Shown piece by piece: positions 1 through 64,000 of a stretch of DNA of 64,000 bases (the stretch's first letter is position 1; each line of letters begins with the position of its first letter). The position numbers and the translations under genes were made by a program. This stretch comes from an uncultured Chloroflexia bacterium (GTDB lineage Bacteria > Chloroflexota > Dehalococcoidia > DSTF01 > WHTK01), in contig CAVQCN010000001.1 in NCBI GenBank assembly GCA_963711035.1, forward strand, positions 1,025,942 through 1,089,941, given 5' to 3'. The notes under the pieces are model-generated. The model made no database searches. It was not told the DNA's origin and was given only the letters and a program-made list of their open reading frames with translations.

Positions 1-838
1 CGCGGATCTCGGCCAGGCGTACCAGATAGCGGTCGTACGAGTCGCCGTGAGTGCCGACCGGGATATTGAAATCGAAGCGGTCGTAGATCGAGTACGGCTC
101 GTCCTTGCGCAGGTCGAATGCCAGGCCGCAGGCGCGCAGACTGGGGCCCGTCACGCCGAAGTCGATGGCGTCTTCGATCGAGAGGGCGCCGATGTCGCGT
201 GTGCGAGCGATAAATATCTCGTTGTCCGTGAGCAGCTTGTCGAGGTCGTTTGCGCCGATCAGTGCCTGCTCGCAGACCCAGCGCACTCGCTCCTTGAAGT
301 TGAGCGGCACGTCCCAGGCGACACCGCCGGGCCGGAAGTAGGCGTACATGAGGCGGTCGCCGGAGACCTCCTCGAAGAGGTCGAGCAGGTTCTCGCGCTC
401 GCGGAAGGCGTAGACGAACGACGTACCGAAGACGCCCAGGTCGGTGCCGAAGGCGCCGAGGAACATGAAGTGGCTGGAGATGCGGTTGAGCTCCGCCAGG
501 ATGACGCGGATGTACTGCGCCCGCTCCGGCGGCTCCAGTCCGGCCAGCTTCTCGACCGCCTGCACGTAGGTGAGCTCGGCGTTGAACTGCGCCAGGTACT
601 CAGTGCGGTCCTGGTAGCCGATCGCCTGGCGGTAGTCCATGTTCTCGGACAGTTTCTCGGCGCCGCGGTGCATGTAGCCAATGTGAGGAACGACGTCTTT
701 GACGACCTCACCGTCGATGTCGAGCACCATGCGGAAGACGCCGTGCGTCGCCGGGTGCTGCGGCCCGATGTTGATGTTGAGGTCGAGAGTCTCGAACTCG
801 TGCTCGGTGACGATGTCAGCGTCGTGGTTGAACGTCAC
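1..838 (-). CDS. nuoD: NADH-quinone oxidoreductase subunit D, 5' portion; the 3' end lies beyond the window start
   Basis: Reverse-strand translation from GTG at 836-838 (RBS GGAGGAG 5 nt upstream) reads MTFNHDADIVTEHEFETLDLNINIGPQHPATHGVFRMVLDIDGEVVKDVVPHIGYMHRGAEK..., a clear NuoD/49-kDa subunit. It is missing from the ORF track because it runs off the edge. It lies directly downstream of nuoC. Confidence 0.9.
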   Translation of the reverse strand, partial: MTFNHDADIVTEHEFETLDLNINIGPQHPATHGVFRMVLDIDGEVVKDVVPHIGYMHRGAEKLSENMDYRQAIGYQDRTEYLAQFNAELTYVQAVEKLAGLEPPERAQYIRVILAELNRISSHFMFLGAFGTDLGVFGTSFVYAFRERENLLDLFEEVSGDRLMYAYFRPGGVAWDVPLNFKERVRWVCEQALIGANDLDKLLTDNEIFIARTRDIGALSIEDAIDFGVTGPSLRACGLAFDLRKDEPYSIYDRFDFNIPVGTHGDSYDRYLVRLAEIR

Positions 839-841
839 TCG

Positions 842-1438
842 TTACTCCTCCGCCGCTTCTACGTCGAAACCGGAGCCGGGCGGGATGTGGCCTGCACGCG
901 GCATTTCGGTACCGAGGCTTTCGCCCTGCCAGACCTCCAGCGGCGCCAGGGGGTTGTCCTTGCGTAGCGGGAAGTGGTCCAGCATGTCGTCGGGCAGCAG
1001 AATCGGCACCAGGTTTGGGTGGCCGTCGAAGACGATGCCGAACATGTCGCGGCATTCGCGCTCGTGCCAGTCGGCGGCGCGCCAGAGGTCGGACGCCGAC
1101 GGGATGTGCGGGTCTTCGATGGGGACTTTGGCCTTGATCGTCACGTTGTGACGGTGCGTGTAGGAGTAGAGGTGATAGACGACCTCGAGACCCTCATCCT
1201 CGTAATCGACGCCGCTGAGGTTGCGCAGGAAATCGAAGGCGAGCTTGTCGTTCGTCTTCGCGGCCTCGAGGACCTGGTGGGCGTCGTCGCGGCTAATGAC
1301 CAGGAGCACGTCGAGCGCGCCCTGGATAGCCTGCATCTGCACGTTGGGGAGGGCTTCCTTGAAGAGATCGGCTACAGAACCGGCGGGCGGCTCGACAACT
1401 TCTGCTTCGGGGGTACGTCGCCTGTCCTCTGGACTCAT
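842..1438 (-). CDS. nuoC: NADH-quinone oxidoreductase subunit C (30 kDa subunit)
   Basis: Internal ATG at 1436-1438 of track ORF 842..1735 gives [40 protein letters not shown]...[12 protein letters not shown]...[12 protein letters not shown]. It overlaps the nuoB stop by 4 nt (ATGA). Confidence 0.9.
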
Positions 1439-2223
1439 CCGACCGTGTTGCGCTCCTCCATGATTTTGTTCTGCAGCGCGATGAAGCCATCGATCAGCGC
1501 TTCCGGCCTCGGCGGGCAGCCCGGCACGTACACGTCGACGGGGATGATCTTGTCCACGCCCTGCAGGACGCGGTCGTAGCGGGTGTAGGGGCCGCCGTTG
1601 GTGGCGCAGGCGCCCATCGAGATCACCCACTTCGGGTTCGGCATCTGCTGGTAGAGCAGCTTCACGGCCGGCGCCATCTTCTTGGTCACGGTGCCGGCGA
1701 CGATCATCACGTCGCACTGCCTTGGCGACGGCCACGGCACGATGCCGAAGCGGTCGAGGTCGTGATGTGCCATATACGTGGCGATCATCTCGATGGCGCA
1801 GCAGGCCAGGCCGAAGGTCATCGGCCAGAGCGAGGACTTGCGAGCGGCGGCGATGATGTAGTCGGCGGGCACCTGCATGATTCCGGGCAAGACCTGACGA
1901 TACAGGGCCTTCGGGCTCTCGATCTCGACCGGCGTGAGGCGCTGCTGCTCGAGCTGGATGCCGAGCGACACAGGACGGGACGTGACGGCGATGGCCTCGG
2001 GAGCCTCGGGCTGCGGCACACGGCCAGGAACGGCGGAGCCGGCTTCCAAGGGCCGGTTGCCCTGGCCGGTCGTTGCGGCGGCCGGTGCAGACTCGCTGGC
2101 AGCCGCGGGCGCTACTTCCGGAGCCGCGGCTGCGGGCTCGCTGGGCGGTGTGGCGGCGGCTTCAGGCTCACCGGCAGCGGCTTCGTTCGTCACCTCGGGC
2201 GTGCCTTCTTCGTTTACTTCCAT
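1435..2223 (-). CDS. nuoB: NADH-quinone oxidoreductase subunit B (20 kDa, Fe-S) with an ~80-aa Pro/Ala/Glu-rich N-terminal extension
   Basis: [16 protein letters not shown]...[19 protein letters not shown] motifs; preceded by low-complexity segment [44 protein letters not shown]. Confidence 0.9.
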
Positions 2224-2582
2224 TCCAAAGCACCCTTCTTCCAGGCGTAGCCAAGGCCGGCGCCCAGAATGATGATGAAGACAATCATGGAGTACAGCGC
2301 CGTATCACCGATCTGGACGAAGGACACGGCCCACGGGAAGAGGAACACGGCCTCGACGTCGAAGATCAGGAACAGGATCGCGTACACGTAGTAGCGGACG
2401 TGGAGCGAGGTGCGGCTATGGCCGATTGGCAACATACCGCACTCGTACGGGGTGCCTTTTTCACGGTTCGGGGAGTACGGGGCGAGGAGCTTGGCGCCGA
2501 TGATGGCCGTCAGAACAAGGATGCAGCCAATGCCTGCCGCCAGCAGAACTGCGAGATAGTTCTCGAAGAGTGCTTGCATCAA
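2214..2582 (-). CDS. nuoA: NADH-quinone oxidoreductase subunit A
   Basis: 122-aa membrane protein [23 protein letters not shown]...PYECG...[24 protein letters not shown] typical of NuoA; first gene of the nuoABCD block. Confidence 0.9.
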
Positions 2583-2776
2583 GCCTGCCCTTGCTAGATT
2601 GCCGATAAGGGCGCAATGACGCCTGAAAAGGCGCCTCCCCCAACCTCCGGTAGCCTAGCATCGGCCCTATCTACGGTCAAACAACTTTGGGGGCGGTTAT
2701 GGAGTGCCTTTTGAACACCAGATCGAGGCATTGAGAACGCTCCTTGTCTCCGAGGTGAAGCCTGCCGTGGGAGGGT

Positions 2777-2986
2777 TCAGGCGTCCTCGAAGTCGCTCCG
2801 CTCGATATCCAAATCTCGGAGAATCGCCCTCAGTGTGCCGGTGGGGATATCTCTCGATCCCCAATTCGGCACCGTAGTCCTTCGTCTATTGGCGGCGTTG
2901 AGCCAGACTTCATGATCGCCGCGGGCCTGGCGGTCGAAGCGGCAGCCAAGCCTCCGCAGCTTGCGAGTGAGTTCACGATAGGTCAA
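2777..2986 (-). CDS. hicA: Type II toxin HicA (YcfA-like mRNA interferase)
   Basis: 69 aa MTYRELTRKLRRLGCRFDRQARGDHEVWLNAANRRRTTVPNWGSRDIPTGTLRAILRDLDI matches the HicA fold signature; overlaps upstream hicB by 4 nt. Confidence 0.8.
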   Translation of the reverse strand: MTYRELTRKLRRLGCRFDRQARGDHEVWLNAANRRRTTVPNWGSRDIPTGTLRAILRDLDIERSDFEDA

Positions 2987-3243
2987 ACAGCGACCAGGAT
3001 TTCGCCCAACGTATCTGGTCCAGTCTCTGATGCCAGCGCTTCAACCTCAGGCGGAAGCGCGTCGCCGTGCTCCCTGTATGACTCGAGAAAGGCAGAGGCC
3101 ACGGACTGGACGTTCTCCAGAGCCTCCGCTGCTGTGTCGCCCCACGCGCGACAGCCCGGGAGCACAGGGATTTCGGCCGCGTACTTGCCGCCGCTATCTT
3201 CCGACGGTTCGGCCAGAGAGACGGGTAGCCTGTAGAGCTTCAC
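2983..3243 (-). CDS. hicB: Type II antitoxin HicB (UPF0150 family)
   Basis: 86 aa MKLYRLPVSLAEPSEDSGGKYAAEIPVLPGCRAWGDTAAEALENVQSVASAFLE...; GTG start at 3243 with AAGGAG 6 nt upstream. Confidence 0.75.
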   Translation of the reverse strand: MKLYRLPVSLAEPSEDSGGKYAAEIPVLPGCRAWGDTAAEALENVQSVASAFLESYREHGDALPPEVEALASETGPDTLGEILVAV

Positions 3244-6007
3244 AGTGGCTCCTTACCCCAACTCCGCCAGGCGTGCTTCGACGTCCGCGAGACGTGCCTG
3301 CCGCCGCTTCGAGCCGCTCGCGCGCGGCGGCGACGACCTCGGCGGGTGCGTTGGCCGTGAAGCGCTCGTTCGATAGCTGGGCCTGCGAGCTGGTGACGGC
3401 CGCTTGCGCCTGCGCTCGTTGCTTCTCCAGGTTGGCGCGCTCAGCGGTGAAGTCGAAAAGGCCGGCCAGCGGCAGGATGACCTGGGCGCCGTCCAGCACC
3501 GCCGTTGCCACGCCTTCGGCGGGCGCCTCGCCCCGTTCGGCGATGATGTGCAGCGGCCGCACGCGGGCCAGGTTTTCGATGGCGGCGGTGTGGCGTGACA
3601 TCGCCGCGCCCATGAGGACGTACGTCTCGATCCAGCGGCCTGCGTCGATGTGGCGCTCACGGCGCAGGTTGCGCACCGAGCGCACGATGTCGAGCACCAG
3701 TGCCATCTCTCGCTCCGCCGCGTCGTCGCGCCAGACCTCGGAGGGCTGCGGGTAGGCCGCCAGCATGATCATCTCGGCATCGGCCTCGGGCAGGTGGCTG
3801 CGGACATTGCCCGTGCCGGACCAGATCTCTTCCGTGACGTAGGGCATGTAGGGATGCAGCAGCCGCAGACAGGTATCGAGGACGTGAACAAGCACAGGCA
3901 GGGGCGAGTCGCCGCCATCGCTGCGCAGGCGGGTCTTGGCGATCTCGACGTACCAGTCGCAGAACTCGTCCCAGATGAACTCCTGGATCTCGCGGCCGGC
4001 CTCGCCCAGCTCGAAGCGCTCCATAAGCCGGTCGGCGTTGGCGACGAGGCGTTCGAGGCGCGACAGGATCCAGCGGTCCTCGACGGGCCTCGCGTCCTTC
4101 GCGGCCGGGTCGAGGGCTTCGGCGCGCTGGCCCTGTTCTAAATATGGAAGGATGAAGCGCGAGACGTTCCAGAGCTTGTTGGCAAAGTTGCGCGCCGCCT
4201 CCATGCGCGGCTCTTCCAGGCGCTGGTCGTTGCCGGTGCCGCCGGCCGTGACGAGCTTGTAGCGCAGCGCGTCGGAGCCGTAGCGCGAGGCCAGCACCAG
4301 CGGGTCGACGCCGTTGCCCTTCGACTTGCTCATGCGCTGGCCCTGGTCGTCGCGCACCGTGCCGTGGAAGTAGACGTGCTCGAAGGGCACGTCGTTCATG
4401 GCGTAGATGCCGGTCATGATCATGCGCGCGACCCACAGGAAGATGATGTCGTAGCCCGTCTCCATGACGGAGGTGGGGTAGAAGTAGCGCAGATCGGCGG
4501 TGTCGTCCGGCCAGCCGAGGGTCGACATCGGCCACAGCGCGGACGAGAACCAGGTGTCGAGCGTGTCCTCGTCCTGGATCAGTGCCTCGCCGCCGCAGTT
4601 GGCGCACGCCTTCGGGTCTTCGACCGCGACGGTCATCTCGCCGCACGTATCGCAGTACCAGACCGGGATACGGTGACCCCACCAGATCTGCCGCGAGATG
4701 CACCAGTCCTTGATGTTCTCCAGCCAGTTCTCGTAGACGCGCGTGTGGCGCTCCGGCACCATCTTGACCTGCGTCGTCTTGCCGTCCGGGTTCGTCCAAC
4801 CCTCTCGCACCGCCCGCAGTGCGTCGCCGGCCAGGGAGCGCGGCGTGCCGTCCGGCAGCGTGTCGTACTGCTGGTTCATGGCCACGAACCACTGCTCCGA
4901 CATGAGCGGCTCGACGACGCTGCCACAGCGGTCGCAGACACCGACCGCGTGCGTGTAGGGCTCTTCCTTGACCAGCAGGCCCTGCTCCCGCAGGTCGGCC
5001 ACGATGGCGTCGCGGGCGGCGAAGCGGTCCATGCCGTCGTAGGGCCCGGCTTCATTGTTCATGCGGCCGTCCGGGGCGATGGCGCTAATCAGCGGCAGGC
5101 CGTGGCGCTCGCCGATCTCGAAGTCGACCGGGTCGTGGCCTGGCGTCACCTTGAGGGCGCCGGTACCGAAGACGGGGTCGATGGCGTCGTCCGGGATGAT
5201 AGGCAGCGGCCGGCCGATGATCGGCAGGCGCGCCTTCGTGCCTTGCAGGTGCTTGTAGCGCTCGTCGTCCGGGTGCACCGCGATGGCGCTGTCGGCGACG
5301 ATCGTCTCGGGCCGCGTCGTGGCGATGGTGATGAACTCGCCGGTCTCCTTCTCCTGCGCGTCGAGCAGCGGGTAGCGCACGTGCCAGAGGAACGAGCTGA
5401 GCTCGACGTGATCGACTTCGAGGTCGCTGAGGGCGCTCTGGCAGCCGGGGCACCAGTTGATCAGGCGGTTGCCGCGGTAGATCAGCCCCTTCTCGTAGAG
5501 GTCGACGAAGATGGTGCGCACCGCCTTGGCCGGGCCCGGGTCCATCGTGAAGCGCTCGCGCGTCCAGTCGGCCGAGATGCCCAGGCGCTTGTGCTGCTCG
5601 AAGATACGGGCGCGGTTCTTGTTGACGAAGTCCCACGTGCGCTCGAGGAAGGCGGCGCGGCCGATGTCACGGCGGCTCAGGCCCTCTGCGGCCAGCTGAC
5701 GCTCGATCAGTGTGTGCACGGCAATGGCTGCATGGTCGACGCCGGGCAGCCAGAGGGTCGAGCGGCCCTGCATGCGGCGCCAGCGCACCAGGATGTCCTC
5801 GACCGTATCCATCATGGCGTGACCGAGGTGCAGCTCGCCGGTGAGGTTGGGCGGCGGCATGATGACCGTGAAGGGCTCTTTGGCGTCGTCTACCTGGGGC
5901 GTGAAGGCGCCGGATTGCTCCCAGCGCTGGTAGATCGAGGCCTCGACGGCGGCCGGGTTGTAGGCCTTGGGCATCTCTTCACGGGTACGAGTTGGCTCTG
6001 TCGTCAT
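3194..6007 (-). CDS. valS: Valine--tRNA ligase; the true stop is probably at 3253-3255 in the +1 frame (see findings)
   Basis: 937-aa ORF with HIGH-type PPPNLTGELHLGH, KMSKSKGN, editing domain and C-terminal coiled coil. The last ~20 codons of the track frame are Arg/Gly-rich and overlap hicB. Confidence 0.95.
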   Translation of the reverse strand: MTTEPTRTREEMPKAYNPAAVEASIYQRWEQSGAFTPQVDDAKEPFTVIMPPPNLTGELHLGHAMMDTVEDILVRWRRMQGRSTLWLPGVDHAAIAVHTLIERQLAAEGLSRRDIGRAAFLERTWDFVNKNRARIFEQHKRLGISADWTRERFTMDPGPAKAVRTIFVDLYEKGLIYRGNRLINWCPGCQSALSDLEVDHVELSSFLWHVRYPLLDAQEKETGEFITIATTRPETIVADSAIAVHPDDERYKHLQGTKARLPIIGRPLPIIPDDAIDPVFGTGALKVTPGHDPVDFEIGERHGLPLISAIAPDGRMNNEAGPYDGMDRFAARDAIVADLREQGLLVKEEPYTHAVGVCDRCGSVVEPLMSEQWFVAMNQQYDTLPDGTPRSLAGDALRAVREGWTNPDGKTTQVKMVPERHTRVYENWLENIKDWCISRQIWWGHRIPVWYCDTCGEMTVAVEDPKACANCGGEALIQDEDTLDTWFSSALWPMSTLGWPDDTADLRYFYPTSVMETGYDIIFLWVARMIMTGIYAMNDVPFEHVYFHGTVRDDQGQRMSKSKGNGVDPLVLASRYGSDALRYKLVTAGGTGNDQRLEEPRMEAARNFANKLWNVSRFILPYLEQGQRAEALDPAAKDARPVEDRWILSRLERLVANADRLMERFELGEAGREIQEFIWDEFCDWYVEIAKTRLRSDGGDSPLPVLVHVLDTCLRLLHPYMPYVTEEIWSGTGNVRSHLPEADAEMIMLAAYPQPSEVWRDDAAEREMALVLDIVRSVRNLRRERHIDAGRWIETYVLMGAAMSRHTAAIENLARVRPLHIIAERGEAPAEGVATAVLDGAQVILPLAGLFDFTAERANLEKQRAQAQAAVTSSQAQLSNERFTANAPAEVVAAARERLEAAAGTSRGRRSTPGGVGVRSHCEALQATRLSGRTVGR

Positions 6008-6076
6008 AGCAAGAGCCAGTATACCCAGCGTTTGCGGAGTGGCAGTAGCGCCTCAGCCTTCGGTTCGCGGAGGTGG

Positions 6077-6424
6077 TCAGGCGCGAGCAAGCACGAGGCC
6101 GATCCCCGCCAGGATGAGCGAGAGGCTCGACTGAGGAACAGTGCCAACACGCTCGGTCAACAAAGAACGGTCGAGCGTGACAATCTGCGAGACGTTGGCC
6201 ACGGAGTCGCGGGGCAGATTGGTAACCTCGGCACTGAGCATGACATTGCCAGGAGCGTTCGCCCAGCCCAGATTGCTGGTTAGAGCAACACAGACGACGG
6301 TTCGGATAGCACTTCGATTGAAAGCATCCCCTTGGACCACGACTACTGGTCTACGGAAGCCTGGTCCCGAACCAGACGGTTCCGGCAGGTCGGCCCAGCA
6401 GATGTCGCCTTGTTCGATCACCAC
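6077..6424 (-). CDS. PemK/MazF-family type II toxin (mRNA interferase)
   Basis: 115 aa MVIEQGDICWADLPEPSGSGPGFRRPVVVVQGDAFNRSAIRTVVCVALTSNL...; classic MazF/PemK N-terminus; overlaps upstream antitoxin by 7 nt. Confidence 0.8.
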   Translation of the reverse strand: MVIEQGDICWADLPEPSGSGPGFRRPVVVVQGDAFNRSAIRTVVCVALTSNLGWANAPGNVMLSAEVTNLPRDSVANVSQIVTLDRSLLTERVGTVPQSSLSLILAGIGLVLARA

Positions 6425-6660
6425 TCAGTTGCGGCCAGCGTTCGTCGCGCCGTTGCCGAGACGAAGCGGTCATCGTTCTCTGAGTCGCCGATCTCTTCGA
6501 GAGCCCTGTTGAGGGCGGCAGTCACCTCGTCCTGCGAATGGCGGGATACATATTCTCGGAGTGCGTCCGCATATACCTCGCTGCGGTGGCGTTTGGAAAG
6601 TCGAACCAGCCGTTCAACCGCGTGGAAGAGATCATCTGGAAGCGAAATCGCGGTTTTCAT
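6418..6660 (-). CDS. Ribbon-helix-helix antitoxin (CopG/MazE-like); start may be upstream at 6732
   Basis: MKTAISLPDDLFHAVERLVRLSKRHRSEVYADALREYVSRH... RHH fold; ATG at 6658-6660; track ORF extends to a TTG at 6732. Confidence 0.65.
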   Translation of the reverse strand: MKTAISLPDDLFHAVERLVRLSKRHRSEVYADALREYVSRHSQDEVTAALNRALEEIGDSENDDRFVSATARRTLAATEW

Positions 6661-6740
6661 ACCCTGAGTATAACTCTGACCATCTCCCATTACGAGAAAG
6701 CGCCTGCTCGTCGCAGCTCCAAGGATACTCAACGGGAGTA

Positions 6741-7591
6741 TTCAATCCGGCGAGGTGACGTGGCCCTTGAGCCCGCCGTCGCCCGTGTTCGGGCGGCTGG
6801 ATCGTGCCGGATGAGGGCGTGGCGATTGGTGGTGGCGCTGATGTCGGCGTCGCTTCGGGCGCCGGCGTGGCCGTTTCGACAGCCTCGGGCGCCGGCGTCG
6901 GAGGTTCGGGCGCTGAGCGCGCGGCGCTGATCGCCTGCAGCAGTCCGTTCAGGGGCACGCTGCCGGTGATCGACCAGATCTCGCCGTACGGCGACGAACC
7001 GGCCGGGATTACCAGCTGCGCTTCGGCGCCGGGCAGGTAGGCGTCCAGCAACGGCTTGCTGATCGCCAGCCAGGGTCCGTCTGGCAGCAGTTCGACGGTC
7101 TCGTTATCGACGATGTGGTAGACGAGGCCGGCCCAGCCGAACTCGTCGCCGGTATCGCTGAACAGGACCAGGTAGCGTTCTCCCACCTGGTAGTGGTTGG
7201 CGGCCAGAGGGCAGGAGCTTATCGTGCCGTGGGCTTCGCTCTCGCGCAGGCGCTGCTCGAGGAGTTGGCGCTGGTAGGCGTCGACCTCGATTTGAGCCGG
7301 CGCGGTGCCGGCGCGTACGAGCACGACGCTCAGCGTTGCGCCGACACCGGTCAGGTCGAAGCCCTCGTACGGATTGATGCCGTTCGGCGGCGTGGCGTCG
7401 ATGGGCGGCTGGCTGTTCTCCGGCCCGCCGACCGCCGTCGCCTCGACGATTGCGATCAGTCCGCGCTGCGGGCGGCTTCGTCGATGGTCGCCGGGCCGGG
7501 GCCGGTACAGGCGAGGGCCGGCGGCGCCGGCGTGTTGACCCTCATCAGGGCAAGCATGGCGAGCAGGAAGGCCACGAAGACCACCAAAAGG
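6741..7591 (-). pseudogene. Secreted Pro/Thr-rich surface protein, interrupted by two 1-nt indels; C-terminus carries PPNTGDGGLK but no TM/basic tail
   Basis: Signal peptide MMKRLLVVFVAFLLAMLALMRVNTPAPPALA|C from ATG 7589-7591 stops after 48 codons. A frame change at a CCC/GGG run near 7470 continues into track ORF 6632..7324. A further shift at a GGG run near 6792 gives ...SSGTIQPPNTGDGGLKGHVTSPD* ending at TGA 6741-6743. Confidence 0.5.
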
Positions 7592-7632
7592 CGCTTCATC
7601 ATATGAAGGAAAACGTCACGTTGACTCCGAAG

Positions 7633-8242
7633 TTAATGCCGGTCAAGGAGCCCGCCGTCGCCCGCGTTCGGAGGAGTGACGGTTGGCCCTTGAACCGGAC
7701 CGCAGTCGGCCAGACATGCACCCGCGTTCGTAGGAAGGGCGGTTGGCACCGCCGGAGGCGTCGCCTCTGTTGTCGGCTTGGCAGTTGGCGCCGGGCCGGC
7801 AGGAGCCGTGGTGGGGCTGGGGCCTGGCGTCGGGCAGGGGCCGGGGTCGCAGGGCGGTACGGGCGCGAAGTTGGTCAGCGTCACGCTGGTGCCGGTCGCG
7901 AGGGTGAACCACTGGTTAAACCACCAACCCTGGCCGCTCTTGAACGTGACGATGGCGCCGTCTTGCGCGCAGGCAGCGGGCTGGCCGGCGAGGCCGAGCT
8001 GCAGAACGACGTCGCTCGTGGCCGTTGAGACGTCCGCGCTGGCGCACTGCTCGCCGTCCGCGAACGCGGTGATGCTGCCGAGGCCTTGGCCCTGCGTTGA
8101 TGCCGTTGTCCGTCATGGTCTGCAGGCTGGCGGCGGGAACGATGACTTCGAACGGAGCTGCCTGCTGGCCCTGTGCCGGCGCCGCCAGCACAAGTGCCAG
8201 CAAGGCCAGTACGCCGGCGAGGCTGCCGATCGCGATGCGCAT
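7633..8242 (-). pseudogene. Second secreted Pro/Thr/Cys-rich protein, frameshifted after the signal peptide; C-terminus ...VTPPNAGDGGLLDRH
   Basis: ATG 8240-8242 (AGGAGG 7 nt upstream) gives signal peptide MRIAIGSLAGVLALLALVLAAPAQG. The frame is lost at a CCC run near 8090; the +1 frame continues ...GQGLGSITAFADGEQCASADV...PCDPGPCPTPGPSPTT... to TAA at 7633 (= track ORF 7633..7884). Confidence 0.5.
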
Positions 8243-8374
8243 AGTGAACCTCCTGGAGTCGTGGTCCCGGGCCGCGAGTCCGCCTCGGCGGAAGAGGCCG
8301 CCACGCGGCCCGGTCGCGCGACAGTGTACGAGAGCCAGCCGGGAATTACCCTGCCCGATCAGATGTTCGGGCGA

Positions 8375-8413
8375 ACCTCACCCCCTACCCCCTCTCCGAT
8401 TTCGGAGAGGGGG
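8375..8413. repeat. Left terminal inverted repeat with 11-12-bp G/C hairpin (8388-8413)
   Basis: ccccctctccg / cggagaggggg perfect stem with ATTT loop, preceded by acctcaccccc. Confidence 0.7.
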
Positions 8414-8423
8414 TTAGCCGTAG

Positions 8424-8795
8424 TCAATTGGACGCTGCCTGGATTACGTTCAGCACGGTTGGTAATGAGGTCATGACTTCGTCATTCTTGAAGCGCAGGA
8501 CGTTGAGTCCGATGTTCTCCAGGTAGGCTTGTCGATTGGAGTCATCCTCAATGCTCGTTTCGTGGATTGGCCCGTCCACTTCAACGACGAGCTTTGCTGC
8601 GTGGCAGTAGAAGTCGACGATGAACGGCCCGATAGCGTGTTGGCGCCTGAAGCGCAGGCCGTTCAGCTTGCCGCCGCGCAATTCCTGCCAGAGCATCTGC
8701 TCTGCAGACGTCGGTTCGCGCCGATGTTGTCGTGCTAACGGCTTCAGCTGCTCCCAGATCTGGGGTGGAGTTTGCCACACACGTTCTTCGTCCAT
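8424..8795 (-). CDS. DUF559 (Vsr-like endonuclease fold) domain protein
   Basis: Internal ATG 8793-8795 of track ORF 8424..9014 gives MDEERVWQTPPQIWEQLKPLARQHRREPTSAEQMLWQELRGGKLNGLRFRRQHAIGPFIVDFYCHAAKLVVEVDGPIHE...GLNVLRFKNDEV. The upstream part of the track ORF is Arg/Ser junk. Confidence 0.8.
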   Translation of the reverse strand: MDEERVWQTPPQIWEQLKPLARQHRREPTSAEQMLWQELRGGKLNGLRFRRQHAIGPFIVDFYCHAAKLVVEVDGPIHETSIEDDSNRQAYLENIGLNVLRFKNDEVMTSLPTVLNVIQAASN

Positions 8796-8823
8796 CAGAT
8801 TCTTGGCCGAAGGCCATCGTCCT

Positions 8824-8860
8824 CCCCTCTCCGATTTCGGAGAGGGGCTGGGGGTGAGGT
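8824..8860. repeat. Right terminal inverted repeat (10-bp hairpin 8824-8847 plus gggggtgaggt)
   Basis: Inverted copy of the left repeat; t8860 is shared with the cinA TGA stop (8860-8862, minus strand). Confidence 0.7.
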
Positions 8861-10092
8861 CATCGCAGCGATTGCAGCAGCATGCGCAGCGCCTGGGTGA
8901 CGGCGCGGCGCTTGATCGCCTCTCGCGACTGGGGGAAGTGGAAGCCGATGTCCTGTGACGGCACGGTGTCGCCGCCATCGAGGCTGATGTAGACCTGGCC
9001 GACCGGCGCGCCATCCTGCGGGTCGGGGCCGGCCACGCCCGTGATGCCGATGCCGATGTCGGCCTGCAGGTGCTCGCGGACGGCGGCGGCCATCGCCGAG
9101 GCCGTCTGGGCGCTGATCACGCCGTGCTCTTCGATGATCGCCGGGTCGACGCCCATCATCTCTTTGATATCGGTGGCGTAGGAGACGATGCCGCCGCGAA
9201 AGTAGGCGCTGCTGCCCGGCACGTTGGTGATCGTGTCGGCGAGCAGCCCGCCGCTGCACGACTCCATGACGGCCAGCGTCAGGCCGCGCTCTTTCAGCGA
9301 CCGGCCGGCTGAGCTCTCCAGCGTGTCGTCGTCCGCGCCCCAGACAGAGGGCCCGAGGATGCGGCGCGCCTCCTCTTCGATCGGAGTGAGCAGGGCCAGC
9401 GCCTCTTCTGGCGTCGCGGCCTTGGCGCCGATGCGCACGTGGATGCCGTCGCCGCGTGCGTAAACGCCTATCGAGGGGTTCACGGACTTGAGCAGCGGGC
9501 TCAGCATCTCGTCCACGCTGCCTTCACCGATGCCGACCGTCTTCAGGGTGCGCTTCACGAGCACCGCGCCGTCGGAGCGGCGCAGCAGTTCCGGCGCGAC
9601 CTCCTCGTCCCACATGCGCATCATTTCTGGCGGCACGCCTGGCATGGCGACGATGATCTTGCCGTCGCGTTCCACCCACCAGCCGGGAGCGGTGCCGCGT
9701 GGGTTGGGGATGTCTCGCGCCGATGGGATGAGCCAGGCCTGCTTCAGGTTGCGCTCCGGCATCACGCCGCCGGCACGGCGGGCGAACCAGGCGCGCAGCT
9801 CTTCTTCGAGGCGTGGGTCTATGGCGGGCTCTTCGTTGAGGACGGCGGCGATTGCCTCGCGCGTGAGGTCGTCCTCCGTGGGGCCGAGGCCGCCGGTGAT
9901 GATGACGAGGTCGCTCTCATCGCGGGCGTGCGACAGGACGTCGACAATGCGGCCGAGGTTGTCGCCCACGGTGTGCTTGAAGTAGACGTCGATGCCGAGC
10001 GCGGGCAGCCGCGAGGCCACATAGGCGCTGTTGGTGTCGATGATCTCACCCAGCAGGATTTCGGTGCCGACGGCCATGATCACAGCTCGCAT
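8860..10092 (-). CDS. cinA: CinA-family competence/damage-inducible protein (MoCF-binding + NMN deamidase PncC domains)
   Basis: 410 aa MRAVIMAVGTEILLGEIIDTNSAYVASRLPALGIDVYFKHTVGDN...VIITGGLGPTEDDLT...; full-length two-domain CinA. Confidence 0.9.
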   Translation of the reverse strand: MRAVIMAVGTEILLGEIIDTNSAYVASRLPALGIDVYFKHTVGDNLGRIVDVLSHARDESDLVIITGGLGPTEDDLTREAIAAVLNEEPAIDPRLEEELRAWFARRAGGVMPERNLKQAWLIPSARDIPNPRGTAPGWWVERDGKIIVAMPGVPPEMMRMWDEEVAPELLRRSDGAVLVKRTLKTVGIGEGSVDEMLSPLLKSVNPSIGVYARGDGIHVRIGAKAATPEEALALLTPIEEEARRILGPSVWGADDDTLESSAGRSLKERGLTLAVMESCSGGLLADTITNVPGSSAYFRGGIVSYATDIKEMMGVDPAIIEEHGVISAQTASAMAAAVREHLQADIGIGITGVAGPDPQDGAPVGQVYISLDGGDTVPSQDIGFHFPQSREAIKRRAVTQALRMLLQSLR

Positions 10093-10198
10093 GGTGCCTT
10101 CTCTCTTCTGGTTGAAGTGAGGTGAGCATAGCAGGGGTGAAGGAACAAGGAACCGGGAACAAGGAACAGGTTGGCCGGCTCCCTGGTTGCTGTTGCGC

Positions 10199-10444
10199 TC
10201 AGTCCGTTTCGGGGCGTGTGTGGGTCTCGACGTAGCGCATGAAAACGAAGAAGGGGATGGCGCAAAGGAGCGAAATCACGCCGAACCAGGAGGGGAAGAG
10301 CAGCAGGAAGACGCCGAATGCAATGAAGAACGACATGCCGAGCACGCAGATGATGCGCACCACGGCCAGCCAGGCCGGCGCCCGCGGCTCGCCTGCCGGA
10401 ATAGGCCAGATGTCGTCGTCGTCGTCGTGATCGTCGTTGGCCAT
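10199..10444 (-). CDS. Small two-TM membrane protein with acidic N-terminus (hypothetical), upstream of cinA
   Basis: 81 aa MANDDHDDDDDIWPIPAGEPRAPAWLAVVRIICVLGMSFFIAFGVFLLLFPSWFGVISLLCAIPFFVF...; coherent hydrophobic helices; same strand and tight spacing with cinA. Confidence 0.45.
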   Translation of the reverse strand: MANDDHDDDDDIWPIPAGEPRAPAWLAVVRIICVLGMSFFIAFGVFLLLFPSWFGVISLLCAIPFFVFMRYVETHTRPETD

Positions 10445-10538
10445 CGCCAGGGCATCCTAGCATTCTCGGCGGGCCTGGTTCGATAGGCCGCCAGTCGGTG
10501 GCTAGGTAAAGTGATCAAATGCTGTGACATCTGCCTCA

Positions 10539-10567
10539 TTGACCCGCGGAACGCTGCTGCCTAGAAT
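10539..10567 (+). promoter_or_regulatory. Sigma70-type promoter for pyrG (TTGACC-17nt-TAGAAT)
   Basis: ttgacc at 10539-10544, 17-nt spacer, tagaat at 10562-10567, about 55 nt upstream of the pyrG ATG. Confidence 0.5.
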
Positions 10568-10622
10568 GACTGATGGGCGGTAATACGGGTAGAGATCAAC
10601 CGCCAATCCCCGGAAGGGGCAC

Positions 10623-12275
10623 ATGCCAAAGTACATATTCGTAACCGGCGGGGTGATCAGCTCCGTCGGGAAGGGCATAACTACAGCGGCCCTCGGTCGC
10701 ATCCTCAAAAGCCGCCGCGTCTCCGTCTCCGTCCAGAAGCTCGACCCTTATCTCAACGTCGATCCCGGCACGATGTCGCCGTATCAGCACGGCGAAGTCT
10801 TCGTCACGAGCGACGGCGCCGAGACCGACCTGGACCTGGGCCACTACGAGCGCTTCATCGACGAGGACCTGACGCGGGCCAGCTCGCTGACCATGGGTCA
10901 GGTGTACAACGCCGTCATCCAGAAGGAGCGCCGCGGCGACTTCCTCGGCGGCACAATCCAGGCGGTGCCCCACCTGACCTCCGAGATCAAGAACCGCATT
11001 CGCGGCATCGGCCGCATCACCGGCGCGCAGGCCGTGATCATCGAGGTCGGCGGCACCGTGGGTGACATCGAGGGACAGGTGTTCCTCGAGGCGATCCGCC
11101 AGATGCGCCGCGAGGAGAATCCCGAGGATACGCTCTCGATCCACGTGACTTATCTGCCGTACATCAGCGCGACCGGCGAGCTCAAGACGAAGCCGACGCA
11201 GCACTCCGTGCAGGAGCTGCGACGCATGGGTATTCAGCCGGACGTCATCCTCTGTCGCAGCGATGCGCCCGTGACCGTTGAGACGCGTGACAAGATCGCG
11301 CTGTTCTGCGACGTCGAGCGCCGCGCCGTCGTGCCGGTGCCGACGGTACGCAGCATCTACCAGGTGCCAGCACTCCTCGAAGACGCCGGCCTCGGCGACT
11401 ACGTGGTCGAACGCATGGGCATTGACGCGGCAGGACGGGACCTCAAGGACTGGCGTCTGCTGGTGGAGCGCATGCTGAACCCTCAGGGCAGCCTCAAGGT
11501 TGCCGTCGTCGGCAAGTACGTGGAGCTGCGTGACGCCTACCTGTCGGTGAAGGAATCGTTGATCCACGCCGGCGCCTTCTTCGACCAGGACGTCGAAGTG
11601 ATCTGGATCCACTCGGAGGAAGTCGACGAGAGCAACGTCGCGGCGCATCTGCGCGGAGTCGACGCCATCGTCGTGCCGGGCGGCTTCGGTGAGCGCGGCA
11701 TTGAGGGCAAGATCCTGGCAGCGCACCACGCCCGCGAGAACGACATCCCGTATTTGGGGCTCTGTCTCGGCATGCAGGTCATGGTGGTCGAGGCGGCGCG
11801 TGCGGCACTGGGTACGGACGCGGTTAACTCGACCGAGTTCGACCGCGAGACGCCGAACCCGGTGATCAGCATGCTATCGGAGCAGGAAGGCATCAGCGAC
11901 AAGGGCGGTACGATGCGGTTGGGCTCCTACCCCTGCAAGCTGACGCCCGGGACGCGCGCCCAGGCGGCGTACGGCGTCGACGACATTCGGGAGCGCCACC
12001 GCCACCGCTACGAGTTCAACAACGCCTACCGCGAGCGCCTGGAGGCGTTCGGTCTCATCGCCAGCGGCACGTCACCGGACGGTGCGCTGGTCGAGGTCTG
12101 CGAGATTCGTGATCACCCGTTCATGGTCGGCACGCAGTTCCATCCGGAGTTTAGGTCCCGGCCCGACCGGCCGCATCCGCTGTTCCGGGAGCTGCTGCGC
12201 GCGGCGAAGGAGCGAGCGGCAGCGCAGGCTCGCAAGGCTCCGGCGGTCGAAGAGCCTGTCGTGGCCTCGAGCTAG
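10623..12275 (+). CDS. pyrG: CTP synthase
   Basis: 550 aa MPKYIFVTGGVISSVGKGITTAALGRILKSR... plus C-terminal glutamine amidotransferase domain (GLCLGMQ, HPEF). Confidence 0.95.
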   Translation: MPKYIFVTGGVISSVGKGITTAALGRILKSRRVSVSVQKLDPYLNVDPGTMSPYQHGEVFVTSDGAETDLDLGHYERFIDEDLTRASSLTMGQVYNAVIQKERRGDFLGGTIQAVPHLTSEIKNRIRGIGRITGAQAVIIEVGGTVGDIEGQVFLEAIRQMRREENPEDTLSIHVTYLPYISATGELKTKPTQHSVQELRRMGIQPDVILCRSDAPVTVETRDKIALFCDVERRAVVPVPTVRSIYQVPALLEDAGLGDYVVERMGIDAAGRDLKDWRLLVERMLNPQGSLKVAVVGKYVELRDAYLSVKESLIHAGAFFDQDVEVIWIHSEEVDESNVAAHLRGVDAIVVPGGFGERGIEGKILAAHHARENDIPYLGLCLGMQVMVVEAARAALGTDAVNSTEFDRETPNPVISMLSEQEGISDKGGTMRLGSYPCKLTPGTRAQAAYGVDDIRERHRHRYEFNNAYRERLEAFGLIASGTSPDGALVEVCEIRDHPFMVGTQFHPEFRSRPDRPHPLFRELLRAAKERAAAQARKAPAVEEPVVASS

Positions 12276-12671
12276 ATATCGAGTTTCTCCAGGTTGCAAG
12301 CAGTCGGGCCGATAAGTACAACAAGCGGAAACGATTCGAGAGAAAGAAGCATTAACCCTGGGGGCCTCTCGGACGTTAATAGAACAGGACACCTGCAACG
12401 CGCTTCTTCTCCGAGGGTGGGGTATCGATCGGATCGAGTCGAAGAGCGCACTCGCTGGACAACAGCCCTGGCCAGGAGAGCGTACTGCTGAAAGACGTGG
12501 TACCAAGAGGTTCTAATCAACCCCGCGAGAAGTTCATAAGAAGAGAGCCAGTTTACTTTTATCGGAGATGGTGGTAAGGTTGATGGTAGCCAGTTTCTCT
12601 GGCTTCGCGGCAGCATTTCTAGTCTGCCCAGCAGTACGTCCACTCATTAGTCCTAGCCTACGGAACGCCGG

Positions 12672-13964
12672 ATGACATCGGTAGAACAGCGTCGTTTTGG
12701 CCTCACCGAGCTCGAGCAGCTATCGCACGACGAGCTCGCTGCCATCAGCAACGAGCACGGAATCGAGCTCTCGCCTCACGTTCGTCGCAAACAGGATTTG
12801 ATAATGCAAATCCTCGCTGCACAGGCGGCGCAGGAAGGCGCCGTTTTCCGTGCTGGCGTGCTCGAGATCCTGGATGAGGGCGGCTACGGTTTCTTGCGCG
12901 GTCAGAACTTCCTGGCCAGCATGAGCGACGTCTACGTCTCGCAGTCCCAGGTGCGCCGCTTCGGCATGCGCACCGGCGACTACGTCACGGGCACGGTTCG
13001 CGCGCCCAAGGACAACGAGAAGTACTTCAGCTTGCTGCGCGTGGAGACGGTCAACGGCATGGAGCCGGAAGCGGCGAAGCGGCGGCCCCACTTCGAGCAC
13101 CTCACTGCCGTCTTCCCCGACATCTTGATCGATCTCGAGACGGCGTCGGACAACCTGTCGCAGCGCATCATTAACCTCGTGTCGCCGATCGGTCGCGGCC
13201 AACGCGGGCTGATCGTCTCGCCACCGAAGGCCGGTAAGACCTTCATCCTCAAGAACATCGCCAACGGCATCACGACCAACTACGAAGATATCCACCTCAT
13301 GGTCCTGCTCATCGGTGAGCGGCCGGAAGAGGTGACCGACATGCGCCGCTCCGTGGACGGCGAGGTGGTCGCGTCGACCTTCGACGAGCCGGTCGAGGAC
13401 CACGCCCACGTTTCGGAGATGGCCCTCGAGCGCGCCAAGCGTCTCGTCGAGGGCGGCAAGGACGTCGTGATTCTGCTCGACAGCATCACGCGCCTCACGC
13501 GCGCCTACAACCTCTCGATGCCGCCGTCTGGCCGCACGCTCTCGGGTGGTATCGACCCCATCGCCCTGTACCCGCCCAAGCGCTTCTTTGGCGCCGCCCG
13601 CAACACGGACGAGGGCGGCTCGCTGACCATCATCGCCACCTGCCTGATCGATACCGGAAGCCGCATGGACGAGGTCATCTACGAGGAGTTCAAAGGCACC
13701 GGTAACATGGAGCTGCACCTCGACCGCCGTCTGGCTGAGCGCCGCATCTTCCCGGCTATCGACATTGCCCGCAGCAGCACCCGTCGCGAGGAGTTGCTGC
13801 TCGATCCGGACACGCTGCGCCAGGTCTGGCTGGTGCGCCGCATGACAGCAATGATCGGCGCCAACTCCCCGAACCCGACGGAGGCGACGGAGCGCCTGCT
13901 CGACAGGCTGGCGCGGTCGCACGACAACGCCGAGTTCCTGCAAACCCTGAAGCAAGAGGCCTAG
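12672..13964 (+). CDS. rho: Transcription termination factor Rho
   Basis: 430 aa; N-terminal RNA-binding domain, Walker A GLIVSPPKAGKT, Q- and R-loops; preceded by a 396-nt untranslated leader (12276-12671). Confidence 0.95.
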   Translation: MTSVEQRRFGLTELEQLSHDELAAISNEHGIELSPHVRRKQDLIMQILAAQAAQEGAVFRAGVLEILDEGGYGFLRGQNFLASMSDVYVSQSQVRRFGMRTGDYVTGTVRAPKDNEKYFSLLRVETVNGMEPEAAKRRPHFEHLTAVFPDILIDLETASDNLSQRIINLVSPIGRGQRGLIVSPPKAGKTFILKNIANGITTNYEDIHLMVLLIGERPEEVTDMRRSVDGEVVASTFDEPVEDHAHVSEMALERAKRLVEGGKDVVILLDSITRLTRAYNLSMPPSGRTLSGGIDPIALYPPKRFFGAARNTDEGGSLTIIATCLIDTGSRMDEVIYEEFKGTGNMELHLDRRLAERRIFPAIDIARSSTRREELLLDPDTLRQVWLVRRMTAMIGANSPNPTEATERLLDRLARSHDNAEFLQTLKQEA

Positions 13965-14088
13965 GGATTGGCATCCCGCGCACAGCCGCGCGGGGTGACG
14001 GTTGACGGCGGAGCGCTTCTAAGACCGTCCGATGCTTGGTCCTTTAGACTGACGGGCCGTTTGCAGGCCAAGTGATAGCCCGAGAGAA

Positions 14089-14112
14089 CCCCGATTCGTC
14101 GGGGCTTTTTTT
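14089..14112 (+). terminator. Rho-independent terminator downstream of rho
   Basis: ccccga-ttcg-tcgggg hairpin followed by cttttttt. Confidence 0.6.
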
Positions 14113-14370
14113 CTGGTGTCGTCTGTACTGGAACACCTGATATAGATAACACTGAATAAACCTGCAAGGTTTTGTATGGAGCTCGGTTTGTCACCGATCC
14201 GTAACGTTCGCATTGACATTTCGGTGTACGATGTTGCGGTACTACGCCAGGCGGGCAAAAGAAGCGGGCTGACGGGAGTTCTCGCAGCCGAGCGGAGGTA
14301 ACGTAGTATTCGGGAAACGCCTGACCGGCTTCCTCGACCACGACCCCAGGCCCGGCGCTCGGGACTGACG

Positions 14371-15633
14371 GTGAGACAAAGCACCGGCAGGCAGTTTCGA
14401 AGGCCCCTGTTTCACGCAGTCATCATCGCCATAGCGGTGGCCACGGCCTTCTATGCTGCCTTCCTGCCCAGTCGATCCGCATCTCGCGCCGGCGTACTGG
14501 CCGAACAGGTGAACGCCTCCGGCTCTTCGGCGGAGGCGGCGTCTCAATCTCCCCAGTCGCCCACGTCTTCTGACTCCACGCAAACTCAAGGCGAAGTCAC
14601 GGTCCTCACCGCACTCGCACCCGCGGAGAACGTCATCGACCCGCTGCAGGCTGCGAAGCAGCCGTCAGAGTCGAGCGTGCAGATCAACGCGCTCGGGCCT
14701 ACTGATCCCAACGGCGACGCCACGCCCGAGTCGGGAGCGGTGGACGCGGCTCGCAATGGGTTGTGCGAGACGACGGACAGCCTGCTGTACTGCGTCTACG
14801 AAGTCCAGTCGGGCGATACGCTGACGTCGATCGCTAACAAGTTCCAGCTGCAGGGCACGGACGACGTGCCCTCGTGGCAGCTGCTGGTCCAGAGCAACAA
14901 GCCCGACATCGTCAGCGAGGACGACCTGCTGCAGATCGGCCAGAAGCTGCGCATTCCGTTGCAGGCCGGCATTGTGCACACGGTCCTCAGCAGCGAGACG
15001 CTGATCGACATCGCCGACGAGTACGGCGTGACGCCGGAGGACATCGCCGCGGTCGGCGCCAACGGCATCGGCGACGCCGATGCTCTGACCATCGGCCAGG
15101 AGCTCATCATTCCCAACCCAACGCGTCTTGCCGCTCCCGTGACGGCGGTCGACGAAAGTGTCGACGCTGCTGCGGACGCCTCGTCCGATGGCGGGTCTGG
15201 TGGTGGCGATAGCGGTGCGAACGCCGCTGCGGCTGCGGCTGCAGCAGCCGGTCCGAAGTCGGCCGCCGGCTTCATCTGGCCGGCCACCGGTCCGATTTCC
15301 AGCTACTTCGGCCCGTCCCACCCGCTGGGCATCGACATCGACCTCTTCTCCAACCCCAACGAGCCGATCGCGGCAGCGGCGGGTGGCGTCGTGACCTTTG
15401 CGGGTGGCAATACCTGCTGCTCGTACGGCCTCTACGTCACCATCGACCACGGCAATGGCTTCGTGACGCTGTACGCGCACATGTCGGTGCTGTACGTGAG
15501 CACCGGCCAAAGCGTGTCGCAGGGCGAGATCCTGGGCCTCGGTGGCAGCACCGGTTACTCGACCGGCAACCACCTGCACTTTGAGGTCCACGACCACGGC
15601 TCGATCGTCAACCCCCTCAACTACCTGCCCTGA
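14371..15633 (+). CDS. Membrane-anchored LysM-domain M23 family peptidase (cell-wall endopeptidase)
   Basis: N-terminal TM LFHAVIIAIAVATAFYAAFLP, two LysM repeats (YEVQSGDTLTSIANKF...; HTVLSSETLIDIADEYGV...), C-terminal M23 motifs HGNGFVTLYAHM...GNHLHFEV. Confidence 0.85.
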   Translation: MRQSTGRQFRRPLFHAVIIAIAVATAFYAAFLPSRSASRAGVLAEQVNASGSSAEAASQSPQSPTSSDSTQTQGEVTVLTALAPAENVIDPLQAAKQPSESSVQINALGPTDPNGDATPESGAVDAARNGLCETTDSLLYCVYEVQSGDTLTSIANKFQLQGTDDVPSWQLLVQSNKPDIVSEDDLLQIGQKLRIPLQAGIVHTVLSSETLIDIADEYGVTPEDIAAVGANGIGDADALTIGQELIIPNPTRLAAPVTAVDESVDAAADASSDGGSGGGDSGANAAAAAAAAAGPKSAAGFIWPATGPISSYFGPSHPLGIDIDLFSNPNEPIAAAAGGVVTFAGGNTCCSYGLYVTIDHGNGFVTLYAHMSVLYVSTGQSVSQGEILGLGGSTGYSTGNHLHFEVHDHGSIVNPLNYLP

Positions 15634-15803
15634 GCCGAGACAGCGGCAGTTTCCCGAACGCGGTCTCGCACGAGGCCGCGTTTCCCTTTGAAGTTGAAGG
15701 CTTTGTTGTAGGTGGATGTCAGCGCAAACGATGGGTCGCCGGTCGGTATCCGACAGGCTTCTTCGTCAGTCGTCCTTCGCGCAGCTCGCCGCCACGCTAA
15801 TGG

Positions 15804-16430
15804 CTAGCCGCGGAAGGTGAGCAGGGCGACTGTAGTGTCGTTGGGCAGGTTGCTCTTCGTGATGCTGAGGCGGGTCTCGGCGGGCTTTGGCTCGACGCCG
15901 AGCTCTTTAAGGAAGCGGTCGACGCCGTCCAGCTCAGCCGTCGAGTTCTCCGTTTTGTACATCATCGGGATGACGAGCTTGGGCTCGATCATGCTCACCG
16001 TCTCGGCCGCCTTGCTGGCGTCGAGCACGTCGCCGCCGCCCACCGGCAGGATCAGGACCTCGGCCGTGCTGAAGATGGAAGCGTCGTCGGCGTGCGGCGT
16101 CTGGGCGATATCGCCGAGGTGGCAGATGCGTACGTCGTCCATGTCGATGATGTAAGCAATGTTGCGGCCGGTCGGCGCGCCGTGGTCGGTGCGTACGGCC
16201 GTGATCATGACGTTGGCGATGTCGTATTCGCCGGCCCCTTCGAGCACCTTGTAGTCGCCGGTGATGGCCTGCAGATAGTTGTTCTCGGGCTTGTCCTTGC
16301 TGATCGTGATGATGTCGGCGGCTATCTTGCCGATCTTGTAGCCCGTGTTGGGCGCACAGGGGTTGGTGACGAGGGTTGCGTCGCGGCCGCGCAGCCGGAA
16401 GCAGCCGTGACCGAGCCAGTAGATTTCCAT
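15804..16430 (-). CDS. MBL-fold metal-dependent hydrolase (UPF0173 family)
   Basis: Internal ATG 16428-16430 gives MEIYWLGHGCFRLRG...TNPCAPNTGYKI...HLGDIAQ; the upstream 77 codons of the track ORF are Ser/Cys-rich junk. Confidence 0.8.
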   Translation of the reverse strand: MEIYWLGHGCFRLRGRDATLVTNPCAPNTGYKIGKIAADIITISKDKPENNYLQAITGDYKVLEGAGEYDIANVMITAVRTDHGAPTGRNIAYIIDMDDVRICHLGDIAQTPHADDASIFSTAEVLILPVGGGDVLDASKAAETVSMIEPKLVIPMMYKTENSTAELDGVDRFLKELGVEPKPAETRLSITKSNLPNDTTVALLTFRG

Positions 16431-16497
16431 ATACCTGCAGCATAGAGCAGGAACCGTGAACACGGAACAGGGAGCCAGGATCCGGGGCGCGAAGCCC

Positions 16498-18114
16498 CTA
16501 GGACGGCACGAATCGTTGCAGTAGTGGGAGACGGGCGACCAGCATGAATGGCTCGCGGCAGCGCATGAGCAGGGTTGAGGCGAGGTAGACGAGGCCTCCG
16601 GCGCCACCCGCACCGACCAGGATGACGAAGGCCTGTAGCCAGCGCTCCGGGTCCAGGCCAAGGCCGCTTTGTAGCAGGACCCGCATCGCGCCGACGGCTG
16701 CGGCCGTGAGCAGCAGGGCGATGACGAAGCGCAGCAGCGTGTAGCGAAACTCGGGGTCGGCGAGGCCCGGCATGCGGCGAGCGAGCAGGACGACGAGGGT
16801 TGAGAACTCGACGACCGCTGCGAGCGACAGCGCCAGGCCGAGGCCGCGTACCTCCATCGGCCCCACCAGCAGAGCCGCCAGCACGACGTTGACGACCATC
16901 GACCCGATGGCGACGCCGACGGGCGTGCGCGTGTCGCCCTGAGCGTAGAAGCCTCGGCTCAGGATCTCGATGCCGCTATGGGCGAAGAGGCCGATGGCGT
17001 AGAAGCGCAACGCCTGCGCCGTGAGCGTGCTCGATTCGACGTCGAAAGCGCCGTGCTGCAGCAGGACGACGACGAGCGGTCGCGCCAGCAGCAGCAGGCC
17101 GACGCCGATAGGCAGGCTGAGATAGAGGATGAGACGTAGCGCCCGTGACAGCGTGTGGCCGAACTCGGCGTCGTTTCTGGCGGCCTGGTCGGCCAGCGTC
17201 GGGAATGCGGCCGTCGAAATCGCCATACCGACGACGCCCAGCGGCGTCATGACGATGAGCCAGGCGAAGTTCACGGCGGAGATAGCCCCGGATTCGAGCT
17301 TGGAGGCGAAGTACACTGCCACGAAGTAGAAGCTGATCTGGCTCGCCGCCAGACCCAGCACCCGCGGTGCCATCAGTGTGCCGACCTCGCGCACGGCATG
17401 GTCGCGCCAGTTGGCGACGGCGCGGTAGACCATGCCCGCGGCCTTGAGGTCGGGCAGCTGCACCGCCAGGTGGAAGGCGGCGCCGGCCACGACGCCCGCC
17501 GCCAGCACCTTGACGTCCTTCGAGATGAGCGCGGCGACGATGATCGAGAGGTTGTAGAGCATGGGCGCCACGGCCGGCGTGATGAAGTGCCGGCGCGCGT
17601 TGAGGATGCCCATGAACATGCCGCTGACCGAGAACAGGATGGGGGAGAGGAGCATGATGCGCGTCAGCTTGACCGCCAGGTCCTGCAGCTCCGCCTCCTG
17701 GCCGGTGTCTTTGCCGAGTCCTGGCGCCAGCAGCGGCACGATGACGGGCGCCAGCACGAAGGCGACGACGGCGAAGACCAGCGTCGCTGCCAGCACGAGG
17801 TTGATGATCGAGCTGGCGAGGCGCCAGGCTGCCTCTTCGCCGTCACGCACGCGCACGCCGGCGAAGACGGGGATGAAGGCGCTTGCCAGCGTGGCACCCG
17901 CCAGCAGCTGGAAGACGAGGTCGGGCATGCGAAATGCGACCCAGTAGGCGTCCAGTTGGGGGCTGGTGCCGAAGGAGCCGGCGATGATGACGCTGCGCAG
18001 CAGGCCAAGGACGCGGCTGCCCATGAATCCCGCCGCCACGACCAGCGCGGCGATCGCCAGGCTCTGGCTGCGGAGCAGTGAGCGGGACGGCTGCGGGTCT
18101 GTCGCCACCGGCAA
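16498..18114 (-). CDS. murJ: Lipid II flippase MurJ (MviN)
   Basis: 538 aa, ~14 TM, motifs SRVLGLLRSVIIAGSFGTSPQLDAYWVAFRMPDLVFQLLAG. Confidence 0.9.
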   Translation of the reverse strand: MPVATDPQPSRSLLRSQSLAIAALVVAAGFMGSRVLGLLRSVIIAGSFGTSPQLDAYWVAFRMPDLVFQLLAGATLASAFIPVFAGVRVRDGEEAAWRLASSIINLVLAATLVFAVVAFVLAPVIVPLLAPGLGKDTGQEAELQDLAVKLTRIMLLSPILFSVSGMFMGILNARRHFITPAVAPMLYNLSIIVAALISKDVKVLAAGVVAGAAFHLAVQLPDLKAAGMVYRAVANWRDHAVREVGTLMAPRVLGLAASQISFYFVAVYFASKLESGAISAVNFAWLIVMTPLGVVGMAISTAAFPTLADQAARNDAEFGHTLSRALRLILYLSLPIGVGLLLLARPLVVVLLQHGAFDVESSTLTAQALRFYAIGLFAHSGIEILSRGFYAQGDTRTPVGVAIGSMVVNVVLAALLVGPMEVRGLGLALSLAAVVEFSTLVVLLARRMPGLADPEFRYTLLRFVIALLLTAAAVGAMRVLLQSGLGLDPERWLQAFVILVGAGGAGGLVYLASTLLMRCREPFMLVARLPLLQRFVPS

Positions 18115-18199
18115 ATGCTAGCACGCGGCCGACGTTGCTCTGACCGTGGGCCTGGGCTATAGTTCGCCTTTTCCGAGTCGTGATCCTGCGAGGACGGCG

Positions 18200-18823
18200 A
18201 TGTACATTCCCAAGCCATTCCGGGTCGATGACGTCTCAACTCTGCGAGCGTTCATGGAGGCCTACAACTTCGCGACGGTCATCAGCGATGGCTCAAGCGG
18301 CCTGGTCGCCAGTCATTTGCCGTTGCTGGTCAACGCGGATGACGAAGGCCACATCACGCTGCTCGGGCATATGGCGCGTGCCAATTCGCAGTGGCGCGAT
18401 TTCGAGGATGGCGTCGAGGTGCTGGCGACGTTTCACGGTCCGCATGGGTACGTTACGCCCAGGCTATACGATGACCCGATAAGTGTCCCGACATGGAATT
18501 ACATGGTCGTCCACGCCTACGGCAACCCCCGGTTGTTGCGTGAGGACGCGGCGAAGCGTAACGCGCTTGCTGAGCTGGTCGAGTTCCACGAGGCAGGCGC
18601 GGGCAACCCGTGGCGACTCGATCTTCCCGAGGACTATCTGGCTCGAATGACAGATCAGATCGTGGCCTTCCAGATCGTGGTAGACCGGCTCGAGGGCAAG
18701 TTCAAGCTGAGTCAGAACCGTCCATCGGCCGATCGTCTCAACGTGGCGCAGAGCTTCGAGGGGTCCGATCCGATGCTGCGCGCGTTGGGTCAGGCGATGC
18801 GTAACGCCGGCGAGCGAGTCTGA
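18200..18823 (+). CDS. FMN-binding negative transcriptional regulator (PaiB family)
   Basis: ATG at 18200 with GAGGA 5 nt upstream gives MYIPKPFRVDDVSTLRAFMEAYNFATVI...NYMVVHAYG...; PaiB-like. Confidence 0.75.
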   Translation: MYIPKPFRVDDVSTLRAFMEAYNFATVISDGSSGLVASHLPLLVNADDEGHITLLGHMARANSQWRDFEDGVEVLATFHGPHGYVTPRLYDDPISVPTWNYMVVHAYGNPRLLREDAAKRNALAELVEFHEAGAGNPWRLDLPEDYLARMTDQIVAFQIVVDRLEGKFKLSQNRPSADRLNVAQSFEGSDPMLRALGQAMRNAGERV

Positions 18824-18899
18824 GCGTTCTGGACAGAGTCCGGCCCGCTGGGGTACGATCCGGTCTACACACCCGATTCGCATTTGCGAGGAGAACACC

Positions 18900-19322
18900 T
18901 TGGCTCACAGTCGATCTGCCCTCAAGCGCTGGCGACAGTCGCTCATGCGCCGCGACCGCAACCGCTCCATCAAGAGCCGCACCCGGACGCTCGTCAACAA
19001 GGCCATGACGTCGGTGGGAACCGACTCGGCCGAGGCGTCCGTCAAGGCGGCGGTGAGCGCGCTGGACCGGGCCGCGCAGGACGGAATCATCCACAAGAAC
19101 GCGGCCGCGCGCGGCAAGTCGCGGCTGCTGAAGCGCTATAACCTGGCCACGGCATCGGCGGTCGCGGCGGCAGCTGCCGCCGGCGAGACGCCTACGCCGG
19201 AGAGCGGCACCAAGGGCAGGACATCTTCGCGCTCGTCTTCGACTCGCAGCCGCACTACGCGCAGCACGAGCGAGAAGACGCCAGACAAGACGCCGCGCAC
19301 GCGGAGCCGCAAGTCCGAATAG
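18900..19322 (+). CDS. rpsT: 30S ribosomal protein S20 with ~55-aa Ala/Ser/Thr/Arg-rich C-terminal extension; TTG start
   Basis: MAHSRSALKRWRQSLMRRDRNRSIKSRTRTLVNKA... S20 core, then AAAAAGETPTPESGTKGRTSSRSSSTRSRTTRSTSEKTP tail. Confidence 0.85.
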   Translation: MAHSRSALKRWRQSLMRRDRNRSIKSRTRTLVNKAMTSVGTDSAEASVKAAVSALDRAAQDGIIHKNAAARGKSRLLKRYNLATASAVAAAAAAGETPTPESGTKGRTSSRSSSTRSRTTRSTSEKTPDKTPRTRSRKSE

Positions 19323-19343
19323 TTCGGTCCATCTGAGGGCGCC

Positions 19344-20390
19344 ATGAAGGCCTGCGTCTTTCACGCACCGGGTGAAGTCAGCGTCGTCGACATGCCGCCG
19401 CCCGAGCCCGGCCACGGCGAAATCTTGCTGCGCATTGGCGCTACCGGCCTCTGTCACTCCGACGTTCGCGTCTACAAGGGCGAGAAGTATGCCAAGCCCG
19501 GCGTCGTCCCCGGCCATGAGACCGCGGGCGTCGTCGTCGGCATCGGCGGCGGCGTCAAAGGCTTCGCCGAGGGCGACAAGGTGGCGCTCTGTCCGATCAT
19601 CGCCTGCGGCATTTGCGAGTTCTGCCGCGCCGGCAAGCGCAACCGCTGCCCCTCGCGCCTCACGCTGGGCTACGACGAGAACGGTGGCATGGCCGAGTAC
19701 ATGGTCGTGCCCAACTCGATCATCCGCATGGGCCACGTCTTCCACCTGCCAGAAGGCCTCTCGCTCTCACTGGCGTCGCTACTGGAGCCGACCTCCTGCG
19801 TCCTCAACTCGCTGGAGCTGCTCGGTGTCGGCGCCGGGACGCTGCTTCTGCTGATCGGCGGCGGTCCTATGGGCCTGCTGCACCTCGTCCTGGCGCAGCA
19901 GCTCGGCGCCATGGTCGTCGTCAGCGAGCCGGACGAGGGCCGGCGCAGCTGGGCGCGCAAGCTCGGCGCCTTCGAGACGATCGACCCGATGGCGCAGGAC
20001 ACGGCGGCCGTGATCAAGGAGATCAGCGACGGCGCCGGCGCGGACGTGACCATCGTGACCGCCGGCATCTCCGCCGCGGCAGCGACGGCGCTGGGTACGG
20101 TGAAGCGCCAGGGCAATATAGGCCTCTTCGCAGGCTTCCCTCCCAAGTCGGTGGTGGAGCTCGACCCCAACGTGATCCACTACAACGAGATCGTCCTGAC
20201 CGGTTCGCAGAACGCCAACATTGACCAGTACCGCCGCACGCTGGAGATGCTGCCGCGCCTCGGCGACCTGCGGCAGCTCGTCACGCACAGCTTCACGATC
20301 GACAACGCGCCGATGGCGTACGAGTCGCGCCTCGACAAAGAAGGCCTCAAGTCCGAGGTCTACTTCCCTGACGTCCTCAACAGCAACTAG
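19344..20390 (+). CDS. Zinc-dependent alcohol dehydrogenase (MDR family, threonine/sorbitol dehydrogenase-like)
   Basis: 348 aa, GHETAGVV, structural-zinc CPIIACGICEFCRAGKRNRCP, Rossmann LLLIGGGPMGLL. Confidence 0.85.
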   Translation: MKACVFHAPGEVSVVDMPPPEPGHGEILLRIGATGLCHSDVRVYKGEKYAKPGVVPGHETAGVVVGIGGGVKGFAEGDKVALCPIIACGICEFCRAGKRNRCPSRLTLGYDENGGMAEYMVVPNSIIRMGHVFHLPEGLSLSLASLLEPTSCVLNSLELLGVGAGTLLLLIGGGPMGLLHLVLAQQLGAMVVVSEPDEGRRSWARKLGAFETIDPMAQDTAAVIKEISDGAGADVTIVTAGISAAAATALGTVKRQGNIGLFAGFPPKSVVELDPNVIHYNEIVLTGSQNANIDQYRRTLEMLPRLGDLRQLVTHSFTIDNAPMAYESRLDKEGLKSEVYFPDVLNSN

Positions 20391-20591
20391 CTGCGAGCTT
20401 TCAGCGGCGAGATAGTTCGTCGTCATTGCGAGGAGCGCCAGCGACGTGGCAATCTCGGTCGGTCGGGCCGTCCTCGGACGTGGCCGTGTCAGGATTGCAG
20501 CGTCTCTACCGTGATGGAAGCAGCCCCCGCAGCCCCAGATTGCCGCGCCTTGCTGCCGCAATGGCTTGCAATGACAACGCGGAGCCGACGG

Positions 20592-22001
20592 TCAGGGAGA
20601 CTGCGTCGGGGACGCGAAGGCGGCGTCGACGCGCGCGTCCGAGCCGAGGATGACGACGATGTCGGCGTTCGAGGTGCGCAGAGAGGCGTCGGCGGCGGTG
20701 GCCTTGCGGATGCTGGACGAAGGGACGCTGAGCCAGCCGGCCAGGCGCTGCGCCGTGTACGTTTTCCCGGTGAAGTCGATGATCTGGGTGGTCGCGCTCG
20801 TCGTGGCGGCGTTGTTCACGGCGATGAGCGAGGACTGCGGTATGCCGAGGCTGGTGAAGTAGTCGATAGCCTGGGTGGCGGCGCCGTCGACGCCGGTGGC
20901 GTTCTGCACCTCGACGGTGGCGTTTTCGGTGTTCAGCTTGTTGTCGGCCAGGAAGGCGTCAACGATCTGCTTGACGCCCTCCTCCGAGGGCAGCAGGACC
21001 TCTGCACCCGTGGACGGAATCGTATACGGCGTCGTCGCAGGGGCGAGCGACATGAGTGTGATCTGATCCTGGTGGATCTGCGTTGCCAGCCGGGCGAAGC
21101 CGGGGATCTGCTGATCGTTGATGTCAGTCGTAATCGTGTCCTTGTAGCGCTTCCAGAGGCTGACCATGTTGTCGACGCTGCTGAGCAGGTTCAGGCTCGT
21201 TGCCTTGTCCATGACGGCGAAGATGACGAGTTGCTGGCGCAGGATGCGGTCGAGGTCGCTGGAGTTGAAGCGCGTGCGGGAGAAGCAGAGCGCGTCGCTG
21301 GCATCCATGTGGTGCATGCCGGCGTCGAAGATGCAGGGGTAGTAGTCGCCAAGCAGCTCCGTTTCCGAGTAGTACGGGTCGTCCACGGCGAGGCTCGGGG
21401 GCACATCAACGTCGATGCCGCCCAGGCTGTCGATGATCTTCTTGAAGCCCTGGAAATCGATCAAGACGTAGTAGTCGATCTTGATGCCCAGCAGGTTCTC
21501 GACCGTCGTCTCCACGGTCCTGATACCACCGCCGGGGTAGTGACCGTTTTCGCCGTAGATGTAGGCGGTGTTGACTCGGTCCTGGAAGGTGCCGTTCGGC
21601 GACGGGATGTTGACCCAGAGGTCGCGCGGGATCGCCAGGCCTCGCGCGGTCTTCGTGCCGGGATCGATGCTCAGGACGAACATGGTGTCGGTGCGGGAGG
21701 GCGCGTTGCCTTCGTAGGGGCGGCGGTCCAGGCCCATGACAAGGATGTTGATGCGTCCGCCGCTACCTATGTTGCTCGTGTTGCCTTTGTCGATGCCCGG
21801 CACGTTGCCGAGGATGCCGCCTATCTGGATCTCGTTGCCCGGGAAGAAGATCTGGTCGATCTGCGTGGCGACGACCAGCGCGGTGTAAAAGGCGCCAACG
21901 GCGAGCACGAGGATGCCGGCAATGAAGAGTATCCGATTGCGTGCTTTGGGCCGGGAACGTCTGCGGGGAGGTGGCGCGTCATTGCGCGAGCGACGGGACA
22001 T
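20592..22001 (-). CDS. LCP-family (LytR-CpsA-Psr) cell-envelope polymer transferase
   Basis: 469 aa; N-terminal basic tail + TM (RILFIAGILVLAVGAFYTALVV); LCP core TDTMFVLSIDPGTKTARGLAIPRDLWVNIP. Confidence 0.85.
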   Translation of the reverse strand: MSRRSRNDAPPPRRRSRPKARNRILFIAGILVLAVGAFYTALVVATQIDQIFFPGNEIQIGGILGNVPGIDKGNTSNIGSGGRINILVMGLDRRPYEGNAPSRTDTMFVLSIDPGTKTARGLAIPRDLWVNIPSPNGTFQDRVNTAYIYGENGHYPGGGIRTVETTVENLLGIKIDYYVLIDFQGFKKIIDSLGGIDVDVPPSLAVDDPYYSETELLGDYYPCIFDAGMHHMDASDALCFSRTRFNSSDLDRILRQQLVIFAVMDKATSLNLLSSVDNMVSLWKRYKDTITTDINDQQIPGFARLATQIHQDQITLMSLAPATTPYTIPSTGAEVLLPSEEGVKQIVDAFLADNKLNTENATVEVQNATGVDGAATQAIDYFTSLGIPQSSLIAVNNAATTSATTQIIDFTGKTYTAQRLAGWLSVPSSSIRKATAADASLRTSNADIVVILGSDARVDAAFASPTQSP

Positions 22002-22136
22002 CGCTATTGAACGTATCGTGCGGAGAAATCGGCGTCAAGTTGTTCACATGTCAGGCAACGCGGCTCGCCCTTGCCGGTTGACAGCCCGATCGGCTGGCGC
22101 CTACCATCGGCGCGTCCTGACATAAGGAGAGATGGC

Positions 22137-22901
22137 ATGAACTACGAGCGGCTGCAGCTGCGCCGCGACGGTTCCGTAGCGCGTATCGTCTTGGCGCGTC
22201 CCGCCGAGGCGAACCGCGTCGATCTGCGGCTGCTGCGCGAGCTCACCGGCGCGGCGGAGCAGTTGTCCGATGCAACCGACGTGCGTGTCGTCGTCGTCGA
22301 AGCGGAGGGCAACGACTTCTGCGCCGGCTGGGCGCCGGACGCTCGCGAGGCGCTGCTGGGATCAGGCCTGGACGCTGTCGATCCGTTCGGGCCCATCGCC
22401 GGCTTGCCGGTGCCGGTCGTGGCGGCGCTGCACGGTGAGGTGAGCAGCGCCGGCCTCGAGCTGGCGCTGTGCTGCGACGTCCGCATCGCCGCGGAGGACG
22501 CACGTTTCTCGATGCCTGAGGTATCGGAGGGCATTCTGCCGCTGGCGGGCGGCAGCCAGCGGCTGCCGCGCATCGTCGGACGGGCGCAGGCGCTCTCGAT
22601 GCTGCTGCTGAGCGAGCCGGTCGATGCGCCGGCGGCGTACGCCTGCGGTCTCGTCAGCCGAGTGGTCGCGAAGCAGGATCTGGAGGCCGAGGTGACGGCG
22701 CTGGCCGGTACGATCAACTCGCGTGGTCCTTTGGGCGTGCGCTACGCCAAGGAAGCCGCGTCGCGCGGTGTTGAGATGTCACTCGAGCAAGGGCTGCGCT
22801 TCGAGACCGATCTCTCGATCATTCTGCAGACCACGCGCGACCGTGCGGAAGGGCTGAAGGCGTTCTTCGAGAAGCGGCCGCCGCAGTTCGAGGGCCGCTA
22901 A
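22137..22901 (+). CDS. Enoyl-CoA hydratase/isomerase (crotonase) family protein
   Basis: ATG 22137 with AAGGAGAG 7 nt upstream; MNYERLQLRRDGSVARIVLARP...FCAGWA...VAALHGEVSSAGLELALCCDVRIAAEDARF. Confidence 0.85.
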   Translation: MNYERLQLRRDGSVARIVLARPAEANRVDLRLLRELTGAAEQLSDATDVRVVVVEAEGNDFCAGWAPDAREALLGSGLDAVDPFGPIAGLPVPVVAALHGEVSSAGLELALCCDVRIAAEDARFSMPEVSEGILPLAGGSQRLPRIVGRAQALSMLLLSEPVDAPAAYACGLVSRVVAKQDLEAEVTALAGTINSRGPLGVRYAKEAASRGVEMSLEQGLRFETDLSIILQTTRDRAEGLKAFFEKRPPQFEGR

Positions 22902-22995
22902 AGGTTTGCATTCCGCGCACGAGGTTCGCGAGAGGCGCTTCTTTGAAGGCGCGCAGACGGTATGATTACGTTCACACTTCTTAGAGGGGGAGCCC

Positions 22996-23259
22996 ATGCA
23001 GATCATTCTCGAATCTGACGAAGCCTGGTCGATCATGAGCCTCGTCGTCGCGCAGGTGCTCGATCAGGTCGATCTGTCGGAGGAAGGCCAGACCGTCGTC
23101 CGTCGCTGGCGCAGCGATCATAACGATGGCACCACCGAGATGTCCGAGCTCACGGTCTCGATGAACGAAGCCCTGGGTACGGTTCTGGACGAGAAGACGA
23201 CCCGCCTGGTGCGGCGCAAGGGCTGGTACGTTTCCACGGGCGGGGAGCGCCAGGCATGA
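22996..23259 (+). CDS. Small acidic hypothetical protein (87 aa), paralog A
   Basis: MQIILESDEAWSIMSLVVAQVLDQVDLSEEGQTVVRRWRSDH...; clear paralog of the next ORF; ATGA overlap. Confidence 0.5.
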   Translation: MQIILESDEAWSIMSLVVAQVLDQVDLSEEGQTVVRRWRSDHNDGTTEMSELTVSMNEALGTVLDEKTTRLVRRKGWYVSTGGERQA

Positions 23260-23495
23260 AAGTCGAATTTGAAACCGAAGAAGCCTGGGACCTGATGTCT
23301 CACGTCATCGGTCGCATGCTCGAAGAGTGCGAGCTGTCTGATTCCGACCGCGCTCGCATCCGGCGCTGGAAGAGCGACGAGATGCGCGTCACCAGCCAGG
23401 AGATGAAGGTCCTGGGCGAGAAGATCAACACCGATCTGGAGCAGACTTTCGCCCGCAAGAGCCGCAGCCAGATCCGCAAACCCGACTGGCGCTGA
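23256..23495 (+). CDS. Small acidic hypothetical protein (79 aa), paralog B
   Basis: MKVEFETEEAWDLMSHVIGRMLEECELSDSDRARIRRWKSDE...; shares EEAW..MS.V....L.....S......RRW.SD with paralog A. Confidence 0.5.
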   Translation: MKVEFETEEAWDLMSHVIGRMLEECELSDSDRARIRRWKSDEMRVTSQEMKVLGEKINTDLEQTFARKSRSQIRKPDWR

Positions 23496-23592
23496 GCCAG
23501 TGCATGGCGCGCAAACCGCGCGGAGTGTCTCCGCAATGCGGATCGTGAGAGAAGCCGTCCAGCGGTGGGTGCTCGTGTAGTGGGGAGTTGTT

Positions 23593-24318
23593 TTGGCTGA
23601 GGAGAGCCTGCTCCTGGAACAGCAGGGTGGTATCGCCTGGCTGACTCTGAACCGGCCCCAGGTGCACAACGCCATCAACCTGGAGCTGCGCGACGCGCTG
23701 TGGGCAGCGCTCGACGCCGTCAGCCTCGATCCAGATGTGGGCGTGCTCGTCTTTCGCGGCGCCGGTGAGCGGGCGTTCTCGGCCGGCGCAGACCTCGCCG
23801 ACTTCGGTACGGCGTCGTCGTTCACGGAGGCGCGTCGAGGCCGCCGCGAGCGTGACCTCTGGGGGCGCCTCGCCTTCTTCGAGAAACCCATGATCGCGGC
23901 GGTGCAGGGCTTCGCGCTCGGCGCCGGCTGCGAGCTCAGCCTGTACTGCGACCTGCGTATCGCCGCCCCGGAGGCGCGCTTCGGTCTGCCGGAGGTGTCG
24001 CTAGGGTATCTGCCGACGGCGGGTGGCAGCCAGACGCTACCACGCATCGCGGGACTGGGACGTGCCCTGCACATGATCTGCAGCGGCGTGGCTGTCCCGG
24101 CGCAGCAAGCGCTGGAGTACGGCATCATCCACGAAGTCGTGCCTCGCGACCAGCTTTACGCGCGGGCGGAGGCGCTGGCGCAGCGCTTGCTGGCGCAACC
24201 GGCAGAGGTGCTGAAAGCGACCAAGGCGGCCGTGCTGCAGGGCCTGGACATGAGCCTGGAGACCGGCCTGCGCTTCGAGGCGGCGCAGCGTTCCTCTCCG
24301 TCACACCTTCCCCGTTAA
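23593..24318 (+). CDS. Enoyl-CoA hydratase/isomerase family protein (second paralog; TTG start)
   Basis: 241 aa ...GIAWLTLNRPQVHNAINLEL...FSAGADL...MIAAVQGFALGAGCELSLYCDLRIAAPEARFGLPE. Confidence 0.85.
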   Translation: MAEESLLLEQQGGIAWLTLNRPQVHNAINLELRDALWAALDAVSLDPDVGVLVFRGAGERAFSAGADLADFGTASSFTEARRGRRERDLWGRLAFFEKPMIAAVQGFALGAGCELSLYCDLRIAAPEARFGLPEVSLGYLPTAGGSQTLPRIAGLGRALHMICSGVAVPAQQALEYGIIHEVVPRDQLYARAEALAQRLLAQPAEVLKATKAAVLQGLDMSLETGLRFEAAQRSSPSHLPR

Positions 24319-24365
24319 GTCGGCGTCGTTTTATCCTAGGCGTCACAAGCAGCGAGAGGGCGCTG

Positions 24366-25934
24366 ATGAATCCAGCCGAGTTTCTCACCATTAGCAGTGC
24401 GGTCCTGCCCGACCGTGAAGCGCTCGTCTCCGGCGACGGCAGCAAGCGCATCACGTACGCAGAGATGGCCTCCCGTGTGACGCGGCTGGCCAACGCCCTC
24501 GTCGGAATGGGCGTGGAGCAGGGCACCCGCGTGGCGCTGATGTCGACGAACTCCCCCGAGTGCGTCGAGGTCTATTACGCGACGGCCAAGCTGGGCGGCT
24601 GCTTCGTGCCGATCAACTACCGCGCCAAGCGCGAAGAGCTCTCGTACATGCTCAACGCGTCGGGCGCCACCGTCTTGTTCATCGAGAGCCGTTACCTGGA
24701 GCTGCTCGCGTCCGTGCGCGCCGAGCTCGAGACTTTGCGCGAGGTCGTCGTACTCGACCGCGAGGTCGAAGCTATGCCGACCTACGATGCGCTGCTGGCC
24801 GGCGCCGGGGAAGACGAGCTCTTCATAGACGTCGACCTGAGCCAGCCGACGGCGCTGATCTTCACTTCGGGTACGACGGCACTGCCCAAGGGCGTCGAGC
24901 TCACGTTCATGAATCTGGCGCTGTACGTGCTGAACACGATGAGCCCGGCCGACCCGACTACGCCGCCCGAGAAGACGCTCGTCTCGGTGACCGTGGCGCA
25001 CGTGGCCGGTCTCACTGCGATCCTGTCCTCGATCTGGGGCGGTCGCACGCTCGTGACGCTGTCGCAGTTCGACCCGGAAGGCTGGCTGCTCGCCGTGCAG
25101 CGCGAGGGCGTGACCCACAGCTTCGTGGTTCCGACGATGCTGAAGCGCATTATGGACAGCCCGGTCTTCGACCGCCATGACCTCAGCTCCCTGCAGCTCA
25201 TCACCTACGGCGCCGCGCCGATGCCGTTCGACGTCGTCTGTCGCGCCATTGAGGTATTCAGCTGCGGCCTGATGAATGCTTACGGCCAGACCGAAAGCAC
25301 GTCGTCTCTTACCTACCTGGGGCCGGAAGACCATCGTATGGACGGCTCTGAGGAGGAGAACGCGCTCAAGTTCCACCGCCTGCGCTCCGTCGGCCGGCCC
25401 ATGGACGACGTCGAGATCGCAATCATGGACCCGAAGGGCCGGCCGCTGTCCCGGGGCGAAGAGGGCGAGATCTGCGTCAAGAGCGCGCGGGTCATGAAGG
25501 AGTATCTCAACCAGGTCGAGGCCACGTCTGAAGCCGTGCAGGACGGCTGGCTGCACACCGGCGACCAGGGTTACCTTGACGAAGAGAACTATTTGTTCAT
25601 TACGGGCCGCGTGAAGGACCTGATCATCCGCGGCGGCGAGAACATTTCCCCCGGCGAAATCGAGTCCATTCTCGAGGGCCATCCCGAGATCGACGAGGCA
25701 GCCGTCATCGGCGTGCCGGATTCAGAGTGGGGCGAGGCGGTGAAGGCAATCGTGGTGCCGGTGCCGGGCGCTGAGGCCACGGTGGACGACATCCGCAGCT
25801 ACTGCCGCGAGCACCTCTCCAGCTACAAGACGCCGGCTTACGTCGCCTTCCTGGATGAGCTGCCGCGCAACCCGATGGGCAAGGTGCTCAAAACGGATCT
25901 GCGCCGCGAGCACGGCGGCGCCGACAACAACTGA
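24366..25934 (+). CDS. AMP-dependent acyl-CoA synthetase (fatty-acid--CoA ligase)
   Basis: 522 aa; AMP-binding motifs LIFTSGTTALPKGV, YGQTE, GWLHTGD, ...PRNPMGKVLK. Confidence 0.9.
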   Translation: MNPAEFLTISSAVLPDREALVSGDGSKRITYAEMASRVTRLANALVGMGVEQGTRVALMSTNSPECVEVYYATAKLGGCFVPINYRAKREELSYMLNASGATVLFIESRYLELLASVRAELETLREVVVLDREVEAMPTYDALLAGAGEDELFIDVDLSQPTALIFTSGTTALPKGVELTFMNLALYVLNTMSPADPTTPPEKTLVSVTVAHVAGLTAILSSIWGGRTLVTLSQFDPEGWLLAVQREGVTHSFVVPTMLKRIMDSPVFDRHDLSSLQLITYGAAPMPFDVVCRAIEVFSCGLMNAYGQTESTSSLTYLGPEDHRMDGSEEENALKFHRLRSVGRPMDDVEIAIMDPKGRPLSRGEEGEICVKSARVMKEYLNQVEATSEAVQDGWLHTGDQGYLDEENYLFITGRVKDLIIRGGENISPGEIESILEGHPEIDEAAVIGVPDSEWGEAVKAIVVPVPGAEATVDDIRSYCREHLSSYKTPAYVAFLDELPRNPMGKVLKTDLRREHGGADNN

Positions 25935-25974
25935 CGCCGGGCAACTCGACTGGCTGCTGCATAACCCACGTGTG

Positions 25975-26445
25975 TGGCCGACTTCGCTGAGGGCCAGACC
26001 CTTCGCTCCGCTCAGAGTGACAACGCAGCAGGTGTGTCATGCTGAGCGCCCGCGAAGCATCTCCCGGTGCCCCACGCCTCGACGTTCCGTGCATCCGCAC
26101 GGCCAGGACCACGTGTCGTCTTACGGATGGCGCAGCGTCCTGACGCTGGCCCGGGAGGCCTGCCCGCGCCTGGCGGTATCGGGGTTCGCCCCGACCGCAG
26201 CCGGGAGACCCTTCGCTCCACTCAGGGTGACAACGCAGCAGGCGTCATGCTGAGCGCCCGCGAAGCATCTCCCGGTAACCCAGCGCGGCGTCGTTTCAAA
26301 GCATACGCACGGCCAAGACCACGCGCCGCAATACAGCTGCCCCTGCGTCCTTACGGTGGCCCGCCGACCTGCCCGCCGGTTTCGGGGTTCGTACCGCCCG
26401 CGACGGGGAGACCCTTCGCTCCGCTCAGGGTGACAGCATTGCCGT
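25975..26445. repeat. Tandem array (about 2.3 copies of a ~210-bp unit), each unit containing a REP-like hairpin motif
   Basis: agacccttcgctcc(g/a)ctcag(a/g)gtgacaacgcagcagg...gtcatgctgagcgcccgcgaagcatctcccggt at 25996-26068 and 26206-26276, partial third copy at 26409-26440; flanking acgcacggccaagaccacg...cgtccttacgg...ctgcccgc...tcggggttcg also repeated. Confidence 0.6.
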
Positions 26446-26457
26446 AACGTACGAGAG

Positions 26458-27186
26458 CTATGTTTCGTCCTCTGTGTAGGGCGGTAGAGGCTCCAGCGGC
26501 GCCGCACCGTGGGTGGAGAAGCGGGCCCAGAGAGCCGCGGCGAGGGCATCGCTGGCCCTGCGATAGCCGGGGCAGTCGAAACGCAGGCGCGAGTCGTCGA
26601 AATCGACGTCGAAGTAGCTGCACTGGTGCGGATCTGCAGACTGTTCGTTCAGAAAGGGCCGGAAATGGCGGCAGCTGACGCACATGGCCGTCTCTGAGAC
26701 CTGATGGCCCATCTCAAGGCCCCGCACGAGCTTCATCAGGGCCCTCAGCAGCACTGTCTGCTCCGTCTCTGAGAGCGCTTCGGCGGCGCCGGTCAGGGCG
26801 CTGGATCCTTGAGATAGCCCTTCGGCGCGTTTTTCGCCCTCGCTCGTCAGGCGTATGGCCACGGCGCGGCCGTCGTCAGGCGCTGCCGTGCGCCTCAGAA
26901 GCCGTTTTTCGACCAGAGAAGAGACGGAATCGCTGGCTGAGGCGGGTGTGACGCCCAGACGCGCGGCTACCGCCGCCAACCGCATGCCTTCAGGCACACC
27001 GCGCAGGGTCGAGAGGATGGCCGCCTGCGTCGGTGTGAGGCGCTGATCGGCGCTGAGATGGCGAATTCCGCTGCGAAGCGCTCGTGAGATTGCTTCCTCT
27101 GCGATGCTCAGATGGCGACCAAAGTGAATTCGCCTGTCGTTTTCATCATACATAGCTAGGAATCCTAACGAGTTCTCAGCATACAA
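26458..27186 (-). CDS. MarR-family transcriptional regulator with Cys-rich C-terminal extension
   Basis: wHTH core ...LTPTQAAILSTLRGVPEGMRLAAVAARLGVTPASASDSVSSLVEKRLLRR...; C-terminal ~70 aa carry CVSCRHF...C...C. Confidence 0.8.
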   Translation of the reverse strand: MYAENSLGFLAMYDENDRRIHFGRHLSIAEEAISRALRSGIRHLSADQRLTPTQAAILSTLRGVPEGMRLAAVAARLGVTPASASDSVSSLVEKRLLRRTAAPDDGRAVAIRLTSEGEKRAEGLSQGSSALTGAAEALSETEQTVLLRALMKLVRGLEMGHQVSETAMCVSCRHFRPFLNEQSADPHQCSYFDVDFDDSRLRFDCPGYRRASDALAAALWARFSTHGAAPLEPLPPYTEDET

Positions 27187-27224
27187 CCGAAATCTCGTGA
27201 GGTCGAGCGGAGGATGAGGTGTTG

Positions 27225-30200
27225 TTACGCGACGCCTGCTGCGGCCGAGGTCAGGTCGCGCAGCTGATTGCGCAGGCCGCCGTCCAGCGCGGCACTGGGC
27301 AACTGCAGCTCGAAGTTCTCGCCACCGCGCGTACGGATGGTAAGGAAGATGGCGTCCGCGCCGGGGTGCGACTGCAGGAGTCGGAAGAGCTCGGCCAGGC
27401 GTGCCTGGTCGGCGGCTTCGTCCGGCGTCTCGTCGAGGGTGAGCCGCAGCGGAGCCGGCGTGGCGGTCTCCTGCGGCAGGTCGGCGGAGTAGACGCCACG
27501 TTCCTCGGCCACGGCGAGCGTGGTTGTGGGCGGCGGAGCGGGTTCGGCCGCGCCCGGGCGTTCCTCCAGGACGGAGGCAGGCTCAGGGCTGGCTTGCGGC
27601 TCGTCTTCGGTGGGTTCGAGCGCGGCTGGCGGCGGCGCTGGGGCGGTCTTGTGACCGTTACCATTGCCGTTGGCGTATGGGCGAGGCGGCACGTCGAGCG
27701 AGACGTTCGCCAGCCAGGACGGCGGCGTGAAGTCGGGCGTGAAGAGCTCGACTTCCTGCACGCCGGCGGAGAGACGCTCGCCGCGCTCTCGCACGCGCAC
27801 CTGCATCAAGACGATGCTGCCGGTGTTCCATATCTCCATCGTGCGCTCGTAGATGTCGGGCCAGACCGTGACCTCCAGCGTGCCGGAAAGGTCCGTGACC
27901 TCGGCGGCAATGAAGCTGCGTCCGTCGCGCGTCGCCAGGCGTCGCGAAGAGCCAACGAGCCCGGCGATGATGAAGTCGCGGCCCTGCGCCGGCAGGTCGG
28001 CGAGCAGCTCGGGCGTCATCTCGTTGCACAGGGCCGTCGTGTATGGCGCGAGCTGCGAGGCGGCGTGTGTGAACGGGTGCTCCGACAGCCAAATGCCCAG
28101 CAGCTCTTTTTCCCATGCAAGCAGCTCGCTCTTGGGCAGGGGTGTCGATTCGAGGTCGATGCCGGAAAGCGGCGTCGCGACTTCGTCGCCGAAGAGGTCG
28201 AACATCGTCGTTTGGCCGGTCTCTTTGAGCTTCTGAGCGCCCTGCGAAATGCTGAGGATGCGGTCCAGGTTGGCGAGCATGGAGCCTCGCGCGTCGGAGC
28301 CGCCGACGACGGAGTCAAAGGCGCCGGCCTTGATCAGGCTTTCGAGAGCGCGCTTATTGACGTTGCGCGGGTTGATGGTGCGACAGAAGTCGTCGAGCGT
28401 CGCGAAGCCCGTCTCGCCGCGCGACTCGATCAGCGACTCGGCAGCGCCGGAGCCGACGTTCTTGATCATGGCCAGGCCGAAGCGAATGCCGGTTCGGCCG
28501 TCCTCCGTCGCCTCGAGCGAGAAGTTCGGCTGGCTGCGGTTGACGTCGGGTGGCAGCACGGGCACGCCGAGACGGACGCATTCGTTGTAAGCCTGTGCGA
28601 TGCGGTCCAGGGTGCCAGCCGGGTGGCTGTCGGCGCCCATGAGGACGGCGCAGAGGTACTCCTCGGCGTAGTTCGCTTTGAGGTAGGCCGTCTGGTAGGC
28701 GATGGTCCCGTAGGAGTAGGAGTGCGCCTTGTTGAACGCGTAGCCGGCGAAGGGCTCAATCAGGTCGAAGACCTTGCGCGCGTCCTCCTCCGAGTAGCCC
28801 TTCGCGATGGCGCCGTTCATGAAGCGATCGCGCTCGGCCTGCATCATGGCGGCGATCTTCTTGCCCATCGCCTTGCGCATGATGTCGGCCTGGCCCAGCG
28901 TGTAGCCGCCGAACTTCTGCGCGATCTTCAGCACCTGGTCCTGGAAGACGATGACGCCGTAGGTCTCGTCCAGGATGTCGGCCAGGTCGGGGTGCGGGTT
29001 GCTCACCTGCTCCAGGCCATGCTTGGCGCGGCAGAAGGTGCCGATGTGCTGCATCGGGCCCGGGCGGTACAGCGCGACGAGCGCGGCGAGGTCACCTATC
29101 GAAGTGGGCTTCAGCTCCTGCACGGCGCGGCGCATGCCCGCCGATTCGAGCTGGAAGACGCCGAACGTTTCGCCCTGGCCCAGCATTTCGAAGCTCTTGG
29201 TGTCGCCGTCCGGCAGGTGGGCTAAGTCGATGTTGACGCCGTGACGCTGGTTGATGAGCTCGACGGCGCGTTCAAGGATGGTCAGGTTCGAGAGGCCCAG
29301 GAAGTCCATCTTCACCAGGCCTATGGCCGCTACCTGCTCCATGGCGTACTGCGTCGTCGGCATCGCCTGGGCGTCGCCGCGCGCCGGGCGGGCCAGCGGC
29401 AGGTGCTCGACCAGCGGGTCGGTGCTGATCACGACGCCTGCCGCGTGGGTGCCGGCGTTGCGGGCCACGCCCTCCAGCTTGCGCGCCGAGTCGACCAGGT
29501 TGCGGATCTGCGTATCCGTCTCGTAGGCGGTGCGCAGCTCGGCCGATTCGTTGAGGGCCCGCTCGAGGGTCATGTGCAGCGCGTTGGGGATGAGGCGCGC
29601 GACGCGGTCGACGTCGGCGTAGCTCATGGCCAACGCGCGGCCGACGTCGCGTACTGCGGCCTTGGCGCCAAGCGTGCCGAAAGTGATGATCTGCGCCACG
29701 CGGTCGCTACCGTAGCGGTTTGCGGCGAAGCGCAGTACTTCCTCGCGCCGCTCGTCGGAGAAGTCGAAGTCGACGTCGGGCGCTTCGGGGCGTTCCAGGT
29801 TGAGGAAGCGCTCGAAGACCAGGTTCGCGGCCAGCGGATCGATGTCGGTGACGCCGAGGCAGTAGAGCACGAGGCTGGCGGCGGCGCTGCCGCGCACGCC
29901 CATGCGGATGCCCTGCGAGCGCGCGAAGGTCGCGATCTCGCGCACGATATGGATGTAGTTGGTGAAGCCGGTCTGCTGCACGACGTCGAGCTCGTAGCGC
30001 AGGCGGTCCTCGGCGTCCGGACCGGAGTTGGGCAGCAGGCGGTGCAGACCCTCCCAGCAGAGGCGTGTCAGATACTCGTGAGACGACTCGCCCGGCGGCA
30101 GCTCCGGCTCCGGCAGGTGCAGGCGGCCGAACTCGAGCGTGAGGTCGCACTGCTCGGCGATCTTCCAGGTGTTGTCGATCGCCTCCGGGAAGTCGCGGAA

Positions 30201-30947
30201 GCCATCGCGCATCTCGGCTTCGGAGCGGACGTAGTAGGACGGGTCGGAGAGGCGCATGCGCTTCTCTTCCTGCACCGTCGCATTCGTGCCGATGCAGAGC
30301 AGCACGTCGTGGATGTCGTGGTCGTCTTTGTTGAGGTAGTGCGAGTCGTTGGTCGCGACGAGGGGGATGCCCATCTCGCGCGACATGTCGATGATGACCT
30401 TCTTGGCCTGGTCGAACTCGGGCAGGTCATGGTCCTGGATCTCGAGATAGTAGCCGTCGAACACGTCGCGGTACCAGCTGGCCGTGGCCTTCGCCTCGTC
30501 GATGCGGCCGTCGAGGATGAGGCGGTGCAGCTCGCCCGACGGGCAGCCCGAGAGGGCGATGATGCCTTCGCTGTGCTGCGCCATGAGCTCGCGGTCGATG
30601 CGGGGGCGGTAGTAGTAGCCCTCGAGGTGGGAGCTGGTCACCAGTTTGAGCAGGTTGCGGTAGCCGGTGTTGTTCTTTGCCAGCAGGGTCAGGTGAAAGG
30701 GCTGCTTGTCACCGGTGTCGCGGGTCAGCCGCGACCCGGGCGCCACGTAGGCCTCGACGCCGATGATGGGTTTGATGTCCTGGGCGCGGGCGGCGCGATA
30801 GAAGTCGATGGCGCCGTAGAGGGCGCCGTGATCGGTCATGGCGACGGCTTCCTGGCCCAGCTCCTTGACGCGCTCCATGAGCGGGTGAATGCGGGTCAGG
30901 CCGTCGAGCAGCGAGTACTCAGTGTGAAGGTGTAGGTGCGTAAACAT
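27225..30947 (-). CDS. dnaE: DNA polymerase III subunit alpha
   Basis: 1240 aa MFTHLHLHTEYSLLDGLTRIHPLMERVKELGQEAVAMTDHGALYGAIDFY... PHP + polymerase core + OB domain; low-complexity Pro/Ala/Glu tail. Confidence 0.97.
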   Translation of the reverse strand: MFTHLHLHTEYSLLDGLTRIHPLMERVKELGQEAVAMTDHGALYGAIDFYRAARAQDIKPIIGVEAYVAPGSRLTRDTGDKQPFHLTLLAKNNTGYRNLLKLVTSSHLEGYYYRPRIDRELMAQHSEGIIALSGCPSGELHRLILDGRIDEAKATASWYRDVFDGYYLEIQDHDLPEFDQAKKVIIDMSREMGIPLVATNDSHYLNKDDHDIHDVLLCIGTNATVQEEKRMRLSDPSYYVRSEAEMRDGFRDFPEAIDNTWKIAEQCDLTLEFGRLHLPEPELPPGESSHEYLTRLCWEGLHRLLPNSGPDAEDRLRYELDVVQQTGFTNYIHIVREIATFARSQGIRMGVRGSAAASLVLYCLGVTDIDPLAANLVFERFLNLERPEAPDVDFDFSDERREEVLRFAANRYGSDRVAQIITFGTLGAKAAVRDVGRALAMSYADVDRVARLIPNALHMTLERALNESAELRTAYETDTQIRNLVDSARKLEGVARNAGTHAAGVVISTDPLVEHLPLARPARGDAQAMPTTQYAMEQVAAIGLVKMDFLGLSNLTILERAVELINQRHGVNIDLAHLPDGDTKSFEMLGQGETFGVFQLESAGMRRAVQELKPTSIGDLAALVALYRPGPMQHIGTFCRAKHGLEQVSNPHPDLADILDETYGVIVFQDQVLKIAQKFGGYTLGQADIMRKAMGKKIAAMMQAERDRFMNGAIAKGYSEEDARKVFDLIEPFAGYAFNKAHSYSYGTIAYQTAYLKANYAEEYLCAVLMGADSHPAGTLDRIAQAYNECVRLGVPVLPPDVNRSQPNFSLEATEDGRTGIRFGLAMIKNVGSGAAESLIESRGETGFATLDDFCRTINPRNVNKRALESLIKAGAFDSVVGGSDARGSMLANLDRILSISQGAQKLKETGQTTMFDLFGDEVATPLSGIDLESTPLPKSELLAWEKELLGIWLSEHPFTHAASQLAPYTTALCNEMTPELLADLPAQGRDFIIAGLVGSSRRLATRDGRSFIAAEVTDLSGTLEVTVWPDIYERTMEIWNTGSIVLMQVRVRERGERLSAGVQEVELFTPDFTPPSWLANVSLDVPPRPYANGNGNGHKTAPAPPPAALEPTEDEPQASPEPASVLEERPGAAEPAPPPTTTLAVAEERGVYSADLPQETATPAPLRLTLDETPDEAADQARLAELFRLLQSHPGADAIFLTIRTRGGENFELQLPSAALDGGLRNQLRDLTSAAAGVA

Positions 30948-31049
30948 ATTCGCGTTGTGACGGGTTCAGTATAGTCCAGACGGCCCTTGGCCGAGCGGGA
31001 AGTTATGTTATCGTTGCGTTGACTTTGCCGGTTCGCGGCAGTCTCCGTT

Positions 31050-31373
31050 ATGAGGTTCCACCTAAAGAGACCCACCCTCAAGTCGTCGGTTCCCTGGGTA
31101 GCGCAGCTGGCGCTGGCCGCGATCCTCTTTCAGGTTACCGCCATCGATCACGACCTCGGTCTCGCCGGTGACGAGATGAACCACGTGGCGCACTCGACGC
31201 ACTGCCACGGCGCCGCTGCTGGCTGCGCGGACCAGGGCGGCATGCTCTCGCTGGCCCTGCCCCAGCTGCCGCGACTATCTACTCCCGACCCTACGCCCTT
31301 CGAGACGCACGTCGATTACGTAACTCCGGCGGAGCCCTTCCTGGGCGTTCCCTTCGAGCCTCCCCAGCTCTAG
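31050..31373 (+). CDS. Hypothetical secreted protein with His/Cys cluster (possible metal-binding), upstream of the copper cluster
   Basis: 107 aa, signal-like WVAQLALAAILFQVTA, HVAHSTHCHGAAAGC motif; no obvious RBS. Confidence 0.35.
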   Translation: MRFHLKRPTLKSSVPWVAQLALAAILFQVTAIDHDLGLAGDEMNHVAHSTHCHGAAAGCADQGGMLSLALPQLPRLSTPDPTPFETHVDYVTPAEPFLGVPFEPPQL

Positions 31374-31542
31374 ATTTCGCGGCTCCGCCGCGACGTTTAT
31401 CCATCGTTGTCCAGGCTGGTTGCGGGCGCTTTGCCTGCGGTTTCATTGCTGCTGCTCAGCGGCGGCAGAACGTTGGCCGCGCACGTGCTAGCTTGGTGTG
31501 AGCATCGGTCTCGCTTCGCGGGATCGAGGAGGATATTCCCCC

Positions 31543-32565
31543 ATGCGAAAGCTCTTTGCAGCTGTCGTCGTGTTGGGGGCGGCTCTGGTCGCCCTCGGTC
31601 CGGCGCAGCTCAGCCTGGCGCACTCGCGCCCGGTTCGTTTCGATCCGTCACCCGGCGCCGTGCTCGACGCGGCGCCCTCAACCATTACCGGCTGGTTCAC
31701 CAGCGACATTCGCAGCGACGAGAACTCGTTCATCCAGGTCCTCGACGGCTCCGGCCAACGCGTCGACCAGGGTGACACGCAGCTCAGCACTGACCGGCGC
31801 GAGATGTCGGTCGCGCTGCAGTCAGGCCTCGGTGATGGCGCCTATCTGGTGCACTGGAGCACCCACGACGACGCCGACGGCGAGGTCTTCTCCGGCTGCC
31901 ACTACATCTTTGTGGGGCAGGCGGCGGCAGACGCGGCTGCGTCGAATAGTGTCGCCCTGGACGGCGGCGCCGATTGCCCCGGCACTGTGACTGAGGACAA
32001 TGGCGGCGCTGCTATCGACATCAGCGTCAAGACCAGCGGCACCAGCGCGACCGTGACGATCAACCCAACCGACTTCACGGCGAGGGCGCCCGATGGCACC
32101 TCGGTGGACCCAAACTTCGGCCACTACCACATCTACCTGGACAAGCTACCGCTGGACCAGCTCGAAGGCGGCGACCACCACGACGACTCGGCGATGGCGG
32201 GTATGAGCGATTCGAGTACGCCGGTGGCGGATATGAGCAACTCGGCGGCAACGCCGATGGCCCAGATGGAGGCGCCGAGCGCCGACGCCGCCAACCTGGT
32301 GGAGAACCCGATCATGGCGTTCAGCAACAGCTACACGTTTACCAACCTGCAGCCCGGCGTTCACACGATCGCCGTTGCTTTGAACCACGACAACCACACG
32401 CCGTTTAACCCGCCCGTGATCGCCACGCAGAGCTTCTCCATCAAGGGCTCGACGAGCAGCAGCGGTAGCAATGGCGTGCCCTTGTGGACCTTGTTCGTGA
32501 CCGGTGGTCTGGCCGTCGTGGGCTTGGTCGTCGGCGCGTACGGCTTGACGAAAAAGTCCGCGTAA
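31543..32565 (+). CDS. CopC-domain copper-binding protein with second His/Met-rich domain and C-terminal TM anchor
   Basis: ATG 31543 (GGAGG upstream); signal peptide; CopC fold (AHSRPVRFDPSPGAVL...GAYLVHWSTHDDADGEVFSG); HYHIYLD and MAGMSDS...MSNS...MAQM segment; terminal WTLFVTGGLAVVGLVVGAYGLTKKSA. Confidence 0.8.
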   Translation: MRKLFAAVVVLGAALVALGPAQLSLAHSRPVRFDPSPGAVLDAAPSTITGWFTSDIRSDENSFIQVLDGSGQRVDQGDTQLSTDRREMSVALQSGLGDGAYLVHWSTHDDADGEVFSGCHYIFVGQAAADAAASNSVALDGGADCPGTVTEDNGGAAIDISVKTSGTSATVTINPTDFTARAPDGTSVDPNFGHYHIYLDKLPLDQLEGGDHHDDSAMAGMSDSSTPVADMSNSAATPMAQMEAPSADAANLVENPIMAFSNSYTFTNLQPGVHTIAVALNHDNHTPFNPPVIATQSFSIKGSTSSSGSNGVPLWTLFVTGGLAVVGLVVGAYGLTKKSA

Positions 32566-32580
32566 TCGTGGAGGACTGAC

Positions 32581-34936
32581 GTGAGGATGAGTGGTCGATT
32601 AGCGGCTCTGCTGTTGCTGATAGCGCTGGCGATCGGTGTTTCGATTGGCGGCGGCGATCGCGTGGCGGAGGCGCATGCCCTTCTGGTGCGTGCCGATCCT
32701 CCCGTGAACTCGCAGCTGCGCACGCCGCCGACCGAGCTCACCCTGTACTTCAGCGAGCCCCTGGAGCAGAAGTACAGCACCGTTCGGGTGGTGGACCAGA
32801 ACAACGCGCGCGTCGACGACCACGTGGAGTTCGACGACACCAACAACGCGGTGATGCACGTCTTTCTCAAGGACGTGCAGCCTGGCTACATCACGGTAGA
32901 CTGGGCGACTGTCTCGCTGGTAGACGGTCACCGAGTTACTGGCAGCTACCCACTCACCATCCTCAATCCTGACGGCAGCGTGCCGGCCGGCAAACCACCG
33001 TCGGCCGGCAGCTCCGTCAGTGGCACCAACGCTGACGTGATCCGCGTCATCGCGAAGTGGTTCATCCTGGCCGGCGCTGCCTTCCTCACCGGCGCGATGG
33101 CCTTTGTCGTCTTCATCTCGCCGATCTTCCAGGGCCCGGCTGCCGAGCGTTCCCGGCGGGCGCTGGACCGCGTCGCGCTGATAATCGCCGGTGTGTCGCT
33201 GGTGGTGATGCTGCTGGCGGGGCTCCTCGAGCTACAAAGGCAGGCGCACATCATCGGCGTCAGTATCAGCTCCGTGCTCGATACTCGTTGGGGGCGGCGC
33301 TGGCTGGCACGGCTGGTCGTCACTGGCGTCATCGTCGTGCTGACAGCCAGCCTCGTCGTTACGAAGCCCGGCTCAGCGCGCCGTCTTGTCGGCGGGCTGG
33401 GGTTCATCGGCTGCCTGGGCTTCCTGGGGCTCGTCTCGAGCGTCAGCCACAGCGCGGCAGGCGATGGCGCCTTCTGGGCGGCCGGCGCCGACTTCATTCA
33501 TCTGCTGACGGCGTCGCTGTGGATCGGACTGCTCGCCCTCATGGCCGTCATGTTCATCTACGGCCGGCGTCTGGCGGACGGTGAGCGCTACCAGGTGCTC
33601 GCGGCCGGCCTGCAGCGCTTCTCCGCGATCGCCGTGATCAGCCTGGCGCTGTTGCTGTTCACCGGCACTTTCAACGCCGTGATCGAGGTGGGACAGCTCT
33701 CCGACCTGCTGCACTCCGGCTACGGCTTCACGCTGCTGCTCAAGCTGCTGCTGATCATCCCGTTGCTGGCCGTCGGCATCGTGAACGCGTACATCCTGCG
33801 GCCCGAACTCGTCACGGAGCTGGCGGTGCCGGGCAACCCGCAGGGCCATCGAGAGACGCTGCGCCATCTGGAGGCACGGCTGCGCAACTTGATCCGGGTC
33901 GAGCTGGCGCTGGCGCTGGGTGTGCTGGCGATCGTCGCCGTGCTCGTGCAGCTGACGCCGACCCGAGGACGGCTCGATGTGGGCGGTCAGGCGGGCAAGT
34001 ACATTCAATCGATGGATCAGGATGGCATCTCCGCCACGCTGGTGGTCGACCCGAACCAGCCCGGCATCAATACGTTCGAGGTCGATATCACGGGCGCCGT
34101 CGATACGGTGCAGCAGGTGCGGCTCGACTTCACCCAGCCCGGCACCAACGAGGCGCGCCTCGTCCTCGAGGCTTCCAACTCCAACCCGGCGTATTTCTAC
34201 CTGGGCAAGGGCCCGTACCTGGGTCAGCCTGGCGACTGGCAGATCGGCGTCGACATCCGGCGCAGCGTTGGCAACGACCTGCTCCTGCCGTTCAAAGTAA
34301 CCGTGCCGGCCAGTCCGTCGGCGTCGGCAACCAGCCCGGAGAATGCCTTCGCCTTCCCTGTGTCGCTGACCGTTGGCTCGGCCGCGTTGCTGGCCCTTGC
34401 CGGCGTCCTGGCGCTGGGCTTCGTCTACGCAGGCGTGGCGCGTCCGGGCCGGCCGGGTGGCTACGCCGGCCCGATCGCGATCGGGCTGGCGGGTCATATG
34501 CCTCGCTGGCGTCCCGCGTATTCCCTCGGTGGGCTGATCATCATCGGCGTTGGCCTTGGATCTGCTATTCGGGGCTCATTCGCATTCGGCGTTGTCGAAC
34601 AAGCAGGCGACGGCGGGCAATCCCGTCCCGTCGACGGCTGCGTCGATCCAGCGCGGCGAGACGTTGTTCATGAACAACTGCACGCAGTGTCACGGCCAGG
34701 ACGGTCGCGGCGACGGGCCCCTCGCCAACTCGCTGCCTATCAAGCCCGCCAACCTGTACGACCACGTTCCGTACCACGCGGACCAGTTCTTCTTCAGCCT
34801 CATGACCAACGGCATCGCCGGCTATATGCCGGGGTTCAAGGACACGATCAGCGAGCAGGACCGCTGGAACATCCTCAACTTCCTGCGCAGCAAGTTCGGC
34901 CAGCAGCCGGCCACGTCGCTGGCCGGCTCACCGTGA
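32581..34936 (+). CDS. CopC-CopD fusion (copper resistance/transport) continuing into a class I cytochrome c domain; reading frame broken at a GGGG run near 34571-34574
   Basis: N-terminal CopC (AHALLVRADPPVNSQL...), ~8-TM CopD region; track frame decays into Arg-rich junk after ...IIIGVGLGSAI; adjacent ORF 34550..34936 has CTQCHG (CxxCH) cytochrome c domain but no signal peptide. Confidence 0.75.
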
Positions 34937-34973
34937 TGGCGGGGCGCTCGGGGCCGCGTGCTACGATGCACTC

Positions 34974-35258
34974 GTGAATGACCTGTACGAGCGCGTCGAC
35001 CAGGCGCTGGACGAGATCCGGCCTTACATCCACTCCCATGCCGGCGATGTGAACATCGTCGACGTGACCGACGACGGCGTCGTCAAACTGCAGATGGTGG
35101 GCACCTGCCATGGCTGCCCCATGAGCATGCTGACCCTGCGCCTCGGCATCGAGCGCATCCTCATGGAGAAGGTCGAGGGCGTCAAAGAGGTCGTCTCGCT
35201 ACGCCCAGACGACTTCGATTTGGAAGCGCCGGACGAGGCTGACGCCGCCGGCAGCTGA
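34974..35258 (+). CDS. NifU-like (Nfu) Fe-S cluster scaffold domain protein
   Basis: 94 aa ...IRPYIHSHAGDVNIVDVTDDGVVKLQMVGTCHGCPMSMLTLRLGIERIL. Confidence 0.8.
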   Translation: MNDLYERVDQALDEIRPYIHSHAGDVNIVDVTDDGVVKLQMVGTCHGCPMSMLTLRLGIERILMEKVEGVKEVVSLRPDDFDLEAPDEADAAGS

Positions 35259-35385
35259 GTTACTGACCACCGACGAATCTCCTACACCGCGCCGTTGTTG
35301 CCCTGAGCCGTCGCTCTGTGTCTAATGCGCCCATGCCTGCCTGTGCGGGCCCTGCGAGAGAGAACAAGGAAGGGCGTGGCAACTC

Positions 35386-36252
35386 GTGGAATCCAACCTG
35401 CCGCTCGGTATCAGCCAGGGACTCGACCTGACGAAGCTCGATTCGATTACGCCGGAGGAGCTCAACAACAACCTGTTCGCCGGCTGGCGCTGGCGTGGCT
35501 CGCTTTACAACGTCTACGCCCAGAGCCTGATGCTCGATTTCAACCCTGAGTTCGCGAAACTGCATCGCTGGAACGCGGACCTCTTCGCCCAGCCCAACGC
35601 GACCAACGTCGTGCTCTTCAGCATGCAGAACCTGCACAGCTACATGATGAGTGGCTGGGAGGTTGGTATCCTCAACGAGTTCCATGCCTTGCGCCGTAAC
35701 GGCATGACGCTGAACCAGCTGATGGAGATCGTCCTGTTCGGGCAGCTTCACGCCGGCATGCGCGGTCTCGGCCACGTCTATCGCGCCGTCGGCGACCTCA
35801 TCCCCGTCTGGAAGGACCCGGATCAGCCCGTCCCCTGGCCCGACGGCTGGGCTCCCGACCCGGACGCCTTCAAGTCCGGCCTCGACATGTCCCAGCGCCG
35901 CATGACCGATGCGGATCGCAAGAACCTGACTGACTGGTACGAGAGGACGATCGGTGAGGTGCCCAACTCGGTTGCCTTCGCGATGAAACGCTACCCGGAG
36001 TTCCTCAAGATCACGCGTGCCAAGTGGGAGGTAGCGATCCGGACGCTGCCGAAGCAGGTCGTCCCCTACATTCTCCTGCGGCACAACACGATTACGAACA
36101 ACGAGGAAGGTCTGCGGGAAGCGACGCTCCTGGCGAAGGCCTGGGGCGTTTCTTCCACCCTGATCGTGCAGGCCATCAGCGTCTCGGCCGCCTACTTCAC
36201 CGGCCTCGAAGGGTTGTACGCGGCGCACAACGTGGTCGACGAGCTGCTCTAG
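35386..36252 (+). CDS. Hypothetical protein (288 aa), function unknown
   Basis: Balanced, non-repetitive composition; GTG start; co-directional and tightly spaced with the following NTF2-like gene; I recognise no family. Confidence 0.6.
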   Translation: MESNLPLGISQGLDLTKLDSITPEELNNNLFAGWRWRGSLYNVYAQSLMLDFNPEFAKLHRWNADLFAQPNATNVVLFSMQNLHSYMMSGWEVGILNEFHALRRNGMTLNQLMEIVLFGQLHAGMRGLGHVYRAVGDLIPVWKDPDQPVPWPDGWAPDPDAFKSGLDMSQRRMTDADRKNLTDWYERTIGEVPNSVAFAMKRYPEFLKITRAKWEVAIRTLPKQVVPYILLRHNTITNNEEGLREATLLAKAWGVSSTLIVQAISVSAAYFTGLEGLYAAHNVVDELL

Positions 36253-36261
36253 GAGGATGTC

Positions 36262-37183
36262 GTGGCGAACACACTGAGTGCTGAAGATCGCATCCGGGTG
36301 ATGGAGCTCATCGCCGACTACGCCATCAATCTGGATGGCGGCTACCTCGATCGGTACGTGGGCAGCTTCACGCCGGACGCCGCACTGACGAATCGCACCG
36401 GGAGCTACGAGGGAGAGGCGACGATCCGCGACTACGTCGGACACCTGATCGAGATCGGCCAGGCGGGTCCGGCGTCGGGCATCCGCCATTTCATCGGCCT
36501 GCCGCTGCTTCAGGGCGACGGCGATTCCTGTCACGCCAGCGCCTACCTCGCGATCCCCGGCTCGCTCGACGGCGGACCCATCGTCACCTACCTGGTGGGT
36601 GTCTACGAGCTGGACTTCGTCAAGTTGGGCGGCGATTGGCGGTTCAAGATTCGTCATTCGCGTATGGACCTGATCGGCCCCGACCGTCCCGTCGGTGAAC
36701 CGGTGACCGAGCGCAGCTTCCCCGCACCGCCGCGCCGTCAGGACTCGATGAGCGCCGAGGACAAGATCGAGGTGATCGACCTGCTGGCAGGCTACGCGTT
36801 CCTGCTGGATGGCGGCGACGCTGCCGGGTACGCGGACCAGTTCACGCCGGACGGCGTCTTCGATGGCGGTGGCGATCCGGTTCGCGGCCGCGCGGCCATC
36901 GAAGAGCTCGTCAGAGGCATCGTCGAACGCAACGCCAGTCGAGGCACGAAGATGCGCCACATGATGGGCATCCCGTCGATCCGCGGCGACTCGCAGAGCT
37001 GCGAAGCGGAGACCTATCTGCTTCTCCTCCGCCAGGCTGGTGACGGGCCGATCGAGATACGGACCATCGGCTTCTACCAGGACGAGATCGTCAAGCACGA
37101 AGGGCGCTGGCGTTTCCAGAAGCGCACGTTCCGGCCCCAGATTACGGGCGGGAGAGCAAGCGGAGGACGCGGCCGGTCGGGTA
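36262..37183 (+). CDS. Tandem NTF2-like/SnoaL-like domain protein; 3' end uncertain
   Basis: Two repeats of ...DRIRVMELIADYA...LDGGDW(R)FK(I)R... / ...DKIEVIDLLAGYAFLLDGGD...EGRWRFQKRTF; the track frame has no stop until 38211 and runs antisense through lysC; a +2-frame TAG lies at 37181-37183. Confidence 0.6.
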
Positions 37184-37188
37184 GTTCG

Positions 37189-38419
37189 TCAGGCCAGCTC
37201 GGCCGGCTCTGCTTTCTCCAGCTCGAACGCCTTGTGCAGGGCGCGCACCGCGTCGGCGACCTTGTCCTCGCTGATGATGCAGGTGATGCGGATCTCGCTG
37301 GTCGAGATCATCTCGATGTTGATGCCCGCGTCGTAGAGCGTGCGGAACATGCGCGAGGCAAAGCCGGGGGCGCTCTGAATGCCGGTACCGACGATGCTCA
37401 CCTTGCCGATGCGATCGTCGGACGCCACGCCGGCGGCGTTGAGCTGCCCTGCCACGCGTTCGACGATGGGCATGGCGCGCTCGAGGTCGCCCTTGGAGAC
37501 GGTGAACGTGAGGTCGGCCAGCCCTTCGGCGGAAGCGTTCTGGACGATCACGTCGACCGAGAGGTGCGCTTCGGCCATCGGCTCGAACACGGACGCGGCG
37601 ATGCCGGGCCGGTCGGGCACACCGCGCAGAGTGATCTTCGCGACGTCCATGTCGTGGGCGATGCCGCGCACGCGGTTGAACTGCTCCATAGCGATGCCTC
37701 CGTGGATCAGGGTGCCGGGCGCCTCCGTGAAGCTCGAGGCGACGTAAATCGGGACGTTGTACACGGCCGCGATCTCGACCGACCGCGACTGCATAATCTT
37801 CGAGCCCTTGCTGGCCAGCTCGAGCATCTCCTCGTAGGTAATCTCGGGCAGCTTGCGGGCGTCCGGCTCCACGCGGGGGTCGGCGGTGTACACGCCGTCC
37901 ACGTCGGTAAAGCGCTCGCAGCGGGCGCCGAGCACCGCGGCCATGGCGACGGCGGTCAGGTCGGAAGCGCCGCGGCCCAGGGTGGTGACGTCGAGGTCTT
38001 CGGTGATGCCCTGGAAGCCCGCGATGATGACGACGCGCCCGGCGGCGAGCTCGCGGCTCACGCGGTCGGGCTCGATGCCGAGGATGCGGGCGCGGCTGTG
38101 CACGGAGTCGGTGCGCAGGCCGGCCTGGGCGCCGGTCAGGCTAGATGGCGTCGACGCCCATGTTGTGCAACGCCATCGCCATCAGCGTGCTGGAGACGAT
38201 CTCGCCCGTAGAGAGGAGGACGTCCATCTCGCGGTCGGTGGGGTTCTGGTTGATCTGGTGCGCCAGCTCGATCAGCTCGTCGGTCGTGTCGCCCATGGCG
38301 GAGACGACGGCGACGACGTCGTTGCCCTCGGCCTTGCGGCGGGCGATGCGCTGCGCGACGGCGCGGATGCGGTCGGCGTTGGCGACGGAGGAGCCGCCGT
38401 ATTTCTGGACGATGAGCAT
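37189..38419 (-). CDS. lysC: Aspartate kinase, interrupted: N-terminal 92 codons (38141..38419) and C-terminal 304 codons (37189..38103) in different frames
   Basis: [52 protein letters not shown]...HNMGVDAI* then, in another frame, [28 protein letters not shown]...VIIAGFQG...two ACT domains. Confidence 0.85.
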
Positions 38420-38502
38420 GTAGTCATCTTAGGCGAAGCGGCATTTAGGGTGAACCGGAACCTCGACGCTGGCAGCAAGCTGAGCTCATCGGGTGCCGTA
38501 TC

Positions 38503-38523
38503 CCCTCTCCCTCAGGGAGAGGG
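38503..38523. repeat. Solo copy of the cassette-type G/C hairpin (ccctctccc-tca-gggagaggg followed by cgagggtgagc)
   Basis: Same arm sequence as the hairpins flanking the DUF559 cassette, with a different loop and similar trailing gggtgag. Confidence 0.4.
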
Positions 38524-38588
38524 CGAGGGTGAGCGGTCGTAACGCTACGTTTCTGTGTCGGGCGCCGGATGCAGGTCGGAGCGCGTGT

Positions 38589-38632
38589 CCGGGGGAGATT
38601 CTTCGCTGCGCTCAGAATGACAACGCTGCGGG
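38589..38632. repeat. Inverted copy of the REP-like motif (ccgggggagattcttcgctgcgctcagaatgacaacgctgcgg)
   Basis: Reverse complement matches gtcattctgagc...gcgaagaatctcccgg, seen at 51814-51847 and in the 25996/26206 units. Confidence 0.4.
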
Positions 38633-38642
38633 GTCCGGAGCC

Positions 38643-39101
38643 TCAGGCGCGGACGACGACGGTGCCGGCGGCCATGTCGCCGATGCGCTGGTTCTTGGAA
38701 GACGCGGCCGCAACGATGACGCCGAGCAGGTAGAGGAACGGCAGGCCGTCGATGATACGAAGGATGGTGCGGATGGCGACCTTCTGGCCGGTGAGGGTGC
38801 CGTCGACGGCGGTGACGCGGATGTTCATCACCTTCTTGCCGATCGTCTGGCCGGTCTGCGACTCGAGGACGAAGTAATAGCCCATCACGATCACGAAGAA
38901 GATCAGCGATCCCAGGGTGCCGAGTGAGGCGTTGAAGCTGGAGCCGTTGCCCGAGCTGGACGAGCCGAAGTCGCCAAACAACACGGCCAGGATTACGAAG
39001 ACCACGGCAAGGATGACGACATCGATGATCGCGGCGACGATCCGCGGACCCATGACGTTCTCTGTGGTGGTTACCTGTTCTGGTTGGGTCGCTTCATTCA
39101 T
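38643..39101 (-). CDS. RDD-family membrane protein
   Basis: 152 aa, three TM helices, conserved R...D...D (RIVAAIIDVVILAVVFV...LRIIDGLPF). Confidence 0.8.
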   Translation of the reverse strand: MNEATQPEQVTTTENVMGPRIVAAIIDVVILAVVFVILAVLFGDFGSSSSGNGSSFNASLGTLGSLIFFVIVMGYYFVLESQTGQTIGKKVMNIRVTAVDGTLTGQKVAIRTILRIIDGLPFLYLLGVIVAAASSKNQRIGDMAAGTVVVRA

Positions 39102-39186
39102 GGCGCGAGTCTAGTGGGAAGCGTAGGCGCTGAAAAGAAGCATTTTTCAGCACATTTCCGACGTGAATGGACGACAGTTCGCGGCG

Positions 39187-40059
39187 CTAGCTCTGGTCGA
39201 TAACGTGCGCGCCCTGCGTTGTCGGCGTCGTGATGATGCTGCGGCCGCTGAAGCCGCTGGCGATGGCTGCCTGCGTCATGAGCCGCGCCACGCGCTCCTC
39301 GCCGTCCTGCACCAGCGCCGCGACTGTGGAGCCGCCACCGGAGAGGTAGGCGGCCGCGGCGCCGGCGTTGCGGGCGGCCTCCATGATCGGGTTGAGGCCG
39401 GGGAAGATCTCGCCGCGCACGGGCTGGTGAATGTGGTCCTGGGTTGCCTCGTGCAGCAGGTCGTAGCGGCCGGCGCCGAGGGCGGCGACGAGCAGCGCCG
39501 AGCGGCTCAGGTTGAAGATCGTGTCGTCGCGGGAGAACTCGCGCGGCAGGCGCCGGCGGCTCTCCTGGGTGGGCATCTCGAAGTCGGGCACAAAAACGAC
39601 GACCTTGAGGTCGTCCGGCAGGGCCGCCGCCAGGTGCAGCAGCTGGGAGTCGCGTCTGACGACGATCTGCAGGCCACCGAAGAGGCAGGGCGCCATGTTG
39701 TCGGGGTGGTTCTCCAGCTTCGTGCCCAACGCCAGTAGAGTCTCGCCGTCGAGGGCGTTGTCTTGCAGGGCATTGCCGGCCAGCAGCCCGGCGGCGCGCA
39801 GCGCGGCGCTGGCGCCGAGGCCTCGTGCCAAGGGAATGGCGCCGTCCCACTCGACGGCGATGGGTGGGGCGCTGTCGGCGCCGCCAAACGTCGCCTGTAC
39901 GCCCTGCTCCACCAGCCGCTCGATACCGCTGACGCTGCGCGGCGGCCGCTTCACCGTCTCGATCGTGACGGTGGCCCAGAGGTCAAGGGCCATGCCCAGG
40001 CAGTCGAAGCCGGAGCCGAGGTTGGCGGAGGTAGCGGCGGCGCGGACGCTGATTCGCAT
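39187..40059 (-). CDS. thrB: Homoserine kinase
   Basis: 290 aa MRISVRAAATSANLGSGFDCLGMALDLW... GHMP kinase motifs (PLARGLGASAALRAAG). Confidence 0.85.
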   Translation of the reverse strand: MRISVRAAATSANLGSGFDCLGMALDLWATVTIETVKRPPRSVSGIERLVEQGVQATFGGADSAPPIAVEWDGAIPLARGLGASAALRAAGLLAGNALQDNALDGETLLALGTKLENHPDNMAPCLFGGLQIVVRRDSQLLHLAAALPDDLKVVVFVPDFEMPTQESRRRLPREFSRDDTIFNLSRSALLVAALGAGRYDLLHEATQDHIHQPVRGEIFPGLNPIMEAARNAGAAAAYLSGGGSTVAALVQDGEERVARLMTQAAIASGFSGRSIITTPTTQGAHVIDQS

Positions 40060-40237
40060 GACGGGCCTAGTGTACGCGAGGCGCTGGTTACGCCCGAGGC
40101 AACGGGTCTAGAATTTGTGTCGCAGATACGCGTGCGTTTAGCTGCTGCTCCGTTGAACGATCACCCGTGACGCTTCGGGTGTTGCACGCTGTGTGGCAGG
40201 TTGGGCGGGATGCTAATCCCTCGAGAGGAAGAGAGAC

Positions 40238-40702
40238 GTGGCTCAGATCAACATCGGCGACCAGGCGCCCGACTTCGAGACGGTCAACGACCAGGACGAA
40301 CCGGTCAAGCTCAGCGACTTTCGCGGCAAGCGCGTGGTGCTCTATTTCTACCCCAAGGACGACACGACCGGCTGCACGGCGCAGGCCTGCGGCTTCCGCG
40401 ACCACTACGCCGAGATCGAGGCCAAGGACGCGGTTGTGCTCGGTGTCAGTCCAGACGGCGTGAAGTCGCACCAGCGCTTCAAGGCCAAGCACGACCTGCC
40501 GTTCCCGCTGCTCGTGGACAGCGATCACACGATCGCGGAGGCGTACGGCGTCTGGCAGGAGAAGTCGATGTACGGCCGCAAATACATGGGCATCGTGCGC
40601 AGCCACTTCGTAATCGACGAGCAAGGTAAGGTCGTCGACGTGAAGTACAAGGTGAGCCCGGCCGACAGCGTTAGCAAGTCGATTGCGACGCTGACAGGCT
40701 GA
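40238..40702 (+). CDS. bcp: Thioredoxin-dependent peroxiredoxin Bcp
   Basis: 154 aa ...DFRGKRVVLYFYPKDDTTGCTAQACGFRD... Confidence 0.9.
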   Translation: MAQINIGDQAPDFETVNDQDEPVKLSDFRGKRVVLYFYPKDDTTGCTAQACGFRDHYAEIEAKDAVVLGVSPDGVKSHQRFKAKHDLPFPLLVDSDHTIAEAYGVWQEKSMYGRKYMGIVRSHFVIDEQGKVVDVKYKVSPADSVSKSIATLTG

Positions 40703-40783
40703 TGATTGGCAGTTACAACCCCGCTGCACTGTCTTACAATTGGTAAGCGAATGGTTTGTAAAGGCTAGAGAAGGGACGAAGAC

Positions 40784-41245
40784 ATGGCAGAGATCAAAGT
40801 CGGCGACCAGGCCCCGGACTTCGAGACGACGAGCGACAAGGGCGACAAGATCAAGCTGAGCGACTACCGCGGCAAGCGGGTCGTGCTCTACTTCTACCCC
40901 AAGGACGACACCCCCGGCTGCACGATTCAGGCCTGCGGCTTCCGCGACGTCTATACGGACGTCGAAAGCAAGAACGCCGTCGTGCTCGGCGTTAGCCCGG
41001 ACGGCGTCGACTCGCATATTGCCTTCCGCGACAAGTTCGGACTGCCCTTCCCGCTGCTGACGGACGAGGACAAGTCAATCTCGCAGACCTACGGCGTCTG
41101 GCAGGAGCGCGAGCGGGACGGCAACAAGTTCATGGGCGTTGCCCGCAGTCACTTCGTCATCGACGAGCAGGGCAAGGTCGTCGACGTGCAGTACAACGTG
41201 GCGCCCGCAGACAGCATCACGCTGTCGATGAAGACGCTGGCGTAA
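40784..41245 (+). CDS. bcp: Thioredoxin-dependent peroxiredoxin Bcp (tandem paralog)
   Basis: 153 aa ...DYRGKRVVLYFYPKDDTPGCTIQACGFRD...; highly similar to the upstream bcp. Confidence 0.9.
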   Translation: MAEIKVGDQAPDFETTSDKGDKIKLSDYRGKRVVLYFYPKDDTPGCTIQACGFRDVYTDVESKNAVVLGVSPDGVDSHIAFRDKFGLPFPLLTDEDKSISQTYGVWQERERDGNKFMGVARSHFVIDEQGKVVDVQYNVAPADSITLSMKTLA

Positions 41246-41266
41246 CTAGCTCGGGTCGAGTTCGAA

Positions 41267-41304
41267 AAGGCGCCTGCTCCCGGCAAGCAGGCGCCTTTTG
41301 TTTA
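41267..41304 (+). terminator. Rho-independent terminator after the bcp pair
   Basis: aaggcgcctgct-cccggca-agcaggcgcctt 12-bp stem followed by ttgttta. Confidence 0.7.
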
Positions 41305-41389
41305 CGTTGGAGATAGGTCATGTGCACGTAACGCGGGAAAGAGTAAAGTCCGTGCTTGTCAGAACAATCGCATAGAAGGAGGGTTCGTC

Positions 41390-42286
41390 ATGCTGCTCGT
41401 CACAGGAGGCACCGGGTTCGTAGGGTCCGCGGTGGCGGACGAGCTGCTCTCGCGGGGTGAATCCGTGGCCGTGTTGAGCCGGGACGGATCGAAGGTCCAA
41501 CAGCGCTTCGGGGATGGTATGGAGGCACGTGAGGGCGACGTGCGATATGCAGACCAGCTTGCCGTCGCGATGAAGGGCATCGATACGGTGATCGACTGCG
41601 TGCAGTTCCCGACCTCGCCGATCGAAATCCCGCGCAAGGGCTGGACCTTCGAGGAGATCGACTACAAAGGCACGTTGCACCAGGTAGACGCCGCGAAGGC
41701 GGCGGGCGTGCGCCGCTACGTCTACGTCAGCGGTGTCGGCGCTGCGGAAGACGCGGAGAAACACTGGTTCCGCTTCAAGTGGCTGGCGGAGCAGTACGTG
41801 GCCGCCAGCGGCCTGGCCTGGACCACCATCCGGCCGACCTGGATCTACGGCCCCAACGATAGCTCGCTCAATCGCCTGCTGGGCTTCAGCCGCTTTCTGC
41901 CCTTCGTGCCGCTGTTCGGCGACGGCAAGCAGGCGATGCAGCCCGTCTTCGTCAACGACGTCGCGCGGGTAGCCGTGGATGCAGCGCTGTCGCCCGCGGC
42001 CGAGGGCAAGCTCATCGAGCTCGGCGGCCCGGACGTGATGACAATGAACGAGGTGCTGCGGACGGCGCTGCATGTCATGAAACGCCGGCGCTTCATCCTG
42101 CACCAGCCTGTCTTCGTCGGTAAGCTGGCGGGTCGCCTGGCGTCGCTGCTGCCGACGCCACCGCTCAGCGCAGACGCGGTCGATTTCATCAACGCGCCGG
42201 CAGTCGCGGACAACACGGCGCTCGAACAGACGCTGCAGCCGAAGCTGACACCGCTGCGGGAAGGTCTGGAGACGTATCTCGCTTAG
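41390..42286 (+). CDS. NAD(P)H-binding SDR-family protein (NDUFA9/NmrA-like)
   Basis: 298 aa MLLVTGGTGFVGSAVADELLSRGESVAVLSR... Rossmann GxxGxxG. Confidence 0.8.
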   Translation: MLLVTGGTGFVGSAVADELLSRGESVAVLSRDGSKVQQRFGDGMEAREGDVRYADQLAVAMKGIDTVIDCVQFPTSPIEIPRKGWTFEEIDYKGTLHQVDAAKAAGVRRYVYVSGVGAAEDAEKHWFRFKWLAEQYVAASGLAWTTIRPTWIYGPNDSSLNRLLGFSRFLPFVPLFGDGKQAMQPVFVNDVARVAVDAALSPAAEGKLIELGGPDVMTMNEVLRTALHVMKRRRFILHQPVFVGKLAGRLASLLPTPPLSADAVDFINAPAVADNTALEQTLQPKLTPLREGLETYLA

Positions 42287-42951
42287 GGAATCTTGGCGTC
42301 GCTCTGCTTGATAGCGTCCCAGCCGGCGATTGCTTCCTGCACCGACGACTCCATGACGTTGGTCTGCACCTGACCGCTGATCACGCGCGTGATCACGCCG
42401 TTGGCGTCGATGAAGTAGCTCTCTGGCAGGCCGAGCGTGACGTTGTAGCGCTTGATGATCGCCTCAGTCGGGTCGTAGCCGATGGCGGTGAGCTTGATGT
42501 CGAGGTTGTTGAGGAAGGCAGAGGCGCCTTCCACCGATTCGCCGTCGTTCACGGCGATCACGGCCAGATTGCCGGCATCGGGACCGTACTGATCCAGCAT
42601 CGTCATCATGTCAGGCATCTCGTAGCGACAGGGTCCGCACCAGGACGCCCAGAAGTTGAGAAACACGGGCCGTCCGCGGTAATCGGAGAGCCGCTGGCGC
42701 TGGCCGTCGAAGGTGGAGAACTCGAAGTCTGGCGCCAGGTCGCCAGCTTCCAGGCCGACTTTCAGGCCGCTCTGGTTCGGCGTGTCGACTGACGTGTCGG
42801 CGGCGCGGACCTGCACGCTCTGGCCGCTGCTGTTGCTGACGGTGGCCTTGTCCGACTTGAAGAGCAGGCCGGCCTGCCACAGTACGAGCAACGCGATCAT
42901 CACGACGGCGGAGGCGAGGGCGAGTCGGACGAGCTGGTTTGGCTGGTTCAT
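42283..42951 (-). CDS. TlpA/ResA-like membrane-anchored thiol-disulfide oxidoreductase
   Basis: 222 aa, N-terminal TM, thioredoxin fold with FLNFWASWCGPCRYEMP. Confidence 0.85.
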   Translation of the reverse strand: MNQPNQLVRLALASAVVMIALLVLWQAGLLFKSDKATVSNSSGQSVQVRAADTSVDTPNQSGLKVGLEAGDLAPDFEFSTFDGQRQRLSDYRGRPVFLNFWASWCGPCRYEMPDMMTMLDQYGPDAGNLAVIAVNDGESVEGASAFLNNLDIKLTAIGYDPTEAIIKRYNVTLGLPESYFIDANGVITRVISGQVQTNVMESSVQEAIAGWDAIKQSDAKIP

Positions 42952-43021
42952 GGCAGAAGGAGAGCCCTCGTGGGCGAGGGCTGCTCCTTCTAGCTTACGA
43001 CGCGATGGGGTTTGCAGAAAG

Positions 43022-43189
43022 TCAGGCTACGGCGCGACTCTCCACTCTGACGGTTTCGGTAGGCGCGGGGACGGTGCGGGCGCATTGCAGACAGCGCCAC
43101 TCATTATCGTCAATGCTCTCGAGGTAAGCGGCGCCGCCGCAACGCGGACAGGCGTTCAGTCGCATGCCAATTCGCTTCTTGCTGTTCAT
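43022..43189 (-). CDS. Small zinc-ribbon protein (55 aa), not in ORF track
   Basis: MNSKKRIGMRLNACPRCGGAAYLESIDDNEWRCLQCARTVPAPTETVRVESRAVA; CxxC...CxxC; GAGGAGG 8 nt upstream of ATG 43187-43189; directly upstream of the tlpA-like gene. Confidence 0.4.
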   Translation of the reverse strand: MNSKKRIGMRLNACPRCGGAAYLESIDDNEWRCLQCARTVPAPTETVRVESRAVA

Positions 43190-43349
43190 GTTCTAGACCT
43201 CCTCACGGTCTCGGGTGTGGTACCTCTCCGTGATCGGGATCAGGCTATCTCTAATTGCTTCTCTTTCGATTACAGAGTGACTACGGCGGCGTTAAGGATC
43301 TATGAAATCGGCTGCGTGAGGCGGCGCGAGAGACTGGTAGACTTGGATC

Positions 43350-44111
43350 ATGAATCGACCGCCGCAAGCCATCTTGTTTGACATAGGGAGTACGCTCTGG
43401 AGCTCGCCTCCGGAGGACGAGGCCGCGCTGCAGCGGTGCTACGGCCGCGGCCGCGAGATCCTCCTCGAAGTGCTGCCCGGCGTGCCTCCTGTCGAGGCCC
43501 TGATCGACGCGGTCGAAGGCTACTTCGCCGAGTGGGAGGAGAACTGGCGCCGCGACTCTTCCCTCGTCACGCAGGAGCCGACTACCGCCTTCGTCGCGAC
43601 TGCCCTGGGTTCGCTGAACATCGCGCCGCCGCCGGACCAGCTGCAGCGCTTCACTGACGCCATCCTCGAGACCAGCATCTACACCGCGAAAGTGCTGGAG
43701 CCGGAGCCCGACATGGTCGAGGCGCTGGCGGCGCTGCACGGGATGGGGCTGCGCCTGGGCTGCGTCTCCAACGCCTTCATGACCGCGGCCACGTTGGACC
43801 AGATCATGACCGAGCGGGGCCTGGGGCAATACCTCGAGCTCACTGTGTCGTCCTGTGAGCTGGGCTATCGCAAACCGCACGCCGCCATCTACCATGCTGC
43901 GATCGACAAAATGAGTCTCGACCCGGCGCAGACCATGTTCGTCGGCGACCGCCTCGATGCTGACGTGGCAGGCCCGGCAGCGCTGGGCATGAGCACCGCC
44001 CTGACGCTGCAGTACCGCACGGAGGACCTGTCCAACGCCACCGTGCAGCCCGACGTGGTGATCAACCACCTGCGCGAGCTCGCGGCGTTTATCCGCGACG
44101 CAAGCGATTAG
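43350..44111 (+). CDS. HAD-superfamily hydrolase
   Basis: 253 aa ILFDIGSTLW...GCVSNAF...VGDRLDADVAG motifs I-IV. Confidence 0.8.
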   Translation: MNRPPQAILFDIGSTLWSSPPEDEAALQRCYGRGREILLEVLPGVPPVEALIDAVEGYFAEWEENWRRDSSLVTQEPTTAFVATALGSLNIAPPPDQLQRFTDAILETSIYTAKVLEPEPDMVEALAALHGMGLRLGCVSNAFMTAATLDQIMTERGLGQYLELTVSSCELGYRKPHAAIYHAAIDKMSLDPAQTMFVGDRLDADVAGPAALGMSTALTLQYRTEDLSNATVQPDVVINHLRELAAFIRDASD

Positions 44112-44209
44112 AGCAGTTCAATCCAGTCAAGCCTGATCAGAACGTCGGGCGGCGAAGCAACCGGTTTCATCGGTGTTTTGGCTTGCGCGTGGTTGCGCGG
44201 GACGCAGTC

Positions 44210-45055
44210 CTAGAGGACGCCGGCGAGGGCCAGCGCGATGACGAGCGTGCCCATGGCGATGCGATAGCGGATGAACGCGGTCAGCGGGTTGAAGCGCAGA
44301 AACCGGATCAGGAAGGCGATCGCCGCGTAGCCGACGATGGCGGCGGCGATCATGCCGATGGCGTAGACAGCGGCCTCGTTGTGGACAGTGGTGCTCTCGG
44401 CGTGGCCTCGGATGACGTCGAGGAGCTTCTTGCCGCCCGCGCCGGCGATGATCGGCGCCGAGAGCAGGAAGGCAAAGACGGCGGCCTCGTCGCGGCGGAA
44501 GCCGTCCATCATGCCGGCCGAGATCGTGATGCCGGAGCGCGAGACGCCGGGGATCAGGGCGATGGCCTGTGCGGCGCCGACCAGGAGCGCGTCGAAGGTA
44601 CTGGCAGAGCTGATGTCTCGTTCGCCGCGGCCGTAGCGATCCGCCAGCCACATCGGCAGGCAGAAGACGATGAGCATGGCGCCGACCAGTATGGGTGAAC
44701 GGAAGGCGTGGTCCGCCGAGCTTTCCAGCAGGACACCCGCGATGGCGGCCGGGATCGTGCCGACGATGAGCAGCCATGCGAGTCTTGACTCGTTCGTGAG
44801 GTCCCAACGTCGCGCCGAGATGCTGGCGATCCAGCCTCGGGCCAGGTTCCAGACGGTGACCCGAAAGTAGATGAGGACGGCTGCCAGCGTGCCGAGGTGG
44901 ATTGCGGCGTCGAACTGCAGGCCGAACTGGTTGTCGGAAAGGCCGAGGACGTGCTGGCCGATGATGAGGTGGCCGGTGGAAGAGACGGGAAGGAATTCAG
45001 TCAGACCCTGAATCACCCCGAGGATGGCAGCGTTGAGGACGTCCGACATTGCCAT
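44210..45055 (-). CDS. uppP: Undecaprenyl-diphosphate phosphatase
   Basis: 281 aa MAMSDVLNAAILGVIQGLTEFLPVSSTGHLII..., BacA/UppP signature. Confidence 0.9.
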   Translation of the reverse strand: MAMSDVLNAAILGVIQGLTEFLPVSSTGHLIIGQHVLGLSDNQFGLQFDAAIHLGTLAAVLIYFRVTVWNLARGWIASISARRWDLTNESRLAWLLIVGTIPAAIAGVLLESSADHAFRSPILVGAMLIVFCLPMWLADRYGRGERDISSASTFDALLVGAAQAIALIPGVSRSGITISAGMMDGFRRDEAAVFAFLLSAPIIAGAGGKKLLDVIRGHAESTTVHNEAAVYAIGMIAAAIVGYAAIAFLIRFLRFNPLTAFIRYRIAMGTLVIALALAGVL

Positions 45056-45149
45056 ACACGCTAGACGCCGCGCCGTTCGGTGACAAGCGGGGGAAACCCG
45101 CGTCGAAGAGCAAAGTCGACCCTACACCAGGGGTATACGCCTCCGGCAC

Positions 45150-45185
45150 GAAGAGAGGGCGCTCCACCGTGAGCGCCCTCTCTTC
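45150..45185. terminator. 15-bp perfect hairpin (gaagagagggcgctc-caccgt-gagcgccctctcttc) just 3' of the VOC gene
   Basis: Sits 20 nt downstream of the minus-strand VOC stop; no T-tract, so this may be a Rho-dependent pause or stability element. Confidence 0.4.
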
Positions 45186-45204
45186 GTGTGTTCGGTTGAG
45201 TGAG

Positions 45205-45555
45205 CTACATGCCCTTGAACAGGCCGACGATGTTGCCTTCCGGGTCGGCGAACTGGGCCATCATGCCTTCGCCCGGGATCTGCATGGGCGGCATGATCAC
45301 CTTGCCGCCGTTCGCGACGGCCGTGTCGAGCGTGGCCTGAACGTCGTCTGTCTCGACGTAGAAGGTGACGCGACCGTAGCCCGGGCCGGGCATCTCGGCG
45401 ATGCCGCCACCGATGCCGCCGGACTGCGTGTCGACGATGCCGTAGTTCATCGGGTTGTCGGCATTGACCTTCCAGCCGAAAAGGTTCGCGTAGAAGCTCT
45501 GCAGCTTCTTGCCATCTTTGCCCACGATCTCGAAGTGCGTTACCGGGTGAGGCAT
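45205..45555 (-). CDS. VOC-family (glyoxalase/bleomycin-resistance) protein
   Basis: 116 aa MPHPVTHFEIVGKDGKKLQSFYANLFGWKV.... Confidence 0.8.
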   Translation of the reverse strand: MPHPVTHFEIVGKDGKKLQSFYANLFGWKVNADNPMNYGIVDTQSGGIGGGIAEMPGPGYGRVTFYVETDDVQATLDTAVANGGKVIMPPMQIPGEGMMAQFADPEGNIVGLFKGM

Positions 45556-45821
45556 GGGAATGTCCTTTCTTCTCTCTGCCGGCCGTGTCGTTCGGCCTGA
45601 GTGTACGAGTGCTGCGTCGCACAGTGTAACGGTTGTCAGGCCCTAATTGGCGTGGTCCGTCCAGGAATCGCGGCGTGATCGCCGGACTGTCCGGAAAGCC
45701 ATGCCGCTCGTCCAGGGCTTGGGACCGTACCAGGAGACTTAATGTCGATGAAACGGTTGTGTAACCCGGACGTAAAGAGCAGCTTCTAGGCTACAACTAC
45801 AAGTTTCGCAGGAGGTTCCGG

Positions 45822-45959
45822 ATGAAAAGCGACACCAAAGGGACGGTCGACGTCAAGAACGGAATCGCTGAGGACCGTGTCGTCCTGCGAATCGTGAGGG
45901 AAGCGCTTCGATCGGAGTTTCCCCAGGTCCGCTTCGCCCCGAAGGGCGCGGCGGCCTAG
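45822..45959 (+). CDS. Candidate 45-aa small ORF with strong RBS, upstream of the ABM gene
   Basis: MKSDTKGTVDVKNGIAEDRVVLRIVREALRSEFPQVRFAPKGAAA; AGGAGG 7 nt upstream; not in the track (under 60 aa). Confidence 0.25.
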   Translation: MKSDTKGTVDVKNGIAEDRVVLRIVREALRSEFPQVRFAPKGAAA

Positions 45960-45971
45960 GGAGGTCCCCTC

Positions 45972-46349
45972 ATGGCGATTCTCAGGCTGACGTTCCTGGA
46001 ACCCAGGCGCGGCAGCGAAGACGAGGTTGAACGATTGCTGGAGGAGCTGGATGCCACGGTCGCGAACGCGCCGGGGCTGATCATGAGCTTCCTTCTCAAT
46101 CAGGAACCTCGCCGGCTGGGACGAATATCGTTCTGGCAATCCAAAGACGGTGCCAACCGAGAGGCGGCTAACTCCCATGTTCTCTCTCTGCGTTCTCGCC
46201 TGCGCCATCTCTCGGTGGACACGGAGGAAAGGCTTCTAGAGGTCACCTCGGGCTTCCTGCCCGAGGGGTTCAGCTCACTGCAGGATGCGGCCAAGTTGCG
46301 GGCGTACTTCCCCTCCTCCGCCCAACAAGTGGCCTTACCTGCCGACTAG
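45972..46349 (+). CDS. Putative antibiotic-biosynthesis-monooxygenase (ABM)-like small protein
   Basis: 125 aa; GGGAGG RBS; weak ABM-like pattern (ILRLTFLEPRRGSEDEVERLLEEL...ISFWQSKDGANRE). Confidence 0.55.
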   Translation: MAILRLTFLEPRRGSEDEVERLLEELDATVANAPGLIMSFLLNQEPRRLGRISFWQSKDGANREAANSHVLSLRSRLRHLSVDTEERLLEVTSGFLPEGFSSLQDAAKLRAYFPSSAQQVALPAD

Positions 46350-46422
46350 GAGCCCTTCGAAGGGGCCGGGACGTGCTGCCCCATTGGTCCCGGTCCCTTC
46401 TTTCCCCCTTTTGCTCTCGCTC

Positions 46423-46466
46423 CACAGTCACGACTGCTGATCGATCGACCAGCAGTCGTGACTGTG
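46423..46466. terminator. 17-bp perfect hairpin between convergent ABM and glnII genes
   Basis: cacagtcacgactgctg-atcgatcgac-cagcagtcgtgactgtg. Confidence 0.45.
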
Positions 46467-46633
46467 TGTAGACCGATTGTCATTGCGAGCCATGGCGGCG
46501 GCAGCGCGGCGTGGCGATCGGGGGTGGGGCGGAACCTTCATCCTGGCTGAGAAACGTTGGGGCTGAGAACACCGAAAGGGCCGGAGCGCTTAGCGCTCCG
46601 GCCCTCGGTGTCTTTCCCGGGATGGGCTGTCGT

Positions 46634-47632
46634 TTAGTGGTTGCCGGACACCGTGTCCATGATCAGCCGGGTCACGACGTACGGGTCGATGTTGGCGCAA
46701 GGGCGACGGTCTTCGATGTAGCCCTTGCGGTCGACCTCGACCTGCCATGGGATGCGGACGGATGCGCCGCGGTCGGAGACGCCGTAATTGAACTCTCGGT
46801 ACGAGGCGGTCTCGTGCAGGCCAGTGAGGCGGTCCTCGATGCCGAAGCCGTAGTTTTGGATGTGCAGCTCGTGGCGGCGGCCCAGCGCTTCGGCGGCAGC
46901 GACGTTGGGCTCGTAACTCTCACGCATGGCCTTGTTGGAGAAGTTGGTGTGACAGCCTGCACCATTCCAGTCGCCGCGGACCGGCTTCGGGTCGAGCGTG
47001 GCGGAGATGCCGAACTCCTCGCCGACGCGGTAGAGCAGCCAGCGCGCCAGCCAGAGTTCGTCGCTGACGGCCAGCGCTCCCAGCGGTCCGACCTGAAACT
47101 CCCACTGACCGGGCATGACCTCGGCGTTGATGCCGGAGATGCCGAGTCCGGCGGCCAGGCAGGCAGCGAGGTGCTTTTCGATCATGGGCCGTCCGAAGAC
47201 CTCGTCCGCGCCGACGCCGCAGTAGTAGCCGCCCTGTGGGGCCGGGAAGCCGGCTTCAGGAAAGCCGAGGGGCCGTGAGCCGAAGAATAGGGTGTACTCC
47301 TGCTCCAGGCCGAACCAGTAGTCCTGGTCCTTGTACATTTCCGCGATCTTGGCGCACTCGGCGCGCGTGTTCGTCGGGTGGGGCGTCATATCCACTAGCA
47401 GGACTTCGCAGAGCACCAGCTTGTTGGCGCCGCCGCGGATCGGGTCGGGACAGACGTAAACGGGCTTGAGGACGCAGTCGGAGCGATCGCCAGGGGCCTG
47501 GCTGGTCGACGAACCATCGAAGCCCCAGATGGGCATGTCGGTGTCGCCGTCCTTCATGATCTTGGTCTTGGACCGCAGCTTTGCGGTCGGTTGGGTCCCG
47601 TCAACCCAGATGTACTCAGCCATGTAGGCCAT
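46634..47632 (-). CDS. glnII: Glutamine synthetase type II (eukaryote-like GSII)
   Basis: 332 aa MAYMAEYIWVDGTQPTAKLRSKTKI... GSII catalytic motifs. Confidence 0.85.
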   Translation of the reverse strand: MAYMAEYIWVDGTQPTAKLRSKTKIMKDGDTDMPIWGFDGSSTSQAPGDRSDCVLKPVYVCPDPIRGGANKLVLCEVLLVDMTPHPTNTRAECAKIAEMYKDQDYWFGLEQEYTLFFGSRPLGFPEAGFPAPQGGYYCGVGADEVFGRPMIEKHLAACLAAGLGISGINAEVMPGQWEFQVGPLGALAVSDELWLARWLLYRVGEEFGISATLDPKPVRGDWNGAGCHTNFSNKAMRESYEPNVAAAEALGRRHELHIQNYGFGIEDRLTGLHETASYREFNYGVSDRGASVRIPWQVEVDRKGYIEDRRPCANIDPYVVTRLIMDTVSGNH

Positions 47633-47779
47633 TGGTTTCAGCTCCTCCTGTCGGTCGCACCGATGTGGTTTGTCGCGGGGCTATCACAAGTTTTATACCT
47701 GCACCACTCGTGGGGCGCCAGAGCGAAATGCGCCTCTGACGCCCGGGAAAGGGTGTTGTCATCTAATCTTAAAAATTGG

Positions 47780-48121
47780 TTACAGTGCGTCTTCGCCCCT
47801 CTCGCCCGTACGCACGCGGATCGCCTCGCTCACGGGCGAAACGAAGATCTTGCCGTCGCCGATCGAGCCGGTGCGTGCTGATTCGAGGATCACGGCGATG
47901 ACGCGCTCCGTGTCGGCGTCGCGTACGACGAGCTCGACGCGGCTCTTCGGCAGCATGTCGACCCGGTACTCTTCTCCGCCGCGGCCCGAGTGGACGATGC
48001 CCTTCTGCACGCCGCGGCCCGTGACGTTGACGATGTTGAGGCCGACGAAGCCGGCTGCCGCGAGTGCTTCCTTGACGGTCTCGAGCCGTTCCGGCCGGAC
48101 GATTGCCTCGATCTTGTTCAT
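47780..48121 (-). CDS. glnK: Nitrogen regulatory protein P-II
   Basis: 113 aa MNKIEAIVRPERLETVKEALAAAGFVGLNIVNVTGRGVQKG... T-loop. Confidence 0.9.
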   Translation of the reverse strand: MNKIEAIVRPERLETVKEALAAAGFVGLNIVNVTGRGVQKGIVHSGRGGEEYRVDMLPKSRVELVVRDADTERVIAVILESARTGSIGDGKIFVSPVSEAIRVRTGERGEDAL

Positions 48122-48142
48122 CTGAGGATGGCTCCTTCTGGA

Positions 48143-49447
48143 TTAACCGCGCGCTTCCGACCGCTCGGTGACCGGCACCGGCACGGGCTCTGGGATGACG
48201 GGGATGCCGGCGTATGGCGAGCCGCCGTCGAAGACGTAGGCACGCTCGCCGTGCTGACTGGCGTCGAGGCCGACGAGCTCGTCTTCTTCGCTGACCCGGA
48301 GCCCCATCACGGCGTCGAGCACTTTGAGCAGGATGATCGTAACCACGAACGAGTAAGCCAGCGTCACGCCGATGGCAACCAGTTGTCTGCCCAGTTGCGC
48401 GGCGTCGCCGTAGAAGAGGCCGTTGGCCACGCCGCCCACCGCAGTCGTTGCGAACAGGCCGGTAGCGATGGCGCCCCAGGCACCGCCGACGCCGTGCACG
48501 CCTACGACGTCCAACGAGTCGTCAAGGCCGGCGTGAGCGCGCAGGCGCACAGCAAAGTAACAGATGGCGCCGGCGCCGACGCCGATGATCAGCGCGGGCA
48601 GGGGCTCCACGAAGCCGGAAGCGGGCGTGATCGCTACGAGTCCGGCAACGGCGCCTGCCGCGGCGCCCACGACACTGGGCTTGCCCGTGACGATCCAGCT
48701 CAGCGCCACCCAGGTGCAGAGCGCGGCGCCTGCCGCGACATGGGTGGCGACGAAGGCGCTCGTAGCCAGCGTGCCGGCGGCCAGGGCGCTGCCGGCGTTG
48801 AAGCCGAACCATCCGAACCAGAGCAACCCGGCTCCGACGACGACCATCGTGATGTCGTGGGGTTCCATGGGCTCCCGGCCGTAGCCGTGCCGCTTGCCGT
48901 AGACGATGGCGGCGGCGAGCGCCGCGACGCCCGCGTTGACGTGCACGACGGTGCCGCCGGCGAAGTCGAGGGCGCCGAGGTGGTCGAGGCCGAGGAAGCC
49001 GCCGCCCCAGACCCAGTGTGCCACCGGGTCATAGACGATCGTCGACCACAGAAGCATGAACACGAGGAAGGTGCTGAACTTGGCGCGCTCGGCGAAGGCG
49101 CCGGTGATCAGCGCCGGTGTAATCACCGCGAACATCATCTGGAAGATCATGTACGCCTGGTGCGGCACCGTCGGCGCGTACGGCCCCGGCATCGTGGCCG
49201 AGACGTTCTTCAACCCGATATACGACAGGTCGCCGATGACGCCGCCGACGTCTGGACCGAAGGCCAGCGTGTAGCCGATGAGCACGAACTGCACCGTGAT
49301 AACGCCCAGCATCATGAAGCTGTGCATGATGGTGCCCAACACGTTCTTGCTGCGTGTCAGGCCGCCGTAGAAAAGCGCCAGCCCGGGTGTCATCAGCATG
49401 ACCAGCGCCGATGAGACCAGGAGCCAGGCAACGTCGCCAGAGTCCAT
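48143..49447 (-). CDS. amtB: Ammonium transporter
   Basis: 434 aa, 11-12 TM, Amt signatures (DFAGGTVVH). Confidence 0.92.
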   Translation of the reverse strand: MDSGDVAWLLVSSALVMLMTPGLALFYGGLTRSKNVLGTIMHSFMMLGVITVQFVLIGYTLAFGPDVGGVIGDLSYIGLKNVSATMPGPYAPTVPHQAYMIFQMMFAVITPALITGAFAERAKFSTFLVFMLLWSTIVYDPVAHWVWGGGFLGLDHLGALDFAGGTVVHVNAGVAALAAAIVYGKRHGYGREPMEPHDITMVVVGAGLLWFGWFGFNAGSALAAGTLATSAFVATHVAAGAALCTWVALSWIVTGKPSVVGAAAGAVAGLVAITPASGFVEPLPALIIGVGAGAICYFAVRLRAHAGLDDSLDVVGVHGVGGAWGAIATGLFATTAVGGVANGLFYGDAAQLGRQLVAIGVTLAYSFVVTIILLKVLDAVMGLRVSEEDELVGLDASQHGERAYVFDGGSPYAGIPVIPEPVPVPVTERSEARG

Positions 49448-49543
49448 AGATTCCCCCTCTTCTCGTCAGGCGGATCAGCTCTCCTGGCGCGTGCCCTGCG
49501 CCGGAAGACGGCCTGCGAGATGAGGCGAGGTTAGGGACGGATT

Positions 49544-49559
49544 GTTACAGCCATGTTTC
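49544..49559. promoter_or_regulatory. Candidate GlnR-type box (GTTAC-n6-GTTTC) in the amtB promoter region
   Basis: gttacagccatgtttc, ~95 nt upstream of the amtB start; resembles the actinobacterial gTnAc-n6-GaAAc consensus only loosely. Confidence 0.25.
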
Positions 49560-49605
49560 AGGCTGGTTAAAATTGGCCTAGCGGTAGGTGAATTTCAGAG
49601 ATTTG

Positions 49606-50313
49606 CTAGCCGTCAGAGGGGAAGCGATAGCCGACGTTGCGCACCGTCTCAATGTAGATCGTCGGGCCCGTCTCGATCTTGCTGCGCAGGCGCCGGATGT
49701 GCACGTCGACCGTGCGGGCGCCGCCGAAGTACTCATAGCCCCAGACGCGGTTGAGCAGGGCCTCGCGGGTGAAGACCTTGCCGCGGTTGGTCATAAGGAA
49801 GCGCAGCAGCTCGAACTCTTTGAACGTAAGGTTGACGGGCTGCTCCGCAACGAACACCTTGTAGTTCGCCAGGTCGACAACGAGCTGGCCGCTGCGCAGC
49901 ATGTTTGCGGAGTCGATGCCGGTATGGCGCCAGATGGCGCGCCGCAGCCGCAGGAGCAACTCGTCTGAGGAGATCGGCATCGTCAGGAAGTCGTCCAGTG
50001 GCCAGGCAGGGTCGATGCCCGTCATCTGGTCGGCGCGGACGAGCAGCAACAGGGGCGCTTTCGCGGACCGCAGCGGAGACTCGATAATGCGACGAGTCTC
50101 GTCCAGGTTCGCGCCGGCCTCAACGATGATGGCATCGTAATCCGGGCTGGTGAGTCCCTCTTCGGCGCGATCCGGCTCGAGGGTCAAAACCTCGATGTCG
50201 AAAGCTGAAAGGTCACGGCGGATTGCCGCCGTGCCTTCCGTCTGGTAGACAAGAAGCACTTGTTGCATGTCAAGGAGTATAGCGACCGGCACGCTAGGGT
50301 CATTAACACGCAA
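49606..50313 (-). CDS. OmpR/PhoB-family response regulator with atypical receiver domain, GlnR-like orphan
   Basis: C-terminal winged helix ...TFKEFELLRFLMTNRGKVFTREALLNRVWGYEYFGGARTVDVHIRRLRSKI; receiver region lacks a typical phospho-acceptor context; lies between amtB and glnA. Confidence 0.7.
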   Translation of the reverse strand: MRVNDPSVPVAILLDMQQVLLVYQTEGTAAIRRDLSAFDIEVLTLEPDRAEEGLTSPDYDAIIVEAGANLDETRRIIESPLRSAKAPLLLLVRADQMTGIDPAWPLDDFLTMPISSDELLLRLRRAIWRHTGIDSANMLRSGQLVVDLANYKVFVAEQPVNLTFKEFELLRFLMTNRGKVFTREALLNRVWGYEYFGGARTVDVHIRRLRSKIETGPTIYIETVRNVGYRFPSDG

Positions 50314-50383
50314 GTAATGGTTTGAATCTGAGGGGTGTCTTCAGATCCGTCTTGTAACCAAAAGTTAACCAAGTTCTCCAGGG

Positions 50384-51793
50384 ATGCGCGGAAAGGCGCT
50401 GGCTATGATGAATAACGATATGACTGCAGATGAAAGCCGTGAATTTGTCCTGCAGCAATGCCGCCAGCAGGACGTCAAGTTCATTCGGCTCTGGTTCACA
50501 GACACGCTCGGCTCCCTGAAGAGCTTTGCGATTACCTTTGAGGAGCTCGAAGGAGCGCTGGAGGAGGGCGTGGGCTTCGATGGCGGCGCCATCGAAGGTT
50601 TTGCCCGCGCCGGCGAGAGCGACATGAACGCCATCCCGGACGCGGCGACCTTTCAGCTGCTGCCGTGGCGCCCGCGCGAGCGGCGGGTGGCGCGCATGTT
50701 CTGCGACATCCATCTGCCGGACGGCTCGCCCTTCCCGGGCGACCCGCGCTACGTCCTCAAGCGCAGCCTGCAGCGCGCCGCGGCGCTAGGCTTCACGTTC
50801 TACGTCGGCCCGGAAGTGGAGTACTTCTACTTCCGGGAAGGCGACAGCAGCAGGCCGGAGCCGCTCGACCACGGCGGCTACTTCGACCTGACTCCCCTCG
50901 ACGCGGCCAGCGATCTGCGGCGCGAGACCGTGCTCACGCTGGAGGAGATGGGCATCGGCGTCGAGTCCAGCCACCACGAGGTGGCGCCGTCGCAGCACGA
51001 GGTCGACCTGCGCTATACGGACGCGCTGACGATGGCGGACAACCTGATGACGACACGTCTCGTCGTCAAGGAAGTGGCGATGGCCGCCGGCGTCTACGCG
51101 ACCTTCATGCCCAAGCCGCTCGCCAACGAGAACGGCTCCGGCATGCATTGCCACATGTCCCTGTTCCGCGGTGAGCAGAACGCCTTCTTTGACGAGAACG
51201 ACCCGTTGCACCTCTCGGCCGTAGCGCGCGGCTTCCTGGCCGGCCTGCTGCGGCACTCGCGGGAGATCACCCTGATCACGAACCAGTGGGTGAACTCCTA
51301 CAAGCGCCTCATCCCCGGCTTCGAGGCGCCGGTGCGCGTCGCCTGGAACCGCCGCGGCGCGACCGTGGCGCCGCCTCTGGTGGGCCCGAAGGAGCAGCCC
51401 GGCGGCCGCATGCCCGGCGATCTGCTGCGCGTGCCCGACTACCGGCCGGGTCGCGAGACTGCATCTCGCGTCGAGTACCGGGCGCCGGACGCGGCCTGCA
51501 ACCCGTACCTCGCGTTCGCCGCGATGCTGGCGGCCGGTCTCGAGGGTATCGAGAAAGAGTATCCGCTGCCACCGCCGCGTGACGTCCGCGACGAGGGTCA
51601 GATGGAGGACGCGCCGACCCTGCCCGGCAGCCTCTACGAGGCGCTGCTGGAGACGGAAAACAGCGTCCTGGTGCGGGAGTGTATGGGCGAGCACGTCTTC
51701 GAGAGCCTGATGGCCTCGAAGCGCATCGAATGGGAGAGCTACCGCTCGCACATTACCGACTTCGAACTGGGCCGCTACCTGCCGATCCTGTGA
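50384..51793 (+). CDS. glnA: Glutamine synthetase (GlnA family, type I-like)
   Basis: 469-aa track ORF; FIRLWFTDTLGSLKSFAI...GFDGGAIEGFA; true start is probably an internal Met (MNNDM...). Confidence 0.9.
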   Translation: MRGKALAMMNNDMTADESREFVLQQCRQQDVKFIRLWFTDTLGSLKSFAITFEELEGALEEGVGFDGGAIEGFARAGESDMNAIPDAATFQLLPWRPRERRVARMFCDIHLPDGSPFPGDPRYVLKRSLQRAAALGFTFYVGPEVEYFYFREGDSSRPEPLDHGGYFDLTPLDAASDLRRETVLTLEEMGIGVESSHHEVAPSQHEVDLRYTDALTMADNLMTTRLVVKEVAMAAGVYATFMPKPLANENGSGMHCHMSLFRGEQNAFFDENDPLHLSAVARGFLAGLLRHSREITLITNQWVNSYKRLIPGFEAPVRVAWNRRGATVAPPLVGPKEQPGGRMPGDLLRVPDYRPGRETASRVEYRAPDAACNPYLAFAAMLAAGLEGIEKEYPLPPPRDVRDEGQMEDAPTLPGSLYEALLETENSVLVRECMGEHVFESLMASKRIEWESYRSHITDFELGRYLPIL

Positions 51794-51813
51794 GCAAAGC
51801 CGGGGGCTCCACC

Positions 51814-51847
51814 TGTCATTCTGAGCCGCAGGCGAAGAATCTCCCGG
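51814..51847. repeat. REP-like motif copy (tgtcattctgagccgcaggcgaagaatctcccgg), 20 nt downstream of the glnA stop
   Basis: Same family as 38589-38632 (inverted) and the 25996/26206 units. Confidence 0.4.
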
Positions 51848-51967
51848 CATTCCGACGCGGCGTGGGCGACGCGCCCGACGCGGCACAGACGATCTGGCGC
51901 GGCCATGCGAAGGGTGGCCCGCTAGATCGCCCGCGCGGGTGCCGTCGTCGGCTCGCAGAGGGGCTTG

Positions 51968-52003
51968 CCGGGAGATGCTTCACCGCGTTCAACATGACAG
52001 CGT
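51968..52003. repeat. Inverted partial REP-like copy (ccgggagatgcttcaccgcgttcaacatgacagcg)
   Basis: The reverse complement aligns with gtcatg(c/t)tga(g/a)cgc...gaagcatctcccgg; together with the 51814 copy it forms an inverted pair ~120 nt apart. Confidence 0.35.
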
Positions 52004-52577
52004 GTCTGGGTGCTTCACCCCATCGTTGAGCACCGGTGGGCGTGCGGTCAGTCGAGGCGTCGGCCGCGGGCGTAGCGGGGACCTTAAGGTCGCCACGCGC
52101 GCCCCGTCGGGCACGACCCTGACCTCGGCGTTTTGGACGATGGCCTGTGGTTGGACGGGACGCGGCGGCAGCATGAAGGCTGCCGCTACAGATCAGGCAG
52201 CGCCGCGGCCGCTTCCTAAATGCGCGACGTAACGTAAACGCTAGGCGTAAGTTGCATGCTGCGGTGTCAGAGCTGCGTTGATCTGCGCGTTGGCGCGTGT
52301 ATAACGATGGGCAAGTTTGGCGCCAGCGCGTCTCTTCCCACACGTAGGAAACGTTAAAAATGCATAAATATAAGGGGTAACCCTCACGCTGCACGTTGAC
52401 GGCCCTGATATACTCCGTCGTGGCTGTTGGCTAAAGCAGCCGGCCGCAAAGCGGCCCCTTTCTCCTGCGCGCTTACGGGGAGGTGGCGGGCGCGACCGAC
52501 AAGGGACAGTCGGGCGTGTCTCCCAGGCGCCAAGACCGGCTCGGTCGGGTGATCGGCCGGATCACACCCTCGCGGAG

Positions 52578-53866
52578 GTGCAGAACATGCTCAAATCGTC
52601 CTGGAAGTTATTGCCTATAGCGGCGGCGTTCGCATTGGGCATCGCGGTCGTTGGCGCCCGGGGACGTCACGCACGCCTACGGCGTTCGTCGCGCTCGATT
52701 GCCAGCGCCATCGGCGTTCTCACGGTTGACATCGGTCGACGACAGCACAGGCAAGTCGGATCACTGGCGGCCGAGATGCGGTGATCTGACATCGACGCCT
52801 CGAGCCCAACGATGACAGCGGTACGCGAAACTTACACTGCACAATGGCTCAGGTGATGATTCAGAGCTCGATCGAGTCGGATCCAGGACGGCAATTCCGT
52901 TCGCTCGACACGCAGCGGTGCACGGCCAATACGACATCAGCCTCACAGTCTGCCTGACCCGTACGTCGGCTGCGATGTCGTTGACAGCTCGATTCAGCAA
53001 CTGAGCTGGTCGAGCCAGACGGCACTGTCCACCTCACCTGTCAAACGGACAACATCACGATCAAGAAGGACGCGCCCGACGACCCGAGCAAGGACTTCGA
53101 CTTCACGATCAGTGGCCCCGGTAGCGGCTGCGACGACAGCTTCACGCTGGCTGACGGCGACACCCAGTCCTACTCTTGTACGGCGAGTGATTCGACCTAC
53201 GTTGTGACGGAAGACGTTCCCACCGGCTGGTCACTTGACACGCTGACCTGCACGGACACTGGCAACGGCAGCTACGAGACGAATGTCGCCAATGGCAGCG
53301 TTTCCATTACGCTGCAGGACAACACCGACACGGTTTCCTGCACCTTCGTTGACAATCAGGTGACGGGCACCGCGACGCCGGGTACGGCCAACAGCGTTAC
53401 GCTGCAAGTCTCCACCACGACGCCGCCCTGCAACCTGCCCGTCGTCGTCATTGCGACGGTGAGGGACGCTAGTGGCGCCCTGGTCAGTGGCGCACCGGTC
53501 ACGTTCAGCGCGGCCAGCGGTGCGTTCACATCGAGCTCCGGCACCACTCAGGCTGGTGTCGTCTCCACCCTGTACACTGCGAGCGGCAATGGCGCCGCCG
53601 TGATTACGGCGACCTCCGGCTCCAAGAGCGGCACGGCGACGATCACGACGTCGAGCTGCGCAACGCCGGCCCCGACCGCAGTTGCCACGTCGACGCCGGT
53701 TCCGACCGTCTCGACCGGCAGCATCCAGCCGCCGAACACCGGTGACGCTGGTTTGAAGGACGCGGGCAGCGGCAGCTCGAGCCTGTACGGCATCATTGCT
53801 GCTATTGTGGCTATCATGTCGACTGCTGCGGCTGGCTCCATCGTGGTAGCGCGCCGCCGGTCCTAA
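52578..53866 (+). pseudogene. Cell-wall-anchored surface protein (sortase substrate) with PPNTGD sorting signal; N-terminal third disrupted by frameshifts, intact frame from 52985
   Basis: 52578 ORF encodes only a signal peptide (MQNMLKSSWKLLPIAAAFALGIAVVGA) before junk. The frame opening at 52985 has no start codon but reads a coherent repeated module (DFDFTISGPGSGCDDSFTLADGDTQSYSCTAS...VVTEDVPTGWSL...). It ends ...TGSIQPPNTGDAGLKDAGSGSSSLYGIIAAIVAIMSTAAAGSIVVARRRS*. Confidence 0.55.
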
Positions 53867-54035
53867 GTCCAGGGCCTGACAAGGCAAAACTGACGATGAG
53901 CGGCTCCAGCCTAGGCTGGAGCCGCTCATCTTGTACGGCGCCGGGTGTTTGGTTGCCGCCAGGGGGCCGGTTCCGTATTCTGGATGTCAGGCATCTCTCA
54001 GCAGGGCCTAAACCCGTCATAGAGGTCTAGCGTTC

Positions 54036-54818
54036 ATGTTCCAAGATACCGACCCCGAGGAATCCGAAGAGTCCAACGGACTCTTCGGAGGCCGACCTCC
54101 TTTGCCGATCATCGGTGGTGTCATTGCCGCCGTCGTCATCGGTCTCATCCTGGTAGTCGTCGTCTTTAGCAGCGGCGGCGGCAACGACAACAACTCCAAC
54201 GCTCTTGCCACGATCACGCCGACGAGCAAGGCCCAGAGCGGTGGATTGGCGACCGGCGGTATCCCGTCGCCGCAGGGCACCCTTGATTTGACCCGCCCGA
54301 CGGTCACCGGCGCGCCCAGCCTGACCGGCGTCGGCGCCGACGATCGTATCGTCATCCCCGCCTTCAACATCAACGCGCCTCTTACTTTCAAGACGGTGGG
54401 CGCAGACGGCGAGATGCCCAACCCGGACGGACCCGATGACGTTGCCTACTACAACTTCTCGGCCTGGCCCGGTCTGGGCGGTGCTCCCGGCCAGGGCGGC
54501 AACTCCATCTTTGCCGGTCACGTCGACTCGGGTTTCAAGGCCTGCGACCACGGCACGGTCCCGCCGCCTTGCGAGGCTGTCTTCTGGGACGTGAGTAAGC
54601 TGAAGGTTGGCGACACCATCGAGATCCACGTTAGCGGGCAGGTCTACACCTACTCCGTAACCTCGAACCAGGCAGTGGATGCGAACGGCGCCGATTGGAC
54701 TAGCATCGTTTCCGCCACGGCGCAGGAGAGCATCACGCTGATCACCTGTGGTGGCGATTTCAATACCCAGACTCACGAGTACAATCACCGGCAAGTCGTG
54801 ACGGCGGTCAGGGTTTAA
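54036..54818 (+). CDS. Sortase family transpeptidase (class E/F-like), N-terminal TM anchor
   Basis: 260 aa; TM IIGGVIAAVVIGLILVVVVF; ...RIVIPAFNINAPL...NSIFAGHVD...ITLITCGG...HEYNHRQVVTAVRV (His, Cys, Arg catalytic triad contexts). Confidence 0.85.
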   Translation: MFQDTDPEESEESNGLFGGRPPLPIIGGVIAAVVIGLILVVVVFSSGGGNDNNSNALATITPTSKAQSGGLATGGIPSPQGTLDLTRPTVTGAPSLTGVGADDRIVIPAFNINAPLTFKTVGADGEMPNPDGPDDVAYYNFSAWPGLGGAPGQGGNSIFAGHVDSGFKACDHGTVPPPCEAVFWDVSKLKVGDTIEIHVSGQVYTYSVTSNQAVDANGADWTSIVSATAQESITLITCGGDFNTQTHEYNHRQVVTAVRV

Positions 54819-54882
54819 CCTCGTGCCCGCCTCCGGCGTTAGTTAGGATGGTGGCCCGGTCAGAGGCCCAGGGAGGGAACGT

Positions 54883-55755
54883 GTGAATCTGCCGGCATTC
54901 TTGGAAGGTGTTCCGCGGTGGATGCTTCTCGCCGTGATTCCGATTACGGCGTTCGTGGTGGCTGTGGGCGTGAGCTTTGGCATGAGCGGCAGCGACAACT
55001 CGACCACGAGTGGCAGCTTGAAGCCGGACGTCGGCGCGCTGGCGGAGCTGACTACGCCCACGCCTCTTCCGACGGCGACGGTCGTTCCCACCGCTACGGT
55101 GATTCCCGTTCGCACGAGTTGTGATGAGATTGCCGGAACCCCCTACCGCTCCCAGATTGAGCGCCAGTGGTACCTGGACAACTGCACCGACACCGCGGGT
55201 GCCTCCACCGGCGGCGGCGGCACCGGCGGCACCGGCGGAAGCATTGACTACTCGACGCAGGGACCGGTGAACGCCGGCGGCGGCGAGTTCGCGCTCGGTG
55301 ACGAGCTGATCATTCCGTCCATTGGCCTCGATGCGACCGTGTATGGCGACAAGGTCGGCGGCGACGGCACGATGCCGAACCCGGTTGGCTACTTCTACGC
55401 CGTGTGGTACGACTTCAGCGCCTTCCCTGGTCTCGGCGGATACGTCGGCAACGGCAACACGGTTCTTGCCGGCCACGTCGACTGCGCTCGCTGCCACAAC
55501 GGCTCGGCCGGCGCGGCGGTCTTCTGGAACGTCCGCAACCTCTCCCCCGGTGCGAGCATCCAGTACCGGACGTCGGACGGCGTGGTGCACAACTACGTGG
55601 TAACCGCGTCGCAGGACTACACGGACGCTTCGAACTGGGGAGGAATCCTTTCGTCCGGCGCTGCGGACCTGACGCTGATCACGTGTAACGGCGTCTTTGA
55701 TCCGTCTGCGCATGAGTACAACCTGCGCCACGTCGTCTACGCCAAAGCGGTGTAG
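54883..55755 (+). CDS. Sortase family transpeptidase (tandem paralog)
   Basis: 290 aa; TM LLAVIPITAFVVAVGVSF; ...LIIPSIGLDATV...NTVLAGHVD...LTLITCNG...HEYNLRHVVYAKAV. Confidence 0.85.
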   Translation: MNLPAFLEGVPRWMLLAVIPITAFVVAVGVSFGMSGSDNSTTSGSLKPDVGALAELTTPTPLPTATVVPTATVIPVRTSCDEIAGTPYRSQIERQWYLDNCTDTAGASTGGGGTGGTGGSIDYSTQGPVNAGGGEFALGDELIIPSIGLDATVYGDKVGGDGTMPNPVGYFYAVWYDFSAFPGLGGYVGNGNTVLAGHVDCARCHNGSAGAAVFWNVRNLSPGASIQYRTSDGVVHNYVVTASQDYTDASNWGGILSSGAADLTLITCNGVFDPSAHEYNLRHVVYAKAV

Positions 55756-55777
55756 ACGCCTCGAAGTGAATGAGTAA

Positions 55778-55812
55778 CGGCCCGCTCGAGTGAGTGGGCC
55801 GTTTGCGTTGCT
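55778..55812. terminator. Hairpin between convergent sortase and comE-like genes (ggccc...gggcc followed by gtttgcgtt)
   Basis: cggcccgctcgagtgagtgggccgtttgcgtt; plausible bidirectional terminator. Confidence 0.35.
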
Positions 55813-55829
55813 GAAGGTGCTGGCGCTCA

Positions 55830-56391
55830 GCGGTGCGACGAGTTGGCTGCGCAGCGTGCCGGCTGCATCCTGTGGCCGGACGCGTGGAGTCGATTCGCCG
55901 TAGTCCTCGGGGTCGACCTCGAGTACGATCAGGGCCGGGCCACCCGACGAGAGGATGCCGGGCAGCCGCTCACGCAGCACGCCGATGTCGTCGAAGCTCT
56001 CCGACTGGTGATAGCCGGCACCGCGGCCCAGCGCGGCGAAGTCGACCTTGTCGCCGCCGGGCGTGATCTGCTTGCCTGAGGTCTCGTAGACGCGATTGAC
56101 GAGGACGAAATGGTAGTAGTTGGCCGGCTCGGCGCCGGCCACGCTGGCGAGGCCGCCCAGCTGCATGAGCAGGCTGCCATCCCCATCGATGACGTAGATG
56201 CGGCGGTCGGGCTGCGCCAGCGCCAGGCCCAGGCCCAACGACGCGGCGCCGCCCATGCAGCCGATGCAGTCGATGTGGCGCTCGCCGGCGGCGCCGGACT
56301 CTGCCCAGGGCAGGACGGAGCGCATCGTCGTAACGCTGACGCCGTCGCCTTTGGTGGCGGCGATGAGCTCGATTGCCTCGTCACGCTTCAT
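55830..56391 (-). CDS. Sulfopyruvate/phosphonopyruvate decarboxylase beta-subunit-like (TPP-binding C-terminal domain); 3' end uncertain
   Basis: Internal ATG 56389-56391 gives MKRDEAIELIAATKGDGVSVTTMRSVLPW...IDCIGCMGGAASLGLGLALAQPDRRIYVIDGDGSLLMQLGGLASV...; the track frame has no stop until 54808 and runs antisense through the sortase gene. Confidence 0.6.
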
Positions 56392-56404
56392 GCTCTGGTC
56401 CCGT

Positions 56405-56920
56405 CTAGGAGGTTGGCGCGCCGAGCAGCACAATCGTAGGACAGCGCTCCTCCCGGCTCTGGATGAAGGCCTCGCGCAGGAAATGGACGTCCTCTGGACC
56501 GTCGATCAAGTAGCAGGGCACGCCGAGTGTCTGCATAACCGGCGCGATGAGGCGCGTAGCGCTGTTCTGGCGCTCGTCGATGGGCAGATTGACGTCGCGG
56601 CCGAACTGGCCGACGACCATGCAGGTCGGCACGCGCATGTCCATGGCGATGCCGCGCAAGGCGTTCATGCCAGCAAAGACGCCGACGTTCTGGATCATGA
56701 CGAGGGGGTTGGCGCCGCCCATCCAGAGACCGGCGTTGGTGCAGACGGCCTCGTGCTCGGTGCTGAGGGTGACGAGGGTGAAGCGCGGGTCTTCGGTTAC
56801 AGCCTGCAGGAGGGTGCGCTGGTGCGTGTCGGGCACATTGACGATGTGGGTCACACCCAGCGCTACGATCTCGTCGTGCAGCAGAGCGGCCGGTACCGAC
56901 TGGACTACGGGAGTGGTCAT
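56405..56920 (-). CDS. Sulfopyruvate/phosphonopyruvate decarboxylase alpha-subunit-like (TPP enzyme N-terminal domain)
   Basis: Internal ATG gives MTTPVVQSVPAALLHDEIVALGVTHIVNVPDTHQRTLLQAV...CTNAGLWMGGANPLVMIQNVGVFAGMNALRG...; immediately upstream of the beta-like gene. Confidence 0.7.
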   Translation of the reverse strand: MTTPVVQSVPAALLHDEIVALGVTHIVNVPDTHQRTLLQAVTEDPRFTLVTLSTEHEAVCTNAGLWMGGANPLVMIQNVGVFAGMNALRGIAMDMRVPTCMVVGQFGRDVNLPIDERQNSATRLIAPVMQTLGVPCYLIDGPEDVHFLREAFIQSREERCPTIVLLGAPTS

Positions 56921-57008
56921 AAAGCTCCTCTGAGGCTGACTGAGTCGAGGGACATTATAGACGGGCCGCGGCTTGCCGCCCACGTCGCCAGATTGCAGAA
57001 TGACGAGT

Positions 57009-57100
57009 GGAGAGGTGGCAGAGTGGTTGAATGCGGCGGTCTCGAAAACCGTTATACGGGTTCTCTCGTATCCAGGGTTCGAATCCCTGCCTCTCCGCCA
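57009..57100 (+). tRNA. tRNA-Ser (anticodon CGA), type II with long variable arm, CCA encoded
   Basis: GGAGAGG acceptor 5' arm / CCTCTCC 3' arm + G + CCA; D-loop AGTGGTTGAA; anticodon loop CT-CGA-AA; variable stem-loop CGTTATACGGGTTCTCTCGTATC; T-arm CAGGGTTCGAATCCCTG. Confidence 0.9.
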
Positions 57101-57139
57101 TTCCGATTCTAAAACTTAGGTAAAGCTAGCATCGAAAGA

Positions 57140-57161
57140 GCCGCCCGAGAGGCGGCTTTTT
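57140..57161 (+). terminator. Rho-independent terminator after tRNA-Ser
   Basis: gccgcc-cgaga-ggcggc followed by ttttt. Confidence 0.6.
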
Positions 57162-57259
57162 CGTCGTTTGACAGCAGTTCTGACAGCAACCTGGGCGGAC
57201 GTTGGCAACTGTAGATGGATTTTTGGGCCGATTCGGGTCGCTTCGAAATATTCGCGGGG

Positions 57260-58265
57260 CTAGGCTTCGGCGAAAAGGACCTGCATCTTCTTCGCAGCGT
57301 CAGCATGGATGGCTGGCGTGACGTGGGAGTAGGTGTCTAGCGTCAGGGTGACTGTGCTGTGGCCGAGCAGCTCCTGGACGATCTTGGGGTTCTCGCCGCG
57401 GGCCAGGTAAAGGGTGGCTGCGGTGTGCCGCAGGTCGTGCACACGAACGCGCGGCAGGCCAGCGCGGCCGAGGATTCGGGTGAGGCAGGGCCCAGGCGAG
57501 CTTCTCTTCGATCTGCTGGCGTCGGTGCTCCCGCAGCGCCTGGGCGGTCCCTTCCGGGAAGTAAACGGTTCTCCGGCTCTTGGTCGTCTTTGGGCCAACG
57601 AAGACGAGGCCGACACCCTTTTGGCGTTGCAGAGCGCGCCGGACAATGAGGCGATTCTGGTCCAAGTCGAACTCGTCCCAGCGTAACCCAGTGGCTTCAC
57701 CAACACGGAGGCCGGTGGAGGCGAGGAGCACCCAGAGGGCATGCAGACGATGATCCTGTGTCGCCGGAAAGAAGCGCCTGACTTCGTCTTCGCTGAGAGT
57801 GTGCATCTCGTTGCGTTCGGGTCGAGGCACGCTCACCGCTTCGGAGGGATTTCGACCGATGGAGCCCCACTGCACCGCTCTCTCGAGAGCTTTGTGCAGA
57901 ACAGTGTGGACTTGGACCACAGAGCGTCGGCTGAGGCCACGTTCGATTAGATCGGCGTATGCTCGTTCGATTGCGGCCGGGGTGAGTGTGCTCAGACGAA
58001 TGCGGCCAATCAACGGCTTCAGGCGCCGAACGTTGAGGTCGTAGGACTCGTAGGTTCGCGGCCGTACGCTGCCTTCTTTAGCCCCGAGAAGTCTTCCGCG
58101 AGCATGAAGGCCACAAGACTGACCCACATGATCCATTCGTCCGGGAAGAACGGCGTCCGGGCTGGGCATCAATCGCTCGGTCGAGCGATAGCCCGTACGC
58201 CGTCCAAGGCTAGATTCGCCTATCCAAACGGCTCTCTTCGAGTGCCGATTGGACGCTTCGCCCAA
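57260..58265 (-). pseudogene. Tyrosine-type integrase, disrupted: N-terminal/core in 57300..58265, catalytic C-terminus in a different frame (57260..57742)
   Basis: Frame A: ...LRWDEFDLDQNRLIVRRALQRQKGVGLVFVGPKTTKSRRTVYFPEGTAQALREHRRQQIEEKLAW then junk; frame B: ...LGRAGLPRVRVHDLRHTAATLYLARGENPKIVQELLGHSTVTLTLDTYSHV...*. About 25-30 aa normally found between these segments are missing. Confidence 0.8.
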
Positions 58266-58344
58266 AACTCTGTGACGACCGACTTGCTATTTCAGCCCAC
58301 CAGGGCGATGTATGTCGTCGCCTTTGAAAGGAGGGCTGAGAAAC

Positions 58345-58596
58345 ATGGCGATTGAGAATCGCAACCTCGAAGCCGGATTTCGCCTGGTGGCGACCTACAA
58401 GAAGAACCAACTGGCCAGGTTGAGACTGAGGTCGCGGCTCGCTTTGGCAGCGACTACTCCGGCTGCTACGAGACGCACTTCACGGCCGCATGGCCGGGAG
58501 AAGACTGCGACGGCCCTTTCAGCCGCTGCTCGGAACACGGCCCCGGTTGCCTGGTCGAGGTCATACCTGTGCGATCGATGCAGCTACGGCGAGTGA
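58345..58596 (+). CDS. Hypothetical small Arg/Ala-rich protein in the low-GC island stretch
   Basis: Internal ATG of track ORF 58312..58596 with AGGAGG 9 nt upstream: MAIENRNLEAGFRLVATYKKNQLARLRLRS...CDRCSYGE. Confidence 0.3.
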   Translation: MAIENRNLEAGFRLVATYKKNQLARLRLRSRLALAATTPAATRRTSRPHGREKTATALSAAARNTAPVAWSRSYLCDRCSYGE

Positions 58597-58822
58597 TCAT
58601 CCAGTCAGGCGCAGTTAGCGAATTCGGCTGAACGGCGCGGCCCGGCAAAGAACCTCAGCGCCTCCTCAGCTTGCTCTACCATATGTACCTCTGCGGCGAG
58701 ACCAGAGTCGCACCGCCCGTCTTCTCTTGAGCTCCACATCACGGCCGTCGTATTTGAATAGGTAGATCAAAACTGGAAGAGCCCAAGAGCGCCGCTACAT
58801 ATTTTCCGGAGGTTGTTAACCG

Positions 58823-61345
58823 ATGAATGGGCAATCCAGCGCCGACCTGCCCGAGGCTCCCGAACCGAACCCTGAATTGACTGCTGACGCGAACGGCGAT
58901 CTAAAATCCTTGCCCCTGGCGGAAGTGGAGCAGAAATTGAGGTCGTCGCCGGATGGCCTCAGTCAAGCCGAGGCGCAGAAACGGCTGGCCCAGTACGGGC
59001 CTAACGAGATCGAAGAAACAAAAGCCAATCCGTTTCTCAAATTCCTCACCTATTTCTGGGGCCCCATTCCCTGGATGATCGAAGCCGCCGTAATCCTTTC
59101 GGCCGTCGCCCGGCACTGGCCTGACTTCGGCATCATCCTCCTGCTTCTGGTTGCCAACGCTGTGGTTGGGTTCTGGGAAGAACACCAGGCCGGCAACGCT
59201 ATCGAGGCCCTCAAGGCCAATCTGGCGATTAAGGCCCGGGTGAAAAGGGACGGGAAGTGGATAAATCCCGCGGCGCGCGAGTTGGTGCCGGGCGATGTCA
59301 TTCGCCTGCGTCTCGGCGACATTGTGCCGGCGGATGCCCGCCTGCTGGATGGCGACCCGGTGGAAGTAGACCAGTCGGCCCTGACCGGAGAGTCGCTGCC
59401 CGCAGAGCGCAAATCGGGCGACGCGGTGTTTTCCGGTTCGATCATCCGCCAGGGCGAAATCGGGGCACTGGTTTATGCCACCGGCGGTAAGACCTATTTC
59501 GGCAAGACGGCGTCGCTTGTGCAGGAGGCACACACGATCAGCCACTTTCAACGCGCGGTGCTGAAGATCGGCAATTACCTGATCATCCTGGCCGTAGCGC
59601 TGGTGGCGGTGATCATTGCGGTCTCGGTCCTGCGCGGCGACCCCATCTTGACCACGTTGCAGTTCTCCCTGGTGCTGACCGTGGCCGCGATTCCAGTGGC
59701 GATGCCGACCGTGTTGTCGGTGACCATGGCGGTCGGCGCGCGCCTTCTCGCCGGGAAGCAGGCGATTGTGAGCCGGTTGGTCGCGATCGAGGAGCTGGCG
59801 GGCGTGGACATACTGTGCGCGGACAAGACCGGCACCCTGACCCAGAACAAGCTGACGTTGGGTGATCCGTTTAGCGTGAATGATGGCGCCGTCGAGCAAG
59901 TCATCCTTAACGGAGCGCTGGCCTCACGCGCGGACAACAACGACACCATCGATCTAGCCGTCCTGGGCGGACTCAAAGACCAGGAGGCCCTGCAGAGCTA
60001 TCAGGTGGTCCATTTCCAGCCATTCGACCCCGTGCACAAGCGCACCGAAGCCACCGTCAAAGGCCAGGACGGCCAGACATTCAAAGTAACGAAGGGCGCA
60101 CCGCAGGTCATTCTGGAATTGTCCGCCAACACCCGCGAAGTGCAGCCCACCGTCGACAAGGCCGTCAACGAATTTGCGGCTCGCGGCTTTCGTTCACTCG
60201 GTGTGGCGCGAGCCGATGGCGACGACCAATGGCAGTTTGTCGGCGTGTTGCCCCTGTTCGATCCGCCTCGCGACGACGCCAGGGCGACCATCGCCACCGC
60301 GCTATCAATGGGCGTGAAGATCAAGATGGTGACGGGAGATGCGCTCGCCATCGCCAAGGAGACAGCCCAAAAGCTGGGTATGGGCGCCAACATCCTCGAT
60401 GCGACGAGCCTGGGCGACTCGAAAAGGCAGGAGACCCCAGAAGTGGCGGAATCCATCGAGAATGCCGACGGCTTCGCCCAGGTGTTCCCCGAGCACAAAT
60501 TCCACATCGTGGCTGTTCTCCAGAAACGGGGCCACATCGTCGGCATGACAGGCGACGGGGTGAATGATGCCCCGGCGCTAAAGAAGGCCGACTGCGGCAT
60601 CGCCGTTTCAAGCGCGACGGACGCGGCGCGCGCGGCGGCTTCAATCGTACTGACGACGGCCGGTTTGGCGGTGATCATTGACGCGATCAAGGAGAGCCGC
60701 CGTATCTTCCAGCGGATGAACAGCTACGCGATCTACCGCATCGCCGAGACCCTGCGTGTGCTCCTGTTCATGACCTTGGCGATTCTGATTTTCAATTTCT
60801 ATCCGGTTACAGCGGTCATGATCGTGATGCTGGCGTTGCTCAATGACGGAGCAATCCTGTCGATAGCCTATGACAACGTTCATTACAAGAATCAGCCCGA
60901 GGCTTGGAACATGCCGCTAGTGCTCGGGATCGCCACGGTCCTGGGCGTCATCGGGGTTATCTCGGCATTCGGTTTGTTCTATCTGGGTGAGCGGGTCTTT
61001 GATCTCGACCGTTCGCACGTTCAGACGTTGATGTATCTGAAGCTGTCCGTGGCGGGACATCTGACGATCTTTCTTACGCGCACGCGTGGCCCCTTTTGGT
61101 CCATACGCCCCGCACGGATTCTCTGGATAGCGGTACTCGGTACCCAAGCTATAGCGACCTTGATTGCGGTCTATGGCTTGTTCATGACACCCCTAGGCTG
61201 GGGCTGGGCCCTGTTCGTTTGGGGCTACGCTCTGGCGTGGTTTCTGGTAAATGACCGCGTGAAATTGCTAGCGTACCGGATTCTTGATCCCGCCAAAGCC
61301 AACATAAGGCCGGATTTGACGTCACAGCTCACCATGCCGGCCTAA
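58823..61345 (+). CDS. P-type ATPase, plasma-membrane H+-ATPase-like (type IIIA)
   Basis: 840 aa; TGES, CADKTGTLTQNKLTL, MVTGDALAIAKETAQKLGM, GDGVNDAPALKKADCGIAV, 10 TM; GGAGG RBS; A/T-ending codons (aaa, gaa, att) unlike the flanking core genes. Confidence 0.92.
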   Translation: MNGQSSADLPEAPEPNPELTADANGDLKSLPLAEVEQKLRSSPDGLSQAEAQKRLAQYGPNEIEETKANPFLKFLTYFWGPIPWMIEAAVILSAVARHWPDFGIILLLLVANAVVGFWEEHQAGNAIEALKANLAIKARVKRDGKWINPAARELVPGDVIRLRLGDIVPADARLLDGDPVEVDQSALTGESLPAERKSGDAVFSGSIIRQGEIGALVYATGGKTYFGKTASLVQEAHTISHFQRAVLKIGNYLIILAVALVAVIIAVSVLRGDPILTTLQFSLVLTVAAIPVAMPTVLSVTMAVGARLLAGKQAIVSRLVAIEELAGVDILCADKTGTLTQNKLTLGDPFSVNDGAVEQVILNGALASRADNNDTIDLAVLGGLKDQEALQSYQVVHFQPFDPVHKRTEATVKGQDGQTFKVTKGAPQVILELSANTREVQPTVDKAVNEFAARGFRSLGVARADGDDQWQFVGVLPLFDPPRDDARATIATALSMGVKIKMVTGDALAIAKETAQKLGMGANILDATSLGDSKRQETPEVAESIENADGFAQVFPEHKFHIVAVLQKRGHIVGMTGDGVNDAPALKKADCGIAVSSATDAARAAASIVLTTAGLAVIIDAIKESRRIFQRMNSYAIYRIAETLRVLLFMTLAILIFNFYPVTAVMIVMLALLNDGAILSIAYDNVHYKNQPEAWNMPLVLGIATVLGVIGVISAFGLFYLGERVFDLDRSHVQTLMYLKLSVAGHLTIFLTRTRGPFWSIRPARILWIAVLGTQAIATLIAVYGLFMTPLGWGWALFVWGYALAWFLVNDRVKLLAYRILDPAKANIRPDLTSQLTMPA

Positions 61346-61659
61346 GAAACGTAGGAGACAGGCCTCACGCTTGGCGTCGCGGTTGGGTAATTCCTCCAGC
61401 TCTGTTTCGTCCGACTCCGGTAGAGTCAGCCCTTCTGTCTTCTGACGAGGGCCGGGTTTCAAGCGGGCTGCGCTCCCAGCCGTTCACTGGCAAAAGATAC
61501 CAGGCAGCACCAGATGCCCGGAGTTGGCCAGCCATGGTTTCGGCGACGAAGTAGCGCCCAGCGAACTCTTCGTGTGACAGCTCCCGCCCGACCGTATCAA
61601 CGACGCATTGAAGAATGCATTGCGAGCGGAAAGGCTCACGGCGCCGACTTGGGCCATAA

Positions 61660-61911
61660 CTAGGTGTCGCTTGGCTGGGATGATCGGTCCGGTGCGGCGG
61701 CGCAAACAACGCCGAGGATGTGAACCATGTTCCCATCCGAGAACACGATCACGTGCCGGATTTCCTTCACCTCCAAGCTTCTCTTTCCCTGAGAGCCGGA
61801 TTCAATATCCAGGATTTCCCCAACGTGCATTGCCAGGAAGGGCGTAGAAGACTCGTAGCTTGCCAGCAGCGCATCAGTGCCCTCCTCGTAGACCTCCAGC
61901 TTGTAGTTCAT
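61660..61911 (-). CDS. Hypothetical 83-aa protein
   Basis: MNYKLEVYEEGTDALLASYESSTPFLAMHVGEILDIESGSQGKRSLEVKEIRHVIVFSDG...; no family recognised. Confidence 0.35.
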   Translation of the reverse strand: MNYKLEVYEEGTDALLASYESSTPFLAMHVGEILDIESGSQGKRSLEVKEIRHVIVFSDGNMVHILGVVCAAAPDRSSQPSDT

Positions 61912-62034
61912 CGCCTTCTCCTGTTTAGCTTCACAGGTGCGCAGCCAGACAACTACCCAGAACGGGTCGCCGACGAATCGTCGCCTGTGATTCTCTGCGA
62001 GAGTTAAGTGCGGTTCCTGAGCTGCACGGGCTTC

Positions 62035-62349
62035 TCAAGGCAGGTGATGGTGCAGATGAAAGCCAACGTGGCCTGCGTCTGGCCGATGGATCGAAGAATC
62101 CCGGATCGCCGCGCGTGTGAGCCTCAGGATGGCCGTACCATTTTCCTCGCGCTCGACCGTATCCGAGTTGAGCCACCAATCGGGCGCAAACTGGATGTCG
62201 AGCTTGAAGCACGAGTCACTTACTTCCTCGACCCGGCCCAATTCAAAGCCGTCCAAACTGTAAACCAGCGTGCCAATCGGTGGCGTGGTCGATGATGACA
62301 CCATGCCTGTTTCCTTTCCACGATCGAGTCGAGGGGTGAAGCTCGGCAC
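62035..62349 (-). CDS. Hypothetical small protein, possibly PRC-barrel-like; start may be at the internal Met (MVSSS...)
   Basis: ...PIGTLVYSLDGFELGRVEEVSDSCFKLDIQFAPDWWLNSDTVEREENGTAILRLTRAAI pattern resembles small PRC-barrel/DUF2171 proteins. Confidence 0.4.
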   Translation of the reverse strand: MPSFTPRLDRGKETGMVSSSTTPPIGTLVYSLDGFELGRVEEVSDSCFKLDIQFAPDWWLNSDTVEREENGTAILRLTRAAIRDSSIHRPDAGHVGFHLHHHLP

Positions 62350-62398
62350 CTCTGCAGCGAGCTAGTTCAAGCCATGGTCAGACCGGAAGCGATCAGCC

Positions 62399-63100
62399 TC
62401 ACTGGCGGTTGAGATTTTGGACTTCGAGGTTCTCTCTGACTTCGACTACACCCGGCACGCGGCTGGCAACTGCTTCGGCGTTTTCGGCGTCTTCAAGGCT
62501 GGATACGCTGCCGCGCAATTCTGCTATCCCGCCCTCGACGCTGACCTGGACCTGTAGATCGGTGGTGGCGGCGTCCTCTCTAAGCTCCCGCCGGATGGCT
62601 GCGGCAATCGAACCGTCACTGTAGCGCTCGCCCAGAGTCGATGATTCGACAACGGCCGAATCGTCTGAACTGAACTCGAAGCCGCCAAGGATCTCACCCT
62701 CAGGCGTCAGGACAGGGTCGGTCGGCGGGACGTAGACGTCGTCGCCTTCGGAGATGTCCTCGTCGCTGGTGAAGCCACTCGGACCCTCAGCGCCAAGAGT
62801 AGTGCTGACGATCACCTGATCGCCGAAATCGCCAGGCTCCAGGGTCTGGTTTTTGGACGCCTCCGTTGTTTCGCTGCCAAGAGCCCCCGATGGAACGTCC
62901 ATCAGCTCCAGGTTGTCCACGATGCGCTTGCTCGGCGCGATGGCAGACACGATATCCATCGCCGCCTGGCGTTGCTCTTCCGAGCCGATCAGGCCGCTGA
63001 GAACAATTGCCGTCGCCGTCTCCTCGACAGCTGCATAGACCCCGGCTTGCTCTGCAAGTTGCTGTTCGATGTCGTTGCTTGTTCCAGCCATCAATGACAC
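62399..63100 (-). CDS. BON-domain protein (OsmY-like, two BON repeats)
   Basis: ...AAMDIVSAIAPSKRIVDNLEL... and ...VQVSVEGGIAELRGSVSSLEDAENAEAVASRVPGVVEVRENLEV BON signatures separated by an acidic linker. Confidence 0.8.
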   Translation of the reverse strand: MSLMAGTSNDIEQQLAEQAGVYAAVEETATAIVLSGLIGSEEQRQAAMDIVSAIAPSKRIVDNLELMDVPSGALGSETTEASKNQTLEPGDFGDQVIVSTTLGAEGPSGFTSDEDISEGDDVYVPPTDPVLTPEGEILGGFEFSSDDSAVVESSTLGERYSDGSIAAAIRRELREDAATTDLQVQVSVEGGIAELRGSVSSLEDAENAEAVASRVPGVVEVRENLEVQNLNRQ

Positions 63101-63104
63101 TCCC

Positions 63105-63635
63105 TTACGCCGGTCGGAAGACCAGCACTGGCACCACGCCGGCCGCGATCACGGCTCCGGTGACGCTGCCGTGAATGAGCCCGCTGAGCCCGGAGCGGCC
63201 GTGAGTCGACATTGCCACGAGGTCAATGTTGCGCTGTTTGACGAAGTCGAGGATTACGTTTGCCGGCTTTTCGTCTAGGATGACCTCAGTTTGCACTTGG
63301 AGCCCGGCCGACCTGAGTGCTTCGGCCTTGTCAGCCAGGTAGTCTTTGGCCTCGTCTTCGACTCTCGCAAAGGTCTGACCGCGAAATTCATGCTCACCGG
63401 GCCGAGGCTCCACGGGCCTCTGCACCGCGCCTACTCCTCCGAACTGGGATACAGCGCTGCCCGCCTGCTCGAATCGCATCTCCGCGACGGCCTCAGACGA
63501 AGCGGCGCCGGTGAAAGGCGGCTCGATCACGAGCAACAGGAAGACGTTTGCGCCACTATCCTTTGCTATCGCTGCCGCTTTCGGAAGGATGGCCTCGGAC
63601 TCCGAAGAACCGTCGAGCGTCGCCAAGATATTCAT
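63105..63635 (-). CDS. Universal stress protein (UspA family)
   Basis: 176 aa MNILATLDGSSESEAILPKAAAIA...IDLVAMSTHGRSGLSGLIHGSVTGAVIAAGVVPVLVF. Confidence 0.85.
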   Translation of the reverse strand: MNILATLDGSSESEAILPKAAAIAKDSGANVFLLLVIEPPFTGAASSEAVAEMRFEQAGSAVSQFGGVGAVQRPVEPRPGEHEFRGQTFARVEDEAKDYLADKAEALRSAGLQVQTEVILDEKPANVILDFVKQRNIDLVAMSTHGRSGLSGLIHGSVTGAVIAAGVVPVLVFRPA

Positions 63636-64000
63636 TCCACCCTGCCTTCATACACGTTTTGGTCTCTGCACCATGGAGTGCTGCCCCATGGATCGGGGTT
63701 GTCATTGCAGCAAGGAGCACTCCTGCTGCATTAACTATGACCTCTTTGCTCAGCAACCGGCAGGGCCGGATGACTGGTTCTGGGAGGGCATGCTGGCCTG
63801 ACAGCCTTTGGTGGCTGCTCCCAAGATGAGCGAACTCTGCTCTCGGGTTCTCGCGAGCAGGGCCCTGGTCGGAATCATTCCAAGCCTGGACAGACGGCCG
63901 AACGGCTCTCTTTCTTACCAACTTATAGCACTGGGGAGGCAGCTCTCGCGCCAACTATTCTGACGTCAGGTTGGATGGAAGGAACCATAAGAACTGCACT

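Follow-up and report, generated by a model that had tools for sequence, protein, structure and literature searches.

A decayed integrase and a probable mosaic of acquired DNA at a tRNA-Ser(CGA) gene of a Chloroflexota chromosome

Near the right end of the 64,000-nucleotide stretch of DNA analyzed here (hereafter the window), a tRNA-Ser(CGA) gene is followed by the remains of an integrase gene and then by genes for a P-type ATPase and several stress proteins. This arrangement raises the question of whether the integrase delivered the stress genes as its cargo, or whether the two arrived by separate routes. On the evidence given below, the locus is quite probably a mosaic of DNA gained by horizontal transfer, now immobilized at a tRNA-Ser(CGA) integration hot spot in a Chloroflexota (“Dehalococcoidia”-type) chromosome.

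The tRNA gene and the element end

The tRNA-Ser(CGA) gene (57009..57100, plus strand), found with ARAGORN and with the Rfam model RF00005 (59.6 bits), is intact, encodes its CCA end, and is the integration target. The left flank, including the tRNA, is syntenic with contigs of two relatives, L009 (80% nucleotide identity) and L008 (84%). The tRNA matches that of L009 at 89 of 92 positions, and the partial tRNA of L008 differs at 3 positions. To the right of the same tRNA, L009 has two integrase genes, the first of them intact and different from that of the window, together with a PrimPol/DUF3987 gene and an HTH gene, and it lacks the ATPase and stress genes described here. Because L009 holds a different element at this position, the site is a hot spot with variable content. 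A strictly empty site was not seen among the relatives compared; the L008 contig ends inside the tRNA.

The tRNA trailer, TTCCGATTCTAAAACTTAGG (57101..57122, plus strand), shares ~15 of 20 positions with L009, and similarity is lost beyond it. A related sequence, TTCG(N)ATCTA, lies 3′ of tRNA-Leu in L014 and L010. Judged from these comparisons, the trailer is possibly part of an att core or else a lineage-typical trailer. A search of 57200-65355 with a 25-mer at up to 3 mismatches, for exact 11-mers or longer, and with 20-mers at up to 4 mismatches recovered no attR or other second copy of the 3′ end of the tRNA; the right end of the island lies beyond the available sequence.

The tyrosine integrase pseudogene (57260..58265, minus strand) lies at the distance from the tRNA given in the preliminary description: its stop codon (57260-57262) is 160 nt from position 57100, where the tRNA ends. 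It has no ATG start, and its N-terminal ~70 codons are degenerate. Two overlapping frames match the Pfam model Phage_integrase (PF00589), one over profile positions 3-82 (57300-58265) and the other over 101-169 (57260-57742). When compared with the intact 373-aa relative P0242, window positions 58088-57498 correspond to residues 74-270 (82% identity) and positions 57490-57263 to residues 298-373 (93% identity) in a different frame, while residues 271-297 (27 aa) have no counterpart. At the DNA level, 5 nt in the window stand against 78 nt of the intact gene in L013, which amounts to a net deletion of 73-74 nt at ~57491-57497 that cost 27 codons and shifted the frame. The internal gap and the loss of frame reported earlier are therefore both real. 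Catalytic motifs (R, K, HxxR, H, and Y) can still be read, but over two frames, and no continuous ORF carries the R-K-H-R-H/W-Y set. Its sequence marks the gene as a tyrosine recombinase by descent that is non-functional. Because there is no working integrase, the region should be unable to excise, and given this decay the earlier view that the island is fixed in place is reasonable.

Intact relatives of this integrase (P0242-P0264; ~372 aa, 63-78% identity) are annotated as Dehalococcoidia or Chloroflexota and sit in integrative elements (loci L010-L015), next to tRNA-Leu(CAA) as the target where a tRNA is visible. Next to each intact integrase gene are an upstream ORF that overlaps it, an HTH_17 gene, which we read as an excisionase, and replication genes. 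These elements carry HTH_17, DUF3854 or AAA_25, and ParB-methylase genes, and, unlike the window, none has a P3A pump, BON, or Usp gene. Conversely, no overlapping ORF, HTH_17 gene, or primase/replication gene was found beside the integrase remnant of the window, and nucleotide homology to the intact gene of L013 stops at 58073, within the integrase 5′ region.

What the window and the intact elements do share is the DNA between integrase and tRNA, where ACGTCC..GTTGCTGTCA-N3-CTGCTGTCA and a hairpin lie beside a class II tRNA in both. An alignment of four elements defines the element-end motif of the window as CCAACGTCC-N6-GGTTGCTGTCA-N3-CTGCTGTCA (57169..57205, minus strand), which is 84-89% identical to segments that L012, L014, and L015 carry between the integrase and the tRNA or the end of the contig. 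It includes two TGCTGTCA direct repeats (57169-57176 and 57181-57188; TGACAGCA on the plus strand), and TGACAGCA recurs at only two further places in the 65 kb. We infer that the motif comprises putative arm-type binding sites of the integrase. The hairpin, AGCCGCC-CGAGA-GGCGGCT followed by a T-run (57139..57161, plus strand), was read from the sequence and is not among the structures listed by a consensus scan; it is terminator-like and faces the tRNA. L014 and L015 have a hairpin at the equivalent place between arm motif and tRNA, and the element probably brought it in. Because motif and hairpin are shared with intact relatives, the tRNA-integrase junction is a genuine element end.

These comparisons also bear on the possibility that DNA from two organisms was mis-joined at or near the tRNA or integrase during metagenome assembly, creating an artificial G+C step. 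The source contig probably derives from a metagenome. Genes of both kinds are known mis-join points, and the short contig of a relative (L008) does stop within the tRNA. However, the order of tRNA, hairpin, arm motif, and integrase is the same in the independent contigs L010, L014, and L015, so this junction is biological. The integrase-to-ATPase junction contains no repeat, and the DNA at 62.8-64.0 kb recurs at 99.7-100% identity in two independent metagenome contigs, L001 and L002, although these do not span the junction. We consider such a chimera extremely improbable.

Base composition to the right of the tRNA

The DNA to the right of the tRNA is compositionally foreign relative to the 57 kb of host DNA. 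G+C content is 0.650 at positions 1-57000 versus 0.599 at 57101-64000, a departure of -6.5 sd when judged against equal-sized host windows (mean 0.650, sd 0.008, minimum 0.632). GC3 ranges from 0.78 to 0.93 in host genes and from 0.66 to 0.76 in island genes; when the integrase remnant is set against the cargo, the values are 0.69 to 0.82 and 0.64 to 0.76, respectively. The dinucleotide delta* of the island is 72.6 versus a host maximum of 51.3, and its tetranucleotide correlation is 0.763 versus a host minimum of 0.919. The region is still an outlier when the ATPase gene is left out (0.748 versus a host minimum of 0.785).

Thus, the shift in G+C and codon usage described previously is present, and the non-uniform G+C, GC3, and oligonucleotide usage leave the island reading standing. 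The start proposed for this shift, ~58270, is not retained, as G+C is already 0.607 at 57001-58000 and the drop begins at the tRNA. To the right, L001 adds 1355 nt beyond the window (G+C 0.60), which is again stress DNA, with a Transgly_assoc (GlsB/YmgE) gene just past the window and then a gene for an Ala-rich protein.

A proton pump and a convergent stress operon

The integrase remnant is followed by a 557-nt spacer with no recognizable gene (58266..58822). An ORF within it (58312-58596), with a GC2 of 0.62, does not look coding and belongs to no family, and the spacer is not homologous to the DNA that precedes the ATPase genes in L003 and L004. A GGAGG sequence precedes the start codon of the ATPase gene by 10 nt. 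The encoded 840-aa protein (58823..61345, plus strand) scores 1065.7 bits on TIGR01647 (ATPase-IIIA_H; cut-off 615.5), in agreement with the type IIIA signatures noted earlier. Of the two pump types then suggested, proton or Mg, the score points to the former, since the IIIB Mg model gives 341.7 bits, under its cut-off of 610.75.

The best PDB match is the plant pump AHA2 (5ksd, 1e-212), followed by fungal Pma1/PMA1 (7vh5, 1mhs), with full-length alignments at 1e-212 to 1e-190. D334 lies within DKTGT and TGES is at position 188, two motifs shared with AHA2 and Pma1, and N112, R645, and D675 align with the AHA2 proton-path residues N106, R655, and D684. These features place the protein firmly among the type IIIA (P3A, plasma-membrane-type) H+-ATPases. 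Unlike AHA2 and Pma1, it is bacterial, belongs to an island- or plasmid-borne clade, and has short termini without the C-terminal autoinhibitory R domain. Short termini and the absence of an R domain are also described for prokaryotic P3A pumps in a review, according to which the transport function of these pumps is still to be determined (PMC10654040).

The preliminary description called this pump type uncommon in bacteria, which does not agree with its spread, given that clade members are 74-87% identical across phyla and occur on plasmids. For example, the window protein is 85% identical to proteins from metagenome-assembled genomes labeled Gloeobacterales, Desulfobaccales, Thermoanaerobaculaceae, and Sedimentisphaerales, and 74-81% identical to products of plasmid genes from Caballeronia, Sphingomonas, Rhodococcus, Acidiphilium, and Frondihabitans. 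By contrast, for the adjacent host gene a single relative reaches 92% amino acid identity and all others are at ≤65%. The 85% identity across phyla and the plasmid copies indicate that the pump was not vertically inherited, and these sequence relationships argue that the clade moves between bacterial phyla.

The closest pump genes (91% nucleotide identity) share only the coding sequence and not the flanks. Around the nearest ATPase genes the arrangement is XFP-ATPase-TreT, a block that is 92.5% identical between L003 and L004, versus 68% for another gene that the two share. Genes for Usp, CsbD, PRC, phosphoketolase, acetate kinase, PPK2, and trehalose metabolism recur around pump homologues. 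Because the accessory stress genes of the window have no homologues in the loci of the closest pumps, a conserved stress “module” is not established.

These accessory genes form a minus-strand operon convergent with the pump gene, in the order Usp, BON, DUF2171/PRC-like, and an 83-aa ORF. The first two were correctly named in the preliminary description. The Usp gene (63105..63635) matches PF00582 over residues 2-174 (1e-25, 91.2 bits, cut-off 24), and an identical protein is encoded on L001 and L002. The next gene (62399..63100) encodes an OsmY-like protein with two BON domains (PF04972 in two stretches; 6e-18, 65.3 bits, cut-off 27) and an acidic linker; it lacks an obvious signal peptide. 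It should be called a BON protein rather than OsmY, because it reaches 42 bits on the OsmY equivalog model versus a cut-off of 174.

Both small ORFs had been described as PRC-barrel-like, and this holds for only one of them. Neither has a direct match in Pfam (E ≤ 10; PF05239 and PF09939 included) or NCBIfam. However, the 104-aa ORF (62035..62349) can be linked through intermediate sequences, as phmmer returned 161 homologues at E ≤ 1e-3 (down to 2e-34). When the ORF itself and the best 40 of these homologues were scanned, DUF2171 was matched in 18 of the 41 sequences and PRC in 10. Its real start is likely the ATG at 62304, which would make the protein 89 aa long, and its AF2 model is of low confidence. 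The 83-aa ORF (61660..61911) is unrelated to the DUF2171/PRC family profile (hhalign probability 0.08%) and matches no known family. It is probably a real gene, with AGGAGAAGG ahead of its ATG, GC3 of 0.73, and GC2 of 0.38; its AF2 model is all-beta but unusable at pLDDT 55.

The lxa locus of Burkholderia cenocepacia is a comparable stress locus, with universal stress proteins together with a cation-transporting P-type ATPase, and the other neighborhoods of the pump likewise include acetate kinase, phosphotransacetylase, and CRP-family regulators. It differs in comprising 50 genes and in being compositionally native (PMC3721108). Moreover, no Anr/FNR box, and more broadly no FNR/CRP-type box or shared motif, was found in the intergenic regions of the window. 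The comparison is a functional analogy only.

The lxa precedent nevertheless lends something to the view that the stress genes here are vertically inherited, with GC3 lowered by a selective or expression regime and only the integrase fragment foreign. So do the closest pump homologues (93% amino acid identity), which are on related-looking Chloroflexota contigs, with LigXa_C and Meth_synt_2 neighbors as in L006. Against this view, host genes, membrane ones included, have GC3 values of 0.78-0.93 and the cargo does not exceed 0.76, and leaving out the pump gene does not bring oligonucleotide usage back into the host range. In addition, these genes are absent from the site in L009 and thus not conserved beside tRNA-Ser, and the nearest pumps lie elsewhere. 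The cross-phylum identity and plasmid copies of the pump are incompatible with vertical descent, and the excess identity of the XFP-ATPase-TreT block in L003 and L004 also speaks against it. We regard a native origin as very improbable.

Assembly of the locus

A stronger competitor is the single large integrative island of the preliminary description, in which one element brought in both the integrase and, as its cargo, the ATPase and stress genes, and attR, a partial copy of the tRNA-Ser 3′ end, lies further right. The low G+C runs unbroken from the tRNA through the integrase remnant to 65355, the integrase sits at the tRNA-proximal end as expected, and small genes between integrase and tRNA in L010 and L014 indicate that the family does carry cargo. 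However, the overlapping ORF, HTH_17, and replication genes of all intact relatives are absent here, homology to L013 is lost inside the integrase gene, GC3 is higher in the integrase remnant than in the cargo, and the closest pump genes are not linked with this integrase. The loss of the element's backbone genes leaves the stress genes unproven as cargo of this integrase, and the locus as it now stands is probably a mosaic. A single island therefore seems a possible but rather unlikely origin.

For the mosaic, comparison with the intact elements shows the first steps. An element of the Chloroflexota family inserted at the tRNA 3′ end by tyrosine-integrase recombination, leaving the end typical of the family, namely the tRNA, a short trailer, the hairpin, two TGCTGTCA repeats, and a convergent integrase gene. 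The integrase then decayed through the net deletion, the frameshift, and the garbling of its N-terminus, and the element backbone was lost. Finally, the lower-G+C block may have joined by separate acquisition or replacement at the hot spot, rather than as integrase cargo, a step that we consider about as likely as not and more likely than a single large element.

Islands at tRNA genes whose tyrosine integrase has decayed (“anchored” islands) are familiar from the tRNA-Ser, selC, and leuX sites of enterobacteria. They resemble this locus in insertion at a tRNA 3′ end, a convergent and inactivated integrase, atypical composition, and variable content at the site in relatives. The differences are that no flanking repeats were found in 57200-65355, that the backbone genes of the element are missing, and that the host belongs to an uncultured Chloroflexota lineage.

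Homology and the recurrent gene neighborhoods suggest that the pump hydrolyzes ATP to expel H+, which would keep up membrane potential and cytoplasmic pH without respiration, as in hypoxia, desiccation, acid, or dormancy. On the same grounds, the proteins encoded beside it are likely to be general stress or dormancy factors. The locus is most simply understood as an ordinary, now immobile genomic island.

tRNA-Ser(CGA) and the integrase remnant beside it

The sole tRNA gene that ARAGORN finds in the window encodes tRNA-Ser(CGA) (57009-57100, + strand), a call with which Rfam agrees. A tyrosine integrase pseudogene (57260..58265, - strand) lies to its right, with 160 nt between the integrase stop codon and the tRNA end. 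This pseudogene is divided between two overlapping - strand ORFs in different frames, the first (57300-58265) matching positions 3-82 of the Pfam Phage_integrase profile and the second (57260-57742) positions 101-169. The closest intact relative found, the 373-aa integrase P0242 encoded on contig L013 (78% identical), served as the reference. Residues 74-270 of this protein correspond to 58088-57498 at 82% identity, and residues 298-373 to 57490-57263, in the other frame, at 93% identity; 27 residues between the two aligned segments are absent. At the DNA level, the window has 5 nt where the intact L013 gene has 78 nt, and this net loss of 73-74 nt causes the frameshift. The first ~70 codons give a weak, gapped alignment and are undetectable at the DNA level, and no ATG start is left. 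Thus, the preliminary description was correct in recognizing an out-of-frame integrase remnant near the tRNA with a gap of ~25-30 aa.

Intact relatives of this integrase with 63-69% identity reside in integrative elements, in which an ORF overlapping the integrase start is followed by an HTH_17 gene (read here as an excisionase), a gene for a DUF3854 or AAA_25 replication protein, and a ParB-methylase gene. Where an end is visible, these elements adjoin tRNA-Leu(CAA). The window (57169-57205) and the intact elements have in common the motif ACGTCC..GGTTGCTGTCA-N3-CTGCTGTCA between integrase and tRNA, followed in both by a hairpin that faces the tRNA. Because these features are shared, we conclude that the tRNA-integrase junction in the window is a genuine element end. 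Judged from sequence, the TGCTGTCA repeats are putative arm-type integrase sites, and the hairpin is a putative terminator supplied to the tRNA. To the right of the integrase remnant, no backbone genes of such an element are present, and DNA homology to the intact L013 gene ends at 58073, inside the integrase. Neither the integrase nor the ATPase discussed below has close relatives in viral contigs, and hence there is no sign of a prophage; the tRNA 3′ end also has no match there.

The ~15-20 nt on the 3′ side of class II tRNAs are alike in the window (57101-57122, TTCCGATTCTAAAAC), in contig L009 (5863-5884, TTTTGATTCTGAAAC), and in two loci of intact integrase relatives, L014 (~4125-4140, AATTCGTATCTA) and L010 (~12775-12790, ATTTCGAATCTAAA), even where the integrases differ. 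These stretches may belong to a common att core or may be a tRNA trailer typical of the lineage.

The TPP-decarboxylase gene that adjoins the tRNA on the left has one relative at 92% aa and all others at ≤65%, which indicates that the host lineage is poorly sampled. Its orthologues and the integrase relatives are labeled Dehalococcoidia/Chloroflexota. A search for an empty site through these orthologues reached two loci at 64% aa (L006 and L007) that have no tRNA at this position, and the 92% relative (L008), which keeps the TPP-tRNA-Ser order at 84% nt and stops inside the tRNA. In metagenome contigs, the exact tRNA sequence had no match, and a degenerate tRNA pattern matched one locus, L009. 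This contig shares the left flank (glutamine synthetase, 80% nt, and sortase genes) and the tRNA with the window. Right of its tRNA (L009 1-5884), a different integrase, which is intact (401 aa, ~34% identical), is accompanied by a PrimPol/DUF3987 primase and an HTH_3 repressor-like gene, and another integrase lies where the contig ends; G+C is lower there as well, and no att repeat was found in the 5.9 kb. Because L009 carries a different element at the same tRNA, the tRNA-Ser(CGA) site is an integration hot spot with variable content. Conserved synteny next to tRNA-Ser, which the preliminary description had set against the island reading, is absent, the content of L009 being other than that of the window.

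JGI sample 3300038421 is the source of both L008, the closest host relative, and L013, whose intact integrase is the nearest to that of the window (78% aa, 78-84% nt). L008, bearing TPP genes and a partial tRNA-Ser, and L013 are ~1.3-kb contigs that stop just short of each other’s sequence. This population may carry an intact copy of the window’s integrase element at the same tRNA.

On the host side of the tRNA, a nitrogen-assimilation cluster (46634-51793) comprises a glutamine synthetase-like gene (332 aa, truncated-looking), an ammonium transporter, a GlnR-type regulator, and a glutamine synthetase, and is followed by two tandem sortase genes (54036-55755). The TPP-decarboxylase beta-subunit gene (54808-56433, - strand, start ~56391) has no stop where its L008 orthologue ends (187 aa) and continues for ~340 more codons antisense to the sortase genes; either the stop codon has been lost or the sequence contains an error near 55830.

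Base composition and stress genes right of the tRNA

The island is distinct from the host part in base composition, with G+C of 0.599 in 57101-64000 compared to 0.650 in 1-57000. Across equally sized host windows, G+C varies between 0.632 and 0.667 (sd 0.008), and the island lies ~6.5 sd below. Host genes in the coding frame have GC3 values of 0.78-0.93, and those of the island genes are all lower (ATPase 0.76, Usp 0.72, BON 0.69, small ORFs 0.66-0.73). The dinucleotide signature distance of the island (72.6) exceeds the host maximum (51.3), its tetranucleotide-usage correlation (0.763) falls below the host minimum (0.919), and the island remains outside the host range when the ATPase gene is removed. 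The shift in composition and codon usage noted previously is therefore borne out rather than dissolving into uniform usage, as G+C, GC3, and di- and tetranucleotide usage all lie outside host values. However, the drop does not start at ~58270 as first described, but at the tRNA, since 57001-58000 already has a G+C of 0.607. That the region is native to this genome is quite unlikely. The host part also contains a low-GC patch at 12001-13000 (0.600 over 1 kb), with an ORF at 12272-12643 whose G+C is 0.527.

An apparent four-gene operon on the - strand, convergent with the pump gene, encodes a Usp protein (63105-63635), a two-BON-domain protein (62399-63100), and two small ORFs of 104 aa (62035-62349, probable start 62304) and 83 aa (61660-61911), the latter preceded by a good ribosome-binding site and having a GC pattern like that of coding sequence. 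BON and Usp genes had been reported after the ATPase, and both were found. An exact-protein look-up of Usp returned short contigs only, one of the ATPase gave no match, and a search of genome contigs with Usp yielded only a 26% relative. Neither small ORF has a direct match in Pfam or NCBIfam. Exhaustive phmmer searching identified 161 relatives of the 104-aa ORF; in a set made of this ORF and the best 40 of them, 18 of 41 proteins match DUF2171 and 10 of 41 the PRC-barrel model, and it is thus a DUF2171/PRC-like protein, though a divergent one. The 83-aa ORF shows no relationship to the DUF2171/PRC-like profile of its neighbor. The earlier proposal of PRC-barrel-like proteins consequently applies to the 104-aa ORF, by way of its relatives, and not to the 83-aa ORF. 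AF2 single-sequence models of the two ORFs (pLDDT 55 for the 83-aa and 46 for the 104-aa ORF) were too poor for a fold search, and a PDB profile search with the DUF2171-like alignment gave no match.

The public contig L001 (2.4 kb) matches 62946-64000 at 100% identity and extends the sequence by 1355 nt (G+C 0.60), in which lie genes for a membrane stress protein of the GlsB/YmgE type (Transgly_assoc) and a 216-aa protein rich in alanine. The latter (L001 22-672, or 64684-65334) is Ala/Val/Gly-rich, carries the loosely repeated sequence A-x-x-G-A-I-E-A-x-x-D-V-G, belongs to no Pfam family, and might be an LEA-like or phasin-like stress protein. An assembly chimera is a very unlikely source of the region.

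The set of stress genes in the window is similar to those of the lxa locus and the DosR regulon (PMC3721108). No FNR/CRP-type boxes or shared intergenic motifs were found, which leaves the idea of a low-oxygen regulon without regulatory support. An Rfam scan of 56.5-64 kb returned the tRNA alone, with no leader or riboswitch before the pump, and a promoter scan found nothing.

The P3A pump and its relatives

The 840-aa P-type ATPase (58823..61345, + strand) had been assigned type IIIA signatures, as either a proton or a Mg pump. Type IIIA is upheld, with a score of 1066 bits against TIGR01647 (cut-off 615), whereas the type IIIB Mg model gives 342 bits, below its own cut-off. The best relatives of solved structure are Arabidopsis AHA2 (1e-212) and fungal Pma1, with MgtA far behind. 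The DKTGT motif holds D334, and N112, R645, and D675 align with the AHA2 proton-path residues N106, R655, and D684. Because the chain ends ~27 residues past the last membrane helix, the protein lacks a regulatory R domain.

The pump is most similar (93% aa, 91% nt) to copies on L003 and L004, two contigs from a single assembly, where the gene order is XFP (phosphoketolase)-ATPase-TreT. The two contigs share this 6.4-kb block at 92.5% nt and another gene at 68%, and the window shares with them only the pump coding sequence. A conserved multi-gene cassette common to all three was considered and rejected, as homologues of the BON, Usp, small-ORF, GlsB, and Ala-rich genes are absent near these pumps. 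In L003 (1-17000 and 15581-17604), low G+C (0.59) extends over at least 17 kb that hold PRC, CsbD, a Crp-type regulator, PGM, XFP, the pump, and TreT, and this block ends with an IS3-family transposase next to tRNA-Val(CAC), after which G+C returns to 0.66. The block is apparently a second stress island bounded by a tRNA, in a related genome; no integrase remnant was found beside this tRNA-Val.

More than 100 further homologues have 83-87% identity, including MAG proteins labeled Gloeobacterales, Desulfobaccales, Thermoanaerobaculaceae, and Sedimentisphaerales. Complete plasmids of Caballeronia (81%), Sphingomonas, Rhodococcus (78%), Acidiphilium, and Frondihabitans also carry the gene, and NCBI already applies the TIGR01647 name to this pump in bacterial genomes and plasmids. 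The clade is thus widespread, and the preliminary view that such pumps are uncommon in bacteria does not hold for it. Identities of 74-87% across phyla, on plasmids and islands, are incompatible with vertical descent, and the clade is therefore horizontally mobile.

Origin of the region and a proposed role for the pump

Every part of the region, namely an island with a dead integrase, a TIGR01647 pump, BON, Usp, and DUF2171/PRC-like proteins, is of a known kind. The best reading is a decayed, immobile, and probably mosaic island. In this reading, an integrative element inserted at tRNA-Ser(CGA) and later lost its backbone and integrase function, and its remnant is now abutted by a lower-GC block carrying a mobile P3A pump and general stress genes. 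A single large element with its attR further right is a less probable alternative; a second copy of the tRNA 3′ end was not found in 57200-65355, which covers the right-hand part of the window and the L001 extension. Against a single element stand the missing backbone, the homology break inside the integrase, the higher GC3 of the integrase remnant, and the lack of linkage between this integrase family and the pump elsewhere. For these reasons we favor a separate acquisition or replacement event for the pump/stress block, in which our confidence is middling.

The P3A pump recurs in L003, L004, and two plasmid loci near genes for phosphoketolase, acetate kinase/phosphotransacetylase, polyphosphate-ADP phosphotransferase, trehalose/maltose phosphorylase-type enzymes, and Usp, and the plasmids belong to different phyla. 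In the Rhodococcus plasmid (NZ_CP046101.1, L016), the pump is surrounded by phosphoketolase, aldolase, beta-phosphoglucomutase, GH65 phosphorylase, and Usp genes, and in the Caballeronia plasmid (NZ_CP049320.1, L017) by phosphotransacetylase, acetate kinase, polyphosphate-ADP phosphotransferase, and integrase genes. This recurring context suggests that proton pumping and ATP supply without respiration are coupled in a module that can be transferred.

Based on homology and on these neighborhoods, we speculate that the pump extrudes protons at the expense of ATP, which would keep up membrane potential and pH when respiration fails, and that the Usp, BON, DUF2171, and GlsB stress proteins may act alongside it. 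More tentatively, the pump may be part of a promiscuously transferred bacterial “energy-maintenance” kit, one copy of which would have been captured at the Chloroflexota tRNA hot spot in the window. Such a kit would repeatedly move the pump on plasmids, islands, and cassettes such as XFP-ATPase-TreT. Its phosphoketolase, acetate kinase/Pta, and PPK2 enzymes would provide substrate-level ATP from stored trehalose, glycogen, or polyphosphate, with Usp-type stress proteins alongside, enabling non-respiring, dormant cells to hold membrane potential.

As an island, the region is routine, but it records, for a Chloroflexota lineage that has been poorly sampled, the tRNA-Ser(CGA) hot spot and an integrase family whose arm motif can be recognized. 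The pump is the more useful point, given that its clade has a bacterial spread and mobility far beyond what the P-type ATPase literature suggests. According to a 2023 review (PMC10654040), prokaryotic P3A ATPases are mainly archaeal, and their transport function is undetermined. The position of the pump beside fermentative ATP-generating and stress genes makes ATP-driven upkeep of proton-motive force in dormancy a testable proposal and, if the kit exists, it would give prokaryotic P3A pumps a testable physiological role.
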